Origin: Deltaproteobacteria bacterium
Lineage (GTDB): Bacteria; Desulfobacterota; Syntrophia; Syntrophales; UBA6807
Assembly: GCA_016935565.1 (NCBI GenBank)
Contig: JAFGQS010000144.1
Span: 10,966 to 74,965 of the forward strand
Direction of reading: 5' to 3'
DNA: 64,000 nt
A model generated the notes under the pieces. It was given only the letters and a program-made list of their open reading frames with translations. It searched no databases and had not been told where the DNA came from. Position 1 is the stretch's first letter. Every line of letters begins with the position of its first letter. A program made the position numbers and the translations under genes. Of the stretch, positions 1-64,000 are shown in pieces.

Positions 1-2
1 GC

Positions 3-662
3 ATGACGGCGGAGCAGCGGCTGCTGCCCATTTCGACATTCAAGCCTGAGCTGGGCTCGTTCAATGCCGGGTCGGTGAATTTTGCCCTGTTCCACGCCCT
101 CGAGCGGTACAAGGAGTTCAAATTTGAATGGGAGGCGCAGTACCTGGGCTTCACGGAGGATTTTATTTTTCCGAACACCTTTAAGACGATGAAGCAGTTT
201 TCGCGGATTTTCGGTGAGAACGATACGAAGCCGGAGTTTGAGGTGTACGATTCGGGAATGATCAACAACGTGGCATTTTTGATCAGCCGGGGCTACGTGA
301 AGACGCCGGTGTATATTCAGTTTGTCATGGGAGTCCTGGGGGGTATTACCCCGAGTTCGAAGAATCTGTTGAACCTGGTTGAATATGCGAAGGAATTGAT
401 TGGTGATTTTGAGTTTTCCGTGTGTGTTGCCGGCCGTGATCAATTTGCCATGTGCACGCAGGCGTTGCTTCTGGGAGGCAATGTTCGTGTGGGCCTGGAG
501 GACAATCTCTATGTGGAGAAGGGGGTCATGGCAAAGAGCAACGCGGAGCAGGTGGCGAAGATCATCCGGATTGCCCGGGAGCTGGGCGTCGAGCCTGCAA
601 CACCTGACGAGGCACGGCAGATCCTCGGTCTGAAGGGGCTGGATAAAGTGAATTTCTCATGA
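3..662 (+). CDS. Beta-keto acid cleavage enzyme (BKACE / 3-keto-5-aminohexanoate cleavage family), 5'-truncated by the window edge
   Basis: PELGSFNAGSVN, KPEFEVYD, GGNVRVGLEDNLY, SNAEQV and PATPDEARQILGL are BKACE motifs; the N-terminal HxH region lies outside the window. Confidence 0.9.
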   Translation: MTAEQRLLPISTFKPELGSFNAGSVNFALFHALERYKEFKFEWEAQYLGFTEDFIFPNTFKTMKQFSRIFGENDTKPEFEVYDSGMINNVAFLISRGYVKTPVYIQFVMGVLGGITPSSKNLLNLVEYAKELIGDFEFSVCVAGRDQFAMCTQALLLGGNVRVGLEDNLYVEKGVMAKSNAEQVAKIIRIARELGVEPATPDEARQILGLKGLDKVNFS

Positions 663-701
663 GATTTTTACAACGGGAATGAATGACAAAAGGAGGAAAT
701 A

Positions 702-1862
702 ATGGATTTCACCCTGAGTGATCAACACAGGATGTTACAGGACAGTGTTCGGAGATTTGCCGAAAAAGAAATCTGGCCGATTGCCGAAGAGATCGATGAA
801 AAAGATGAGTGGCCCGAGGGAATGTGGCAAAAACTGGGTGAACTGGGCGTTATGGGGATTACTGCTGATGTTGAGTATGGCGGCGCAGGGGCGGACCTGT
901 TGTCCGCCATCCTCGTTCTTCAGGAGTTGTCAAAGGCGAGTCCGTCCGTTGCCCTTTCCTGGGGTGCCCATGCGAATCTCTGTGTCAACAATTTGAACCG
1001 TAACGCAAATACGACACAGAAGGAGACGTATCTTCCCCCGCTGTGCTTGGGTGAACACATCGGAGCTCTGGGACTGACAGAGCCCGATGCGGGGTCAGAT
1101 GCCGTCAATATCCAGACTGTGGCGGTAAGGGATGGAGATCGTTATATTGTCAATGGGACGAAGATGTTTATAACGAACGGTTCGGTGGCGAACACTATTG
1201 TGCTCTATACAAAGACGGACAAAGAAAAAAAGGCCCGTGGTATTACGGCTTTCATCCTGGATACGGCATTCCCGGGATTTTCAGTTTCGAAAAAGTTAAA
1301 AAAGTATGGCCACAGAGGCTCTCCGACGGCTGAACTGATTCTTGAAGACTGTGTCATTCCTGCGGAGAATGTACTCGGAGAAGAAAATAAGGGAATCGAC
1401 GTGTTAATGTCGGGGTTAGACGTCGAACGTGCCTTTTATGCCGGTGAATCTCTCGGAATTGCAGAAGCCTGCCTCGCATTGTCTCTGAAGTACGCCCGTG
1501 AGAGGGTTCAGTTTGGAAAACCGATTGGGTCATTTCAGTTGGTACAGGCAAAATTGGCCGATATGTACACACAGATCGAGGCGGGGAGAATGCTCTGTTA
1601 CCGGGCTGCAATCATGGCCGATGCCGCGGAAAGAGGCGGCAAGGGAGCAGAGATCCACAAACTTTCTTCGGCGTCGATACTCTACAATGGTGAAATGGCC
1701 GTGAGGGTTGCCGATCAGGCGGTCCAGATCCATGGAGGGTACGGATACATGCTCGAATATCCGGTTCAGCGGTTTTTACGGGATGCCAAATTAATAGAGA
1801 TTGGTGCAGGAACATCGGAAATCAGGCGTCTGATTATAGCGAGGGAATTAATGGGAGCATAG
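702..1862 (+). CDS. Acyl-CoA dehydrogenase, isovaleryl-CoA dehydrogenase-like
   Basis: GALGLTEPDAGSD, NGTKMFITNG, ERVQFGKPIG, QIHGGYGY, RDAKLIEIGAGTSEIRR; LSWGAHANLCVNNL and MSGLDVER resemble the IVD subgroup; RBS aggagg. Confidence 0.9.
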   Translation: MDFTLSDQHRMLQDSVRRFAEKEIWPIAEEIDEKDEWPEGMWQKLGELGVMGITADVEYGGAGADLLSAILVLQELSKASPSVALSWGAHANLCVNNLNRNANTTQKETYLPPLCLGEHIGALGLTEPDAGSDAVNIQTVAVRDGDRYIVNGTKMFITNGSVANTIVLYTKTDKEKKARGITAFILDTAFPGFSVSKKLKKYGHRGSPTAELILEDCVIPAENVLGEENKGIDVLMSGLDVERAFYAGESLGIAEACLALSLKYARERVQFGKPIGSFQLVQAKLADMYTQIEAGRMLCYRAAIMADAAERGGKGAEIHKLSSASILYNGEMAVRVADQAVQIHGGYGYMLEYPVQRFLRDAKLIEIGAGTSEIRRLIIARELMGA

Positions 1863-1931
1863 TATCCCCCCCCATGCACGATGCAAGGCAGCAAATCAAT
1901 ATGGTGAGGCGAATGAAAAAGGAGTGATGCA

Positions 1932-2402
1932 ATGGGGAAAGATTACGAATATCTCGATGACTATACGGTCGGTGAAAAAATGCTGTCACCTGCACGGACA
2001 ATTACCGAGGCGGACATCGTCAATTTTGCGGGATTCACCGGAGATTGGCATCCCCTTCATACCGATGTGGTCTACGCGTCCACGACACCCTTTAAAGAGA
2101 GGATTACCCATGGAATGATCACCCTGAATATCGGTATGGCGCTGCCATTTCGTTTGGGACCCTATTCCAGTTACCTGCCGAAGTCCTTTATCGCCTTCTA
2201 CGGAATGGACAAGGTTCGTTTTATCGCGCCGACCAGGATCGGAGACACCATACATTGTGAAGTTGAAGTCGTTGAAATTAAGGATAAAAATAAGAAAAGA
2301 GGTGTGCTGACAACACGGCAATCTGTCAAAAACCAGAATGGGGAACTACTGGTTACATATATTATCAGGGTGTTATGCGGGAAAAGACCCGAGTCTTTAT
2401 AA
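1932..2402 (+). CDS. MaoC-family (R)-specific enoyl-CoA hydratase (hot-dog fold)
   Basis: RTITEADIVNFAGFTGDWHPLHTD hydratase motif (D-x4-H); RITHGMIT; VRFIAPTRIGDTI. Confidence 0.88.
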   Translation: MGKDYEYLDDYTVGEKMLSPARTITEADIVNFAGFTGDWHPLHTDVVYASTTPFKERITHGMITLNIGMALPFRLGPYSSYLPKSFIAFYGMDKVRFIAPTRIGDTIHCEVEVVEIKDKNKKRGVLTTRQSVKNQNGELLVTYIIRVLCGKRPESL

Positions 2403-2595
2403 CTGAAAAAGAGGTCATAATAACCATTATAACGTAAAAAATGAAAATGGAGATTCTGCTGTGAAAGAACTAAAAATTGAAGAGATTGTCATGAAGGCGA
2501 GAATGGGAAACAAACGTGTGGTAAAACGGTATGAGCAAATATCCTTGTTAGACATTCAGGAAGATGGATAACGAGTACTATAAGGAGGTGTCTGT

Positions 2596-3732
2596 ATGCG
2601 AAGGGTAGCCATAGCTTCGATGGCACAAAGTTCCGGGGGTGAGTCGAGAGACAGCTTGATGGATTTCACATTCCGTGTGGCGAAGGAAGCTCTCGACAAG
2701 GCCGGGATGACAAGAGACGAAGTCGGCTGTATTATGATTGGTTCCTCTGACATTTTTCATAGCGGCTTGTCGTGTTCCAATTCGTTTGATTGGGACGGTA
2801 CCGGGGCCTTTTTGAAGGAGGGTTCACGGGCGGAAGAATCGATTTTCGCTTTTATTTACGCCTGTATGCGTATCATGTCAGGTCAGTTCGACACGGTGTT
2901 AGTGACATCACTGGTCAAGGGGTCGGAGAATCCGGACAACGATGCGTGCACCAGCTTCTTCGCCGATCCCTTTTATCTGCGTCCCGTAGGCATGAATGAA
3001 ACCACGGCGGCGGCCATGCAGATGAGAGAGTATATGTGGCGTTATAGCATTACGGAGGAGCAATGTGCCAAGGTGGTGGAGAAAAATCTCGGTAATGCCC
3101 TCTACAATCCGTATGCCCACATCAAGAAGAAGGTGACCATTGACGACGTTCTCAGTTCACCGACCATCAGTGATCCCTTGAAGGTCCTGGAATGTGCCCC
3201 GAAATCCGATGGTGTCGTGTCCGTGCTTCTGGCATCGGAGGAGAAAGTGGGTGAGCTGACGAACCGGCCGGTCTGGTTAAAAGGGTATGGATGTTCCATT
3301 GATCATTTTTATCCCGGGGACAGAGACTTGCTGGACGGTGAGTTAAAAACAGCGGCAGCGGCGGCGTACAAGATGGCCGGCATCACTGACCCGAAAAAAG
3401 AAATCGATGTTGCGGAAATCTGCGAGCCCTATGCATTTCAGGAGCTTCTCTGGTGTGAACAGTTGGGTTTGTGCGGTGAAGGTGAAGGGGGCACGCTCAT
3501 CGACAGCGGCGTGACCCGAATGAACGGAACCCTGCCGGTCAATCCATCTGGTGGTGTCCTGGCCATGAATCCCTATGTCTCGAGAGGTCTGTACCGCATT
3601 GTTGAGGCAGCCCTGCAGATTCGCGGGAGAGCAGGAGAGCACCAAGTAGATAAAGACGTCAAAACGGCGTTGGCACATGGGACCCAGGGATTTGCCGGGC
3701 AATGTCATTCGGTCGTTATTTTAGAAGGTTAG
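2596..3732 (+). CDS. Thiolase-fold protein, SCP2-thiolase/Ltp4-like, without the canonical catalytic Cys and His
   Basis: ECAPKSDGVV, DVAEICEPYAFQEL, VNPSGGVLAMNP, ALAHG; no ACASG/GHP thiolase catalytic motifs. Confidence 0.8.
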   Translation: MRRVAIASMAQSSGGESRDSLMDFTFRVAKEALDKAGMTRDEVGCIMIGSSDIFHSGLSCSNSFDWDGTGAFLKEGSRAEESIFAFIYACMRIMSGQFDTVLVTSLVKGSENPDNDACTSFFADPFYLRPVGMNETTAAAMQMREYMWRYSITEEQCAKVVEKNLGNALYNPYAHIKKKVTIDDVLSSPTISDPLKVLECAPKSDGVVSVLLASEEKVGELTNRPVWLKGYGCSIDHFYPGDRDLLDGELKTAAAAAYKMAGITDPKKEIDVAEICEPYAFQELLWCEQLGLCGEGEGGTLIDSGVTRMNGTLPVNPSGGVLAMNPYVSRGLYRIVEAALQIRGRAGEHQVDKDVKTALAHGTQGFAGQCHSVVILEG

Positions 3733-3744
3733 GAGGGAGTGACG

Positions 3745-4911
3745 ATGGGTAAACCAGTAGCGATAATAGGAACGGGACAGACGAACCATGGGAGAAGACG
3801 GGACGTCAGTTATCCGGAGCTTGTGAGAGAGGCTGTGGTGGCAGCATTTGAAGATGCGGGAATTACGCCTCAGGATATCGATGGTGTTGTGTCGGGGACC
3901 ATGCCGTCAATGATGGAAGGAATATCGTTGACCCATTTTTATTTTGCCGATGCCCTGTGTCAGGTGGGAAAACCGATACTGAAGGTGGAAACCTGCGGAA
4001 GTACCGGGCAGTCGTTGGGTCACTGCGGCTACTATTGGGTTGCCTCGGGGATGGGCGATATCGTGCTCGTTGTGGGCCATGAAAAGATGCACGAAGGAGA
4101 CAGCCAGGCGACGATGACCACCGTCTTTGATCCTTTCTTCCAGCAGACGTTTGCTGCCGGAGCTCCGGGAATCTTCACGATGCAGTGCATGGAGTGGATG
4201 TACCGGTTTAATATTGATGAACAGAAAGCCCGGGAAGCTGCGGCGCTGGTGTCGGTGAGCAATCACGACAATGCCTTCGATAATCCTTACGCTCATATTA
4301 AGATACGGGTGACGGTCGATGACGTCAAGAGTGCAAAGGTTATCACCTACCCCGTTCGCCTTCTGGATGTATGTCCGAACTCAGATGGAGCCTGTGCCGT
4401 GATTTTCGCCTCCGAGGAGAAGGCGAAGAAAATATGTAAGAAACCGGCCTGGATTAAGGGTATGGGGTTCCGCGGAGAAGAGTTTTTCTTCGGTGAAAGT
4501 GACAAGTCGGTTTGGCCGAGTGCAACGGAAGCGGCGAAAGAAGCGTACAATATGGCCGGCATTCGGGATCCTTTGAAGGAACTGGATGTCGCGGAGGTAT
4601 ACAATCCGTTTACGTATCAGGAAATGATTTTTTATGAGTGTTTCGGATTCTGTCCTCGGGGAGAGGGTCCCGACTATGTGTTGAAAGGCACGTTCAAGAA
4701 GGGGGGCAAGCTTCCCTGTGATCCCTCGGGCGGTACCTTGTGTACCAATCCTATCGGTGCGACGGGTCTCATACGGTTAGCTGAATCTGTGCTCCAAGTG
4801 ACGGGCAAAGCAGGTGATCGCCAGGTTGAGGGTGCAAAGCTTGCCCTGTCCCACGCAATGGGGGGAACCGATCAGTTTAATGGTATTACTATTGTATCGT
4901 CTGAGCTGTAA
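3745..4911 (+). CDS. Thiolase-fold protein, Ltp3-like putative retro-aldolase
   Basis: KVETCGSTG, CPNSDGACA, AEVYNPFTYQE, PSGGTLCTNPIGATG, ALSHAMGG; the ORF track starts at GTG 3739, but ATG 3745 fits RBS aggagg better. Confidence 0.8.
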   Translation: MGKPVAIIGTGQTNHGRRRDVSYPELVREAVVAAFEDAGITPQDIDGVVSGTMPSMMEGISLTHFYFADALCQVGKPILKVETCGSTGQSLGHCGYYWVASGMGDIVLVVGHEKMHEGDSQATMTTVFDPFFQQTFAAGAPGIFTMQCMEWMYRFNIDEQKAREAAALVSVSNHDNAFDNPYAHIKIRVTVDDVKSAKVITYPVRLLDVCPNSDGACAVIFASEEKAKKICKKPAWIKGMGFRGEEFFFGESDKSVWPSATEAAKEAYNMAGIRDPLKELDVAEVYNPFTYQEMIFYECFGFCPRGEGPDYVLKGTFKKGGKLPCDPSGGTLCTNPIGATGLIRLAESVLQVTGKAGDRQVEGAKLALSHAMGGTDQFNGITIVSSEL

Positions 4912-4956
4912 GAATGCCGTGACATAAAGCGATTGTACACGAAGGAGGATTGAATA

Positions 4957-5424
4957 ATGGCGAAAGAAGAACCGAGAGAATTCAAGGCTGAAGTGGTCGT
5001 TCCCTATGAGTTGGCGGTTGGCCGCACGTGGACCACGTTCTACGATACCTTGAAGGAGGAAAAGATACTGGGAACAAAATGCAGGAAGTGCGGAAGGGTT
5101 TTTGTTCCCCCGAGGACATTCTGCCCGCGGTGTTTTGAAGAAATGGATGAATGGGTTGAGGTTGCGCAGGAAGGTGTTGTCGAGACCTGGGCCCTGATCA
5201 ACATGCCGTTTTACGGGCAGCAACTCGAGATTCCTTTTGTATCGGCACAGATTCGTCTGGACGGCAGTGACACGGGATTCACTCACCGCATCGGGGGATT
5301 TGATCTTAAAGATTTTGAGACGGTACGGACGAGAGTAAAACTGGGCAGTCGCGTAAGGACCGTGTGGAGTAAGGAGAAGAAGGGGGGAATCCTTGATATT
5401 GACTACTTTGAGCCCGTGAAATGA
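4957..5424 (+). CDS. DUF35-family Zn-ribbon/OB-fold protein (acyl-CoA-binding partner of thiolase-fold enzymes)
   Basis: GTKCRKC...PPRTFCPRC Zn ribbon, then OB fold (GVVETW, IRLDG, GSRVRTVW). Confidence 0.88.
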   Translation: MAKEEPREFKAEVVVPYELAVGRTWTTFYDTLKEEKILGTKCRKCGRVFVPPRTFCPRCFEEMDEWVEVAQEGVVETWALINMPFYGQQLEIPFVSAQIRLDGSDTGFTHRIGGFDLKDFETVRTRVKLGSRVRTVWSKEKKGGILDIDYFEPVK

Positions 5425-5465
5425 TTTGTCGAGCGATGCGATTACGGATAAGGGAGGACGATGAT

Positions 5466-5930
5466 ATGTCGAAAGAGTATCGAACCATACGGAACGACGT
5501 TTCGTTACCATATAGATGGTCGTTGGGCCCGGTATGGACCCGATTTTTTGATGGATTAAAGGATGAAAAGATTTACGGCACGAAATGTACGCAGTGCTGC
5601 AAGGTCCTAGCTCCGGCAAGGCCATTTTGCCCCGGCTGCTTCGGGGCGATGACAGAGTGGATTGAGGTTGGCCAGGAAGGAACGGTGACGTCATGGACGC
5701 TCGTGAAAAACAGATATTACGGACAGATTAAGGAGCCGCCGTATATCATGGCGTTGATCCTGCTCGACGGGACCGATTGCGGTTTCAGCCACTTTATCGG
5801 TGGGATCGAGATGACTGATGTCGAAGAGGTCAAAAAGAAGGTAGCTGTCGGCACACGGGTAAGGGCAAAATGGAGTCAGGACAAAAACGCCACTATTTAT
5901 GATATTGCCTATTTTGAACCTGTCGGTTAA
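5466..5930 (+). CDS. Second DUF35-family Zn-ribbon/OB-fold protein
   Basis: GTKCTQC...RPFCPGC, GTVTSWT, ILLDG; paralogous to 4957..5424; ATG 5466 downstream of ggagg preferred over ORF start 5421. Confidence 0.88.
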   Translation: MSKEYRTIRNDVSLPYRWSLGPVWTRFFDGLKDEKIYGTKCTQCCKVLAPARPFCPGCFGAMTEWIEVGQEGTVTSWTLVKNRYYGQIKEPPYIMALILLDGTDCGFSHFIGGIEMTDVEEVKKKVAVGTRVRAKWSQDKNATIYDIAYFEPVG

Positions 5931-6401
5931 AGTGTGTCAAGTCGGATAGTGCCGATATCCCCGTCATGCGGGAATGTTGGCACCGTCTCATACGTGACAA
6001 TCGTATGTCGTATCTGTCAGTCGGCAATGTATGTCACTTTTCGAAACGAAGACATGATCTTGTATGGAGTTCATAGATGAGAATGGTAGACCTGAGAGTA
6101 ATCGAAAAAAGTTTGAACCGCGGATTCTCTATGGCCTCCCTTTTTCTGTCCCTTAAATGCAGGCAAAGACGTGAGAATGACGACTCGTGGGTTGGTGCTG
6201 TTTCAAGGGACTTTAAAACGTCAAAGAGGGAGCTGGCTCATTGATTAACATTGTCAGCTATTATTGAGTTTTTACTTTTTCACGTCCGACGTTTTCGAGA
6301 GCTTACGTTGTTGAAGCATGATTATTCCTTTGCGTGTATCAGCCTGATAGTAACCGCATATACTGCTGTAAGCACAATCACATAAAACATGGGGTTAACA
6401 G

Positions 6402-6788
6402 ATGCAGATTGTGACCGCTGCCGTAATGGAAAAAGACGGGAAAATTTTGATAGCCCAGCGACGCAGAGGAGACCACCAGCAGTACAAATGGGAACTGCCT
6501 GGCGGCAAGCTGGAATCTCATGAAACTCCAGAAGAGTGTCTGCGAAGAGAACTTCGGGAAGAGTTCGGTATAGAGACTGAGATTGGAGAATTCTTAGGAT
6601 CAAGTGATTGTCACTACCGTCATACATCCATACGGCTGATGGCGTTCAGGGCATACCATATTTCGGGTGAATTGAACGTCCTGGATCATGAAACAATAAA
6701 ATGGGTAGTACCCTCGGAACTGGTCAATTTTGATTTCTCCGAACCGGACAAACCCATTATTCAACTGTTGACAGGAATAAAGAAGTAA
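6402..6788 (+). CDS. NUDIX hydrolase, MutT/NudG-like
   Basis: WELPGGKLESHETPEECLRRELREEFGI Nudix box. Confidence 0.88.
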   Translation: MQIVTAAVMEKDGKILIAQRRRGDHQQYKWELPGGKLESHETPEECLRRELREEFGIETEIGEFLGSSDCHYRHTSIRLMAFRAYHISGELNVLDHETIKWVVPSELVNFDFSEPDKPIIQLLTGIKK

Positions 6789-6816
6789 TCATTTGATTGT
6801 ATTGACGCGACTGCTT

Positions 6817-7215
6817 TTATTGTGAAAGATAATCGAGGATATCAAAAAAAGCCTTCTTTTCTATTGTTTTCACCCCATTGCGAAATCCTCTACAGATCAC
6901 TTCTTCTTGAATAATATTCCTCCGGGGAAATGATTCAAGGCTGATATAGTCCCCTTGAAAGACGGGAACAATTCCCGATTCTCGACACTTTTTTTCCAGC
7001 TTTTCCTTTTCCCGTATCATTACTTTGTAGACATCGATACTGTCATAGACTGTTTTGTAGCCCATTGTTCGATTGACGGTGAACCTTCGTTCATATGAAT
7101 GAGTTCCCGCCGGTAAATCTCTCAGAACACGAGGGAGGCCATGATGTAAGGCAATTGCTCTTCCTTTTTCTTTTTGTTCCGGTGTTACCCTGTAGTTGCG
7201 TTCAAAAAGTCTCAT
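6817..7215 (-). CDS. Hypothetical protein
   Basis: 132-aa ORF filling the gap between convergent/tandem genes; no recognised motif. Confidence 0.55.
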   Translation of the reverse strand: MRLFERNYRVTPEQKEKGRAIALHHGLPRVLRDLPAGTHSYERRFTVNRTMGYKTVYDSIDVYKVMIREKEKLEKKCRESGIVPVFQGDYISLESFPRRNIIQEEVICRGFRNGVKTIEKKAFFDILDYLSQ

Positions 7216-7325
7216 TATGATTTTGTTCAGTGTAATAATAAGACGTGGCCTTCATGGATGCCGTAACCGTCATATGACTGCACTCGTTAATAACCCTTCC
7301 TTCGGAAGCATCCAATGACAACTAT

Positions 7326-8117
7326 TCAGGTTTTTCCGCTCTTATGTACTGACGTCCACTCAAGCGTTGCCATGTATGGAAAATGATCCGAAGGGTACCG
7401 ACCGGCACTATGATCCACTATGATATGCCCTTCTGTAACTCGAAAATGAGAACTGATTAAGATCCAGTCCATTCGGGTTTTTTGAGGAATTCCCTGGAAT
7501 CCATGATATGTGAAGCTGTTATCATCTTCTTTATGCCCCAAAATCTGCCAGGTATCCCGGAGACCCGTTTTCGGTGCTATCAATACCTGATGTACCGTAG
7601 AGTCGGGACTGTCGTTGAAATCTCCCATAATAACTATTGGACCTGACTCACGTTGAAGCCAGGCAGCAATAATTTTCCCCTGTTCGTAACGAGCCCGGTT
7701 ACCGATATGGTCCAGATGCGTAACAGCAACACATAGTACCCGGTTTGTTGTTACTGTTCTCAGTTTTGCATAGCTGATCAGTCTCGGAAAAGCACTATCC
7801 CAATCCATGCTTCGATGCACTTCAGGGGTTTTCGAAAGCCAGAATTCTGCACCTCCTGCCACCTCAAATTCATCCTTGCGAACAAAGAGTGTCGGGTACT
7901 GACACGTATCATCAAATACTCGCTGGGGAGTATGAAAATAATAATCAGGGAGATGATCCTGAAGATAATCGAGCTGTGAACACGTGCCCTCCTGAGTTCC
8001 AAGTATGGAAGGCGAATATTGTTTGATACTATCGATTACCATTTCACGCCGGAGTGACCACGCATTAGGCCCATCCCGGTCGTTTTCGAAGCGAATATTA
8101 AAGGTCATGACTCGCAT
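7326..8117 (-). CDS. Endonuclease/exonuclease/phosphatase (EEP) family protein
   Basis: MTFNIR, LGTQE, THLDH, MGDFN, RMDWIL, YPSDHFP. Confidence 0.9.
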   Translation of the reverse strand: MRVMTFNIRFENDRDGPNAWSLRREMVIDSIKQYSPSILGTQEGTCSQLDYLQDHLPDYYFHTPQRVFDDTCQYPTLFVRKDEFEVAGGAEFWLSKTPEVHRSMDWDSAFPRLISYAKLRTVTTNRVLCVAVTHLDHIGNRARYEQGKIIAAWLQRESGPIVIMGDFNDSPDSTVHQVLIAPKTGLRDTWQILGHKEDDNSFTYHGFQGIPQKTRMDWILISSHFRVTEGHIIVDHSAGRYPSDHFPYMATLEWTSVHKSGKT

Positions 8118-8251
8118 ACTAACTTAATCACTCCCCGATAAAGATTTGCTGACGACTTCATATAGTATCCGGGTAATAGTGTAAAGTTGTCGGATCATGA
8201 GAATGTATTTTCTTGATACGCTTCCATATCATTTTCTCTGTCTTTATCATT

Positions 8252-8476
8252 TCACCGTTCCTCTTTGGGTGTGAATAACTGGCATTCAATGCCGGAGCTG
8301 CTCCATGTAACGGTGGATGGTAATTGACGGGATTTAAAGCCCATGGCTCGGCATCCATAAGGAAACAACGGTTCATGAGTAATATAAAAGTGCGAGCACC
8401 GCGCACAGTTCACGCTCGAGGTTTGTGAATGTCTGTTCCCAGAATTACTTTCAGATTTTTTATATGAGCTTGTCAT
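8252..8476 (-). CDS. Small conserved Cys-rich protein of unknown function
   Basis: NCARCSHFYITH..FPYGCRAMGFKSRQLP..SSGIECQLF pattern; aaggtg upstream. Confidence 0.7.
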   Translation of the reverse strand: MTSSYKKSESNSGNRHSQTSSVNCARCSHFYITHEPLFPYGCRAMGFKSRQLPSTVTWSSSGIECQLFTPKEER

Positions 8477-8720
8477 GTTTCATTATTCACCTTGTAAAAT
8501 GATCTACCGGAAAGGTTTAAAAAAGTAATACCAAACCATGTCACATTATGACGTATAATATCTAACATTGTATGATGATGTAAAACATTATATTACGTTT
8601 TTTCCCTTGCACAATTGTTAAATTACGGTCATATCGAACGAAAGGTTTTTACCTTTTTTGCATTTCCATAATTATGTTTATATCACCATCATGAAGCATC
8701 GTGGATGATAGGAGTAATAC

Positions 8721-10367
8721 ATGGACACAACTACTCAAGATTATGCAAATCAAAATCGTATATTAACAGAGAAGCTATATGTGAAGAACAACTTATTGAA
8801 CCATGTTTATGAAATCAGCTCATTACTCACACAGTCTCCCGATCTCGATGAAGTTTTAAACAACATCGTTGATCGTGCCATGAATGGTCTCAATTTTGAC
8901 AGAGCCATTGTTATGCTTCTCGACAAGGATGAAACAAAACTGGAATGTAAGTGCATCAAAGGGTTTACACCACGCGGGGAAAAACGGGCATGGAATAAGC
9001 CCTTGTATCTTGACAGACATGATTGTTATGAAACAAAAGTCATCCAACGGGGTGAACCACTCTTTGTAGAGGATACGGAAAATGCATCTAACATGACAGA
9101 GATTGATACAATCATAAATAAATATCAGGAAAGAAAATCAGTTCTCCATGTTCCGCTTAAATTAAAAGGAAAAGTTATCGGCATAATAGGTGTTGATAGA
9201 TACCGAACACGAATGAAGATTACCAGGGATGACGTCGAATCGCTGGCCATATTTGCGAACCAGGCTGCGATCATTATCGAGAATGCAAGACTTTATAAAG
9301 CGGTGAATGATGAGAAACTTCTGTCAGAAAATATTATTAAATGTTCAGTCAATGGTGTGGTTGTCAGTGATCTTAAGGGACGTGTTTACCATCTCAATCC
9401 CAAGGCGGAAGAAATTTTAAAAATAAGTCAGGAAAAAGCAAAAGAAATACGAATAGACCGGTTGCTTCAACTTGAAGAGAAAGAAAGAATAAGAATATTC
9501 CATGAGTTGAAAAAAAAGAACAACATCAATCAGTTTGAAATTGATTATCATAGAAACGATGACAAGAAATTAATACTTGAATTGACTGCCTTTATCATTT
9601 TAGATGAAAATGAGGAGGTATTGGGTGCCGTAACATTAGTTAACGATTTAACTGAAAAAAAGAAGATAGATGATTATTTGTCACGGGCTGAGAAATTCGC
9701 AGCTCTGGGCCGGATAGTATCAGGAATAGCGCACGAGGTCAGAAATCCTCTTGCAAGTATTTATACAACCGTACAGAATCTTGAGAACGAATTGTCTGAA
9801 CATAATTTCGCCAGAGACGACCTTCAGAACATCATGCAGGAGATTGACAGAGTCGAGAAACTGATAAGACAGATCTTGAATCTGGCCAAGCCTCTTCCCC
9901 TTCAAATCGAAACTGTAGATATTAATGAATTACTTCTGACGACTATACCACTCATAGAAAAAGAGGCGAAAAAAAAGGGTATTACGCTAAAAACCACATT
10001 GAGTGGCGATATCGGACATACAGGGGCAGATCCCAACAGATTGCGGCAGGTAATCTTAAACTTACTTATCAATGCGATTGAATCGATCAACAGGAGGGGG
10101 GAAATCACAGTCAGCACAGAGAGGGTCGTGGAAGCGGACGGTCAAAAAAAGTGGATGCTCATGAAATTTAAGGATAATGGTATCGGTATTTCCCCGGACA
10201 TCATTGATAAAATTTTTGATCCTTTCTTTACCACAAAAAATGTGGGTACCGGTCTGGGATTAGCGGTGTCACACAAGATTATACAGGATCATAACGGAAT
10301 GATTGAGGTGGAAAGTCATAAAAATAACGGGACCATCTTCAGCATCAAACTTCCGATTTTTGCTTAG
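8721..10367 (+). CDS. Cytoplasmic sensor histidine kinase (GAF-PAS-HisKA-HATPase)
   Basis: GAF (HVPLKLKGKVIGIIGVD, FANQAAIIIENARLY), PAS (NPKAEEIL), H-box IAHEVRNPL, N-box NLLINA, DNGIG, DPFFTTK, GTGLGL; no TM segments seen. Confidence 0.92.
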   Translation: MDTTTQDYANQNRILTEKLYVKNNLLNHVYEISSLLTQSPDLDEVLNNIVDRAMNGLNFDRAIVMLLDKDETKLECKCIKGFTPRGEKRAWNKPLYLDRHDCYETKVIQRGEPLFVEDTENASNMTEIDTIINKYQERKSVLHVPLKLKGKVIGIIGVDRYRTRMKITRDDVESLAIFANQAAIIIENARLYKAVNDEKLLSENIIKCSVNGVVVSDLKGRVYHLNPKAEEILKISQEKAKEIRIDRLLQLEEKERIRIFHELKKKNNINQFEIDYHRNDDKKLILELTAFIILDENEEVLGAVTLVNDLTEKKKIDDYLSRAEKFAALGRIVSGIAHEVRNPLASIYTTVQNLENELSEHNFARDDLQNIMQEIDRVEKLIRQILNLAKPLPLQIETVDINELLLTTIPLIEKEAKKKGITLKTTLSGDIGHTGADPNRLRQVILNLLINAIESINRRGEITVSTERVVEADGQKKWMLMKFKDNGIGISPDIIDKIFDPFFTTKNVGTGLGLAVSHKIIQDHNGMIEVESHKNNGTIFSIKLPIFA

Positions 10368-10481
10368 GTTTTCCCTAAGAGGAACAGAATTTGCTGTACC
10401 ACTATGCATACATGGTAATTTCTCGAAGGAAATACAGGTAACAACACCCTCTGTATTGTTACTTATAGTAGGATATTAATT

Positions 10482-11831
10482 ATGAAACCGACAATCTTAA
10501 TCGTGGATGATGAAAAATTACTCCTGAGCTCTCTTGAGAGAGCATTATCCGGAAACGAGTACCATGCACTAACGGCAAAAAATGGCAAAGGTGCCCTGGC
10601 TTTCTTTGAAAAGAACAACCCCGATTTAGTTTTGCTCGACGTAAAATTGCCGGATATCGATGGAATGCAACTTCTGAGGAAAATCAGAGAGATAGATCTG
10701 CACTGTCCGGTTATTATGATGACTGCATATAGCGGGATCAGGGGGGCTGTTGAAGCGATAAAGCTTGGCGCCTATGACTACATTGCAAAACCTTTTGATA
10801 TCGAAGAGTTGAAATTTGCTATTGCACGATGTCTGGAATCTCAAAGGGCTATGGTCGAAGTGAATGAAATCAAGTCTAAGAAAAAGGAACGGTATAGTTT
10901 TGAAAAGATTCTAACCCGGAATTCCGATATGAAAGAAATCATCAGATTAGCGAAACGTATAGCAGTAAACGATAAATCGACGGTACTAATCTCGGGAGAA
11001 AGTGGTACCGGTAAAGAACTTTTTGCCAATGCCATTCATTATAATGGGCCGCGTTTAAATGACCCCTTCATCACGGTCAATTGTGCGGCATTATCGGAAG
11101 GAGTCCTCGAGAGCGAACTCTTTGGTCATGAAAAAGGGGCTTTTACCGGTGCGATTAAACAAAAGAAGGGATTCTTCGAACTTGCCGATAAGGGAACGCT
11201 CTTCCTTGATGAGATCGGAGAAATCAGTCACAAAACCCAAGTGAGGTTGTTAAGATTTCTCGAAGAGAGAAATTTTCAGAGAGTGGGCGGTACTGAAGAT
11301 ATTGACGTTGATGTAAGAATTATCACCGCTACCAATAAAGATTTATTGGAAGAAGTATCTAAGGGGAATTTCAGGGAGGATTTATATTATCGACTTAATG
11401 TGATTTCCATTCATCTACCCCCGTTGTGTGAAAGAAAAGATGACATACCTCTGTTGGTTGAACGATTGATTGCAAATTACAGAATAACATTAAACAAAAC
11501 CGCACGGAGGTGTGATGATGAAGCCTTACGGATTTTACTGGATTACGATTGGCCCGGCAATATAAGAGAATTGAGAAACATCATTGAAAGAACAGTTTTA
11601 CTGAGCGATGATGAAATAATTACCCCGTCTGACTTGCCATTGGAGATTGTCAACAATCACGGGAGACCAGAGACGGCAAATATACACAACCTTGATCCCA
11701 TGTCACTGGATACGTTGATTAAACTTTACGTAGAGAACATACTATCCCGAAGTAAGAATAATAAATCAAAGGCGGCAAGCATATTAGGCATTACCAGACA
11801 GCGATTACGAAGAATTCTCCGATCACAATAG
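10482..11831 (+). CDS. Sigma54-dependent response regulator (NtrC/AtoC family)
   Basis: REC (VDDE, LLDVKLP, KPF), Walker A GESGTGKE, GAFTGA loop, LFLDEI, WPGNIREL, C-terminal HTH. Confidence 0.95.
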   Translation: MKPTILIVDDEKLLLSSLERALSGNEYHALTAKNGKGALAFFEKNNPDLVLLDVKLPDIDGMQLLRKIREIDLHCPVIMMTAYSGIRGAVEAIKLGAYDYIAKPFDIEELKFAIARCLESQRAMVEVNEIKSKKKERYSFEKILTRNSDMKEIIRLAKRIAVNDKSTVLISGESGTGKELFANAIHYNGPRLNDPFITVNCAALSEGVLESELFGHEKGAFTGAIKQKKGFFELADKGTLFLDEIGEISHKTQVRLLRFLEERNFQRVGGTEDIDVDVRIITATNKDLLEEVSKGNFREDLYYRLNVISIHLPPLCERKDDIPLLVERLIANYRITLNKTARRCDDEALRILLDYDWPGNIRELRNIIERTVLLSDDEIITPSDLPLEIVNNHGRPETANIHNLDPMSLDTLIKLYVENILSRSKNNKSKAASILGITRQRLRRILRSQ

Positions 11832-11832
11832 G

Positions 11833-11971
11833 TGGATCAACTTAATCCAGTTTAATCCAGTTGCCGGTCTGAATTAATCCATGCCCATTATGTTATTTAT
11901 ATTACGTGATTATTCAGACTTCATGCTCCCGGGATTCCGATTTCTCTCATTTCGTGGGTTAAATTAATCCA
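11833..11971. promoter_or_regulatory. Three 17-bp imperfect palindromes (TGGATTAA-N-TTAATCCA consensus), candidate enhancer (UAS) sites
   Basis: TGGATCAA-C-TTAATCCA 11833-11849, CGGTCTGA-A-TTAATCCA 11865-11881, TGGGTTAA-A-TTAATCCA 11955-11971; extra half-site at 11852-11859. Confidence 0.65.
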
Positions 11972-12243
11972 GTTAAACGAGCAGGAACCCTACCCTACAA
12001 GCTTTTACAGCACTCATTCGTCAAAATAATTCTGCATATATCAATCACAGTGAAAAAATATCTATTTCCCGGGAATTGTCAGTAATGGGTATTGACCATA
12101 ACTTTCTGTGTTGAAATTGTAATTAATACTGTAGGCTATAAAACGAAAAATCTTACATGAGATACTGATCGTTTAATTACGTATACTTTTTATATGTATC
12201 AAGCCTATGGTCACGCTGCAACCAACGTTTTAATTCATAAAAA

Positions 12244-12259
12244 CGGCATATAATTTGCG
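12244..12259 (+). promoter_or_regulatory. Sigma54 (-24/-12) promoter
   Basis: CGGCATATAATTTGCG: GG 12245-6, 10 nt, GC 12257-8; lies downstream of a sigma54 activator gene and upstream of the maoC operon. Confidence 0.7.
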
Positions 12260-12275
12260 TACTCAGATTGCGAGA

Positions 12276-12392
12276 AATGCAGAACGGATAGTTAAGATGG
12301 GATCCAGTATCAACGAACGGAGTATTGATCCGGCAACCCCGGATGAGACGAGGGTAACCCTTGGTTTGAAGGAACCGGGTTAGGTGAATTAT
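12276..12392 (+). pseudogene. Remnant of the 3' end of a BKACE gene
   Basis: Translates NAERIVKMGSSINERSIDPATPDETRVTLGLKEPG*VNY, gap-free colinear with NAEQVAKIIRIARELGVEPATPDEARQILGLKGLDKVNF of 3..662; in-frame TAG at 12381. Confidence 0.85.
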
Positions 12393-12440
12393 TACCTGAG
12401 CCCGTATAATGAGAGTCGCTATGAACTTAGAGGGGAAAAG

Positions 12441-12628
12441 ATGGACGTTAGCCCAAGAGCGAGCCAATTGAGGGCTCGGGTTTGACCGAGCCCAATGTAG
12501 AATCGGATGGCATCAGTATCCAGACTGTTGCAATGAGGCAAAAGGAGTATTATGCCGTTGACGGGACCAAAAGCTACATTACGAATGGCTCGGCAACCAA
12601 TATGATTGTCCTCAACGCAAAAGCATAA
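12441..12628 (+). pseudogene. Remnant of an acyl-CoA dehydrogenase gene
   Basis: RBS-like agagggg then ATG GAC at 12441; from 12467 in another frame IEGSGLTEPNVESDGISIQTVAMRQKEYYAVDGTKSYITNGSATNMIVLNAKA*, matching [52 protein letters not shown] of 702..1862. Confidence 0.85.
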
Positions 12629-12649
12629 AAAATTAAGGAGGAAGAGAGA

Positions 12650-13114
12650 ATGGGAAAAGATTACGAATATCTCGAAGATTATACCGTCGGTGAAAGATTC
12701 ATATCTCCGGCAAGAACCATTACCGAGACCGACGTAATAAATTTTGCCGGTATTACCGGTGACTGGCATCCATTGCATGTGGATGTGGAATATGCCGCAA
12801 AGACACCCTTCAAAGGAAGAATCACCCACGGGATGCTAACATTAAGTGTCGGCCTGTCCCTACCTTTTCTGCTGGGACCCTATTCGAGTTATCTTCCCAA
12901 GTCGTTTATTGCTTTTTACGGTATGGACGAGGTTCGTTTTACGGGGCCGAACAGGATTGGTGATACGATTCACACTGAGGTTGAGGTCCTTGAAATAACT
13001 GACAAAGGTAAAAACAGGGGAATACTTACAATTCAAAACGTTGTTAAAAATCAGCAGGGAGAGCAGATCCTGTCCTTTGTTATGAAATTGTTCTGTGGAA
13101 AGAGACAGGAATAA
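12650..13114 (+). CDS. MaoC-family hydratase, close paralogue of 1932..2402
   Basis: MGKDYEYLEDYTVGE..GDWHPLH..LGPYSSYLPKSFIAFYGMD nearly identical to the first copy. Confidence 0.9.
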   Translation: MGKDYEYLEDYTVGERFISPARTITETDVINFAGITGDWHPLHVDVEYAAKTPFKGRITHGMLTLSVGLSLPFLLGPYSSYLPKSFIAFYGMDEVRFTGPNRIGDTIHTEVEVLEITDKGKNRGILTIQNVVKNQQGEQILSFVMKLFCGKRQE

Positions 13115-13189
13115 CAGCTGAATCAAATTGATTATTCGTTATGTTTTTAAGTATAAGAATTTAAATTACTTTTTAAAAAAGGAGGTATC

Positions 13190-14848
13190 ATGATGTCCGG
13201 AGGATCTGGAAAGAAGGAATCACGGCAACAGAAACGAGAAAGACAATATAAGGAAAACCGGGAACACTGGCTTGCCGAGGAAGAAAAAACATACGCATTG
13301 TGGGAGAAAGCTTACAATCCCGGTGGACAGGCCCAGATCGATCGCCTTGCAAAACAGGGGAAAAAACCGGTACGTCAGCTTATCAAACAGCTCATCGATC
13401 AGGATACCACGTTTTACGAGCTGAGCAGAGGTGCCGGGTTTGGCATGAATTATGATGTTGTCGATGAACCGACAGAAGATGTCCCCAGTGCAGGGTTGGC
13501 CACAGGCATCGGCAAGGTTCATGGCAACTGGGTGATGGTGATCGCCAATGACAGCCGGGTGAAGGCGGGGGCATACTACCCGATTAATTGCAAAAAACAC
13601 CTTCGTGCCCAGGAGATTGCCGATCAATGCGGGATTCCCTGTGTTTATATCGCCGATTCGGCCGGTGGTTTTCTGCCGATGCAGGACAGGATTTTTCCCG
13701 GAAGGAATCAATTCGGCCATTTTTTCTATAACATGTGCAGGATGTCCGCCAAAGGGCTCAAACAGTATACTCTCAGCACCGGGGGTAATACCGCCGGTGG
13801 CGCCTATATTGTCTATCTTGCCTGTGAGTCTATCATGATCGACAAGATGTCGTATTCATTTCTGGCAGGACCACCCATGGTGAAATCGGCTATCGGTGAG
13901 GTGGTCGATATGGAGACCCTGGGAGGCGCCCGAGTTCATACGGGTATATCCGGCGGGGCAGATCATTTTGTCACATCACAGGATGAAGGTATAGAAAAAT
14001 TGAGAGAGCTGTTATCTCATGATCCGAAACAGAAGCTGTATATCGAACGGCGTGAGATCAAGGAGCCCAGAGTCTCTGATGCACGTCTCTATGAGGTCTT
14101 GCCGAAGGATACATACAGAGGGGTAAACGTTCGGGAGGTCATCAACTGTATCGCCGACGATAGCTACTTCAGCGAATACAAGCGTAATTACAACCCCGGC
14201 CGGGGTGACAACATTGTGTGTGGTAAGATGTTTCTCCGGGGGATTCCCGTGGGAGTCGTGGCAGCTAATAACAACGGTGTCATCTATATTGACGCTGCGA
14301 GGAAGGCAATCGAATGGGTCATCAGATGCTGCACCGAAAAAATTCCGATTCTCTATATACAGAATTCTCCGGGATATATGGTCGGCACGCAGGAAGAATA
14401 CGGCGGTATTGGCAAGTATGGCTCCGGCATGGTGAGAGTCGCCGCATGCGCTGACGTACCCAAGATCCAATGGGTAATCGGTCCTGACCATGGTGCTGCA
14501 AATTTCGGAATGTGTGGACGGACCTTTGATCCGAATTTTATCTTCTCGACCATGCGCGCCAGGACAACCGTGTTGTCGGGACAGACGGCGGGGAATATCT
14601 TGACCACACTGGCACGGATAAACGCAAAGAAACGAGGAGAAGAAATGGATGAAGAGGAAATCGAGGCGTATAAACAAAAAATGATCGATAAGTATGAAGT
14701 GGAAGGACACCCGTTCTATATGGAAGCCCGGCTGTATCAGGATGGTACGCTTCCTTTGAAGGAGACACGTGATTACCTGTCGACGGCTTTCGAGGTTACA
14801 CTTTTAAAGCCCATTCCGGAATCACACTTTGGAAATTTCAAATTCTAG
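13190..14848 (+). CDS. Acyl-CoA carboxylase carboxyltransferase subunit (3-methylcrotonyl-CoA carboxylase beta-like)
   Basis: ANDSRVKAGAY, KKHLRAQEIA, DSAGGFLP, TAGGAY, FLAGPPMVKSAIGE, LGGARVH..ISGGADH, PGYMVG, GAANFGMCGR. Confidence 0.88.
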   Translation: MMSGGSGKKESRQQKRERQYKENREHWLAEEEKTYALWEKAYNPGGQAQIDRLAKQGKKPVRQLIKQLIDQDTTFYELSRGAGFGMNYDVVDEPTEDVPSAGLATGIGKVHGNWVMVIANDSRVKAGAYYPINCKKHLRAQEIADQCGIPCVYIADSAGGFLPMQDRIFPGRNQFGHFFYNMCRMSAKGLKQYTLSTGGNTAGGAYIVYLACESIMIDKMSYSFLAGPPMVKSAIGEVVDMETLGGARVHTGISGGADHFVTSQDEGIEKLRELLSHDPKQKLYIERREIKEPRVSDARLYEVLPKDTYRGVNVREVINCIADDSYFSEYKRNYNPGRGDNIVCGKMFLRGIPVGVVAANNNGVIYIDAARKAIEWVIRCCTEKIPILYIQNSPGYMVGTQEEYGGIGKYGSGMVRVAACADVPKIQWVIGPDHGAANFGMCGRTFDPNFIFSTMRARTTVLSGQTAGNILTTLARINAKKRGEEMDEEEIEAYKQKMIDKYEVEGHPFYMEARLYQDGTLPLKETRDYLSTAFEVTLLKPIPESHFGNFKF

Positions 14849-14941
14849 TATCGTGATTGATCTGATGAAAAGAGCACCGGAACTGAAGTGACGAAATTAA
14901 ACCGAGCGACTATGAACTATATGTAAGAAGGAGAAATTACG

Positions 14942-15739
14942 ATGTCGGCTGTAGTACTGCAGGAAAAAACAGAAGAGGGAATATTGATTCTTACGTTAAA
15001 TCGACCGGAAGCAATGAACTGTATGAACTTCGATATGATTGAAACGTTGGGGACGGTCATTAAGGAATCGAATTTTGATATGAGCATTCGTGTTATCATA
15101 ATAACTGGTGCCAATCCGCCGGAGGGCAAGAAGGCATCTTTTTCGGCAGGAGCCGACCTGGCCGAGCGGAGAAAACTCTCCGATGATCAGGTACGACGTT
15201 TTATCACAACGGTTCGCGGAACCATGATTGCCGTGGAAAACGCACGGGTTCCGGTTATTGCTGCCATTAACGGGTATGCTTTTGGAGGGGGAACGGAACT
15301 GGCCATGGCCTGCGATCTCAGGATTGCATCCTCAAATGTCTTGATGGGTCTCACCGAAACCAGTCTGGGGATTATTCCGGGTGGTGGCGGTACGCAGCGG
15401 TTGCCCCGTATTGTTGGTGTAGCGAAGGCAAAAGAATTGATATACACGGCCCGGCGATTTGGTGCCCGGACGGCCCTGGAAATCGGTCTGGTAAGTCGAG
15501 TGGTGGATCCGGCACAACTTATGGATGCAGCCATGGAACTGGCGGGAGAGATCGCAAAGAACGGACCTATCGGTGTTCAGCAGGCCAAATTTGCCATTAA
15601 TTATGGGTCTGAGAGCAGTCTCGGTGTTGCTCTCCCCCTCGAATCGAAGGCCTATGAAATTACCATTCCGACTGAAGACCGCCTGGAAGCGCTGTCAGCA
15701 TTCGCAGAAAAGCGAAAACCGTTATTCAAGGGTACGTGA
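14942..15739 (+). CDS. Crotonase-family enoyl-CoA hydratase (methylglutaconyl-CoA hydratase-like)
   Basis: LNRPEAMN, FSAGADL, PVIAAINGYAFGGGTELAMACDLR, GLTETSLGIIPGGGGTQRLPR. Confidence 0.9.
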   Translation: MSAVVLQEKTEEGILILTLNRPEAMNCMNFDMIETLGTVIKESNFDMSIRVIIITGANPPEGKKASFSAGADLAERRKLSDDQVRRFITTVRGTMIAVENARVPVIAAINGYAFGGGTELAMACDLRIASSNVLMGLTETSLGIIPGGGGTQRLPRIVGVAKAKELIYTARRFGARTALEIGLVSRVVDPAQLMDAAMELAGEIAKNGPIGVQQAKFAINYGSESSLGVALPLESKAYEITIPTEDRLEALSAFAEKRKPLFKGT

Positions 15740-15802
15740 TAAAACCGTATGTGTCGTATGAGTTGAAATACCTGAGAGGAAAAAAATAAGAAGGAGTGAT
15801 GT

Positions 15803-16954
15803 ATGGGCGATAAATATCAATTAAGTTTTCCGAAGAAAGTACGATTAGCTGACATATCGATTCGGGAGGGTCTGCAACACGAAGAACATTTCATACCGAC
15901 CGATGCGAAAGTTTACTATGTCGAGGAATCCATATTAGCGGGTTTTAAAAGATTGGAGATTACCAATCTGGGAAATCCGGCGTTTATGCCCCAGTTCAGG
16001 GATGCCGAAGAACTCCTCACTCGTATCCGTAACAGCAGGCGTCTTTCCCGGGCGGGAATAAACTTCGATGACATTGAAATTACTGCTGTGGCCATACGAG
16101 AGAGTGGCGTTGACAGAGCAGTCGCAGGTCGAAAGGAAGGATGGGGACCGGATCGTATCGGCATGATGGTATCCACTGATGAGGAACACCATTTTGCCAA
16201 TTCCGGGACTACCCTGCCTGAATATTGGGAAGAAGCGAAGCGCTGTATCGATAAATGTCATGATGTGAACATCAAAGTTTTCGGGACGGTGAGCACCATC
16301 TGGGGAAGCCCTATCTCGGGACCGACGAAATTCGAAGACGCCCTTGAATTTACACAACGATGGCTTGCCATTGGTGCGGATGATATCGAACATGCCGACC
16401 ATGATGGCTCTGCCCCACCTGATCAAGTCTATCGGTATTTTTCTATGATTCTCGACGAACTTCCCAATACGGATCTCCATGTGGCGCATTTTCATGTTAC
16501 GAGAGGATGGGGACCGGCAAATGTCCTGGCGGCGCTCCACGCTGGAGTCGATATTCATGAAGGAGTGCTCGGCGGCATCGGGGGTCAACCAACGAACTTC
16601 ATCGACCGGATTCCTGTTAGAGGAACAGGAGAATATTATTACCAGGACCCCAATATTGTAGGGCTTGGGAGTCTCGAAGACATGCTGGTAATGATGGATG
16701 AAATGGGTATTGAGACGGGTATCGATGTCGACAGGGTGCTCCGCTTGGGAAGAATGTGGGAGAAAACGATCGGGCGCCGCCTTAGATCCGAGTCGATCCT
16801 TAACGGTAGGATACCAAAAAAACCCAGGGAAGATTTTAAGCGGAAGGGACTGGCGGAAAGGAAGGCGAAACGGGGCGAAGAGTCCGGACAGCGATATCCA
16901 GCAGACTGGCCGGAAAACGTAGAACTTCCCTACAAAATTACCGGTGTAAAATAG
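15803..16954 (+). CDS. HMG-CoA lyase-like DRE-TIM metallolyase (atypical)
   Basis: DISIREGLQHE, AHFHVTRG (HxH), GGIGGQP, EDMLVMMDEMGIETGID. Confidence 0.8.
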   Translation: MGDKYQLSFPKKVRLADISIREGLQHEEHFIPTDAKVYYVEESILAGFKRLEITNLGNPAFMPQFRDAEELLTRIRNSRRLSRAGINFDDIEITAVAIRESGVDRAVAGRKEGWGPDRIGMMVSTDEEHHFANSGTTLPEYWEEAKRCIDKCHDVNIKVFGTVSTIWGSPISGPTKFEDALEFTQRWLAIGADDIEHADHDGSAPPDQVYRYFSMILDELPNTDLHVAHFHVTRGWGPANVLAALHAGVDIHEGVLGGIGGQPTNFIDRIPVRGTGEYYYQDPNIVGLGSLEDMLVMMDEMGIETGIDVDRVLRLGRMWEKTIGRRLRSESILNGRIPKKPREDFKRKGLAERKAKRGEESGQRYPADWPENVELPYKITGVK

Positions 16955-16961
16955 TACATCA

Positions 16962-17006
16962 GGGCAACACCACTGCGGAGGCTCACGCGCCGATGTGGTG
17001 TTGCCC
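16962..17006. repeat. 12-bp inverted repeat hairpin at the end of operon B
   Basis: gggcaacaccac ... gtggtgttgccc with a 21-nt loop; no U-tract. Confidence 0.6.
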
Positions 17007-17183
17007 GATAAAAATGCCTCGGAAAAATCCAGCCACGGGCTCCTCGTCCTTGACACGAAACCCTCTTTTCTTTACTATTCAATCAGTAACGACCCAGGAA
17101 GACAAATAAATGATCGAGCAGTTACTATACCGCCTTCAATCATATCGTGAACCATCCTGTATGAACTCCGGGAGGCACACTGC

Positions 17184-18119
17184 ATGACATCACTCAAGGT
17201 TGGCCTTGCACTCGGCAGTGGATCTGCTCGCGGGTGGGCACATATCGGCGTTATTAAAGCACTTCGCGACATGGGGATACATCCCGATATTATCAGCGGT
17301 TGTTCCATCGGTGCCCTGGTAGGTGGAGCATATGCAGCCGGCCACCTCGATGATCTGGAGACATGGTTACGAAACTTACGCAGAAAAGACGTTATCGGCT
17401 TTTTTGATCTCAATTTGTCAAGCGGTGGATTGATAGCAGGCGAACGCCTCATGAACTTTTTCCGTGATCGTGTTGGAGATGCAACAATTGAACTGCTACC
17501 CATCCCCTTTGCTGCTGTTGCAACCGATTTAAACACAGGCCGGGAAATCTGGTTAAGATCGGGTTCCCTCCTGGATGCCATTCGCGCTTCAATTTCCCTG
17601 CCGGGCATATTCACGCCCGTTCGAATCGATAACAGATGGCTTGTTGACGGCGGTCTGATAAATCCTGTGCCCGTTTCAATTTGCAGGGCCATGGGCGCCG
17701 ACATCGTTATTGCTGTCAACTTGAACGGTGGAATTGTGGGAAAACATTACCCGGCAGGTACGGCAAAAAACAGAGGCACCCCGAAGGTCCTCGGTATCGA
17801 TCAAGAATCGGGCACACTGGCAACGCGCTTGAAGAGCAGTTTAAAAAACAGCGTCGATACTATGCTCTCCCAGGTTTGGCGGAGTGAAGACGACGCTCCC
17901 GGCCTTTTCGACGTGCTGGCCAACTCCCTCAACATCATGCAGGATCGTATCACTCGCAGTCGAATGGCAGGCGATCCGCCTGATATCATCATTACACCCC
18001 GCCTCGAGCACCTGGGACTGTTGGAATTCTATCGCGCCGCCGAAGCTATCGAAGAGGGAACGGTGCGCACTCTGCAAGCGGGGCAGATCATCAGTCAGAG
18101 CTTGAATACCGGCACGTAA
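17184..18119 (+). CDS. rssA: Patatin-like phospholipase (RssA-like)
   Basis: LGSGSARGWAHIGV, GCSIG nucleophile motif, LVDGG. Confidence 0.88.
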   Translation: MTSLKVGLALGSGSARGWAHIGVIKALRDMGIHPDIISGCSIGALVGGAYAAGHLDDLETWLRNLRRKDVIGFFDLNLSSGGLIAGERLMNFFRDRVGDATIELLPIPFAAVATDLNTGREIWLRSGSLLDAIRASISLPGIFTPVRIDNRWLVDGGLINPVPVSICRAMGADIVIAVNLNGGIVGKHYPAGTAKNRGTPKVLGIDQESGTLATRLKSSLKNSVDTMLSQVWRSEDDAPGLFDVLANSLNIMQDRITRSRMAGDPPDIIITPRLEHLGLLEFYRAAEAIEEGTVRTLQAGQIISQSLNTGT

Positions 18120-18332
18120 TATCTCTTGAGTTAACGTTTTTTCCGTTAATCGACGATTTCGTCTTTAGCGCACCATCTGTTGTGCCGATATTCTATATGA
18201 TTTCAGAATCAACTATTATCAAATCATAAAGCATCTATGATTGAACAAAACTTGGCCTGTTGATTATCAACATCTCAACTCTTCAGTATGAAGCCGATAT
18301 CTTCAGGCAATTTTATCACTTTGAAAGGTCAC

Positions 18333-18689
18333 ATGATGAGCAAAGAACGAAGGAAACGTACAAGGGTGCCCGTTACGTTTGATGTAAGCATTTCGATCGG
18401 GGGGAAAAAAGTAAGTGTACAGACCTTAAATATAAGTTTGACCGGCATACTGTGCACTGCGGATGATCGTTTTCAAAAAGATGGAGAGTGTCTGGTCATA
18501 ATAAACCTGGATACGGATATTCACATAACACTTCAAGGAAAAATCCTGAGAACGGAAGCACAGGAAACAGCAATTGCATTTTCAACCATGGATGAAGAAA
18601 GTTTTGCACACCTTAAAAGGCTTGTGCAATACAATGCCGTCGACGCAGATACAATAGATGAAGAACTCCGCACACCGGCATTTTCGTGA
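18333..18689 (+). CDS. PilZ domain protein
   Basis: ERRKRTRVP (RxxxR) and NISLTG (D/NxSxxG); start 18333/18336 after aaagg preferred over 18288. Confidence 0.85.
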   Translation: MMSKERRKRTRVPVTFDVSISIGGKKVSVQTLNISLTGILCTADDRFQKDGECLVIINLDTDIHITLQGKILRTEAQETAIAFSTMDEESFAHLKRLVQYNAVDADTIDEELRTPAFS

Positions 18690-18785
18690 TGTGTACTTGA
18701 ATTTTCAGCATACCCAAGGATGGAAATCCGCATACTTTGATCCACGGTACGCTCATGCGTAACAAATAAGAAAAAAATTAAAGTG

Positions 18786-20324
18786 CTATTGGCTCCCGGA
18801 GGATTTGTAACGTATATATCTCATGCACACAACGAGAGGCAACATGATAATCAGCATCACTGACATAACATAAAAAACGTCATTGAATGACATCATGGAA
18901 GCTTCGAGTAACAATTTCTTGTAGATAACAACAAGCCCGCCTTTATTGGTGAATGCCGGTTCGAAACCTTGATAATCCAAAACTCGTGCTGTCTGGTGAC
19001 TACTCCACATATAATTCATATCAAACGGCGTGAGATGATCAATAAGGCGGGATTGATGAAACTGCGCCCTTCTGGTCAGAAGTGTTGTGGAGAAAGCGAC
19101 GACAAAGCTCCCACCGAGATTTCTCACGAGATTAAAAATAGAGGTAGCATTGCCCATCTCCTCTTTCCTGATATGAGAAAGAGTCAGGGTAAAGAGAGGA
19201 ACCATGACAAATCCCATACCGATACCCATGTAAATCCGAGGTTCCAAAATCGTCACAAAATCTGCAGAGCGATTGAATGCCGACATGAGATAGGTTGAAT
19301 AGGAAACCATGATGATTCCCGCAGCTATGATAATCTTCGGATTTATTCGCGATATAAGAATCCCGGCAATAGCCATGGCAAAAAGGCTCGCTATGCCGCC
19401 CGGTGCGAGTACCAACCCGGCAAGGGTTGCTGTATAGCCCATTAATGTCTGAAGGTAAATTGGTAGAAGAACGATGCTTCCGAAAAGGTTAAACATGACG
19501 AAAAAGGCAACAACATTTCCGATGCTGAATGAATAGTTCTTAAAAGCCTTAAAGTTGACGATGGGATATTCTGCAAATATTTCTATAATAACAAAGAGTA
19601 TGAGAGCTGCAACTGACATGATACTCAACCATATGATCGTTTCAGACGAAAACCAGTCCAACCTGCGTCCTCTATCTAAAATCATCTGGAGACATCCCAC
19701 ACCGACAGCAAGAAAAATCAGTCCCCAGTAATCAATCTTCATTTTCGACCCTTTTATATAGTGGGGATCCACAATAAACAAAAGCGTCATCAAGATTGAG
19801 ATGATACCGATAGGAATATTGATGTAGAATATCCAGTGCCACGTCCAGTTGTCGGTAATCCATCCACCCATGACGGGACCGATGATTGGTCCGAACATGA
19901 CGCCCGCGCCGAAGATTGCCATCGCCATACCATGCTGACGAGGGGGAAAGGTTTCGAGGAGTATCGACTGAGACATCGGCTGTAATGACCCGCCGGCAAG
20001 ACCCTGAAGGACCCTGAAAAAAACCAGACTCTGTATATTCCAGGCAAGACCGCAAAAGAGTGAACTCAGGGTAAAAAGGCCAACGGAAAAAATGAGATAC
20101 TGTTTCCTGCCGAAGAGCCTGCTGAGCCAGCCGGTCATGGGAATAATGATTGCGTTGGCTGCAAGGTACGATGTAATCGACCAGGTTGCTTCATCAATAC
20201 CGGCCGAGAGGCTTCCCCGGATGTGATCGAGAGAAACGTTTACCACGGAGGTGTCTACAATAACCATGAGCGTGGGAAGCATGACGGTTAATGCAATAAT
20301 CCACTTATTGACATTTGTCGGCAT
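18786..20324 (-). CDS. emrB: DHA2-family MFS efflux permease (EmrB/QacA)
   Basis: DTSVVNVSL, TWSITSYL, GWLSRLFGRK, FRVLQG, GPIIGPVMGGWITDN, RNLGGS; many TM segments. Confidence 0.9.
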   Translation of the reverse strand: MPTNVNKWIIALTVMLPTLMVIVDTSVVNVSLDHIRGSLSAGIDEATWSITSYLAANAIIIPMTGWLSRLFGRKQYLIFSVGLFTLSSLFCGLAWNIQSLVFFRVLQGLAGGSLQPMSQSILLETFPPRQHGMAMAIFGAGVMFGPIIGPVMGGWITDNWTWHWIFYINIPIGIISILMTLLFIVDPHYIKGSKMKIDYWGLIFLAVGVGCLQMILDRGRRLDWFSSETIIWLSIMSVAALILFVIIEIFAEYPIVNFKAFKNYSFSIGNVVAFFVMFNLFGSIVLLPIYLQTLMGYTATLAGLVLAPGGIASLFAMAIAGILISRINPKIIIAAGIIMVSYSTYLMSAFNRSADFVTILEPRIYMGIGMGFVMVPLFTLTLSHIRKEEMGNATSIFNLVRNLGGSFVVAFSTTLLTRRAQFHQSRLIDHLTPFDMNYMWSSHQTARVLDYQGFEPAFTNKGGLVVIYKKLLLEASMMSFNDVFYVMSVMLIIMLPLVVCMRYIRYKSSGSQ

Positions 20325-20345
20325 CGTAACGTTTACAACCCTTTA

Positions 20346-21440
20346 TTATTTGATAATTATGGTAGGAACAACAGACATGCCGATTCTGAAAATATGGTCG
20401 GGATCGGTCCCTTCTTTGAGTATAATCTTAACGGGTATACGCTGTACGACCTTTACATAATTTCCCGTGGCATTCTCCGGCGGGAAGAGAGAAAAGACAG
20501 AGCCTGTACCCGCCATAATGCTCTCGACTCTACCGAAAAATTCTTTTCCCGGATATGTATCTACTTTTATTTTCACGTCCTGTCCTGGCTTGACATGTTC
20601 AAGCTGGGTTTCCTTATAGTTTGCCTTTATCCATATATCATTGAGAGGAACAACCGCCATGAGTGGTTGTCCTGCCTGGATCTGATTCCCGATTTCAACG
20701 GTCTTTTTTGTGAGATAACCCTCTGAGGGTGCGTAGATTTTCGTATAACTTCTTTGTAGCTTTTCTGCCCTGAGTATCGCTTCCTTTTGTTTTATCTTCG
20801 ATTTCTGGGATTGAAAAGCCGACTTTGCCTGAATAATAACAGCTTCTTGCGTTTCACGAGACGCCTCTGCCTGCCGCAGTTGGTCTTTCGATGCCTCGAA
20901 TCTCGCCACCGCGATGTCATAACCGGTTTGTGTCTTTTCGAACTGTTCTTCAGGCATAATATGCTTTGTAAAGAGCCTCCGGGCACGGGTTAGATCCTGT
21001 TCGGCTTGTTTAAAATTTGCCTCCTGGAGTCTTAGCTGTGCCGCAGCCGATTCTATCCCGAAACGCAACTCAGACAGTCTCTTCGCTGCCACATCCACCG
21101 TTGTCGAAAGTTCCTCAAGCTTCGCCTTTTCGGCATCCAAAGTCGATTCTGCCTGTTCAACTCTCACGGCATAATCTCGATCGTCAATTTCCGCAAGAAG
21201 CTTGTCCTTTTCGACAAACTCATTATCGCGGACATAAATGGCCTTAACCGTGCCGGGTACCTTTGATGCTATCACATGAATCCGGCCATCAACAAAGGCA
21301 TCATCCGTTGTTATATGAGTCTTTCTGTATTCCAGATAAACATGGATTGCAATGATTCCCATTATTACAATGATGGAAAACAGCAATATGGCGATCAATT
21401 TCCTTTTTTGGTTATTTCGTACTTCTCCTGATCCTCCCAT
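20346..21440 (-). CDS. emrA: HlyD/EmrA membrane fusion protein
   Basis: TDDAFVDG, ANYKETQL, PPENATGNYVKVVQRIPVKI. Confidence 0.92.
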   Translation of the reverse strand: MGGSGEVRNNQKRKLIAILLFSIIVIMGIIAIHVYLEYRKTHITTDDAFVDGRIHVIASKVPGTVKAIYVRDNEFVEKDKLLAEIDDRDYAVRVEQAESTLDAEKAKLEELSTTVDVAAKRLSELRFGIESAAAQLRLQEANFKQAEQDLTRARRLFTKHIMPEEQFEKTQTGYDIAVARFEASKDQLRQAEASRETQEAVIIQAKSAFQSQKSKIKQKEAILRAEKLQRSYTKIYAPSEGYLTKKTVEIGNQIQAGQPLMAVVPLNDIWIKANYKETQLEHVKPGQDVKIKVDTYPGKEFFGRVESIMAGTGSVFSLFPPENATGNYVKVVQRIPVKIILKEGTDPDHIFRIGMSVVPTIIIK

Positions 21441-22032
21441 GTATGTGTAAACCTCCCATCCCTCCTCTTTTCGACATTGAAATGTTTCTTACGATCTGCG
21501 GCGGAAGATAATCCCGTTATCATTCCGGACATGAGATTATCCGGTTATGTCACCTCAAAGTCCCCTCTTATGGAAATCTCTTGGCACAAAGTTGGCGTGA
21601 GATCAGATCCTGTATTCAATTATACGTTGTACGTCAAGCTCTGAACACCACAAATTGAAAATAAGAAATAAGCTGGGCTCAACATATACAATTTCTCCAT
21701 CTTTAACAAGGGCAAAGTATTTTCATAGCCGGATCTAATCATACGGATTTTCAAGGGGATGAGGAGATTGCACTGATTGATGATAGTTCGTGCGATACTC
21801 TGAGAATATGTGATACGTCAGCCCCTGATCACAGGGGAATATGCACGATTTATCGTGAACTGCAAAGAGGTGTAAAATGTTCCGATGACAAACGAACAAT
21901 TAAAGGCGGAAATCATGAGAAGCATGTAATCTTGGAAAGTTTTTTTCGAAGACACGATATGTCATCACTCGACACGCCGTGTTTCCACAAATAAATCAAT
22001 TATCTACTATGAATACCTATTATTGAGATTTG

Positions 22033-22383
22033 TCATACAATGAGATCGAGCACTGTCCCCTGCATTTCCTCTTCCGTCCGGATCGTTGCGAGATTGGCAT
22101 CGTACATGTGCTGAGTGACAATCAGGTCGGCAAGTTCATCTTCCAGAACCACATTGGATGTTTCCTTACTATCAGGATGACTCTCGTCGGCAGGCAAGGG
22201 CATACCCGGTGTTTCGACCTGACTTATGGATACCTTGACACCTGACGGATATGCCTCCTGAAGAACTGTTTGGCTCTTCTTAAAACCTTCCGTATTCACG
22301 TTGGCAATATTATTGGCGGTAACATCCAATTTTCTGACGAATGATCTGAGTGCCGTAAGGGCAACATTCGCAGCATTTGACAT
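22033..22383 (-). CDS. Small flagellar basal-body rod (FlgC-like) domain protein
   Basis: TANNIANVNTEGFK N-terminal motif and SNVVLEDEL..YDANL..EEMQGTVLDL C-terminal motif; start 22383 preferred over 22434. Confidence 0.8.
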   Translation of the reverse strand: MSNAANVALTALRSFVRKLDVTANNIANVNTEGFKKSQTVLQEAYPSGVKVSISQVETPGMPLPADESHPDSKETSNVVLEDELADLIVTQHMYDANLATIRTEEEMQGTVLDLIV

Positions 22384-22416
22384 TACACAACACCCCCACA
22401 TTAAATATACAGTATA

Positions 22417-22443
22417 GTTTCGGCAGTTTTTCAAAATACTTTA
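22417..22443 (-). promoter_or_regulatory. Sigma28 (FliA) promoter
   Basis: On the - strand: TAAA-gtattttgaaaaact(15)-GCCGAAAC, directly upstream of the FlgC-like gene. Confidence 0.65.
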
Positions 22444-22589
22444 AGCGAGCCAATGGTCTCTGAATTTCAGCCATGACTGGTTCCTCACACTATAGCCCCT
22501 CACAGCCAAAATGAAAACGATAGATCACAAAACTGAATAAGTAAAATTAATTACAAAAGGTGAGAGATTTGTCGGCCCATGACGATGCA

Positions 22590-22860
22590 GTGGCCTATAA
22601 AGCTTTTTGTGGTTGATACCGGGCGGCGTAATTCCGGATGTTATCATTCTCGATATGATTATGCCGGGCATGAATGGTGAAGAAACCTTTGAACCCGTGA
22701 GAAGGATAAACCCTCAGGTCCCCATAATCCTCTCAAGCTGCTATAGTATATAAGATCCGGCTGCCAAGATTATGGATCAGGATTGCTCCGCTTTTATACA
22801 AAAACCCTTCAGCGCAAGTGATCCGTCAAAAAAATATGAGACGTGCTGGATTTGAAGTAG
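22590..22860 (+). pseudogene. Degraded response-regulator receiver (REC) domain
   Basis: From 22637: DVIILDMIMPGMNGEETFEPVRRINPQVPIILSSCYSI*DPAAKIMDQDCSAFIQKPF; in-frame TAA 22751; frameshifted RDVLD tail; 5' boundary approximate. Confidence 0.75.
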
Positions 22861-23024
22861 AATGTCTCCACTTCATACGGCAAAGTTGATTTGCTTATGC
22901 AACAACAGTTGCCCGGCTATCATTCCAGCAATAAGCGAGGAAATACTTACCCGTCCCTTGGCGACAAAGATGATTCATTTGGGCCGGATGAATGCAAACT
23001 ATAACAATCACACTTTGCTGATGG

Positions 23025-23219
23025 TTATTCTGTTTCAAGGGGAGGAAACGGCAACGGAATCTGTCTCCACGCGTTCAGACACCGGCGACAGTATGGCCGC
23101 TTGAGAGCTCGTGCCTTACATGCCGTTATATCAATCATATATCCGTGCTTTTCACACCATCTGGTTACGTATTGGTTCTGACGTGAGTTTCGAATTTTTT
23201 TTGACTTTATTTTCTTCAT
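23025..23219 (-). CDS. Small basic Cys/His-containing hypothetical protein
   Basis: WCEKH..ACKAR..CRRC pattern, 64 aa. Confidence 0.45.
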   Translation of the reverse strand: MKKIKSKKIRNSRQNQYVTRWCEKHGYMIDITACKARALKRPYCRRCLNAWRQIPLPFPPLETE

Positions 23220-23568
23220 ACAAGTAGTCGGCTCAAAATGTTATAGTGGCATTACCGATCACATCGTCCCCTCCATATCACGAAGGGTATCGATACATAA
23301 GTTAACCACAGTCCAGAAATGCCGTCTACCGGAAAATCAGGTCTCGTCATTTTCATATATCCGATACCGGTCTCCGTCGAAGCCCTAAAAAATATTGACA
23401 ATCATCGGTAAATATTTTACCTTTTCTGTCAAATGGTTTTAGTTTTTAAGGTGTTGCTCATAGTATAACCAATTTGAAAGGAGGGAAACGGGAAATAAAA
23501 GGGATCCTGAGTTAAGAAAGAGGGAACATTAAACAATATATTTTTTACGGCTGAAAGGAGAGAGCACA

Positions 23569-24591
23569 ATGTTGACAAAAAGGTATATGCTACTGTTAAT
23601 AGTAGCAATGGTAGCTTTATCAATGATATTTGCCGGGCCTTCATTTGCGGCAAAGAAATTCTTTGCCATAGCCACCGGTGGTACGGGGGGAACCTATTAT
23701 CCTCTCGGTGGTGCTCTGGCCCAGGCTCTATCCACCAAGCTTCCCGATGTCATAATTACTGCCCAGTCGGGAAATGCATCAGTGGCCAATTGTAATCTTA
23801 TAGGAGAAGGTGAGATCGAATCTGCCTTTGTTCAGAACAATGTTGCCTATGCCGCATATACCGGTACTGCTCAATTTGAAGGAAAGCCGATAAAGAACCT
23901 GCGGGGAATTGCCTCTCTCTACCCTGAGACCATCCAGATCGTCGCCAGAGCTGATGCCGGTATTACAAGCATAATGGATATAAAAGGAAAAAGACTCGTA
24001 CCCGGCGACAGAGGTAGTGGAACAGAAGTCGACTGTCTCAATGTTTTGAAAGGTATCGGTCTGACATATGATGATTTTGGAAATGTCGACTGGCTCAGTT
24101 TTGCAGGTGCTTCCCAGAGACTGAAAGACAGACAGGCTGACGTAGCCTTCATCACAGCCGGATGGCCCACATCTTCAATTACGGAGCTGGCTACAACATC
24201 GGACATTGTCCTTGTTCCCATGGAAGAAGATCTCATCAGAAAAGTAACGACAATGTTTCCATTTTATGCGAAGGTCGTTATCCCTGCAGGAACGTACAAA
24301 GGAGTTGACAAGGACATTCCCGCAATCACCACAATGGCACAGTGGGTCGTCGATGCCAGAGTTCCGAGCAGCGTTGTTTACGAACTGACAAAGGCTCTCT
24401 GGGAAAAGGGTACCCACGTCCTGCGGAAAACAGGTGATCAATATGCAGAAGCTCCAAGCGGAGCCGCAATCATGGCACAGACACATGCCAAAGGTAAAGA
24501 TGTCACCCTTGAAACCGCTCTGGATGGTATGGCGATACCGCTTCACCCCGGGGCAGCGAAGTTTTACCGGGAAAAGGGCATGATTAAATAA
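23569..24591 (+). CDS. TAXI-family TRAP transporter solute-binding protein
   Basis: Signal peptide, IATGGTGGTYYPLGG, SVAN, LYPETIQIV, GSGTE, IPLHPGAAKFYRE. Confidence 0.93.
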   Translation: MLTKRYMLLLIVAMVALSMIFAGPSFAAKKFFAIATGGTGGTYYPLGGALAQALSTKLPDVIITAQSGNASVANCNLIGEGEIESAFVQNNVAYAAYTGTAQFEGKPIKNLRGIASLYPETIQIVARADAGITSIMDIKGKRLVPGDRGSGTEVDCLNVLKGIGLTYDDFGNVDWLSFAGASQRLKDRQADVAFITAGWPTSSITELATTSDIVLVPMEEDLIRKVTTMFPFYAKVVIPAGTYKGVDKDIPAITTMAQWVVDARVPSSVVYELTKALWEKGTHVLRKTGDQYAEAPSGAAIMAQTHAKGKDVTLETALDGMAIPLHPGAAKFYREKGMIK

Positions 24592-24619
24592 CAGAAACAC
24601 GACATGACCTAAAGGAGGT

Positions 24620-24653
24620 AACTGGGCACCGCGGCCGTCGGTGCCCAGTTTTT
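24620..24653 (+). terminator. Intra-operon GC-rich hairpin with U-tract (terminator or stability element)
   Basis: aactgggcaccg-cggccgt-cggtgcccagtt followed by ttt. Confidence 0.65.
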
Positions 24654-25175
24654 ATGAAAGCACGATGGATCATACTCGTATTTCTTGGCGTTGTCTCCCC
24701 CTGTTTTCTCATCTCCCTGCATGCACTCCAGATAAAAGCACTCAGGGAGGGCAACGTTGTTTTCATGCAGATTGTTCACCCGAACGATCGATTTGAAGCA
24801 GGGTACATTCATTCGGTCGAAAGGTGTCCCGTGGGGGAATTTTTCAGGATAGACGAGAACTTTCGGATTATACTCTATGAAACGACCTTTGCTTCAAGCA
24901 ATACCGGTCTTCCCTCCGCCCTATCCGGTAATGAAAAGTTTCATAATGAAGGTGAATTTTTTAGGATTTCCAACATGGAAAGAGTTCTGCCTGAACTCCT
25001 GTTGTGGGTTCATGAAGACTATGACAATACACTGAAAATAGGTAAATCTCCGACGGTAAAGCTTCCTTCTCTTGCAGGGAATACGCTCTTACAAGTGCTG
25101 ATAAAAAAAATGACTCTTTTTGAGTATGCATGTCTGAAGGGGAAAATTTGTTTTATGTACCACAAAGGAAACTAA
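24654..25175 (+). CDS. DUF1850-family protein (TAXI-associated)
   Basis: YIHSVERCPVGEFF...GLPS pattern; located between TAXI SBP and permease genes. Confidence 0.8.
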   Translation: MKARWIILVFLGVVSPCFLISLHALQIKALREGNVVFMQIVHPNDRFEAGYIHSVERCPVGEFFRIDENFRIILYETTFASSNTGLPSALSGNEKFHNEGEFFRISNMERVLPELLLWVHEDYDNTLKIGKSPTVKLPSLAGNTLLQVLIKKMTLFEYACLKGKICFMYHKGN

Positions 25176-25203
25176 CGATATGAATGACGAAAGAAAGGCT
25201 TAA

Positions 25204-27939
25204 ATGACAATTAAGACCCCAGACATAGTTGTTACAGAGAGTCTTGAAGAAATAGCAAAATATGACCCTGAATTTCGGTTTCGTCAGCTTACGGGCATTA
25301 CCATTAAACTTGCCTTCATCATGACATTGATCCTGTCGATTTTCCACATCTATACGGCAGGATTTGGTGTTTTACAGGAATGGCGTCACCGGGCGTTCCA
25401 TCTTTCATTTGTTCTCCCCCTCGTATTTTTGTTCTATTCCATGAGAAAGAGTGGAACGGAAACGAAAAGATATCTCGTGTATGATTGCATTTACGGACTC
25501 ATAGGAAGCTCCGTTTTTACAAGCCTCTTCCGGGAAATCTTGGAACTTTCGTTTGCCGCGTCGGCATCTTTTGCGATTGGCAGTTTTTTGTTTATTATCT
25601 ATTTTAAAAGACGAGAATATTTCACACATCGATATATTGTCTATCTCGATTTTTCTATTTATACAATAATGATTGGCAGTCTCATTTACGCCGCAAAGCT
25701 TGCATATCAATACATCCATTTTGAAACAGCCTTTCGAGACCCGAATGTAACCCTCGTCTTCTGGAGTATTCTCCTTTTTGGTGTCTTCCTGAGCATCACC
25801 CTGCTCTTTGTCATTCAATGGCTTAAATCATCCTACGCAATCATCAATAAAGCAGGGTTCCGCTATGACCGGGATGATATACCCTATTTCGATGTATTCT
25901 TCGCCCTTCTCGCCTCGGCCGTATCGGTTTATATATTTCTGGAATTCAACAGCCTGGTTTTTCGATCAGGTCTTCCTCTCAAAAGCGACCTCGTTGTCGG
26001 TGCATTCGCATTCTTATTGGTTCTGGAAGGTGCTCGTCGAAGTATCGGTCCTCCCCTCCCCATAATTTCGTTTCTCGTTTTAATTAACTGCTATCTCGGC
26101 CCTTATTTCCTTCACATCCCGGGTCTTAATTTCTTTGCCCACAGGGGGTATTCGATCACCCGGATTATTGAACACATGTTTCTGGGAACAGAGGGAATAT
26201 TCGGGATTCCCCTCGGGGTTGTTGCGACCTTTGTCTTTCACTTTGTCCTCTTCGGCATCTTTATTTCCAAAACTGGTCTTGGACAGCTTTTTATGGATAT
26301 GGCCATGGCAATTGCAGGGTGGTCATCGGGAGGACCCGCCAAGGTTGCCGTCATCAGTTCCGGATTTATGGGCTCAATAAGCGGAAGCTCTATTGCCAAT
26401 ACGGTAACCACCGGGGCCTTTACGATTCCCCTTATGAAGAGAGTCGGATATGAACCCCAATTTGCCGGTGCCGTTGAGGCGGCATCATCAACGGGAGGGC
26501 AGCTGATGCCGCCTATTATGGGAGCGGCTGCATTTATCATGGCGGAATTTCTGGGAATACCCTATATCAAGATTGCCGCATGTGCCGTTGTGCCTGCACT
26601 CCTTTACTTTTTTGCAGTCGGTACGATGGTACATTTCGAGGCAAGAAAGCGAGGGCTTGTGGGACTGCCGCGGGAATCACTTCCTAATTTATGGACTGTC
26701 GTTAAGGAAAGGTGGCTGTTGCTCATGCCCCTCATTATTATCGTGTATCTTCTGATCTCGGGAAGTAGCCCTTTTTTGGCAGCATTCTGGGGAATCATTT
26801 ATTCGGTCGCAGTAGGACAGATCCACGACAGAACTTTTCCTTTCCTGATTGCCGTGTTTCTGTCCATTCCGTCCGTTCTGGTCAGAATAAATCCTGTCGA
26901 TTCTTTTTCCATGTTTTCCGCAGTGTGGTTCATCTGTCTCGCATCCGGGATGTATTATTCCTTCAAAAGATCCGATAGACGCTCCTGGCTTTTCGGATTG
27001 ATTCCAAACATTATTCTTGTGACATTACTTGGATTGAATCTGGAACCATCTTTCTGTGCTTTCTGGACAACGATGGCTGTCATTGCTATCGGCGTTTTCT
27101 ACAAAGAGAGCAAAATGAGGGTATCTGATATATTGGAAACACTGGAACTGGGAACAAAAAATGCTCTTGCTATCGGGGCGGCCTGCGCCTGTATCGGCTT
27201 TATCGTCGGTGCCACGACTCTTACCGGTCTGGGACTCAAGTTTGCAGCAGCTATTATTGAATTGGCCCACGTCGTGGCTTCATTTGTCACCAGCATCGAT
27301 GTCGTTCATATACTGAGCGTGGATGCCACGGCATTGTTTTTTACACTTTTTTTTACCGCTATCGCGTGTTTTATCCTTGGTATGGGGATTCCGACAACTG
27401 CACAGTACATCATCGCTTCTATGATAGCCGCTCCGGCACTGCTGCAATGGGGAATTCATCCCCTCGTGTCCCATATGTTTGTCCTGTTTTATGCTGTCCT
27501 CGCTGATGTGACACCACCGGTGGCCCTGGCAGCCTATGCCGCATCGGGAATATCCGGAGCAAATCCCTTCAAGACGGGACTTACAGCCTTCGGTCTTGCT
27601 ACTGCCGGTTTTATAGTGCCCTTCATCATTGTATCCGCTCCCATAGTGCTCTGGCTCCCGACGCTTCTCGACAGCTCGATTCCATTCGATTATGTACAAT
27701 TCACGCATGTCTTTATAACGCTGGTTGTCGGTGTAATCGCCCTTGGGTCGACTGTCATTGGTTATTTGAAGTGTCCGTCAACCTATAGTGAACGGTTACT
27801 CACCGGTATGGCCGCGATTTGTCTTTTCTACCCTGAAATGTATTCGGATCTCATCGGAGGTGCACTTCTCGTTACTGTTTATGTCATTCAACGGCACAGA
27901 AAAAAAAAGGATGAAATAACAGTACAAGATGGCGCATAA
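25204..27939 (+). CDS. TRAP transporter fused 4TM/12TM permease
   Basis: EGIFGIPLGV, GGPAKVAV, SGSSIANTVTTG, EAASSTGGQLMPPIMGAAAF, LGMGIPTTAQY, ADVTPPVALAA. Confidence 0.93.
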   Translation: MTIKTPDIVVTESLEEIAKYDPEFRFRQLTGITIKLAFIMTLILSIFHIYTAGFGVLQEWRHRAFHLSFVLPLVFLFYSMRKSGTETKRYLVYDCIYGLIGSSVFTSLFREILELSFAASASFAIGSFLFIIYFKRREYFTHRYIVYLDFSIYTIMIGSLIYAAKLAYQYIHFETAFRDPNVTLVFWSILLFGVFLSITLLFVIQWLKSSYAIINKAGFRYDRDDIPYFDVFFALLASAVSVYIFLEFNSLVFRSGLPLKSDLVVGAFAFLLVLEGARRSIGPPLPIISFLVLINCYLGPYFLHIPGLNFFAHRGYSITRIIEHMFLGTEGIFGIPLGVVATFVFHFVLFGIFISKTGLGQLFMDMAMAIAGWSSGGPAKVAVISSGFMGSISGSSIANTVTTGAFTIPLMKRVGYEPQFAGAVEAASSTGGQLMPPIMGAAAFIMAEFLGIPYIKIAACAVVPALLYFFAVGTMVHFEARKRGLVGLPRESLPNLWTVVKERWLLLMPLIIIVYLLISGSSPFLAAFWGIIYSVAVGQIHDRTFPFLIAVFLSIPSVLVRINPVDSFSMFSAVWFICLASGMYYSFKRSDRRSWLFGLIPNIILVTLLGLNLEPSFCAFWTTMAVIAIGVFYKESKMRVSDILETLELGTKNALAIGAACACIGFIVGATTLTGLGLKFAAAIIELAHVVASFVTSIDVVHILSVDATALFFTLFFTAIACFILGMGIPTTAQYIIASMIAAPALLQWGIHPLVSHMFVLFYAVLADVTPPVALAAYAASGISGANPFKTGLTAFGLATAGFIVPFIIVSAPIVLWLPTLLDSSIPFDYVQFTHVFITLVVGVIALGSTVIGYLKCPSTYSERLLTGMAAICLFYPEMYSDLIGGALLVTVYVIQRHRKKKDEITVQDGA

Positions 27940-27981
27940 GAAAATCGATTTCATTTTTTTATATAAAAGGAGTTCTTAAGA

Positions 27982-28986
27982 ATGAGCAAAAAGAAAGTAC
28001 GGATCATACAGTACGGTCTCGGTCCCATCGGGCTTGAAACGGCACGACTGGCACTGAACAAAAGTACTCTGGAAATTGTCGGAGCCGTCGATATTGCACA
28101 AGACATGGTTGGTAAAGATCTCGGTAAAATTCTGGGTTTTGAAGAGAGCATGGGAATTACCGTTACCGATAATCTGGATGAGCTTCTATCCGGCACTGAA
28201 GCTGATATCGTTATACATACGGCCGGATCAAGGATTAAAAACATCTATACCCAATTGGAAGAAATTATTGAGGCAGGACTCAATATCGTGTCGTCCAGTG
28301 AAGAACTTTTGTTCCCATCCGCCGAAAATAAAGGTTTGGCCGAAAAATTAGATACAAAAGCAATGGAACAGGGCGTCACGGTGCTCGGCACCGGGGTCAA
28401 TCCGGGATTTATCATGGATGCCCTTCCCCTCTACCTGACGGGCGTGTGTCAGGATGTAAAAACCATTAAGGTTGAAAGAATCGTTGATGCAGGGACGCGG
28501 CGATATCCGCTTCAGAAGAAAGTAGGTGCCGGGTTAACACCTGAACAGTTCAGGACCATGGTCTCAGAAAAAATGCTCGGTCATGTGGGACTTGCTGAAT
28601 CACTTCAATTTATTGCTCACTATCTCGGTCTTTCCTTTGATAGCGTGGAAGAAACAATCAATCCCGTTATCGCGGAATACCCCGTAAAAACGGCATATTT
28701 CGATCTGAAAAAAGGAGATGTTCTGGGAGTCAAACACATCGTGAACGGAATTAAGGAAAATGAAACGATCGTCAATCTTGATCTCAGGATGTATGTCGGA
28801 GCTGATGATCCCCATGATGCAATTTACATTAACGGAACTCCGAATATTAGGCTGAGGATTGACGGGGGTGTCGCAGGAGATCAGGCGACAGCGGCTATAT
28901 TAGTGAATTCTATATACGATGTAATGAGGGCGCAACCGGGGCTGGTAACGGTAAAAGATCTGCCGGCACCGCATTTCTGCCAGTAA
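27982..28986 (+). CDS. NAD(P)-dependent amine dehydrogenase / 2,4-diaminopentanoate dehydrogenase (Ord)-like, DapB_N fold
   Basis: YGLGPIG Rossmann motif, NIVSSSEEL, LGTGVNPGF, RRYPLQKKVGAG, GGVAGDQATAA. Confidence 0.8.
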   Translation: MSKKKVRIIQYGLGPIGLETARLALNKSTLEIVGAVDIAQDMVGKDLGKILGFEESMGITVTDNLDELLSGTEADIVIHTAGSRIKNIYTQLEEIIEAGLNIVSSSEELLFPSAENKGLAEKLDTKAMEQGVTVLGTGVNPGFIMDALPLYLTGVCQDVKTIKVERIVDAGTRRYPLQKKVGAGLTPEQFRTMVSEKMLGHVGLAESLQFIAHYLGLSFDSVEETINPVIAEYPVKTAYFDLKKGDVLGVKHIVNGIKENETIVNLDLRMYVGADDPHDAIYINGTPNIRLRIDGGVAGDQATAAILVNSIYDVMRAQPGLVTVKDLPAPHFCQ

Positions 28987-29114
28987 AATAGAAATCATAC
29001 ACAAGCGCTTATATAGAGTATCGTGTTGTATGTCATAGTGATTTTGGCATACCCGTGAAATATCGGACGGAGTGGAATCTGATACCATGGCGGGAAAGAC
29101 AAAATGATAGCACC

Positions 29115-29675
29115 TCACTCTTCAAACAGTTTTTTAAAGAATTCCTGCTTTTCTTTCGGAACATATATCGATCCACCACGATCAATGATTAGTTTTCCGT
29201 CAAGATGATCAAGTTCATGCTGTACAATCCGTGCAAGAAATCCGATATATCTTTTGTTGATTTTTTTACCTTCTCTGTCATAGGCCTTGACCTTGATTTC
29301 ATTATACCGAGCCACTTCCACACTTATATCGGGACATGAAAGACATCCCTCTGTCGATGTCTCGCTGTCGCCCCTGAATTGAGTAATCCGCGGATTAATC
29401 AGGATATCATAATCCTTATCGCTCTTTACGAATCCCCTTTCATCAAGATTCTTGTTCTTGAAGACCACCATTTTTTTGCTTATTCCTATTTGCGGAGCAG
29501 CAAGGCCCAAGGCATCATTCCGTGCCAAGAAAGCATCGATGAGAATCTTAATATCTTTCTTGCTGTTCTCGTCAAGGGGGATGGGAATCTCATCAGCTTT
29601 TCTTCTCAAAAGCTTTGATTCCTCTTCATTGACTTTATCATTCTCCCATAGCTTCCAGGTTTTGGTCTTTGCCAT
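29115..29675 (-). CDS. def: Peptide deformylase
   Basis: GLAAPQIG, EGCLS, QHELDHLDG. Confidence 0.93.
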   Translation of the reverse strand: MAKTKTWKLWENDKVNEEESKLLRRKADEIPIPLDENSKKDIKILIDAFLARNDALGLAAPQIGISKKMVVFKNKNLDERGFVKSDKDYDILINPRITQFRGDSETSTEGCLSCPDISVEVARYNEIKVKAYDREGKKINKRYIGFLARIVQHELDHLDGKLIIDRGGSIYVPKEKQEFFKKLFEE

Positions 29676-29914
29676 ATGTTCATTACCCCGTGTGATGATT
29701 GTATGTTAAAATTTTTCATAACACCATCATCCCTTTTTTTCAAGATATTGGAAAGCAGATAAGAATTCTTGATCGCTTCAGAGATATTTGTTAAGGGATT
29801 ATCTTCGGATCGCATGATCTGTTCATAAATCAAGGCGGTCGAGACAATCATACCTGTGGACAAAGAACAGAGCAATGAAATGGTTTGGAATGCACCTGTG
29901 GGAGGAATCATACT

Positions 29915-31153
29915 GTGATCGTTGAATTAATCAGTGAAGGAGCACGTCGGGCGTTTTCAAGCGCTATGCGATTCGACGAAGGGGGAACACCCGTAATACC
30001 CCCATGCGATAAGACAATCCCCCGTCTTCTTTACATACACATTCCTTTCTGTGAACAACTCTGTCCGTACTGTTCCTTCAACCGGTTCCTTTTTGAAGAA
30101 ACGTTATGCCGTGAATACTTCAATGCCCTCAGAAAAGAGATATACCTGTACCGGGAAAAGGGTTATAATTTTGAGGGTATTTACGTTGGGGGAGGAACAC
30201 CGACCGTTCTGATTGATGAACTGGAAGAAACTCTTGAAGTGGCGAAAAGCTGTTTTCACATCAGAGAAATTTCGGTCGAAACCAATCCAAACCACCTGAC
30301 GGATGAGAAAATAAGCGTACTGAAAAGGGCGGGCGTCAACCGTCTTTCCGTTGGTATACAGAGTTTCAACGATGATCTTCTCAGGGCCATGGGTCGTTAC
30401 GACAAATACGGCAGCGGTGTGATTAATGCCGAACGTCTGGTACAATCATCAGGCCATTTCGATACTCTCAATGCAGACATGATCTTTAACTTTCCCGTTC
30501 AGACCTATGAATCACTGGAAAAAGATCTTGACACACTTATTGGTACGGGAGTCGATCAGGTAACATACTATCCCCTTATGGTTTCGGATTTGACCCGTGG
30601 GCTTGTGGAAAAGACCCTCGGTACGGTAGATTATAAAAAGGAAAAGCGATTTTATCGTCTGATTGTTCAAAAACTGCTCCCTCACTATCGTTTTTCATCT
30701 GCCTGGTGTTTTTCCCGACAAGATGCCATGATCGATGAATATATTGTCGATTATGACGAATACGCCGGCCTGGGTAGCGGATCCATCGGTTACTTAAATG
30801 GCAGGTGTTATGCGAATACTTTCGATATACGGCAGTACATAGATCGTTCGAATAAGGGAGAACTTCCCCTTATGGCATCACATAACTTTTCACTAACGGA
30901 TCGGATTCGCTACGATTTCATAATGAATCTGTTTGGTCTGGAATTGGAGGTGACCCCACTGCGGAAAAAATACGGTACAAACGTCTTCCCGTACCTGTGG
31001 AAGGATATCATTGCTTTTATGCTGGCAGGTGGACTGCGGTATCATCACGGCACGTTTTATCTTACAACTCGCGGTCGGTATTACTGGATTATCATCATGC
31101 GGGAGTTTTTTACGGCAGTCAACAACTTCAGGGCTTTTTGCCTCAATTCCTGA
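29915..31153 (+). CDS. Class C radical SAM methyltransferase, probable menaquinone methyltransferase (MenK/MqnK type; HemN-like fold)
   Basis: YIHIPFCEQLCPYCSF, GGGTPT, RLSVGIQSF, QVTYYPLM signature, C-terminal MREFF..VNNFR; GTG 29915 after ggagg preferred over 29885. Confidence 0.72.
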   Translation: MIVELISEGARRAFSSAMRFDEGGTPVIPPCDKTIPRLLYIHIPFCEQLCPYCSFNRFLFEETLCREYFNALRKEIYLYREKGYNFEGIYVGGGTPTVLIDELEETLEVAKSCFHIREISVETNPNHLTDEKISVLKRAGVNRLSVGIQSFNDDLLRAMGRYDKYGSGVINAERLVQSSGHFDTLNADMIFNFPVQTYESLEKDLDTLIGTGVDQVTYYPLMVSDLTRGLVEKTLGTVDYKKEKRFYRLIVQKLLPHYRFSSAWCFSRQDAMIDEYIVDYDEYAGLGSGSIGYLNGRCYANTFDIRQYIDRSNKGELPLMASHNFSLTDRIRYDFIMNLFGLELEVTPLRKKYGTNVFPYLWKDIIAFMLAGGLRYHHGTFYLTTRGRYYWIIIMREFFTAVNNFRAFCLNS

Positions 31154-31220
31154 TGATCGGATAAATGCTTATAACAAGAATCGTTTCTATCTCCAACGAT
31201 TCTTTACAACCGGCGAAGCT

Positions 31221-31643
31221 ATGAAAACGTATCGAAACATTTACATTCTGTATGTGCTTCTCCTCGCTTTTATCCTCATTTCAGGATGTTCGGCCTCTCA
31301 GACAGAACGATTGAAAACAGAAAAAGATTATCAATGTGCGTTCAATGACTTCTATTTCAAAGGTCGCGCCACAATGGAAGTGCCGGTCACATACGGCAGG
31401 ATTGACCTGCTCACCCATGATTTCGCCATAGAAGTTGATCGGCTCTCAAAATTTCACGAGGGAATTGGCCAGGCATTGCATTATGCCAAGGAAACGGGTA
31501 AACGTCCCGGCCTGGCAATCTTCATTGTTGATCCATGTCCGGAGGATTTGAGAAAATTACGATATATCCGCAATCTTTGCGAGTTATACGGTATTAAAAT
31601 GTGGTATATTAATGAAGAACTGGTGAAGGGGACAAAACGATAA
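31221..31643 (+). CDS. Putative lipoprotein with PD-(D/E)xK-like nuclease fold
   Basis: MKT..LLAFILISGC lipobox; EVPVTYGRIDLLT..AIEVD..IGQALHY; start 31221 preferred over 31011. Confidence 0.6.
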   Translation: MKTYRNIYILYVLLLAFILISGCSASQTERLKTEKDYQCAFNDFYFKGRATMEVPVTYGRIDLLTHDFAIEVDRLSKFHEGIGQALHYAKETGKRPGLAIFIVDPCPEDLRKLRYIRNLCELYGIKMWYINEELVKGTKR

Positions 31644-31702
31644 AGATAATAAACGGGAACGGACTCACATGCCTTGCACGGTAGTAAAAAAGAGGATTAT
31701 AT

Positions 31703-33115
31703 ATGGATGACACAAAGAAAAACCTTTTAAAATCACTCCCTAAAATTGACGAGATATTGTTAATTTTGGAGAAGGACCATGTCACCGATAAGGCACCACG
31801 AGAGTTTATCGTTAAAACCTGCCGCCACGTCGTTGGACGGATGAGAGAGACCATACTCTCATCAAAAAAAAAGGGCCATGGAATTCCGTCTGTATCCTCT
31901 GCTGAAGAGGCTGCGGATGAAGTAAAAAAAACAATCGAGGGATTGCATACCTATAGTCTGCGCCGTGTGGTCAATGCAACGGGTATCATCCTGCACACAA
32001 ATCTCGGAAGAGCTCCACTCTGCGACGAAGCACTGGAAAGAATTGTTGACATCAGCCGCGGTTATTCAAATCTGGAATTCAACCTCGAGGAAGGAAAGCG
32101 GGGGCTGCGGTATGATCACGTAGAAAATATACTCTGTGCTCTTACCGGGGCCGATGATGCGATGGTTGTTAACAACAATGCCGCTGCCGTCCTCCTCGCT
32201 CTGAATACCCTGTCTGAAGGGCGAGAGGCGATCGTTTCCCGGGGTGAACTGATTGAAATTGGCGGTGAATTTCGCATACCCGAAGTCATGGAAAAGAGCG
32301 GAGCAACACTCCGAGAGGTGGGAACCACCAATCGGACCCATCTCCCCGATTATGAAAACGCAATCAATGACAATACGGGACTTATATTAAAAGTTCATAC
32401 AAGTAACTTCAGGATTGCCGGTTTTACTGATGCGGTTGAACTGCACGCACTGGTGGAACTTGGCAAAAAATATGGTATACCCGTGATGAATGATTTGGGA
32501 AGCGGATGTTTTGTTGAACTGAGTACATATGGTCTTGAAGAGGAACCGACTGTTCAGGACACTCTGAAAGCGGGACCGGATGTGGTAACCTTCAGCGGAG
32601 ACAAGCTCCTCGGCGGTCCCCAGGCAGGAATTGTTCTAGGAAAAAAAGATATCGTGGAAAAGATAAAAAGAAACCCCCTGAATCGTGCCCTGAGAATCGA
32701 TAAACTGACCCTTGCCGCCCTGGAAGCGACGATGAAACAGTATCTGAACACGGAAGAAGCCCTATCGTGCATAAAAGGCCTACGATCATTGACGGAACCG
32801 GTCGCCACGGTTGAAAAAAAAGCACGAAAATTATTGAAACTATTACAAAAATCACCCCTTGAAGGATTCCTGTTCTCACTGAAGAAAGGAACGTCCATGT
32901 CCGGGGGAGGATCTCTCCCGACACAGGAGATTCCGACGGTTCTTATAGCCATTAATTCCTCCCGTATATCGGCAAGCAGATTGGGAGAACGGTTACGCCA
33001 TCTTGATACACCAATTATTGCTCGAATTTCAGACGAAGAAGTCCTCCTTGATTTACGAACGATTGATGAATCTGAATTTGCGATAATTGAGAATGGATTG
33101 AAAGCGTCCGATTAA
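31703..33115 (+). CDS. selA: L-seryl-tRNA(Sec) selenium transferase
   Basis: VVNATGIILHTNLGRA, VNNNAAA, SRGELIEIGGEFRIP, EVGTTNRTH, FSGDKLLGGPQAG. Confidence 0.96.
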   Translation: MDDTKKNLLKSLPKIDEILLILEKDHVTDKAPREFIVKTCRHVVGRMRETILSSKKKGHGIPSVSSAEEAADEVKKTIEGLHTYSLRRVVNATGIILHTNLGRAPLCDEALERIVDISRGYSNLEFNLEEGKRGLRYDHVENILCALTGADDAMVVNNNAAAVLLALNTLSEGREAIVSRGELIEIGGEFRIPEVMEKSGATLREVGTTNRTHLPDYENAINDNTGLILKVHTSNFRIAGFTDAVELHALVELGKKYGIPVMNDLGSGCFVELSTYGLEEEPTVQDTLKAGPDVVTFSGDKLLGGPQAGIVLGKKDIVEKIKRNPLNRALRIDKLTLAALEATMKQYLNTEEALSCIKGLRSLTEPVATVEKKARKLLKLLQKSPLEGFLFSLKKGTSMSGGGSLPTQEIPTVLIAINSSRISASRLGERLRHLDTPIIARISDEEVLLDLRTIDESEFAIIENGLKASD

Positions 33116-33158
33116 AAAAACCGATATTATGAAGCAGTATAACTAGGCTCAAAGCTCC

Positions 33159-34148
33159 ATGACTCACGACGAGAAAGAACACATTACATTTACCATCGGC
33201 AAACGCGAAGTAGGTGAAAGGCTCGATATATTCCTGACACACAAGGCGAATTCTTTCTCTCGATCACAGATAAAGAGAATCATTACCGAAGGTAATGTAC
33301 GGGTGAACAACCTGAGGATGAAGTCCGGATATCGCTTAAAGGAAGGGGATTTTGTCATTCTTACCAAAGAAGAGCCGAAAGGCTATGATGTCATGCCTGA
33401 AAACATACCGCTGACTATTATCTATGAGGATGCATCAATCATCGTACTCGACAAACCTTCCGGTATGGTTGTCCACCCCGCAGCCGGCAATTACCACGGG
33501 ACCATTGTTAACGCTCTTCTCTTTCACTGCAACGATCTATCGGGTGTGGGGGGCGTTTTGAGACCCGGCATTGTCCACCGTCTCGACAAACAAACCTCGG
33601 GCCTTTTAATAGTTGCCAAGTCGGATTCGGCACATAGAGGGCTGTCGAAACAGTTTAAAAACCATATGGTGAAAAAGCTATATAAAGCTCTCGTCCACGG
33701 AAATATCAAAGATGAAAACGGACTCATTGAATTACCGGTGGGAAGACACCCCACGGATCGAAAGAAGATGTCAACAAAAAGTAAACGGGGCAAAATGGCA
33801 GTTACTCGCTGGAACATCGTTGAGCGGTATAACATAGCCACACTTCTTGATGTTGAGATTGAGACAGGGAGAACGCACCAGATCAGAGTGCACTTAAATA
33901 CAATAGGACATCCCATCATCGGAGATGCCGTTTACGGTAATTCTAAAAAAAGAACCAGCGAAATCAAAAACGACATACTGAGAAATGCCCTCAAACGGAT
34001 TAAGAGACAAGCCCTGCACGCGAGCAAGATAGGATTCCATCATCCGTTTGACGATCGTTACCTGGAGTTTTCATCCCCATTGCCGGATGACATGGCATAT
34101 GCCTGTGAAGCATTGCGACAAAGCTCTTCCGTCCAGCGTGAAATGTAA
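33159..34148 (+). CDS. rluD: RluA-family 23S rRNA pseudouridine synthase with S4 domain
   Basis: RPGIVHRLDKQTSG, ETGRTHQIRVH, RQALHA. Confidence 0.92.
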   Translation: MTHDEKEHITFTIGKREVGERLDIFLTHKANSFSRSQIKRIITEGNVRVNNLRMKSGYRLKEGDFVILTKEEPKGYDVMPENIPLTIIYEDASIIVLDKPSGMVVHPAAGNYHGTIVNALLFHCNDLSGVGGVLRPGIVHRLDKQTSGLLIVAKSDSAHRGLSKQFKNHMVKKLYKALVHGNIKDENGLIELPVGRHPTDRKKMSTKSKRGKMAVTRWNIVERYNIATLLDVEIETGRTHQIRVHLNTIGHPIIGDAVYGNSKKRTSEIKNDILRNALKRIKRQALHASKIGFHHPFDDRYLEFSSPLPDDMAYACEALRQSSSVQREM

Positions 34149-34175
34149 AACGCCTAACCTGAATATTTATTTGAT

Positions 34176-34967
34176 ATGTTTACCTATTCACAAAAAAATG
34201 GCGTTCAGTACCTAGAATATTCCCGGCTTATTGAATGCAACGGTGTTACTCATGCCTTTTGTACACGGTGGGGAGGTGTCAGTAAAGGTCGGTTTGCAAA
34301 TCTTAATTTCAGTGTCAGCGAAGGGGATACACAGAGAAATGTTGCCGAAAACTGGAATATCCTCTCAAACGCTTTCAACATACCGGAAGATCATTTCTTT
34401 ACGGTAAAACAGATACACGGGGACAGGATTCTCATTATTGCTGATAATGTACCGGATTCTCACGATCCGGGTTATGATGGAATTATAACGAATAAACCCG
34501 GTATTGCTATCGGTATTAAAACGGCAGATTGTGTTCCCATTTTCCTGGTAGACAGAGTAAAACATATCATAGGCACTATCCACGCAGGGTGGAAGGGAAC
34601 ATCCCTGAACATCGCAGGCAAGGCCCTTCGCATTTTGGTCAAAAAATTTGCATCGAAGCCGGAAGACATTATCGTTACCATCGGCCCTTCTATCGGTCCC
34701 TGCTGTTATGAGGTGGATGAAAAGGTTTGGACGGCAATGGAAAAAGACCCGGACAGGGATTTCTTGTTCAAAGAATCCCGAAAAGCGGAAAGATGGATGC
34801 TGGATCTTCCACAAGCCAATCAACGACAAATACTGCGTGCCGGAATTTCTTCAGAAAATGTAACATCGGCCGGAATTTGTACTTCCTGTCACCGGGACAC
34901 CTTCTTTTCTCATAGAGGGGAAGGAGGACAGACAGGCCGTCAGTTGAACTTCATCATGTTACAATAA
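34176..34967 (+). CDS. pgeF: Peptidoglycan editing factor / purine nucleoside phosphorylase YfiH
   Basis: QIHG, TADCVPI, IHAGWKG, IGPSIGPCCYEV, CT..FFSHR; follows rluD. Confidence 0.92.
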   Translation: MFTYSQKNGVQYLEYSRLIECNGVTHAFCTRWGGVSKGRFANLNFSVSEGDTQRNVAENWNILSNAFNIPEDHFFTVKQIHGDRILIIADNVPDSHDPGYDGIITNKPGIAIGIKTADCVPIFLVDRVKHIIGTIHAGWKGTSLNIAGKALRILVKKFASKPEDIIVTIGPSIGPCCYEVDEKVWTAMEKDPDRDFLFKESRKAERWMLDLPQANQRQILRAGISSENVTSAGICTSCHRDTFFSHRGEGGQTGRQLNFIMLQ

Positions 34968-35336
34968 AAGAATCTTGGAGGAACAAAAAAAGTGATAACC
35001 ACAAGAAAGGACTCAGGAAAAAACGTCATCAAACAGGTTGTTGCCCCGGCGAAAATTAATTTGAGCAACAGGCCCTTAAAATTTTAACTTGACATGGATC
35101 ATCGTTTGATATAAAAATTCACGTATCTTATAAAGATATTTACAAACCCTTCCTTGTTGAAGTGTTTCTACTATGTTCTCAATAACCATCGTTTGAATGT
35201 ATCCAGGGAATTTGTCAAAATGTCTGATTATTCCTCCGGCATAAAACGGAATGATCAGAGTACATATCGCATAATCTTGTAATAAGAGGAAACATCTTAC
35301 GCTGCGTAGGAAGATTATTTACAGAGGGTAAAGCCT

Positions 35337-36584
35337 ATGAACGTTTCAGACATAAAAAAGCAGACCATCAGTCAGCTCACGGCACTCGCGAAAGAACTTA
35401 AACTACCTGATGCCACAGGAATGAGGAGACAGGATCTCATTTTCGCTATTCTTCAAGCTCAAGCTGAAGAAGACGGAATTATTGAAGAAGAAGGTGTACT
35501 GGAAACACTTCCCGATGGCTTCGGATTTCTTCGGTCTGTGGGTTACAACTACCTTCCCGGCCCGGATGACATTTATGTTTCTCCCTCTCAAATCAGAAGA
35601 TTCAATCTCAGAACGGGAGACACCGTTTCGGGAGAGGTCAGACCTCCCAAAAACGGCGAAAAATATTTTGCTCTGTTGAAGGTCGGTTCAGTCAACTTTC
35701 AACCCCCCGAAGCAGCGAAAGATAAAATTCTGTTTGATAATCTTACCCCCCTTTATCCCGAAGAAAAATTATTGCTGGAATCGGATTCCGAAAACTACTC
35801 TACAAGGATAATGGACCTTTTCACCCCGATCGGAAAAGGTCAGAGGGGATTGATCGTATCACCTCCCCGTGCGGGCAAGACAGTACTTCTCAAAGATATA
35901 GCCAACAGTATTACAAAAAATCATGAGGAAGTTATTCTCATGGTTCTGTTGATTGATGAACGGCCTGAGGAAGTCACTGATATGGAAAGAAGCGTTAAGG
36001 GGGAAGTAATAGCCTCAACCTTCGATGAGACGGCACAACGTCACATACAAGTATCTGAAATGGTTCTTGAAAAAGCGAAGCGACTCGTAGAACATAACCG
36101 TGATGTCGTCATTCTCCTTGATAGTATAACAAGACTTGCCAGGGCCTACAACGCTGTCGTTCCACCCAGCGGCAAGGTTCTTTCCGGTGGTGTCGATTCC
36201 AATGCCCTTCACAAACCGAAAAGATTTTTCGGGGCCGCAAGAAATATAGAGTATGGTGGCAGTCTGACGATAATAGCAACGGCCCTCATTGAGACGGGAA
36301 GCAGAATGGATGAAGTTATTTTCGAAGAGTTTAAAGGTACGGGAAACATGGAACTTCATCTCGATCGCAGGATTGCCGATAGAAGGGTTTTCCCTGCTTT
36401 CGACCTTATACGATCGGGCACAAGGAAAGAAGAGCTGCTGACACAAAAAGAAAATTTAAACAGGATATGGATATTACGAAGGCTTCTTCAGGAAATGAAC
36501 CCCGTGGATGCCATGGAGTTCATCATTGACAAGATTCGAAAAACTGAAACGAATAAAGATTTTCTCAATTCGATGAATCAATAA
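35337..36584 (+). CDS. rho: Transcription termination factor Rho
   Basis: [49 protein letters not shown]. Confidence 0.98.
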
Positions 36585-36593
36585 AAAGATTTC

Positions 36594-36621
36594 TTGAAAT
36601 TAGCTTCCAAATGAATATAAT
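36594..36621 (+). promoter_or_regulatory. Sigma70-type promoter of rpmE
   Basis: TTGAAA-16 nt-TATAAT. Confidence 0.5.
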
Positions 36622-36687
36622 AGATGATTTACTTATCATGCGAACACTGAGGGCGCTGTCGCAACACCGAAGGAGGAACGAGAGAAA

Positions 36688-36915
36688 ATGAAACAAGAAA
36701 TACATCCGAAATACTCGGACGCTACAATAACCTGTGTCTGTGGTAATGTTATTAATACACGATCGACGAAGAAAGACATCAAGGTAGAAATCTGTTCCAG
36801 TTGCCATCCCTTCATAACGGGAAAACAAAAAATCGTCGATACAGCCGGCAGGATTGAAAGTTTTAGAAAAAAATATTCGGGCGTAGAAAACAAAAAGAAG
36901 AAGAAACAAAAATAA
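36688..36915 (+). CDS. rpmE: 50S ribosomal protein L31 (Zn-binding type)
   Basis: [33 protein letters not shown]. Confidence 0.96.
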
Positions 36916-37076
36916 TTAAGTAAGACCCGTCAATTAAAGGACTACCACCACGATTGTCTATGTCAATGGTAATAATTTCCTACAACCTCGCAGGTGACAT
37001 GACCCTGTCAACCTGGACTTTCTTGTAGCAAATACCCTTCTCTGCCATAATCAATGTAAAATGTGAAAGGAGTGGT

Positions 37077-38147
37077 ATGTTTAAAAAACTGAAAGAAATT
37101 GAAAAAAGGCATAACGATCTTGAAAGAATGTTGAGTGATCCCGCCGTGGTGAATAATCGCTCAGCATTCCAGAAATGCGCAAAAGAACACGCCGACATTT
37201 CAGATATCGTTGAAACATACCGGGAATACGAAATAACAAGCAAACAGCTCGAGGAAGATCAGCAATTGCTTCGCGAGGGTGATGAAGAATTAAAAGAACT
37301 CGTGAAGGAAGAAATTCCGCTCCTTCGAAGCAGAATTGAAGACCTCGAAAACAGGTTAAAAATTCTGTTACTTCCCAAAGACCCCAATGATGAAAGAAAT
37401 GTTTTTTTAGAAATCAGGGCCGGTACGGGAGGAGAGGAAGCCGGACTCTTTGCGGCAGATCTCTTTCGTATGTATGCACGGTACGCAGAAATGTGCGGGT
37501 GGAAAATCGAAGTGGTCAGTTCGAGTCCTTCAGGGGGCTCGGGCGGATTCAAAGAGTTAATTATACTGATAGAAGGAAAGGGCGCATACAGTAAATTAAA
37601 ATATGAAAGCGGGGTTCATCGTGTGCAGAGGGTCCCTGTTACGGAAACCCAGGGGAGAATACATACCTCCGCCGTCACCGTGGCGGTGCTCCCCGAAGCG
37701 GAAGAAGTGGAAGTATTAATAGATCCGAATGACTTGAGAATAGATGTATTTCGTTCCACCGGTCATGGAGGACAAAGTGTGAATACGACCGACTCCGCCG
37801 TCAGAATCACCCATATTCCGACAGGATTAATCGTGACGTGCCAGGATGAAAAATCGCAGCACAAAAACAGGGCAAAGGCTTTGAAGGTGCTCAGGGCAAG
37901 GCTTCTCGACAGAATGACAGAAGAACAGAATGCAAAAATTTCAGAGGCAAGAAAAAATCAGGTCGGAAGCGGTGACAGAAGTGAGCGGATCAGAACATAT
38001 AATTTTCCACAGGGTCGGGTCACCGATCACCGTATTGGACTGACTCTCTACAGTCTGGAAAACATTCTTTCCGGAGATATTCAGGTCATCATTGATGCTC
38101 TTATCACACATTATCAAACCGAATCTCTAAAGGCAGCTTCTTTCTAA
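37077..38147 (+). CDS. prfA: Peptide chain release factor 1
   Basis: [21 protein letters not shown] (PVT), [18 protein letters not shown]. Confidence 0.97.
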
Positions 38148-38257
38148 GGGTACAAATCACTTTACAACGACGGCATAAATATGTCACAGTTCCCTCGACG
38201 TGAAGGGAAGAGGGATTACTCTGACCATGCGACGAGGATCAGCAACACCGCTAAATT

Positions 38258-39127
38258 ATGAAACATAAAAAAACAGAACGTATCGTCGACATTCTGAACA
38301 CAATCGAGGACCAGCTTAAAAAATGTCATATCTCGACACCGAGACTTGATGCAGAGGTTCTGGTTGGCCACTATGTTAACAGAGATCGGTCAGCCCTTTA
38401 CCGAAATGGCGACTACCGTCCCACAGATGAAGAATTACAGGGACTGCAAACCGGTGTTGCACGGAGGATCAAAGGAGAACCGATTGCCTATATAACCGGC
38501 ATAAAAGAATTTTTTTCTCTCGAGTTTGAGGTTAATCACCATGTATTGATACCACGACCCGAAACAGAAATTCTTGTCGAAGAAATTCTGAGGCTCATCG
38601 GTAATAAGACGTTACAACGAGGGAAAATCCTGGAAATTGGAACGGGATGCGGGGCAATCAGCATAGCATTGGCAACCGAACTGACACAATTTTACTTTTT
38701 TGCCGCAGATATCTCTCAAAAAGCCCTTACCGTTGCAAAGAGAAATGCACGAAGAAACGGTGTGGCTGAACGTATTTTCTTCTTGTGCGGTAACCTGCTC
38801 GAATCTCTTTCAGAACAATTTGATATTATCGTCTCCAATCCGCCATATATTTCCGACGAGGAATTCAAACACATTTCCTTTGAAATCAGGAACCATGAAC
38901 CGAGAACGGCACTGATTGCCGGCCCTGATGGAACAGAGTTTCATCAGGCACTCATTAGGAACGGCGGTCCCCATTTGAGAAAAGGTGGCTGGCTTATCAT
39001 GGAAATGGGTTACGGACAATGGGAAACAATCGAAAGGTTGTTGAGGGAATCACAAAAGTATGATTATATAAGATGCCAGTATGATTACGCCGGAATAGAA
39101 AGAGTTGCTACAGCGAGGAGAAGATAA
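38258..39127 (+). CDS. prmC: Release factor glutamine methyltransferase
   Basis: [28 protein letters not shown]; follows prfA. Confidence 0.95.
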
Positions 39128-39129
39128 GA

Positions 39130-40380
39130 GTGGATAAGATTATCATTCAGGGTGGAGAGAGACTGCATGGAGAGATAACGATCAGCGGCTCAAAAAACGC
39201 GGCCCTTCCGATTATTGCATCATCACTCCTGACAGAAGGATGGAATACCTTTCACAATGTGCCGAATCTGGCCGATATAAAAACGATAAAAAAGCTCTTG
39301 ATGAACCTTGGCGTCAACATCGATGGAGACAATCCCCTGAGACTCAATGCGGATCATATAACAAACTGCGAAGCATCATATAATCTCGTGAAGACGATGA
39401 GAGCATCAATTCTCGTCTTAGGACCCCTGGTGGCGAGAATGGGCCGGGCCCGGGTATCTCTTCCGGGAGGATGCGCAATCGGTGCACGGCCGGTCAATTT
39501 ACATCTCAAAGCCCTCAAGGAAATGGGCGCCGATATTGACCTCAAGGGAGGCTATGTCGAAGCAAAGGCATCGAAACTGAAAGGGTCAAAAATCTACTTC
39601 GATATTCCGACCGTTACGGGAACTGAAAATATTATGATGGCGGCCACGCTGGCAGAGGGAACGACCCTGCTGGAAAATTCCGCCCGGGAGCCTGAAGTGG
39701 TCAATCTTGCTCACGTTTTGAATCAAATGGGAGCAAAAATAAGAGGGGCCGGCACGGATATGATAGAAATTGAAGGGGTAACATCCCTTCATCCGGTAGA
39801 AGAAATGATAATACCCGACAGGATAGAAGCGGGAACGTATATGATTGCAGCCGGCTTGACGAACGGTGATGTCAAAATAATGGGATGCGAACCGGGTCAT
39901 CTCGACTCTCTCATTACAAAGCTTACGGAAGCAGGGATAGAGATTACATCGATCCCGGGAGGTCTTCGCGTCACCGGGAAAAAAAAGATAACCGGTGTCG
40001 ATATAAAGACACTCCCCTATCCCGGCTTTCCTACGGACCTCCAGGCACAAATGATTGTCTTAATGTCAGTAGCGAATGGAATCAGTGTCATTCGAGAAAC
40101 CGTATTTGAAAACAGATTCATGCATGTGAATGAATTACTCCGCATGGGTGCGGACATCATCGTCGAAGGAAACAGCGCCGTTGTCAGGGGTGTTCCCCGG
40201 CTTCGCGGCGCACCGGTCATGGCAACAGACCTGAGAGCCTCTGCTTCATTGATACTCGCCGGATTAGCGGCAGAAGGAACCACCGAGCTTTCCAGAGTCT
40301 ATCATATCGACAGGGGATACGAATGTATCGAAGAAAAACTGTCATCACTGGGAGCAAATATAAGGAGGGTAAAAGAATAA
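39130..40380 (+). CDS. murA: UDP-N-acetylglucosamine 1-carboxyvinyltransferase
   Basis: [46 protein letters not shown]. Confidence 0.97.
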
Positions 40381-40381
40381 G

Positions 40382-41668
40382 GTGAGACTTATCAGCACTG
40401 TTGAATCGACTTTCAATGCAGAACTGAAACGTATTCAAAATCGTGATATGTTTGTTGATGAAGCAATCACGCAGATTGTAAGAGAAATCGTAGAGAATGT
40501 TGCAACCGGCGGAGATAGGGCACTCTTTGGATACACGGAAAAATTTGATGGCGTTTTACTGGATTCGCAAACGGTAAAAGTCACTGAGGGTGATATTGAG
40601 GAAGCTATCAGAAGTATTGACGATGCGGATCTTGAGATTCTTAAACTGGCGGCACAGCGAATCGAGGCATTCCATAAAAAGCAAACAATGATTTCGTGGA
40701 TCGATTCGGACGAAGAGGGTATAGAACTCGGACAGATCATTCGCCCTCTCAATCGCGTTGGGATATATGCACCGGGAGGACGGGCCTCCTACCCGTCGAC
40801 AGTTCTTATGGCCGCCATACCGGCTGGTGTTGCCGGTGTCAGTGAAATAATTCTTGTAACACCCTCCGATAAGGGAACCCTCAATCCGCTGGTGCTGGCT
40901 GCGGCACGATTGGCAGGAATTGATACAATATTCAAAGTGGGAGGTGCCCAGGCAGTTGCTGCCCTGGCATACGGTACAGAGTCAATACCGCGTGTAGACA
41001 AAATTGTCGGTCCGGGTAACGTGTACGTAGCTGCTGCGAAAAAAATGGTGTATGGTCAGGTAGGTATAGATATGATAGCCGGGCCAAGTGAGATTGTTGT
41101 TATATCTGACGGAACAGCATCGCCGGTAATTGTGGCTGCCGATCTTCTGTCTCAGGCTGAACATGATGAGATGGCGTGCGCTCTTCTGTTGACACCGGTG
41201 AGAAGCTTTGCTGAACGAGTTGTCTCAGAGGTAATATCTCAGATACCGGCTCTCGAACGGGAATCAATAGCATCCAAGGCTATCACAGAGTATGGTGCGG
41301 CAATTGTTACGAGAGACATGGAGGAAGCAATTGATATTGCTAATATATTTAGCCCGGAACACCTGGAATTAATGGTTGAAAACCCACGTGAATTGCTTGA
41401 TCGGATAAAGAATGCCGGCGCCGTATTCCTCGGTTACAGTTCACCCGAAGCTGTTGGAGATTATATGGCAGGGCCAAACCATATTCTTCCAACAGGAGGC
41501 ACGGCACGGTTTTCTTCTCCTTTAGGCGTTTACGATTTTATGAAAAGGACCAGTGTTATCTCTTTTTCGGAAAAATCACTCATGAGGTATGGTCACAAAA
41601 TCGCACGTTTTGCAGCGTTGGAAGGACTTGATGCCCATAGAAAATCAATTACCGTTAGATTTCCGTAA
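40382..41668 (+). CDS. hisD: Histidinol dehydrogenase
   Basis: GIYAPGG, GGAQAVAALAYGT, IDMIAGPSE, QAEHD, PEHLE, GDYMAGPNHILPT. Confidence 0.97.
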   Translation: MRLISTVESTFNAELKRIQNRDMFVDEAITQIVREIVENVATGGDRALFGYTEKFDGVLLDSQTVKVTEGDIEEAIRSIDDADLEILKLAAQRIEAFHKKQTMISWIDSDEEGIELGQIIRPLNRVGIYAPGGRASYPSTVLMAAIPAGVAGVSEIILVTPSDKGTLNPLVLAAARLAGIDTIFKVGGAQAVAALAYGTESIPRVDKIVGPGNVYVAAAKKMVYGQVGIDMIAGPSEIVVISDGTASPVIVAADLLSQAEHDEMACALLLTPVRSFAERVVSEVISQIPALERESIASKAITEYGAAIVTRDMEEAIDIANIFSPEHLELMVENPRELLDRIKNAGAVFLGYSSPEAVGDYMAGPNHILPTGGTARFSSPLGVYDFMKRTSVISFSEKSLMRYGHKIARFAALEGLDAHRKSITVRFP

Positions 41669-41675
41669 AAAACCC

Positions 41676-41703
41676 TTGACAAAACAGTGCAGTCGGTTAT
41701 TCT
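41676..41703 (+). promoter_or_regulatory. Sigma70-type promoter of tRNA-Gly
   Basis: TTGACA-16 nt-TATTCT about 35 nt upstream of the tRNA. Confidence 0.5.
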
Positions 41704-41739
41704 AACACCACTTTTAATTGTAAAAACCATAATACCTGG

Positions 41740-41814
41740 GCGGGCGTAATTCAGGGGTAGAATGTCAGCTTCCCAAGCTGAACGTCGTGGGTTCAAGTCC
41801 CATCGCCCGCTCCA
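41740..41814 (+). tRNA. tRNA-Gly (anticodon CCC)
   Basis: Acceptor GCGGGCG/CGCCCGC, anticodon arm tcagc-ttCCCaa-gctga, T-arm gtggg-ttcaagt-cccat, discriminator U, encoded CCA. Confidence 0.95.
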
Positions 41815-41883
41815 TATTTTACTTGAAATGCCAATTTTTTTATGGTATAGGTGACAGCATTAAATTATGACTCTCAATTGTGG

Positions 41884-41910
41884 AGTGGGCTTTGCCCACT
41901 TTTTTATTTT
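41884..41910 (+). promoter_or_regulatory. rimP leader hairpin (terminator-like)
   Basis: agtgggc-ttt-gcccact followed by a T-run immediately upstream of rimP-nusA-infB. Confidence 0.7.
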
Positions 41911-41920
41911 GCGGGGAATC

Positions 41921-42400
41921 ATGAATGGTAACAATCAAACATACCGACAGAAGATAATGGGGTTGGTCACACCTGTTATTGATTTTGAACAGATGGAATT
42001 GATCGATGTAGAGTGCCTGAGGATGAAATCCCGCTGGCTTGTCAGGATATATATGGATAAAGAAGGCGGTGTTACACTCGATGATTGTACCACAATCAGC
42101 AATCAAGTTGGCGATTTACTTGATGTTCACGATATTCCGCCGGGACCTTATACCCTTGAAGTTTCCTCACCTGGTTTGGACCGTCCCCTGGCAAGAGACA
42201 AGGACTTTATAAAATACAGAGGATCGAAGGTAAAGATTCGGGTCAACAAAATCACTGAAGGAAAGAGGAATTTCCGGGGTTTATTGGTTGATTTCCTCCA
42301 AGAGGGTGAAAGAAAGACTCTCATTGTGGATGAGGGAAAGAAACGTTACCATATACCGAGAGAAAACGTGGCTAAAGCGAATCTCGAATATGAGATTTGA
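41921..42400 (+). CDS. rimP: Ribosome maturation factor RimP
   Basis: GGVTLDDC, YTLEVSSPGLDRPL; ATG 41921 preferred over 41867. Confidence 0.95.
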   Translation: MNGNNQTYRQKIMGLVTPVIDFEQMELIDVECLRMKSRWLVRIYMDKEGGVTLDDCTTISNQVGDLLDVHDIPPGPYTLEVSSPGLDRPLARDKDFIKYRGSKVKIRVNKITEGKRNFRGLLVDFLQEGERKTLIVDEGKKRYHIPRENVAKANLEYEI

Positions 42401-42432
42401 TACCGAAGCAATGGAAGGTGGAGGGTTTTTTC

Positions 42433-43728
42433 ATGTTGCCAGATCTTAAACGCCTGATCGAACAATTAGGTAAAGATAAAGGAATAGACAAAGAAATCAT
42501 CATTGATGCATTGGAAACAGCTGTATTGACTGCTGCGAAAAAGAAGCTGGGGCAAAATCTGGATATGGAAGCACACTTCAATGAAGAAGCTGGTGAAATT
42601 GAGGTCTTCCGGTTTATGACCGTTGTTGAAAATGTCTTGAATCCAGACACTCAGATTTCCATAGAAGAGGCACAAGAGACGCTGGATGAAGATGCAGAAC
42701 TGGGTGACAGTCTCGGCATGAAAATAGAAGCAAACACATTCGGCAGAATAGCAGTCCAGACAGCAAAGCAAATCATCATTCAAAAAGTAAGAGATGCGGA
42801 ACGAGACAAAATTTTCGATGAATACAAGGATCGAAAGGGAGAACTGGCCAGCGGTTTTGTACAGAGATTCGAAGGTGGGAATATCATCGTTAACCTGGGA
42901 AGAGCAGAGGGCGTTATTCCGCCGACGGAACAAATTCACAAAGAAGCATTTAAAAGAGGAGATAGAATCAGGGCATATATCTGTGATGTAAAGAGAATTT
43001 CAAAAGGCCCGCAAATTATACTTTCGAGAACTCATCCTGGTTTTTTGAAAACACTTTTTGAAATTGAAGTTCCCGAAATTTCCGAAGGATTGATTCAGAT
43101 AATCAGCGTCGCAAGAGAACCGGGAAATCGGTCAAAGATTTCCGTAAAAACGACAGATAAAGATATTGATCCTGTTGGTGCCTGTGTCGGGATGAGAGGT
43201 TCTCGTGTACAGAGTGTGGTCCAGGAATTACGAGGGGAGAAGATCGACATTGTTCCATGTTCAGATGATCAGGTAAAATACGTATGCAGTGCGTTATCCC
43301 CGGCCAAAGTTGACAGGGTCTATATGGAAGAAGATACGCAATCAATGGAGGTAATTGTCCCTGATGATCAACTTTCTCTTGCTATTGGAAAGAGCGGGCA
43401 GAACGTTCGATTGGCAGCACGGCTTACGGGATGGAAAATCGATGTCAAGAGTGATTCAATGATGCGTGGACAAAAAGATGAGGAATTTGGATCTCTTCTG
43501 AAAATTTCGGATATAGACGAAAATTCAGCAGAAATTCTCATCAAAGAAGGACTGAAAAATATTGAACTATTAGCCTCAGCTGATCCGGAAAAGGTAGCCT
43601 CACTAACTTCAATTCAAGGAATGAATATGGAAAAGGTATTGGGTTGGATTGCTGAGGCGGCGAATATTATGGCCAATGAAAATAATGGGCAAGACCGTTT
43701 ACAGTCTAACAAGAAAAAACTTGAATAG
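42433..43728 (+). CDS. nusA: Transcription elongation factor NusA
   Basis: FGRIAVQTAKQ, AREPG.RSK, DPVGACVGMRGSRV, LSLAIGKSGQNVRLA; ATG 42433 preferred. Confidence 0.97.
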   Translation: MLPDLKRLIEQLGKDKGIDKEIIIDALETAVLTAAKKKLGQNLDMEAHFNEEAGEIEVFRFMTVVENVLNPDTQISIEEAQETLDEDAELGDSLGMKIEANTFGRIAVQTAKQIIIQKVRDAERDKIFDEYKDRKGELASGFVQRFEGGNIIVNLGRAEGVIPPTEQIHKEAFKRGDRIRAYICDVKRISKGPQIILSRTHPGFLKTLFEIEVPEISEGLIQIISVAREPGNRSKISVKTTDKDIDPVGACVGMRGSRVQSVVQELRGEKIDIVPCSDDQVKYVCSALSPAKVDRVYMEEDTQSMEVIVPDDQLSLAIGKSGQNVRLAARLTGWKIDVKSDSMMRGQKDEEFGSLLKISDIDENSAEILIKEGLKNIELLASADPEKVASLTSIQGMNMEKVLGWIAEAANIMANENNGQDRLQSNKKKLE

Positions 43729-43744
43729 CCGGGAGTTTTAAGGA

Positions 43745-46393
43745 ATGTCCAAAACAAGAGTGTATGTTTTAGCCAAAGAATTAGGCTTAGATAACAAGGA
43801 ATTTATAACCCGTTTAGAGCAACTCGGCATAGCCGTTAAAGCTCATTCGAGTACGCTGAGCGACAGTGATGTCGAAAGGATTCGAAGAGAATTTGCTCTT
43901 GGTGAACGGAGTACGGTTGTTGAAAAAAGAGTAAAATCGACCGTTATCCGGCGAAGAAGAGTTGCCGAAATAACCGTCAAAGAAGTAACGCCACCTGACA
44001 CAGAAGAGAAGGAAACAGCAGAAACGGAAGTTGTACCTGTTAAGAAACCAGCGACAGATATTGAAACGAAACCGGAGATAGCAAAGAAAGAAGATACTGA
44101 ACCAATTGAAGCTAAAAAAGAAGAAGAGAAAAAAATTGCTGAAATATCAAGAGCCGAGGTTTTAGATGTCACGGAAACTAAGGTTTCCGATGCGAAGGCG
44201 GAAGCAGTAGAGGAAACACCGAGGATCGGAAAAGAAACAAAATCAGAAATCGAGAAAAAAGAAGTTACTGAACCAGTTGAAGCTAAAAAAGAAGAAGAGA
44301 AGAAGAAAGAAAAGATCAAACCAAAGGAGCTTAGAAAACCAGATGCTGAAAAGGCCGTAAAACCCGAAGAGATTGAGGATGCGGCAAAGAAAGTTTCGCC
44401 GGAGGTTGAAAAAAAGGAAAAACCAGAAGACGACAAGCTTGAGAAAAAAAAGAAACGTCCCGTCGAAGTAGTCATGGACGAGCAAGAAGCTCCGCGAAAA
44501 AAGGCATTCATCAAACAACGTATCGAAAAAAAGGCAAAGCGCCTTGAAAAGGATGTGGAAGAAGGAAGGATTGTAGCGCGCAAATCAGACAAGAAAGAGG
44601 CCGTCTTGAAGATGAAAAAGACGGAAATTACTACTCCGAAGGCCATAAAGAGAAGAATCAGGGTAGGAGAGGCAATACGCGTCGGCGACCTCGCAAAAAA
44701 AATGGGAGTTAAATCGAATGAACTTATCGGCAAGCTGATTTCTCTCGGTATCATGGTTACAATTAATCAATCGATCGATAGCGATGTTGCATCACTGGTA
44801 GCAAGTGATTTCGGGTATCAGGTCGAGCATATTGGTTTTGAGTACGATGAAATTGTCCAAAAAGTAGAAACGCCACCGGAAAAACTGCAACCAAGGGCAC
44901 CTGTCGTAACGGTCATGGGGCACGTTGACCACGGCAAAACGTCTCTTTTGGATGCCATCAGGGAAACCCATGTTATTGACGGCGAGGCGGGAGGAATAAC
45001 GCAGGCCATCGGTGCATACCATGTCCATATCAACGAGAGGGATATCGTATTTATAGATACACCGGGTCATGAGGCTTTCACATCGATGAGAGCCAGAGGA
45101 GCCCAGGTTACGGACATTGTGGTACTCGTCGTGGCTGCAGATGACGGCGTTATGGACCAGACCATAGAAGCAATCAACCATTCAAGGGCGGCAGGAGTAC
45201 CGATTATCGTCGCAATAAACAAAATTGATAAGTCGGGTGCCAATGCTGATCAGATCAAACAGAAACTCTCAGACCTGGATCTCGTCCCGGAAGCATGGGG
45301 AGGAGAAACAATATATGCAGAGGTTTCAGCTAAAAAGAGGATCGGAATCGAGGAATTGCTTGAACTGATTCTGCTTCAGGCGGATATTATGGAGCTGAAA
45401 GCTGATCCCGACAGGCCTGCACGAGGGGTCATTATTGAATCTACGCTTGATAAGGGACGAGGCCCTGTGGCGACAGTTATTATCCAGGAAGGCACCTTGA
45501 GAGAAGGAGATGCCTTTGTATCAAAAGCAGAGTATGGCCGGGTGAGGGCATTGATAGACGATAAGGGACTGCGAACAACCAACGCCGGTCCTTCCATGCC
45601 GGTTGAAGTTATCGGGTTCTCCAAGGTACCGAAGGCCGGTATGGAGTTCATATGTGTTGAAGATGAAAAGACGGCACGAAACATTGCCGAGTACTGGACG
45701 ACAAAAGAAAGGGAAAAAGAACTTTCAAAAACGTCAAAGATTACCCTTGAACAGTTATATGAAAGGATTAAAGAAGGAGCTAAGGAATTCAACGTCATTA
45801 TTAAGGGAGATGTCCAGGGATCAATAGAGGCGCTGTCAGATGCTCTCCTGAAGCTCAGTACGGAAGATGTAAAACTAAGGATTATTCATAGTTCGACCGG
45901 TGCCGTTACGGAGACTGATGTGTTACTGGCATCGGCAAGTGATGCCATCATCATTGGATTCAAGGTGAGACCTGATTCACGGGTTGAAGAAATGGCAGAA
46001 AAAGAAGGCGTTGAGATAAAACTCTACGATGTCATATATAACACCATCGCCGATGTAAAAGCCGGCATGGAAGGGTTACTCGAACCGATTTATAAAGAGA
46101 TTTTACAAGGTCGAGCAGAAGTGAGGGACCTCTTTAAAGTTCCCAAGGTGGGTACGATTGCAGGCAGTTATGTGATTGATGGTAAAGTTGCGAGAAATTC
46201 GAATCTCAGATTGGTGAGAGACGGTGTTGTGATTTACGATGGCAAGATACTATCGCTCAGGAGGTTTAAGGATGATGCGAAAGAAGTCGTGTCGGGTTTC
46301 GAATGCGGCATCGGGTTAGAAGGGTTTAATGATGTCAAAGTGGGAGACATTCTCGAATCATATATAGAAGAAGAGATTGAAAGAACGATATAA
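43745..46393 (+). CDS. infB: Translation initiation factor IF-2
   Basis: [44 protein letters not shown]. Confidence 0.98.
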
Positions 46394-46402
46394 TAATATA
46401 TC

Positions 46403-46744
46403 ATGGTTGTCGGAGTCGGAATAATAGAGATCTTTATCATAGATAGTAGATCCCTGAAGGAAAAGAGAAGGGTCTTACGGAGAATTATACAGAGGACCCA
46501 AAACAAATTTAACGTATCTATAGCGGAGATAGGAAACCAAGACCACTGGAAAAGAGGAACAATCGGTTTCAGTGTTGTCGGAAACGATAAAAGCTTCGTC
46601 AATTCAATGATGGATACAATATTGAAATTTATTGACGATCTTAAACTTGCCGAAGTGGTCAGCTCAAAGATTGAGATTACCACTATTTCTCATGCTATGG
46701 ATCGTTCATACGGTTTTCAAGATGACAAGTTTCACGAGTTTTAA
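46403..46744 (+). CDS. DUF503 (YlxP) family protein
   Basis: SLKEKR..KFNVSIAE..QDHW; conserved position between infB and rbfA. Confidence 0.88.
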   Translation: MVVGVGIIEIFIIDSRSLKEKRRVLRRIIQRTQNKFNVSIAEIGNQDHWKRGTIGFSVVGNDKSFVNSMMDTILKFIDDLKLAEVVSSKIEITTISHAMDRSYGFQDDKFHEF

Positions 46745-47105
46745 AAGGTCCGACAGGGTTGGTGATCTTATAAAATCAGAAATATCAGGGATACTGTTAA
46801 AAGATGTGAGAGACCCGCGGATAAAAAATATAACGATCACCGGGGTAAAGATGAGTGATGATCTTCGTTCGGCAAAGATATTTTTTGTTCCTCTTGGAAA
46901 AGAGACATGCAATAGTGAAACCATAGAGGGTTTGAAGAGCGCTTCCAAGTTCTTGCGGAGAGAGCTTGGAAAGAAATTACAGCTCCGTTATGTTCCTGAC
47001 ATAAACTTCATATACGACAGTTCATTTGAACACGGAGATCGTATTGACAGACTACTGGCAGAGATACAAAGGCAAAAAACAACAGATGATAAACAGAATT
47101 GTTGA
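46722..47105 (+). CDS. rbfA: Ribosome-binding factor A
   Basis: RSDRV, VRDPRI, DLRSAKIF, LRYVPDINFIYD; ATG 46722 preferred. Confidence 0.93.
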   Translation: MTSFTSFKRSDRVGDLIKSEISGILLKDVRDPRIKNITITGVKMSDDLRSAKIFFVPLGKETCNSETIEGLKSASKFLRRELGKKLQLRYVPDINFIYDSSFEHGDRIDRLLAEIQRQKTTDDKQNC

Positions 47106-48042
47106 CATCATACATTCCTGCGAAACATTTCTGATTACATCGCATGTAAGACTCGATGGAGATGCTCTCGGTTCGGAATTAGCTCTCTGGCATGTTCTCC
47201 GTGATATAGGGAAAGAGGCTGCCATTTATAATGGAGATAAGACTCCCACTATTTACGAATTTCTTCCCGGAGCAAATGTTATCACAAACAATCTTCATTC
47301 CTTACATAACTTCGATGCAGCGTTTATTTTGGATTGCAGTGAACTCGAAAGAATCGGTGAAGAGGGAAATCGAATAGGTTCTATAAAGCAAATCATAAAT
47401 ATAGACCACCATATTTCGAACAACCTTTTTTCAGAAGTGTCTTTGGTTGATAGTGATGCCAGTTCTACAGGAGAAATTCTCTATCACATTATTGAGAAAC
47501 TGGGAGTTCATATCACAAAAGATATTGCAATAAATCTCTATACGGCAATCCTCACCGATACCGGCGCATTTCGCTACTCCAATACGGGAAGTCATACATT
47601 ATTTGTGGCAGCCAAACTGGTGGAGGCGGGGGCAGATCCGCGGTGGATTGCCGAAAATATCTATGAAACTAAATCCCGGGCTCAGATACGGCTCTTGAAG
47701 GATGCTTTAAATACATTAGAATTCGATTGTCAGGATAAGCTAGGATCCATTTTCGTTTCGCAACCGATGTTGCAAGAAGCGAAAGCCTTGCCTGAACATA
47801 CAGAGGGTTTTGTTGACCTGATACGCTCAATCAAGGGAGTTGAAGTGGCCGTTTTTTTCCACGAAACATCAAAAAACAACTACAAAATAAGCCTCCGATC
47901 AAAGGGACGAATCAATGTCGAAAAAATTGCACGGAACTTCGGAGGCGGGGGACATGTCAATGCATCTGCGTGCAGCATTGAAGGAAATATTATGAACGTT
48001 AAAAAGAAATTACTTGTTGTTATCAAAACTGCTGGAATATGA
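47086..48042 (+). CDS. nrnA: DHH/DHHA1 phosphoesterase (NrnA-like nanoRNase/pAp phosphatase)
   Basis: HVRLDGDALGS, NIDHH, TDTG.F, SLRSK, GGGGH; ATG 47086 preferred. Confidence 0.9.
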   Translation: MINRIVDIIHSCETFLITSHVRLDGDALGSELALWHVLRDIGKEAAIYNGDKTPTIYEFLPGANVITNNLHSLHNFDAAFILDCSELERIGEEGNRIGSIKQIINIDHHISNNLFSEVSLVDSDASSTGEILYHIIEKLGVHITKDIAINLYTAILTDTGAFRYSNTGSHTLFVAAKLVEAGADPRWIAENIYETKSRAQIRLLKDALNTLEFDCQDKLGSIFVSQPMLQEAKALPEHTEGFVDLIRSIKGVEVAVFFHETSKNNYKISLRSKGRINVEKIARNFGGGGHVNASACSIEGNIMNVKKKLLVVIKTAGI

Positions 48043-48971
48043 ACGGTGTCGTCGTTGTTGATAAACCTGCCGGGAAGACGTCCTTCGATATAATTCGTGA
48101 AATCAGGAGGGCGTTGAAGATAAGAAAGATCGGGCATACGGGAACCCTCGATCCTCTGGCTACGGGTGTGCTACCCGTTTGTATCAATGAAGCAACAAAG
48201 CTCGTACAGTTCTTTGCGCAGGACAGGAAGGAATATAGAGTTACTATGCTTCTCGGTGTCGAAACTGATACCCTGGATATTGAGGGTGCCGTTACTGCGT
48301 ACCGTGAACCAAATATCGTAAGAAACGATATAGAGAAGGTTGTTCAGAACTTTACAGGCATGATAGAGCAGAAACCTCCAAAATATTCTGCGATTAAGTT
48401 TAAGGGAAAATCCTTGTATAAATGGACTCGGGAGGGGGTCGATATCGATCCTCCTTCCAGGATGATTGAAATAAATAAAATAATGATCGAGGAAGTGGCA
48501 CTGCCCGAAGTGACCTTTCATGTATCATGTTCTAAAGGAACCTATGTGAGATCATTATGTGCGGACATGGGACGGGCGTTGGGATGCGGGGCGTGTGTGC
48601 GTGCCCTGAGAAGAACAAAAAGCGGTCACTTTCCGGAAGAGGGGGCTCTATCCCTTGAAGATCTGGATGATCTGCAAAAAAGAAAAATGCTGAAAGATCA
48701 TCTTATCCCGTTGACAGAGGCATTGCCGGAATTTCTCCCCGTTGTCGTGGATAGTGCTCTGGCGGACAGGATATATAACGGATACCAACCGGAGGCAGAA
48801 ATCTTTAAAAATAATGATATTCCTTCACTTTCCAAGGGAGATTTGATAAAGTTTCTTACAGATGATAACAACATGGTAGCAATAGCAAGGATGCTGTGCA
48901 ATTCCGATGAGATCGTGTCACTCCATGGAAAAGAGCAGATTACAAAAATTGTGAGGGTATTTAATATCTGA
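48039..48971 (+). CDS. truB: tRNA pseudouridine(55) synthase
   Basis: GHTGTLDPLATGVL, PPKYSAIK, CSKGTYVRSL. Confidence 0.96.
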   Translation: MNGVVVVDKPAGKTSFDIIREIRRALKIRKIGHTGTLDPLATGVLPVCINEATKLVQFFAQDRKEYRVTMLLGVETDTLDIEGAVTAYREPNIVRNDIEKVVQNFTGMIEQKPPKYSAIKFKGKSLYKWTREGVDIDPPSRMIEINKIMIEEVALPEVTFHVSCSKGTYVRSLCADMGRALGCGACVRALRRTKSGHFPEEGALSLEDLDDLQKRKMLKDHLIPLTEALPEFLPVVVDSALADRIYNGYQPEAEIFKNNDIPSLSKGDLIKFLTDDNNMVAIARMLCNSDEIVSLHGKEQITKIVRVFNI

Positions 48972-49076
48972 AGATAAAGGTAAGGATAGTACACAGCCAG
49001 TACATAAATGATTCGTTACGAATAACTGGCGAAAAGTGCAAGACAATTTAGAATGATAGAGGGAGGATTGCAAACA

Positions 49077-49343
49077 GTGTTGGATGTAGAGAAAAAAAAG
49101 GAAATAATGGATAATTTCCAACTTCATGAAAATGATACGGGATCTCCAGAGGTCCAGATTGCTCTTTTAAGTGCGAGAATACAGTATTTGACTGAGCACT
49201 TTAAGATTCATAAAAAAGATCACCACTCCCGGAGAGGGCTTCTTAAGCTCGTCGGTCGAAGGAGAAAGCTATTGGATTACCTCAAAAATAAAGAAATCGA
49301 GAGATACAGGTCAATCATCGAGCGTCTTGGAATACGAAGGTAA
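49077..49343 (+). CDS. rpsO: 30S ribosomal protein S15
   Basis: [24 protein letters not shown]; GTG 49077 after ggagg preferred. Confidence 0.97.
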
Positions 49344-49391
49344 TACCCAAATCCTGTGTGGTAATTATTAAAACAAGAGGGATAAAACACA

Positions 49392-51509
49392 ATGAGTGAA
49401 ATATTTTTTACCGATTTCGCAGGGCGAAACATATCTGTAAAAACGAACTATTTAGCGGGTCAGGCTAATGGAGCCGTTCTTGTCACATACGGTGAAACAG
49501 TCGTCCTCATAACTGCCGTTTCTGAAAAAAGTAAGCGAGAGAATATCGACTTTCTGCCCCTGACAGTGGATTATCAGGAAATGACGTTTGCGGCAGGAAA
49601 AATTCCAGGAGGTTTTTTCAAGAGGGAAGGACGTCCAAACGAAAAGGAAATATTAACCTCCAGATTAATTGACAGGTCAATACGGCCCCTCATACCGAAG
49701 GGCTATTTCTACGAAACACAAATTGTGGCTACCGTACTATCTTTGGATAACACAAATGGTTCCGACATTGCGGCAATGCTCGGTGCATCGACAGCACTCT
49801 GCATCTCTGATATTCCGTTTAACGGACCCGTCGTCGGGGTGAGAGTTGGCAGAATAGAGGGACAATTCATATGCAACCCATCGTGGGAAGTATTGGAAAA
49901 AAGTGAAATCGATCTCTATCTGGTGGGTCGGAAAGTAGCGCCGGGAAATGGCGATAAAGAATATGATATAAATCTGGTTATGCTGGAAGGTGGAGCCCGT
50001 GAGGTGGAGGAAGATGTCCTCATCGACGCCATAAACTTTGGTTTGGACGCGATGAGGCCTGCTATGGACCTCCAGGACCGAATCTTCAGTGAAATGAAGA
50101 GGGAAAAACGGCCGGTAGCACCCATCATCATTGATGAAGAAATCCACAAGCGGGTTTCCGAGAATGCGACGGGAAAACTGAAAGAAGCTTATGTAACGCC
50201 GCAAAAGACAGAACGGTCTCGAAAGCTGTCCGAGGCGAGAGATACTATTCTCAACGAATATAGTGATGAGGACGACACACGCAAACCGATGATTAAAACG
50301 ATCATAGAGGGATTAGAGAAAAAAATCCTTCGCGACATGATTCTCCAGGAATCAAAAAGAATCGATGACAGGTCTCATGCAGAAATAAGACCGATCAGTT
50401 GTGAAGTCGGTATACTGCCCAGAACTCATGGTTCAGCTCTCTTTACAAGAGGGGAAACCCAGGCACTTGCTGTTCTCACATTGGGAACGTCATCGGATGA
50501 ACAAAGATTGGATTTAATCAGTGGTGAGGAATTCAGATCATTTATGCTTCACTACAATTTTCCTCCCTATAGCGTAGGAGAAGCAAGATTCTTAAGGGGT
50601 CCCGGAAGGAGAGAAATCGGACATGGAGCTCTTGCAAGGAGAGCCCTCCTCCCCACCCTGCCGTCTCAGGAAGAATTCCCATACACCATTAGAATAGTAT
50701 CCGAGATATTGTCTTCTAACGGATCATCATCCATGGCTACCGTCTGCGGTGGATCCCTGTCGCTCATGGATGCCGGTGTTCCTGTAAAGGATGTTGTTGC
50801 CGGTGTTGCTATGGGTTTGTTGAAGGATGGGGATAACGTGGTCATTCTTACGGACATTCTCGGCGACGAAGACCATGCCGGTGATATGGATTTCAAGGTA
50901 TGTGGTACGAAAAAGGGTATAACGGCCTTGCAGATGGATATTAAAATAGATGGAATCACAGAAGACATTTTAAGAAAGGCCCTTTATCAGGCGAAAGAGG
51001 GAAGGTTTTTCATTATTAATAAAATGAAGGAAACGCTTTCCGAACCGAGACAGGAAATATCCATATACGCTCCGAGGATTACAACCATGAAGGTACGTCC
51101 CGAGAGGATCAGAGACGTTATCGGCACGGGTGGTAAGACGATCAGACAAATTATCAGTGAAACCGGTGTATCGATTAATGTTGAAGACGATGGTACAATA
51201 ACTATTGCTTCAAATGACGTCGAAGCAGCATCAAAAGCAATTGCCATGATAAACTGGCTGACTGAAGAAGCGGAAGTAGGAAAGATTTATCTCGGGACAG
51301 TAAAAAAAGTGGTCGATTTTGGCGCCTTCGTAGAAATACTGCCCGGAACTGAAGGTCTTGTCCATATATCTCAGCTTGCCAGGGAGAGGGTTAATAAGGT
51401 TACAGATATCCTCAAAGAGGGGGACAAAGTTCCGGTAAAAGTCTTGGACGTTGACCGAAACGGGAAAATTAAGCTGAGCAGAAAAGAGGCCCTCGACAAT
51501 AATGTATAA
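49392..51509 (+). CDS. pnp: Polyribonucleotide nucleotidyltransferase
   Basis: GKIPGGFFKREGRP, HGSALFTRGETQ, SNGSSSMA, GDMDFKV, KH and S1 domains. Confidence 0.98.
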   Translation: MSEIFFTDFAGRNISVKTNYLAGQANGAVLVTYGETVVLITAVSEKSKRENIDFLPLTVDYQEMTFAAGKIPGGFFKREGRPNEKEILTSRLIDRSIRPLIPKGYFYETQIVATVLSLDNTNGSDIAAMLGASTALCISDIPFNGPVVGVRVGRIEGQFICNPSWEVLEKSEIDLYLVGRKVAPGNGDKEYDINLVMLEGGAREVEEDVLIDAINFGLDAMRPAMDLQDRIFSEMKREKRPVAPIIIDEEIHKRVSENATGKLKEAYVTPQKTERSRKLSEARDTILNEYSDEDDTRKPMIKTIIEGLEKKILRDMILQESKRIDDRSHAEIRPISCEVGILPRTHGSALFTRGETQALAVLTLGTSSDEQRLDLISGEEFRSFMLHYNFPPYSVGEARFLRGPGRREIGHGALARRALLPTLPSQEEFPYTIRIVSEILSSNGSSSMATVCGGSLSLMDAGVPVKDVVAGVAMGLLKDGDNVVILTDILGDEDHAGDMDFKVCGTKKGITALQMDIKIDGITEDILRKALYQAKEGRFFIINKMKETLSEPRQEISIYAPRITTMKVRPERIRDVIGTGGKTIRQIISETGVSINVEDDGTITIASNDVEAASKAIAMINWLTEEAEVGKIYLGTVKKVVDFGAFVEILPGTEGLVHISQLARERVNKVTDILKEGDKVPVKVLDVDRNGKIKLSRKEALDNNV

Positions 51510-52755
51510 TAAAACCGCTCTCGATAACGGGATACGAATCGTTACCGAGGAAATCAATCATGTCAGATCTGTTTCCCTCGGTGTGTGGGTTGAGAGCGGT
51601 TCCCGCTACGAAGATTCAACCATCAATGGCATAGCTCACTGTATCGAACACATGCTCTTCAAAGGAACAAAAAACCGTTCTGCTCTTGACATTGTTTCAT
51701 CCATTGATTCCGTAGGCGGTATCATGAACGCCTACACGGGGAAGGAATTGACATCTTTCTACGTCAAGATACCTGATTATCATCTCGCCATGGCCATTGA
51801 TCTCCTTGCGGATATATTTCAAAATTCTCTCTTCGATCCTGCAGAACTCGACAAAGAAAAACTGGTTATACTTCAGGAAATCCATATGCTGGAAGACACT
51901 CCTGACGAATATATCTACGACTTTTTTGGAAAGATATTCTGGGATGATCATCCCCTTGGGTTGCCTATCCTCGGAACAAAAGATACCGTCACACGTTTCC
52001 TGAGAAATAATATTGTTGATTTTTTTACCAGGCAATACAACGGGAACAATATGACAATAGCTGCAGCAGGCAACCTCAAACACGATGATTTCGTGAGCCT
52101 CGTTGAGCAGTCATTTTCTTCTATCAAGGGATCTTCTATCAAAGAAGAAACGATGGGATGTACCGTTACGTCAAACATTGCTATCTTTGAAAAAGACCTC
52201 GAACAAGTCCATGTTATGATTGGAACGCTTGCCCCTGCTTCTACAAGCGATGACCGGTATACTGCAGTTTTGATGAATACCATCCTCGGTGGAAGTATGA
52301 GTTCCAGGCTCTTTCAAGAAATCAGGGAGAAACGGGGATTGGCATATACAATTCATTCTTTTCTCCTTCCATACTACGATGTGGGAATGCTCGGCATTTA
52401 TTTTGGTGCCAGTGAGGACAGGGTAACAGACATTATAACGTTAGTTATGGAGGAATTGAAGAAACTCTCTAATAATTCTTTACTGGAACGGGAAATTCAA
52501 TCCGCCAAGGAACAAATGAAAGGAAATTTCCTGTTGAGTATGGAAAGTACCGATATTCGTATGACGAGACTTGCCAAAAACGAAATATATTTTTCGAGAA
52601 ATATCGAATTTGATGAAGTTGTTGAGCACATTAACGGAATTAGCAAGGAAAATGTGAAAGACTTGGCCGGTAAGATATTCAGGTCTGAAATACTATCCAT
52701 GGCAGTACTGGGACGGGTTAAGAAGAAGGATTTTACACCGGAGTTACTGATGTAA
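51502..52755 (+). CDS. M16-family (pitrilysin) zinc peptidase
   Basis: GIAHCIEHMLFKGT (HxxEH), NAYT.KE, GGSMSSRLFQEIREKRGLAY. Confidence 0.93.
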   Translation: MYNKTALDNGIRIVTEEINHVRSVSLGVWVESGSRYEDSTINGIAHCIEHMLFKGTKNRSALDIVSSIDSVGGIMNAYTGKELTSFYVKIPDYHLAMAIDLLADIFQNSLFDPAELDKEKLVILQEIHMLEDTPDEYIYDFFGKIFWDDHPLGLPILGTKDTVTRFLRNNIVDFFTRQYNGNNMTIAAAGNLKHDDFVSLVEQSFSSIKGSSIKEETMGCTVTSNIAIFEKDLEQVHVMIGTLAPASTSDDRYTAVLMNTILGGSMSSRLFQEIREKRGLAYTIHSFLLPYYDVGMLGIYFGASEDRVTDIITLVMEELKKLSNNSLLEREIQSAKEQMKGNFLLSMESTDIRMTRLAKNEIYFSRNIEFDEVVEHINGISKENVKDLAGKIFRSEILSMAVLGRVKKKDFTPELLM

Positions 52756-53207
52756 TGAGTGTCGAAGAAATAACAATATCCGTCAAGAGAGTAACGGGCA
52801 ATGACGACATTTCTCTGCCCCGTTATATGACGGAGCATGCAGCAGGAATGGATGTCTTTGCGGCGGTGGAGCATGAACAGATAATTCGACCCGGTGAGAC
52901 GAAGCTGATACCGACCGGTATCGAGATTGCCCTCCCGATAGGATATGAAGTCCAGATTAGGCCAAGAAGTGGTCTTGCTCTCTCCAACGGAATTTCGCTG
53001 CTTAACTCTCCCGGCACCATTGATGCTGATTATCGTGGAGAGGTTGGCATTATTATCATCAACCATGGCAAGGAACCGTTTATCATACGGAGAGGCGATC
53101 GCATTGCCCAAATGGTCGTTAATCGAGTCTCCAAAGCATCCTGGAATGTTTGCGAAGATCTTAGTTCGACCCAAAGAGGCAACGGGGGATTCGGCCATAC
53201 CGGATAA
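52755..53207 (+). CDS. dut: dUTP diphosphatase
   Basis: AAGMD, RPRSGLA, PGTIDADYRGE, GDRIAQ, RGNGGFGHTG. Confidence 0.96.
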   Translation: MSVEEITISVKRVTGNDDISLPRYMTEHAAGMDVFAAVEHEQIIRPGETKLIPTGIEIALPIGYEVQIRPRSGLALSNGISLLNSPGTIDADYRGEVGIIIINHGKEPFIIRRGDRIAQMVVNRVSKASWNVCEDLSSTQRGNGGFGHTG

Positions 53208-53242
53208 ATGATGAAAAGCTTAATAAATAGAAATGGAAAGAG

Positions 53243-53277
53243 ACCTCTTCTCGCATATAGTCGGAAGAGGTTTTTTT
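53243..53277 (+). terminator. Rho-independent terminator after dut
   Basis: acctcttc...gaagaggt followed by a T-run. Confidence 0.65.
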
Positions 53278-53386
53278 ACATACACGATCCTGTTACCGTT
53301 AAATTGAATATTGTTTTATTTTTCACTTTAGTGTATTGCTATGTAATCCAATCTGTTAGCTTTTTTTACACCCAGGGGGACTGTTC

Positions 53387-54562
53387 ATGAAGAAATTTAA
53401 GGTAAACAAAACCTTTAAAGAAATTAACGAAAAGATAAGGCACGGTAAAGCAGTCGTGGTTACGGCCGAGGAAATGATTGATATTGTGGAAAAGAAGGGT
53501 GCACTTGAAGCGGCGAGAAAGATTGATGTCGTTACGACAGGGACTTTCGCTCCCATGTGTTCTTCAGGTGTTTTTATCAATTTCGGCCATACCTCCCCTC
53601 GAATGAGGGCTTCACGGGTATGGCTCAATGATGTTCCCGCATATGGCGGGATTGCCGCTGTAGACTGTTACATCGGAGCAACAGAGGTTGTGGAAGGGGA
53701 TCCCCTGAACAGCGTTCACCCCGGTGAATTTAATTATGGCGGAGGACATGTTATTGAAGACCTCGTGGCGGGAAATGTGATCAGACTGAGACTTGAAGGT
53801 TATGGTACCGATTGCTACCCGGCCAGAAAGCTTGAGAAGAATATCACGATACACGATTTGAGAAATGCAATTCTCCTCAATCCGAGGAATGCATACCAGA
53901 ATTATAATTGTGCGGTCAATATGTCGGACAAAACTATTTACACCTATATGGGTGTGCTGCGACCGCGAATGGCGAATGCAACGTATTCAACATCAGGCCA
54001 ATTAAGTCCCCTGTTTAATGATCCCTATTGTAAAACGATCGGCATCGGAACACGAATATTTCTGGGAGGAACCAAAGGCTACGTAGCGTGGCACGGAACG
54101 CAGCATAATCCTCATGTTCCGAGAGGCAAAAACGGAGTTCCGAAAGAAGGAGCAGGTACGATAGCAACGATAGGAAATCTTATTGAGATGAGTCCTAAAT
54201 GGATCGTGGGGGCAAGCATTCTCGGGTACGGCGTATCCCTCTATGTCGGGATCGGCATACCAATACCGATTCTCAATGAAGACATGGCACAGTATACCTC
54301 GGTTTCAGATAAAGATATTTATACTCAAGTTTTTGACTACGGAGTCGATTATCCTAATGGAGTAGTGAAAAGTCTTCGTGAAGTCAGTTATAAGGAACTG
54401 AGAAGCGGCACAATCACACTCAACGGCAAGAAGATTCCAACAGCACCACTGTCCAGTTATTATCGGGCAATGGAGATAGCAAACACCTTGAAAGAATGGA
54501 TTGAAAAGGGAACGTTCTTACTGGGGGAGCCACAAGAAATCCTTCCCTCAGAAAAAACATAG
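53387..54562 (+). CDS. DUF39-family homocysteine biosynthesis protein (L-aspartate semialdehyde sulfurtransferase-like)
   Basis: EINEKI..GKAVVVTAEE, DVVTTGTFAPMCSSG, YGGGHVIEDL, GTDCYP, NPRNAYQNY. Confidence 0.85.
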   Translation: MKKFKVNKTFKEINEKIRHGKAVVVTAEEMIDIVEKKGALEAARKIDVVTTGTFAPMCSSGVFINFGHTSPRMRASRVWLNDVPAYGGIAAVDCYIGATEVVEGDPLNSVHPGEFNYGGGHVIEDLVAGNVIRLRLEGYGTDCYPARKLEKNITIHDLRNAILLNPRNAYQNYNCAVNMSDKTIYTYMGVLRPRMANATYSTSGQLSPLFNDPYCKTIGIGTRIFLGGTKGYVAWHGTQHNPHVPRGKNGVPKEGAGTIATIGNLIEMSPKWIVGASILGYGVSLYVGIGIPIPILNEDMAQYTSVSDKDIYTQVFDYGVDYPNGVVKSLREVSYKELRSGTITLNGKKIPTAPLSSYYRAMEIANTLKEWIEKGTFLLGEPQEILPSEKT

Positions 54563-54688
54563 GCTTCATGTATCTGAGATATCGTTTCGTTTCTTTACAA
54601 GTAGTCAGTTTTAATGTAAAAGGAGTTGAGTGTTAAGAGGGGAAGGTGTATATCCCTTCAAATGTTATTGTACTGAGGGTTATGGTGT

Positions 54689-54955
54689 ATGAAAATCGGT
54701 AGATATTTTATCGTGGTACTGATCGTTATGGGGTTGCTCATACTCTTCGGAGATAAAGGCCTGGTTGACTATTTTTCCCTCAAAGCAAAAATGCTCACCT
54801 TACAGGAAGCGAATGAGCGGATAGCGTGTGAAAACAGGATATTGAAGGAAAAGATCATGTTACTGAGACATGATTCACGGTATATTGAAACTGTCGCACG
54901 GCATGACCTTGGCATGGTGAGGAAGGGAGATATCGTTTATCGTTTCGTCGAATAA
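54689..54955 (+). CDS. ftsB: Septum formation initiator FtsB/DivIC
   Basis: TM segment, GDKGL, coiled coil, IETVARHDLGMVRKGD. Confidence 0.85.
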   Translation: MKIGRYFIVVLIVMGLLILFGDKGLVDYFSLKAKMLTLQEANERIACENRILKEKIMLLRHDSRYIETVARHDLGMVRKGDIVYRFVE

Positions 54956-55003
54956 CGGGATGATTATTTTCCATAAAAAAGCGTCGTCAAAAAGGAAGTA
55001 TGC

Positions 55004-56065
55004 ATGGGAGCACTGAAAGATCTGTTATTAGGCAGCAAGAAAGTTGCCGGACTTGATATCGGGTCAAGCCTTATCAAGTTAATAGAAATTGATGACACGC
55101 CAAAAGGATATGCGCTCAAAAGTTATGCTCAGGCTCCGCTTCAAAGGGGCGTGATCGAAAATGGTCTCGTGCATGATCTTGCGAAGCTTACCAATACGAT
55201 CAAGGGACTTTTTAAAAAATCTAAGTGCAGGGTTAAGAACGTTGCTACAGCCCTGTCGGGACACTCGGTCATTATTAAAAAAGCGAATTTTGCTCGGATG
55301 CAAGATGAAGAATTGCGGGAATTATTGACCGATGAGGCAGAAAATTATATGCCTTTCGATGATGTCAGTGAAATCAATTTTGACTTCTTTATCATTGGTG
55401 AGAATGACCTGAATCCGAATCAGATGGATGTCATGATAGTTGCGGCGAAAAAAGATATTATTCATGACTGCACGAGTGCTGTCGAAAACGCGGGGCGTCA
55501 CGTCGCTATCGTGGATGTCGACTCTTTTGCTCTGGAAGCGGCTTACGAAGAAAACTATGATTTTACCGAGGAGGATATCGTTGCACTCGTCAATATAGGG
55601 GCCAGTATAACAAACATCAATATTGTCAAAGGAGGCATGTCTGTTTTCACCCGTAACTTTCTGTTGGGAGGCAATGCGATAACTGAAGCCGTGCAGAAAA
55701 ATCTGGGCGTATCTTTTGAAGAAGCAGAAGAAGCAAAACTTGCGAGAGGAGTACCGCTCAATCAGGAGGAACTCATTGAGTATACCCAACCCGTCTTCGC
55801 CGAAATTGAACGATCTATTGATTATTTCAGTTCCACTTTTATGGATCCATATATAAAGAAGATTCTGATAAGCGGAGGATGTTCTCATCTTCCCGGCATT
55901 ATGGAAGCTCTCACGGCACGAACCAATTGTGAAGTAGAAAAATTTAATCCTTTTAAAAACATAACCTACGATAAAAAAATTTTCAGGGAATCTTACCTTG
56001 AAAACATAGGACCCACAGCAACCCTTGGGGTCGGGTTAGCCCTGAGAAGGATAGATGACAAATGA
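55004..56065 (+). CDS. pilM: Type IV pilus assembly protein PilM
   Basis: GLDIGSSLIK, ALSGHSVIIKK, DVDSFALE, NIGAS, GLALR; operon context. Confidence 0.93.
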   Translation: MGALKDLLLGSKKVAGLDIGSSLIKLIEIDDTPKGYALKSYAQAPLQRGVIENGLVHDLAKLTNTIKGLFKKSKCRVKNVATALSGHSVIIKKANFARMQDEELRELLTDEAENYMPFDDVSEINFDFFIIGENDLNPNQMDVMIVAAKKDIIHDCTSAVENAGRHVAIVDVDSFALEAAYEENYDFTEEDIVALVNIGASITNINIVKGGMSVFTRNFLLGGNAITEAVQKNLGVSFEEAEEAKLARGVPLNQEELIEYTQPVFAEIERSIDYFSSTFMDPYIKKILISGGCSHLPGIMEALTARTNCEVEKFNPFKNITYDKKIFRESYLENIGPTATLGVGLALRRIDDK

Positions 56066-56607
56066 TAAAAGTTAATCTGCTTCCGTATTGGGAAGAGAAG
56101 AAAAAGGCGGGAATCAAACGGCAGATTTTCATTCTTTCCCTATCGTTTTCCCTGTTCCTTATTATAATTGCCTCAGTCCATATATATATGGTTTTGGGTA
56201 TCAATTCACTCGAAAAACGTGTGAAAAATGCAGAAGTTCGATTGAAGAAACTCACGCAAATTACCGGTGACGTCGAAAAATTCAAAAAAGATAAAGCAAT
56301 TGTCATGAAGAAGTTGAAGGTTATTACTGATCTTGAACATAACAGGAAGGATCCTCTTTATCTTCTACTCGAGGTTGCAAATGGAATACCCCAGGGAAAG
56401 ATATGGCTTACATCCATATCGGAAAAGGGAGATGCCTTGTATTTGACCGGAATAGCTATGGATAATTCAGCTATTGCCCTATTTATGATAAATTTGAAAA
56501 TGTCCGCATATATCAATTCCGTGGACTTGATAACATCTTCACTGGCAACGGTTTCAAACACGAAGGTAATGAATTTTACATTATCCTGTGCGTTGAGAAG
56601 AGGTTAG
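56062..56607 (+). CDS. pilN: Type IV pilus assembly protein PilN
   Basis: MIKVNLLP, single TM, IWLTSI; context. Confidence 0.9.
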   Translation: MIKVNLLPYWEEKKKAGIKRQIFILSLSFSLFLIIIASVHIYMVLGINSLEKRVKNAEVRLKKLTQITGDVEKFKKDKAIVMKKLKVITDLEHNRKDPLYLLLEVANGIPQGKIWLTSISEKGDALYLTGIAMDNSAIALFMINLKMSAYINSVDLITSSLATVSNTKVMNFTLSCALRRG

Positions 56608-56610
56608 AAT

Positions 56611-57225
56611 ATGGCAATCACCGTTGAAGATATAAAAAGGATGCCCACGCAATACAAGGTTCTGGTTGTCCTGTTTGTATTGCTCCTGTTGGGGTACTTC
56701 TACTACTTTTTCTTCTTTCAGGCGGCACTCGACAAGAAAAGTAAATTATCAAACAAATTGGAAACCCTCGAAGGCAAAATAAAAGTGAAAGAGCAGGTGG
56801 CTCGGCGGATAAATGAACACAAGGAAGAAATTGCCAGGCTCAATGAACAGCTGAAAGTGGCCATGGCCAGGCTTCCTGAGAAGAAAGAGATACCGGGACT
56901 TCTTACGTCCGTTTCCCAGGCAGGAGTGAAAGCAGGTCTTGAATTCTTACTGTTTAAACCAATGGAACCCGTTACGAAAGATTTTTATGCTGAAATACCA
57001 ATCCAGATAGCAATTGTGGGTAACTTCTATAATACTGCGCACTTTTTCGAAAGTGTCGCGAATCTGCCCCGTATCGTAAACATACAAGGTATTTCAACCC
57101 AAAAAGCATCGGCAAGCGAAACGGGAGAGTTTCTCCTTAAGACAACGTGTGTTATAAAAACGTATATGTTTGTGGAAAAGAAAAATGAAGGAAAAGGCAA
57201 AAAAAAGAAACAACGGAACAAATAA
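56611..57225 (+). CDS. pilO: Type IV pilus assembly protein PilO
   Basis: LPEKKEIPGLL, FYAEIPI, LPRIVNI. Confidence 0.92.
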   Translation: MAITVEDIKRMPTQYKVLVVLFVLLLLGYFYYFFFFQAALDKKSKLSNKLETLEGKIKVKEQVARRINEHKEEIARLNEQLKVAMARLPEKKEIPGLLTSVSQAGVKAGLEFLLFKPMEPVTKDFYAEIPIQIAIVGNFYNTAHFFESVANLPRIVNIQGISTQKASASETGEFLLKTTCVIKTYMFVEKKNEGKGKKKKQRNK

Positions 57226-57697
57226 CGTTCTGATGTGCGTGTTCATAGTTATTTTCTCCCTTTCCTTGATATTAGTTGTATGTCAGGCCTATGGAGATGA
57301 GGCAAAAAGTGCGGAAACCAGGATGTCGAACTACGACATAGAAGGAACGCCCGATCCCTTTAAACCGGTCATTCAGCCAATCATGATAAAAAAGGCAAAG
57401 ACAACCGTAAAAGAGGCAAAATCTGTTCCTCTAACACCGCTTGAACTGTTCAGCATTGGTCAACTCAAGTTGGTAGGCATCACGATGGGTCAGGGAAAGA
57501 ATATGGCCATGATAGAAGACCCGACGGGAAAATTTTATCTCATCACCAAGGGAACCCTGATCGGCCTCAAAAAAGGTAAAGTTGCAGATATACATCCTGA
57601 TCGCGTTGTAATAGAAGAAAAGACGATAGACTCTGATGAAAAAAAGAAGGTAAGTCGTATTGTATTAGAACTTTTCAGTGAAACAAGAGGGGAATAG
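57185..57697 (+). CDS. pilP: Type IV pilus assembly protein PilP
   Basis: DPFKP, PLELFSIGQLKLVGI, AMIEDPTGK; exact start uncertain. Confidence 0.85.
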   Translation: MKEKAKKRNNGTNNVLMCVFIVIFSLSLILVVCQAYGDEAKSAETRMSNYDIEGTPDPFKPVIQPIMIKKAKTTVKEAKSVPLTPLELFSIGQLKLVGITMGQGKNMAMIEDPTGKFYLITKGTLIGLKKGKVADIHPDRVVIEEKTIDSDEKKKVSRIVLELFSETRGE

Positions 57698-57701
57698 TAC
57701 A

Positions 57702-59384
57702 ATGAAAAGGAAGAAGTTTTTACCCGTCATCCCTTATATTATTGTTGTAATGATATTTCTCGGCTGTGCAGGGAGTACGCAAAAAGATAGAGACATACCG
57801 CTGACAGCTGCCTCGGAGAAAACGTCAGAAGCAACAACACAAGACCAGGCAGGCTGTAATCTGGAGGGAATGACTTTTGAAAGAATGACCGGAAAAGAAA
57901 GAATTTCTTTTCTTCTCTCGAAGGTATCGGGTTTCGATATAACGAGAGAATCGGGCAATTCGATCCTCGTAAAACTGGCCGACACCTATGCATCTGAAAA
58001 ACTCAGAACCAAACAGGGTGAGGGCCTGCTCGAGAATGTTCAGTATCTCCTCCCTATGCAGAAGACTGTAAACGGCATGAACTGGGTTTATGTTCAGATT
58101 TATCTCAATCAAATGGTCCCATACAGAATCAGGGAAGATATCAACGGGTATATCGTTGATTTTGACGTGTCCATGCTCCCTGAAACTGATGCCAAAACCA
58201 CTGCAAAACAAAGTTATGGTGAAAAATCAGCATCGACTATGAAGACATTTGAGTTGATCAGTCAAGATATGGAGGCTGATCAGGCTGAAACCGCTAAGGC
58301 GGGGGAAACGAAAAAGTACACGGGGAACAAGATAGCTCTCCTCAGTTTTCAGAACGCTCAGATAAAGAGCGTCCTGAGATCTATTTCCGAATACAGTGGA
58401 TATAATATTGTTTCCGGACCGGACGTGACAGGTACCGTGACTATACATATGAAGGATGTTCCCTGGGATCAGGCCCTCGACACGATTTTGGAAATAAATA
58501 GTCTCGGAAAAAAGCAGTTTGGCGATGTCATTACCGTTCTACCTCTCGAAAAACTGAAAAAGGCTGAGGAGGAACAACTCAAGAAAGACGCATCTCAGGG
58601 CAAGTTGAAGCAAATATCCATTGAGGCAAAAATAGTCGAGGTTTCCACTAATGCTGCCCGAAAATTGGGAATAAACTGGGGTGCCGGATACCAGACGACA
58701 TGGAATAACAGGGATATCGGCGCCCTGATGGGAAGTTCCGCATCGGGAAACCTGACCACTCTTCCCAATGGAGTCGGATTGACAAGCAGTAATATCGCTG
58801 TGAATTTTCCCGGGACGACTGGTGCCGATGTCATAACACCCGGGCTTGGAATTATTCTGGGAGGTGGCAGCTGGATTCTGGATGCACAATTATCGGCACT
58901 TGAAACATCGGGTGAAGGTAAGATTATCTCGTCACCCAAGGTCACCACCCTTGACAATGTCAAGGCCACGATCAAGCAGGGCGAAGAAATTCCATACGCC
59001 ACCATAGACAATCAAGGTAACAGGTCCATCTCATTTAAGGACGCCGTCTTGCAGCTCGACGTAAAACCGACAATCACGGAAGATGGGAAAATTTCAATGA
59101 CGGTTAAGGCTACCAACGATTACGCTGACTGGAATAAGACAAACACAAGCAATGAAAATCCTCCCATTATCACGAGCAATGTGGAATCGACGATTGTTGT
59201 TCAGGATGGCGATACACTTGTCGTCGGTGGAATCTTCAAAACGACCCAATCAGAAGCGATGTCGGGAGTTCCCGGCCTTTCGAAAATACCGCTTCTGGGC
59301 TGGCTTTTTAAGTATAAGACCTACACTCAAGAAAAAAGAGAGCTGCTTATCTTCATTACACCCAGAATTATTAAGGAATCATGA
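57702..59384 (+). CDS. pilQ: Type IV pilus secretin PilQ (lipoprotein signal; appears to lack the N1 domain)
   Basis: IFLGC lipobox, N0 domain (VPWDQALD), secretin domain (IEAKIVEV, ISSPKVTTLDN, VPGLSKIPLLGWLF, ELLIFITPRI); ATG 57702 preferred. Confidence 0.9.
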   Translation: MKRKKFLPVIPYIIVVMIFLGCAGSTQKDRDIPLTAASEKTSEATTQDQAGCNLEGMTFERMTGKERISFLLSKVSGFDITRESGNSILVKLADTYASEKLRTKQGEGLLENVQYLLPMQKTVNGMNWVYVQIYLNQMVPYRIREDINGYIVDFDVSMLPETDAKTTAKQSYGEKSASTMKTFELISQDMEADQAETAKAGETKKYTGNKIALLSFQNAQIKSVLRSISEYSGYNIVSGPDVTGTVTIHMKDVPWDQALDTILEINSLGKKQFGDVITVLPLEKLKKAEEEQLKKDASQGKLKQISIEAKIVEVSTNAARKLGINWGAGYQTTWNNRDIGALMGSSASGNLTTLPNGVGLTSSNIAVNFPGTTGADVITPGLGIILGGGSWILDAQLSALETSGEGKIISSPKVTTLDNVKATIKQGEEIPYATIDNQGNRSISFKDAVLQLDVKPTITEDGKISMTVKATNDYADWNKTNTSNENPPIITSNVESTIVVQDGDTLVVGGIFKTTQSEAMSGVPGLSKIPLLGWLFKYKTYTQEKRELLIFITPRIIKES

Positions 59385-59495
59385 TCAGTGTATCACCCCG
59401 CCTACAAGGCGTGGCATCCTCTGGTAAACGTCTCATCCCCATTTACAAAACGGGGTAATCACGTTTTCTGATTTCACAAAGGAGATCTTTTGAGC

Positions 59496-59825
59496 TTACG
59501 AGGGATATGTTGCCTTTACGGTGGTATAGAGTCCGCCCCTGACATTGAAATTTCCGATTATCTCTACTTTCCGGGGACGTACCGTTTCGACGAAATCATT
59601 CAAAATCCGGTTAACGGCCTCTTCATGAAAAATTCCTTCATTTCGATATGAGTTGAGATAAAACTTCAATGCCTTCAGCTCAACAAGGAGTTCGTCGGGA
59701 ACATACGTGATGACAATTTCGGCAAAGTCAGGCTGAGACGTCTTGGGGCAAAGACAGGTAAATTCCGGGAATCTAATTTGTACTTCGTAATCACGCTCCT
59801 TGTATTTGTTCTCTATTGTTTCCAT
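59496..59825 (-). CDS. queF: NADPH-dependent 7-cyano-7-deazaguanine reductase (short type)
   Basis: PEFTCLCPKTSQPDF, VELKALKFYL, FHE, RGGL. Confidence 0.93.
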   Translation of the reverse strand: METIENKYKERDYEVQIRFPEFTCLCPKTSQPDFAEIVITYVPDELLVELKALKFYLNSYRNEGIFHEEAVNRILNDFVETVRPRKVEIIGNFNVRGGLYTTVKATYPS

Positions 59826-60420
59826 AAATCCTCACTAAAATATAACAAAACGGTGTATCAAGGAGGGCTATTCCGACCTTGAGCAGGTACTGGCTGAAAA
59901 TCATCACCATAATCGTTGTCATGGGGTATATTCCCCCAAAGGCTATTACAATAAATATCACGGAATCTATCAATTGTGAGATGATCGTGGAAAAATTGTT
60001 CCTCATCCATAGGTGTTTCCCCGAGGTTTTATGTTTCCACCAGTGAAATGCCCACACATCGTGGTTCTGGGAAATAACATAGGCTATCATGGATGCTGTA
60101 ACAATTCTCGGCGCGGACCCGAGAATGACAGTATATGCTTCCTGATGGTTCCAGAATTGCGCTGGAGGAAGTACTTTACCGACAAATAATATCAACACCA
60201 TAACGAGAGACATATAAAAACCAACCATAACCAGGTTATGAGCGTTCTTTTTCCCTTCTATTTCAGAAACAACATCGGTAAAAAGAAATGTCAGGGGATA
60301 CAGAACAATGGCGGCAGGTACCACGAGCCCGCCCACAACAATAATCTTTGTAGCTATAATATTGGATAAAAGTATGGAAGTAACGAACAAATATTTAATA
60401 AATTCAATATTGGAAAACAT
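59791..60420 (-). CDS. yhhQ: Queuosine precursor transporter (YhhQ/Vut_1)
   Basis: SNIIATK, YPLTFLFTDVVSE, PRIVTAS..SQ..D, WMRNNFSTIISQLIDS; adjacent to queF. Confidence 0.9.
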   Translation of the reverse strand: MFSNIEFIKYLFVTSILLSNIIATKIIVVGGLVVPAAIVLYPLTFLFTDVVSEIEGKKNAHNLVMVGFYMSLVMVLILFVGKVLPPAQFWNHQEAYTVILGSAPRIVTASMIAYVISQNHDVWAFHWWKHKTSGKHLWMRNNFSTIISQLIDSVIFIVIAFGGIYPMTTIMVMIFSQYLLKVGIALLDTPFCYILVRIYGNNREQIQGA

Positions 60421-60658
60421 CGTAATTTACCTTGAAATATTTATGTGAATACCTTACATATGATATCCTGTATAGAAAGAATTCGGAATGGTTACCATTT
60501 TGGCAACAGATGTGTCAATGAGTTTCTCATATATGTAAGGTCTACGATTATGAGCATGATCTTATCACGAAAATATGAGGACACGTATTAATCGACGTCG
60601 TATTGGTTTTTCGTTCCGCTACTGTACATATGAATTTTAAGCATTATTATACAATGGT

Positions 60659-61333
60659 ATGATTTCATCTGATCTGAAAGAACGGCTGGACTTTCTCTCC
60701 ACGGCAATGGAATATTTGCAGAGAGAGTTGTACGACAATGCCATAAACCTGGCACGACAGAGGTTGGATCATCATCCCGGCGATATGGACGCATGGTTTG
60801 TCATTGCATCGTGCTGGGTTAATATGGAAAAAATAACCGAAGCTTCGGAAATTTTACATCAACTGGAACAGATTATCAATGGCTGGTCACAACTCTATCA
60901 ATCATTGGGTGACGGTTTTCGTAAAAAAGGACTGATTCAAAAGGCGGCAAGGCTCTATCGGAAAGCGCTTACTATAAACCCCGACGCCCAGAACAGAGAA
61001 GAAATGTCGGCAACAATCGCCTTGCTGGAAGAAGGTTTCCATCCCGATGAATTCAAAGCAGATGATCAGATAAGCGATATTGAACAGATATCGTCGGATT
61101 TTCATACCATTACCCTGGCAGAGCTCTACATCAAACAAGGTCATCTGACAATGGCACGAGACGTATTGAAAAAAATCATCATAAGGGATCCCCAGAATAT
61201 AAAAGTGCTGAAGAAACTTGAATATGTAGAAACCCTGATGGATAAAGGAAACGTAAGCAAACAGGAAGAGATCGTTGAAGAACTTGAGAAGTGGCTCGAC
61301 AATCTCCGGCAGAGGAAACAATATAGTGAATAA
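60659..61333 (+). CDS. Tetratricopeptide repeat protein
   Basis: TPR-like helices (YRKALTINPD), TITLAELYIKQGH, LEKWLDNL tail. Confidence 0.8.
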   Translation: MISSDLKERLDFLSTAMEYLQRELYDNAINLARQRLDHHPGDMDAWFVIASCWVNMEKITEASEILHQLEQIINGWSQLYQSLGDGFRKKGLIQKAARLYRKALTINPDAQNREEMSATIALLEEGFHPDEFKADDQISDIEQISSDFHTITLAELYIKQGHLTMARDVLKKIIIRDPQNIKVLKKLEYVETLMDKGNVSKQEEIVEELEKWLDNLRQRKQYSE

Positions 61334-62411
61334 AACAACAAACTCGGGAGAGAGGATAGCGCGTATTTCATCAAAACTAACCGCACTTCGTGTGGAGGGT
61401 ATCCTTTTCTTTGATATGAAGAATATTCGATATCTTACCGGTTTTACCGGAAGTGACGGTTTCCTTTTTATCGGGGAAAAAGGGATTTTCTTATTAGTCG
61501 ATGGCCGTTATGTCACACAAGCGAAACAAGAGGTGACTGATTGTAATATTATTGAGTACAGAGATAAAGTAGACGGAATCGCGATGCTTATTTCGGACCA
61601 CAACATGAAGGTCATCGGATTTGAATCATCTGCTCTCACCTGTGATACATATCTCAAGCTCAGGAATCGACTGAATGACGTAACCTTGGAACCTCTTTCA
61701 GAAGAAATTAACTCTATAAGAGCCATAAAGGATATACAAGAAATAGATTGCATAAAAAAAGCAGCCGCTATAGCATCTCAAGCCCTTCAACTTGTGATGA
61801 ACTCCATACAACCGGGGATCAGAGAGAGAGACATTGCCCTGATCCTGGAATCTAAAATGAAAGAACTGGGAGGCGAAACCCTTGCATTTGAAACAATTGT
61901 CGCGTCAGGCTACAATTCAGCTCTTCCCCATGCAAAACCAGGATCAAAAGAAATCGAAAACGGGGATTTTGTCGTAGTAGATTATGGCATTGTTTACCAG
62001 GGATATCATTCCGATGAGACGTGTACCGTCGCCGTAGGTTCGGTCACTCAAAAACAACGGGAGACATATCAAATCGTCAAGGATGCACACGACAGGGCAC
62101 TCGACGCCGTTAAAGATGGTATTTCCTGTCGTGAGATTGACCGAATTGCCAGAGACCATATTGAGAAAGCCGGTCTGGTACAATACTTTTCACATGGTAC
62201 CGGTCACGGAGTGGGTCTCGAAATCCATGAGACCCCTACAATCTCCTCAAAGAGCGCTGATTATCTTACCTCGGGAATGATTATTACTATTGAACCCGGC
62301 GTATACATACCCAATCTGTGGGGAATCAGAGTCGAAGACATGGTGGTCGTCGAAAGGGACGGTTGTGAAATTTTATCGACTGTCCCAAAACACTTGCAGA
62401 TTACATACTGA
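61326..62411 (+). CDS. Xaa-Pro aminopeptidase (M24 family)
   Basis: NIRYLTGFTGS, DGRY, ALPHA, GYHSDETCT, HGTGHGVGLEIHE, TIEPGVY, RVED; GTG 61326 preferred. Confidence 0.93.
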   Translation: MNKTTNSGERIARISSKLTALRVEGILFFDMKNIRYLTGFTGSDGFLFIGEKGIFLLVDGRYVTQAKQEVTDCNIIEYRDKVDGIAMLISDHNMKVIGFESSALTCDTYLKLRNRLNDVTLEPLSEEINSIRAIKDIQEIDCIKKAAAIASQALQLVMNSIQPGIRERDIALILESKMKELGGETLAFETIVASGYNSALPHAKPGSKEIENGDFVVVDYGIVYQGYHSDETCTVAVGSVTQKQRETYQIVKDAHDRALDAVKDGISCREIDRIARDHIEKAGLVQYFSHGTGHGVGLEIHETPTISSKSADYLTSGMIITIEPGVYIPNLWGIRVEDMVVVERDGCEILSTVPKHLQITY

Positions 62412-62499
62412 CATATAATAACAGTGCTCATCGTTCCAGATGCGGAAAATAAAGGACAAACATTGAATCAAATACATACGTGGAGGAAATACGGAAACA

Positions 62500-62895
62500 A
62501 TGATAGGTCTTCCGGATGATCTGCTTTACAGTCGAGAACACATGTGGACAAGGATTGAAGGCAGTGTTGCAACTATTGGAATTACAGATTATGCACAAGA
62601 AGAATTGGGAGAAATATATTCGGTCGAACTTCCCGATATTGATACCTATATAGAACAGGATGAACCATTCGGCACTATAGAGTCGTCAAAGACCATCCTT
62701 GAGTTAATCTCGCCTGTCAGTGGGGATATCATAAACATTAATGAAGATCTGTCCGATGATTTGGGAATCATCAACAGCGATCCATACAATACGGGCTGGA
62801 TGATCGTTGTCGAAATGAATAACCTGAGCGAACTGGACACCCTTCTCGATTCAATGGAATATAGTGACTTCATCGAAGAAGAAGGAGATGCATGA
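62500..62895 (+). CDS. gcvH: Glycine cleavage system H protein (lipoyl carrier)
   Basis: YSREHMW, IGITDYAQEELG, IESSK (lipoyl Lys), SPVSG, INSDPY..GW. Confidence 0.92.
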   Translation: MIGLPDDLLYSREHMWTRIEGSVATIGITDYAQEELGEIYSVELPDIDTYIEQDEPFGTIESSKTILELISPVSGDIININEDLSDDLGIINSDPYNTGWMIVVEMNNLSELDTLLDSMEYSDFIEEEGDA

Positions 62896-62901
62896 TATAA
62901 A

Positions 62902-63744
62902 GTGAAAGAGTGGAGATACCTTTCTTTTCGTTACTACGATGCATTTGAAAATATGGCTATCGACGAGGCCATTGTAAGAGAAAGTCAACGAACAAATTTT
63001 TCCCCGACACTGAGGTTCTATAGTTGGGAAAAGCCGGCGGTGTCTCTCGGATATTTTCAAAACGTCGAAGATGAAGTAAATATAAAATTCTGTCAAGACA
63101 TGGGCATACCGATTGTACGACGCCCGACCGGGGGTAAGGCGGTTCTTCATGAAGGTGATCTTACGTACTCCGTTGTGGCCCGGGAAGATAATCCCCTTTT
63201 CCCTGCAGGCCTTCTCGGGACATATCAGATTATTAGTCGATGCATCGCTACAGGTCTCGCCAAACTTGGCATACGGGCAGACATGTTAAAGGAAGGAAGA
63301 CAGGCAGGTGCACCGGAATTAGATGCATTATGTTTTTCCATACCCTCTCAGTACGAACTCCTTGTTAAGGGAAAGAAAATATGCGGCAGTGCCCAGATGA
63401 GAACGAAAGGGGTTTTTCTGCAACATGGATCGCTTTTAATGGATTTTGACCCCCATAGTTCCTGCCTGGCAATCTCAAAAAATAACGGGCCCACATCAAG
63501 GGAAGAAGAAAAACTCAAACAGCACGTTACATCGATTCATGAAAATATGAGCAGAAAAACAGATCACATTGAAGTGTGTCGTGCCTTGGCCTCAGGTTTT
63601 GAGGAATCTCTGGGTATTCGTCTTATTGAGGGATCTCTGACCCCCGGGGAAGAAAAGACAACGGAACTGCTATTACAACATAAGTATTCGAAAGGAAAAT
63701 GGAATATGGAAGGAAAGGCGATTGAATGGACATTACAAGAATAA
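62902..63744 (+). CDS. Lipoate-protein ligase / octanoyltransferase (LplA/LipM family)
   Basis: [44 protein letters not shown]. Confidence 0.9.
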
Positions 63745-64000
63745 TAAAAGAGGTAATTCGGAAGCAGCAGGCATATTCAATTGAGGAACAACCCTGTCGC
63801 ATTAAACTTGATGCAAATGAAAATCCATATACTCTCACTCCTTCTCAACAAAACAGGATATTCGAACATTTAAAGACAATCTCACTCAATCGTTATCCCG
63901 ATCCCGGAGCAACCGATCTTAAAGAACAATTTGCACAGTATTTTGGTATCGATGAAGACATGCTTATGCTTGGAAACGGTTCCGATGAATTGATTCAGTT
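63726..64000 (+). CDS. hisC: Histidinol-phosphate aminotransferase, 3'-truncated by the window edge
   Basis: Manual translation: [34 protein letters not shown]. Confidence 0.85.

Follow-up and report, generated by a model that had tools for sequence, protein, structure and literature searches.

A conserved pair of thiolase-fold proteins without a canonical thiolase active site: a candidate C–C lyase in a putative branched-chain acyl-CoA gene cluster

Introduction

A six-gene cluster close to the start of a 64,000-nucleotide stretch of DNA from a Syntrophales bacterium (the window) encodes two thiolase-fold paralogues, ThlA and ThlB, beside an acyl-CoA dehydrogenase (ACAD), a MaoC-type hydratase and two DUF35 proteins. 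The question raised by this locus is which reaction the two paralogues support if it is not thiolysis. A sequence-only reading had taken them for a retro-aldolase of the Ltp4/Ltp3 or Ltp2 type acting after a dehydrogenase and a hydratase, and had regarded the set as an ATP- and carboxylation-independent way past a β-branch.

Results

The six ORFs are all encoded on the plus strand within positions 702–5930, and the coordinates, Pfam families and motifs on which the sequence-only reading was built were confirmed (Table 1; residue numbers are counted from the listed starts). The true start of ThlB is likely the ATG at 3745; that of DUF35b, whose orthologues are ∼154 aa long, is probably the ATG at 5466. 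Both DUF35 translations contain the CxxC...CxxC pattern. Reading the operon from 702 had overlooked a β-keto acid cleavage enzyme (BKACE) and a ligase upstream. The 5' end of the BKACE gene lies before the window, at G000:C139:10701, and the operon appears from its translations to begin with the sigma-54 regulator, the acyl-CoA ligase and BKACE. Full-length BKACE scored 407 bits on NF053538 (3,5-dioxohexanoate:acetyl-CoA transferase), just below the cut-off of 430.

Table 1. Features of the ThlAB locus and its surroundings; positions refer to the window unless preceded by the contig C139.
Feature	Position	Strand	Basis
Sigma-54 regulator	C139:6971-8530, 5' of BKACE		named by eye from translation
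Acyl-CoA ligase	C139:8955-10547, 5' of BKACE		named by eye from translation
BKACE, C-terminal 219 aa	3..662	+	Pfam BKACE, E 1.6e-63
ACAD, isovaleryl-CoA-dehydrogenase type	702..1862	+	three Pfam Acyl-CoA_dh domains; PDB relatives
MaoC-type (R)-specific enoyl-CoA hydratase	1932..2402	+	Pfam MaoC_dehydratas, E 1.8e-29
ThlA, thiolase-fold paralogue	2596..3732	+	Pfam Thiolase_C_1
ThlB, thiolase-fold paralogue	3739..4911	+	Pfam Thiolase_C_1 + Thiolase_N
DUF35a, C4 zinc ribbon (C42, C45, C56, C59) + OB fold	4957..5424	+	Pfam zf-ChsH2, OB_ChsH2_C
DUF35b, C4 zinc ribbon (C56, C59, C70, C73) + OB fold	5421..5930	+	Pfam zf-ChsH2, OB_ChsH2_C
Sensor kinase	8721-10367	+	ORF call; orthologues at related loci
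Sigma-54 response regulator	10482-11831	+	ORF call; orthologues at related loci
MaoC2	12650..13114	+	70.8% identity over 154 aa to MaoC 1932-2402
MCC-β-like carboxyltransferase (CT)	13190..14848	+	PDB relatives; Pfam Carboxyl_trans
Crotonase-type enoyl-CoA hydratase (ECH), candidate methylglutaconyl-CoA hydratase	14942..15739	+	NCBIfam PRK07657, 316 bits
HMG-CoA-lyase-like (HMGL-like) DRE-TIM protein, 383 aa	15803..16954	+	Pfam HMGL-like, 70 bits

The dehydrogenase resembles isovaleryl-CoA dehydrogenases (IVDs), as had been proposed. Among PDB entries it scores highest against IVDs (4o5m, 418 bits; 4kto, 407 bits; 1ivh, 388 bits), which as a class reach 418–385 bits against 334 bits for the next class, and GLDVER and EIGAGTSEIRR are conserved in the alignment to IVDs. 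Compared with IVDs, the pocket stretch contains no new basic residue that would hint at a dicarboxylic substrate, although this is weak evidence. The best PDB relative of MaoC is 1q6w (112 bits), and its translation contains the Asp/His motif GDWHPLH, which we take to be the hydratase motif.

Both thiolase-fold proteins depart from the canonical thiolase active site. ThlA carries AMNPYVSRG (MNPY) at the GHP site and xEPY at the HDCF site, and its nucleophile column is devoid of Cys, showing Ala when aligned to 7yvy by HMMER and a gap in the MAFFT alignment. The corresponding motifs of ThlB are ETCGSTG, TNPIGATG and AEVYNPF. The column of the canonical nucleophile Cys falls on Gly87, both when HMMER aligns ThlB without gaps to BbsB or a Pyrococcus thiolase and in a 137-row MAFFT alignment, and the cysteine of ‘ETC’, Cys86, lies one residue before it. 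YNPF pairs residue-for-residue with HDCF of the SCP2-thiolase 6hsj, and Asn337 of TNP occupies the position of the GHP His. To judge from these alignments, neither protein can be a canonical thiolase, in agreement with the sequence-only reading.

Among ThlB and its best 120 homologues, Cys86, Gly87, Tyr288 and Asn337 are invariant (121/121) and YNPF is kept in 119; the motif set is therefore beyond chance. Across phyla ThlB is 65–88% identical, with 89 of 390 positions unchanged throughout the 121 sequences. Conservation of ThlA is equally strong. ThlB is presumed to be the catalytic subunit; ThlA may also be catalytic in its own right, a possibility that the lyase model developed below ignores.

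In the AlphaFold2 model of ThlB (pLDDT 92.3), the helix that follows the strand opens with Cys86, and for this reason a nucleophilic role for Cys86 is conceivable. ThlB might thus be a re-invented thiolase or acyltransferase like BbsB or PhlC, with Cys86 as nucleophile and a 3-oxoacyl-CoA or some other acyl donor as substrate; the hydroxyacyl-CoA dehydrogenase would then be encoded elsewhere. The invariance of Cys86 and its place at the head of the helix would suit such an enzyme, as would the nearest solved relatives, each a true thiolase or thiolase-like, and the paralogous clusters in relatives that are followed, within a few kb, by Hbd and a canonical thiolase. Nevertheless, we regard it as unlikely. 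Cys86 is off the nucleophile by one column in all alignments, the wider Tyr-Asn clade has Gly-Gly and no Cys at the Cys86-Gly87 site (MAFFT), and neither of the two histidines nor the acid/base Cys of HDCF is present in ThlB. Moreover, no 3-hydroxyacyl-CoA dehydrogenase was found in the ACAD-MaoC-ThlAB operon among the ORF translations, Pfam matches and upstream ORFs, and a β-methyl-branched 3-hydroxyacyl-CoA is not oxidisable to a 3-oxo compound.

The solved steroid aldolases Ltp2 and Sal offer a second comparison. According to PMC12329534, their catalytic base is a Tyr at the first position of HDCF (YDHF in Ltp2, YDCY in Sal), and the nucleophile position of Sal is a Gly. Tyr288 of ThlB coincides with the catalytic Tyr of Ltp2, Sal and SLP, and Gly87 matches the Gly of Sal. 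The second catalytic residues are, however, missing from ThlB: Cys304 of Sal is replaced by Pro290, and Tyr344 of Ltp2 by Asn337, the latter on a column match (Tyr344/Gln352) deduced from spacing. In sequence searches ThlB matched archaeal thiolases and BbsB at 159–131 bits, compared with 91 bits for Ltp2 and 84 bits for Sal; with the ThlB model, Foldseek ranked Ltp2 22nd and Sal 44th. By sequence and by fold, ThlB is nearer to archaeal DUF35-linked true thiolases than to Ltp2 or Sal. In the tree, a single clade unites the ThlA-type and ThlB-type proteins; its split from the Cys-His-His thiolases has an SH-like support of 100, and ThlA is placed in a ‘gap at nucleophile’ clade. The single clade fits an old α/β pair. 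The proposed Ltp2-type assignment is not supported in terms of clade membership, Ltp2 and Sal being far more distant than archaeal thiolases and BbsB.

A Cys-less thiolase fold can also serve other chemistry. TbSLP decarboxylates malonyl-type thioesters with a very low kcat, as described in PMC12329534, and the ThlAB module co-occurs with carboxyltransferases. That ThlAB decarboxylates a carboxylated acyl-CoA, isomerises its substrate or is a mere scaffold nonetheless seems quite improbable: the cross-phylum identity and invariant positions of ThlB argue for catalysis, and the triad with ACAD and MaoC suits a lyase better.

The synteny survey recovered ACAD-MaoC-ThlA-ThlB-DUF35 as a conserved gene set in relatives. 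All 75 related loci come from MAGs (Syntrophales, Dehalococcoidia and others). Counts were made on 67 of them, with ThlB at ≥60% identity, and are lower bounds owing to cuts at contig ends. ThlA adjoins ThlB in at least 61 of the 67 loci and DUF35 in at least 62, and the order in Dehalococcoidia is ThlA-DUF35a-ThlB-DUF35b. ThlA-ThlB-DUF35 is a tight, conserved and uncharacterised unit. ACAD (≥60% identity) is present at ≥33/67 loci, MaoC at ≥36/67, a CoA-transferase at ≥33/67 and BKACE (≥60% identity) at ≥22/67. Among 41 relatives, ACAD orthologues are limited to genomes with ThlB (12 of 16, versus none of 25 ThlB-negative genomes), and ACAD is the gene most closely bound to ThlAB. Orthologues of the sensor kinase and response regulator (60–67% identity) lie directly 5' of the ACAD-MaoC-ThlAB operon in four relatives (L037, L051, L059 and L096); BKACE is the first operon gene in three of these, and at L051 MaoC2 lies 3' of the ThlAB operon.

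A second set, MaoC2-CT-ECH-HMGL-like (12650–16954), begins 6.7 kb past the ThlAB operon. The best PDB relatives of CT are MCC β (3u9r, 406 bits) and human MCCB (402 bits), with geranyl-CoA carboxylase β at 268 bits. The HMGL-like protein reaches 143 bits on NCBIfam PRK05692 (HMG-CoA lyase) against a cut-off of 246, and appears divergent from canonical HMGL. The relative G012 has BKACE, ACAD, MCC-β, ECH and an HMGL-like gene in one uninterrupted run on a single strand, and an MCC-β orthologue is present in 15 of the 16 ThlB-positive relatives. No MCC-β or HMGL-like gene lies within 10 kb of ThlB at any of the 67 related loci; the closeness of the two arms in the window is not itself conserved. 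MaoC-CT pairs are also seen in relatives that lack a ThlB orthologue (L120, L121 and L124). Biotin carboxylase domains (PF02785, PF00289) gave zero matches in the genome (99% completeness); the encoded parts therefore cannot make up a classical ATP-dependent MCC holoenzyme. The genome does encode a Na+-decarboxylase β subunit with an adjoining biotin carrier, and a second biotin carrier elsewhere.

These genes bear on the proposed carboxylation-free route, in which isovaleryl-CoA would pass through 3-methylcrotonyl-CoA and 3-hydroxyisovaleryl-CoA to acetone and acetyl-CoA, replacing MCC and HMG-CoA lyase in an energy-limited anaerobe. The IVD-type ACAD, the conserved ACAD-MaoC-ThlAB triad and the missing biotin carboxylase would fit. 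The MCC-type arm in the window, the G012 gene run and the MCC-β orthologues of relatives speak against self-sufficiency, and the route gives BKACE no part. By our own stoichiometry, the sole acetyl-CoA is spent on activating the next isovalerate, with no net ATP and acetone left over. Nor did any paper in the literature searched tie 3-hydroxyisovaleryl-CoA to acetone. A stand-alone route of this kind is unlikely.

ThlAB might instead run in the condensing direction, joining a ketone (e.g. acetone) or an aldehyde to acetyl-CoA; MaoC would dehydrate the product to 3-methylcrotonyl-CoA, and the MCC-β/ECH/HMGL-like arm would yield acetoacetate and acetyl-CoA, an ATP-sparing ketone assimilation. 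The order MaoC2-CT-ECH-HMGL-like corresponds to four successive steps from 3-hydroxyisovaleryl-CoA, MaoC-CT pairs are conserved, and the decarboxylase β subunit and biotin carriers in a genome without biotin carboxylase domains would be in keeping with this scheme. However, by our own estimate the aldol addition is endergonic with a ketone as acceptor, so that 3-methylcrotonyl-CoA would stay nanomolar at millimolar acetone, and ACAD, the closest partner of ThlAB, would be superfluous. We consider this direction very improbable.

Discussion

The dehydrogenase-hydratase-lyase reading is still the best of those considered, shorn of its stand-alone bypass, and we put it forward tentatively, at somewhat less than even confidence: ThlA-ThlB-DUF35 would be a Cys-independent C–C lyase acting after ACAD and MaoC, as one arm of a larger regulon. 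The two paralogues and both DUF35 proteins would assemble into a heteromeric complex of the thiolase superfamily. ACAD would produce a β-methyl-branched enoyl-CoA of the 3-methylcrotonyl-CoA type, and MaoC would add water to give a non-oxidisable 3-hydroxyacyl-CoA. ThlB would cleave the latter by a retro-aldol reaction into acetyl-CoA and a carbonyl compound, relying on Tyr288 together with a conserved Cys (86 or 335).

Two substrates may be envisaged for the lyase. Cleavage of 3-hydroxyisovaleryl-CoA would give acetone, but isovaleryl-CoA as substrate leaves BKACE without an explained role. An HMG-CoA-type 3-hydroxy-3-alkylglutaryl-CoA would instead give a β-keto acid, which BKACE could convert with acetyl-CoA into an acyl-CoA and acetoacetate; this candidate is mildly favoured because the BKACE linkage recurs. 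Similar logic is proposed in PMC12583861 for a limonene-degrading member of the Syntrophobacteraceae, with an ACAD, a hydratase and a lyase that acts on a 3-substituted glutaryl-CoA at its tertiary alcohol. The earlier claim that no such scheme had been described is thus partly dated, although the enzyme family named there differs from ThlAB.

The lyase module would be one arm of a leucine/isovalerate-type branched-chain regulon, rather than a stand-alone bypass, together with the CoA ligase or CoA-transferase, BKACE, the MCC-β-like CT, the crotonase and the HMG-CoA-lyase-like protein. In the uncultured sediment anaerobes that carry it, the operon probably cuts branched acyl chains by an undescribed route, alongside the usual carboxylation genes.

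Gene content of the ThlAB operon

The operon at the start of the window encodes an acyl-CoA dehydrogenase (ACAD), a MaoC hydratase, two thiolase-fold paralogues (ThlA and ThlB) and two zinc-ribbon partners (DUF35a and DUF35b). This six-gene set, noted earlier from the sequence alone, was borne out by Pfam for every family, with all ORFs on one strand. The window, which spans G000:C139:10966-74965, opens in the middle of the operon, and the contig context identifies its first ORF as the C-terminal end of a 308-aa β-keto acid cleavage enzyme (BKACE), 5′ of which lie ORFs for an acyl-CoA ligase and a sigma-54 regulator, both named by eye from translation. No terminator was found after DUF35b in 5700–6500. 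A loose −24/−12 sigma-54 pattern had a single match, 5′ of the MaoC paralogue MaoC2 in the second operon (∼12244), and none 5′ of the ligase; it was given no weight. The G+C content is 0.48–0.51 in 1–6000 and 12000–18000, which hold the two operons, versus 0.38–0.46 between them and elsewhere in the window.

Coordinates and assignments of the genes in the window
Feature	Position	Strand	Assignment or note
BKACE, C-terminal end	3-662		Contig context
ACAD	702-1862	+	Pfam
MaoC hydratase	1932-2402	+	Pfam
ThlA, thiolase fold	2596-3732	+	Pfam
ThlB, thiolase fold	3739-4911	+	Pfam
DUF35a	4957-5424	+	Pfam
DUF35b	5421-5930	+	Pfam
Sensor kinase and sigma-54 response regulator	8721-11831		5′ of second operon
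MaoC2	12650-13114		71% identical to first MaoC
Carboxyltransferase (CT)	13190-14848		MCC β best: 406 bits (3u9r), 402 bits (human MCCB); geranyl-CoA carboxylase β 268 bits
Crotonase (ECH)	14942-15739		
HMG-CoA-lyase-like (HMGL-like), divergent, 383 aa	15803-16954		

The genome itself (G000) carries a paralogous cluster on another contig (G000:C10:4582-12216, locus L022), composed of an ACAD (68% identity), MaoC, ThlA (66%), ThlB (about 72–73%) and one DUF35 gene, together with a CoA-transferase, a second ACAD of the isovaleryl-CoA dehydrogenase (IVD) type and a divergent regulator of ∼1100 aa with a sigma-54-activator-like part.

The description of the operon's dehydrogenase as IVD-like agrees with both its best matches and its motifs. 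Isovaleryl-CoA dehydrogenases fill the first five places among its PDB matches (418–385 bits, versus 334 bits for the best butyryl-type enzyme), and its GLDVER and EIGAGTSEIRR stretches align with their counterparts in IVD 4o5m. The protein thus carries the helix-G catalytic Glu motif (GLDxER) and a Gly/Ala where MCAD-type enzymes have the C-terminal Glu, which we take to be the marks of an IVD. ACAD orthologues (E ≤1e-120) occur in 12 of 41 relatives, comprising 12/16 ThlB-positive and 0/25 ThlB-negative genomes, counts that are inflated by kinship among the relatives. The association with ThlAB is closest for ACAD, and this co-occurrence supports the order dehydrogenase, hydratase, lyase.

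The full-length BKACE scores 407 bits on NF053538, the model for triacetate acetoacetate-lyase, below the cut-off of 430; its best solved relative is the uncharacterised DUF849 protein 3lot. Triacetate acetoacetate-lyase is a BKACE-family enzyme of anaerobic phloroglucinol degradation (PMC10470551), and the operon BKACE resembles it to the extent of this sub-threshold score; the ORFs examined beside the operon included none recognised as a phloroglucinol reductase or cyclohydrolase. BKACE orthologues of at least 62% identity are present in 10/16 ThlB-positive versus 4/25 other relatives. No DUF35–BKACE fusion was seen among the BKACE-like ORFs of the fetched loci. Likewise, the DUF35 Pfam domain was found in 0/12 longer BKACE relatives (at least 540 aa, a length above the ∼450 aa expected of such a fusion) and the BKACE domain in 0/2 longer DUF35a relatives. 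Five of these 12 longer proteins are dehydrogenase–BKACE fusions. Proteins P0319–P0323 are BKACE relatives (50–52%) of ∼666 aa fused to ApbA or 3-hydroxyacyl-CoA-dehydrogenase-type NAD domains, an arrangement that would couple β-keto acid formation to its cleavage. A literature search for BKACE together with Syntrophus returned nothing.

Active sites of ThlA and ThlB

Canonical thiolases of the SCP2/archaeal type place their nucleophile Cys where the strand turns into the helix (the C-[AS]-[ST]-G column), and they have a His and an acid/base Cys in HDCF and the His of GHP. As the sequence-only reading had held, neither ThlA nor ThlB has this catalytic set, the Cys and His columns being substituted in both. 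In HMMER alignments to BbsB (7pxp) and a Pyrococcus thiolase (7yvy), Gly87 of ThlB falls ungapped in the nucleophile column, and the ETCGSTG motif has its Cys at residue 86, directly before it. A 137-row MAFFT alignment gave the same register, with x-A-C in canonical relatives versus T-C-G in ThlB. The YNPF motif of ThlB aligns with HDCF of SCP2-thiolase 6hsj, and Asn337 (TNP) with the His of GHP. ThlA has Ala or a gap in the nucleophile column, CEPY (xEPY) at HDCF and MNPY at GHP. Residues C86, G87, Y288 and N337 of ThlB are invariant in 121/121 sequences (the window protein and its 120 best homologues). In an AlphaFold2 model of ThlB (pLDDT 92.3) the post-strand helix begins at Cys86, and it is conceivable from the predicted structure that this residue reaches the active site.

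ThlB was compared with the hydratase-aldolases of steroid side-chain degradation, namely the actinobacterial Ltp2–ChsH2(DUF35)/ChsH1 and the proteobacterial Sal–Shy(DUF35) systems, as described in a 2025 JBC paper on Sal (PMC12329534). According to that paper, SCP2 thiolases carry HDCF; in Ltp2, Tyr294 of YDHF works together with Tyr344; and in Sal, Tyr302 and Cys304 of YDCY are catalytic and Gly occupies the nucleophile position. Within this description, ThlB resembles Ltp2 and Sal in being a thiolase fold without the nucleophile Cys, has Gly at that position as does Sal, and shares with the Ltp2, Sal and SLP aldolases the Tyr that opens the HDCF-equivalent motif (Tyr288), a residue that ThlA does not have. 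The second catalytic residue is missing: Pro290 stands in place of Cys304 of Sal and Asn337 in place of Tyr344 of Ltp2, the Asn337 column being equated with Tyr344/Gln352 from the 50-residue spacing only. ThlB thus has the aldolase Tyr and the Gly of Sal but neither second residue.

The gene context, set against the same paper, also resembles that of Ltp2 and Sal. DUF35 zinc-ribbon proteins accompany the enzyme, here as putative partners encoded by two DUF35 genes 3′ of ThlB, and an ACAD and a MaoC hydratase precede it, with no 3-hydroxyacyl-CoA dehydrogenase involved. In contrast, the aldolase of the Ltp2/Sal systems is homodimeric, whereas two paralogues are found here; their DUF35 is fused to MaoC, whereas two free-standing genes occur here; and the neighbouring ACAD is a small IVD-type rather than a steroid-type enzyme.

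Relationship of ThlAB to other thiolase-fold proteins

Taken as a clade label, 'Ltp2-type' is not supported. The closest solved relatives of ThlB are the thiolase-like ST0096 (4yzo, 159 bits), the Pyrococcus thiolase (7yvy, 152 bits), BbsB (7pxp, 149 bits), SCP2-thiolase (6hsj, 143 bits) and a Methanothermococcus thiolase (6esq, 131 bits), with TM scores up to 0.91, versus 91 bits for Ltp2 (6ok1) and 84 bits for Sal (9myr). The Foldseek ordering agrees, ranking Ltp2 22nd and Sal 44th; the placement relative to these two enzymes rests on the PDB pairwise scores and Foldseek ranks. The 6esq and BbsAB enzymes are DUF35-dependent. ST0096 aside, the closest solved relatives keep the Cys, HD and GHP residues of thiolysis/Claisen condensation, unlike ThlA and ThlB.

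The 120 best ThlB matches in a set of 5.8 billion proteins are 70–88% identical; beyond these, a set clustered at 50% identity holds relatives at 58% and then at 45% or below. A tree was built with FastTree only, from 125 of 150 representatives (355–440 aa) plus 12 window or orthologue rows. One branch with SH-like support of 100 parts the rows into 51, of which 39 are Cys-His-His, and 86. Among the 86 are 35 of a Tyr-Asn Cys-less group that contains ThlB and 41 of a 'gap at nucleophile' group that contains ThlA. The presence of both groups on one side of this split is consistent with ThlA and ThlB having long existed as paralogous subunits. Ten of the Tyr-Asn representatives bear only generic names ('thiolase family protein', 'acetyl-CoA C-acetyltransferase'), and the ESM Atlas returned only generic thiolase clusters.

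The Ltp3/Ltp4 pair likewise consists of two adjacent thiolase-like paralogues tied to branch removal, and an aldol-lyase role was reportedly proposed for an Ltp3/Ltp4-like paralogue pair in a 2012 study; ThlAB differs in its anaerobic hosts and short-chain context. The best NCBIfam model for both ThlA and ThlB is PRK08313 (388 bits versus a cut-off of 514), and PRK07937 'lipid-transfer protein' is a lower match for ThlA (166 versus 419), all below the family cut-offs; these are presumably the models that cover Ltp3 and Ltp4. To our knowledge, DUF35-dependent Cys-less thiolase-fold lyases have so far been characterised only in aerobic steroid/bile-acid side-chain degradation. Judged by sequence, ThlAB is a distinct two-paralogue form among these putative and known lyases, with its own invariant residues.

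Distribution and synteny

All 75 fetched ThlB-type loci come from metagenome-assembled genomes (MAGs), most of them Syntrophales or 'delta proteobacterium' bins; the others include Dehalococcoidia, Desulfomonilaceae, a Sulfobacillus bin and Ca. Methanolliviera. ThlB identity stays at 65–88% from Syntrophales and Dehalococcoidia to an alkane-oxidising archaeon and further uncultured anaerobes. Synteny was counted at the 67 loci with ThlB of at least 60% identity, families being named by Pfam/profile assignments of window and locus proteins; contig ends make the counts lower bounds. The grouping seen in the window is recurrent: ThlA lies near ThlB at 61/67 loci, DUF35 at 62 (one gene in 38, two in 23), MaoC at 36 and an ACAD of at least 60% identity at 33. 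BKACE of at least 60% identity is found at 22 loci and a CoA-transferase of the acetyl-CoA hydrolase/transferase family at 33. In Dehalococcoidia the genes run ThlA-DUF35a-ThlB-DUF35b, an arrangement that suggests a DUF35 for each subunit.

Several loci have features of their own. ThlB orthologues of 65–70% identity in the archaeal Ca. Methanolliviera MAG (L086), seven Dehalococcoidia loci (L078–L084) and the Sulfobacillus bin (L101) point to inter-phylum transfer of a ThlA-ThlB-DUF35 unit or to binning errors. The one-contig MAG G015 has a paralogous cluster (L019/L085; G015:C1, ∼2150000–2170000). Next to it, a divergent set encodes an Oxidored_FMN/Pyr_redox_2 enzyme, BKACE, an HpaB-family protein and another ACAD, and genes for a ligase, a canonical thiolase and a 3-hydroxyacyl-CoA dehydrogenase lie on the cluster's other side. 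The coding sequence of the HpaB-family protein falls in two overlapping frames (3566–4399 and 4281–5051), which may reflect a frameshift or assembly error. A third ThlB copy in G015 (L102; G015:C1:301790-302959; 76–84%) is in three pieces with a TAA inside one match, and looks like a pseudogene or sequencing error.

Carboxylation genes and the missing biotin carboxylase

The earlier description of the pathway as 'carboxylation-independent' does not fit the genomic setting. A second operon in the window encodes CT, a crotonase and an HMGL-like protein, and by its PDB scores CT belongs with the MCC β-subunits. MCC-β orthologues are present in 15/16 ThlB-positive relatives versus 10/25 others. 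In the relative G012, genes for BKACE (78%), an IVD-type ACAD (75%), MCC-β (76%), crotonase (78%) and the HMGL-like protein (85%) are contiguous on one strand (L119; G012:C12, locus 4863–10909), with the MaoC-ThlA-ThlB-DUF35 genes on another contig (L029). Orthologues of the sensor kinase and response regulator (60–67%) precede the ACAD-MaoC-ThlAB-DUF35 operon in four relatives, with BKACE first in three, and at locus L051 the ThlAB operon is followed by another MaoC2. From the contiguity in G012, the regulator orthologues and the MCC-β co-occurrence, the ThlAB module coexists with the carboxylation genes and does not replace them, and the two appear to share regulators. The adjacency of ThlB and CT in the window is itself not conserved, a CT or HMGL-like gene lying within 10 kb of ThlB at 0/67 loci; loci from genomes that lack a ThlB orthologue (L120, L121, L124) hold MaoC-CT pairs as well. 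Contig C60 holds a paralogous CT-ECH-HMGL-like set, and G015 has a second such set (L123), joined there by a canonical HMGL and by genes that, judged by eye, resemble glutaconate-CoA-transferase genes.

Neither biotin carboxylase domain (PF02785, PF00289) had a match in G000 (99.15% complete), with positive controls in 13/14 genomes. Six carboxyltransferase matches are present, together with one OAD_beta Na+-pump subunit that has a small biotin carrier beside it (C166:32707-34154) and a canonical 305-aa HMGL beside a second biotin carrier (C169:12059-13332). With this inventory a classical ATP-driven MCC cannot be assembled. Compared with the Liu pathway (IVD, MCC, methylglutaconyl-CoA hydratase and HMG-CoA lyase), the window offers an IVD-type ACAD, an MCC-β-like CT, a crotonase and an HMGL-like protein; it differs in that G000 has no MCC α/biotin carboxylase, the lyase is divergent, and MaoC, ThlAB/DUF35 and BKACE are extra. 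The missing biotin carboxylase beside several carboxyltransferases raises the question of how 3-methylcrotonyl-type CoA esters are carboxylated or decarboxylated.

Proposed reaction and its meaning

In the proposed sequence, the IVD-type ACAD would form a β-methyl enoyl-CoA, MaoC would hydrate it to a tertiary 3-hydroxyacyl-CoA, and ThlA/ThlB with DUF35a/b would cleave the latter by retro-aldol chemistry. We consider the sequence as a whole a real possibility, somewhat short of an even chance. It retains from the sequence-only reading the triad of dehydrogenase, hydratase and aldolase-like active site, and gives up the clade label and the independence from carboxylation.

Two substrates fit. 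The first, the earlier example, is 3-hydroxyisovaleryl-CoA, which would yield acetone and acetyl-CoA and accounts for the usual grouping of ACAD, MaoC and ThlAB without CT. The second is an HMG-CoA-type 3-hydroxy-3-alkylglutaryl-CoA, which would give acetyl-CoA and a free β-keto acid; BKACE would turn that acid and acetyl-CoA into an acyl-CoA and acetoacetate. This substrate accounts for BKACE and for the MaoC-CT pairing. HMG-CoA as the sole ThlAB substrate was ranked low, as it would set two hydratase/lyase pairs on the same step in a genome with a third, canonical HMGL on C169.

By our stoichiometry, the acetone route from isovalerate yields no net ATP and is thus unlikely to be a sole growth pathway. 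That IVD, MaoC and ThlAB/DUF35 interconvert 3-methylcrotonyl-CoA (via 3-hydroxyisovaleryl-CoA) and acetone plus acetyl-CoA, in a host without an ATP-dependent biotin carboxylase, is improbable in our estimate. If true, the forward direction would remove a β-methyl branch without ATP, and the backward direction would feed acetone into a leucine-type pathway, with MCC-β working with the Na+-coupled biotin system; either would be a new ATP-sparing link from ketones to branched-chain acyl-CoA metabolism in energy-limited anaerobes.

Literature searches found no link of 3-hydroxyisovaleryl-CoA or hydroxy-3-methylbutyryl-CoA with acetone, and a search on DUF35, aldolase and Syntrophales had no 'DUF35' among the matches listed. 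The general scheme is not without precedent. In a report on methanogenic limonene degradation, cleavage of 3-hydroxy-3-isopropenylglutaryl-CoA is proposed from omics for the Lrc operon of Syntrophobacteraceae (PMC12583861), following the same logic of an ACAD, a hydratase forming a tertiary alcohol and then a C–C lyase. As presented there, the Lrc lyase belongs to the HMG-CoA synthase superfamily, unlike ThlAB. The earlier statement that no description was known in this context is therefore partly dated: the combination of ACAD, hydratase and lyase at a tertiary alcohol has already been published as a proposal for a related anaerobe, with another enzyme family.

In its gene context, ThlAB is linked with BKACE, with genes of the MCC type and with a dehydrogenase of the IVD type. 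Should ThlAB prove to cleave tertiary 3-hydroxyacyl-CoAs, the label 'acetyl-CoA acetyltransferase' would be corrected for thousands of proteins, and energy-limited syntrophic anaerobes would have a way past the methyl branches of leucine-derived acids, iso-fatty acids and terpenoid fragments.
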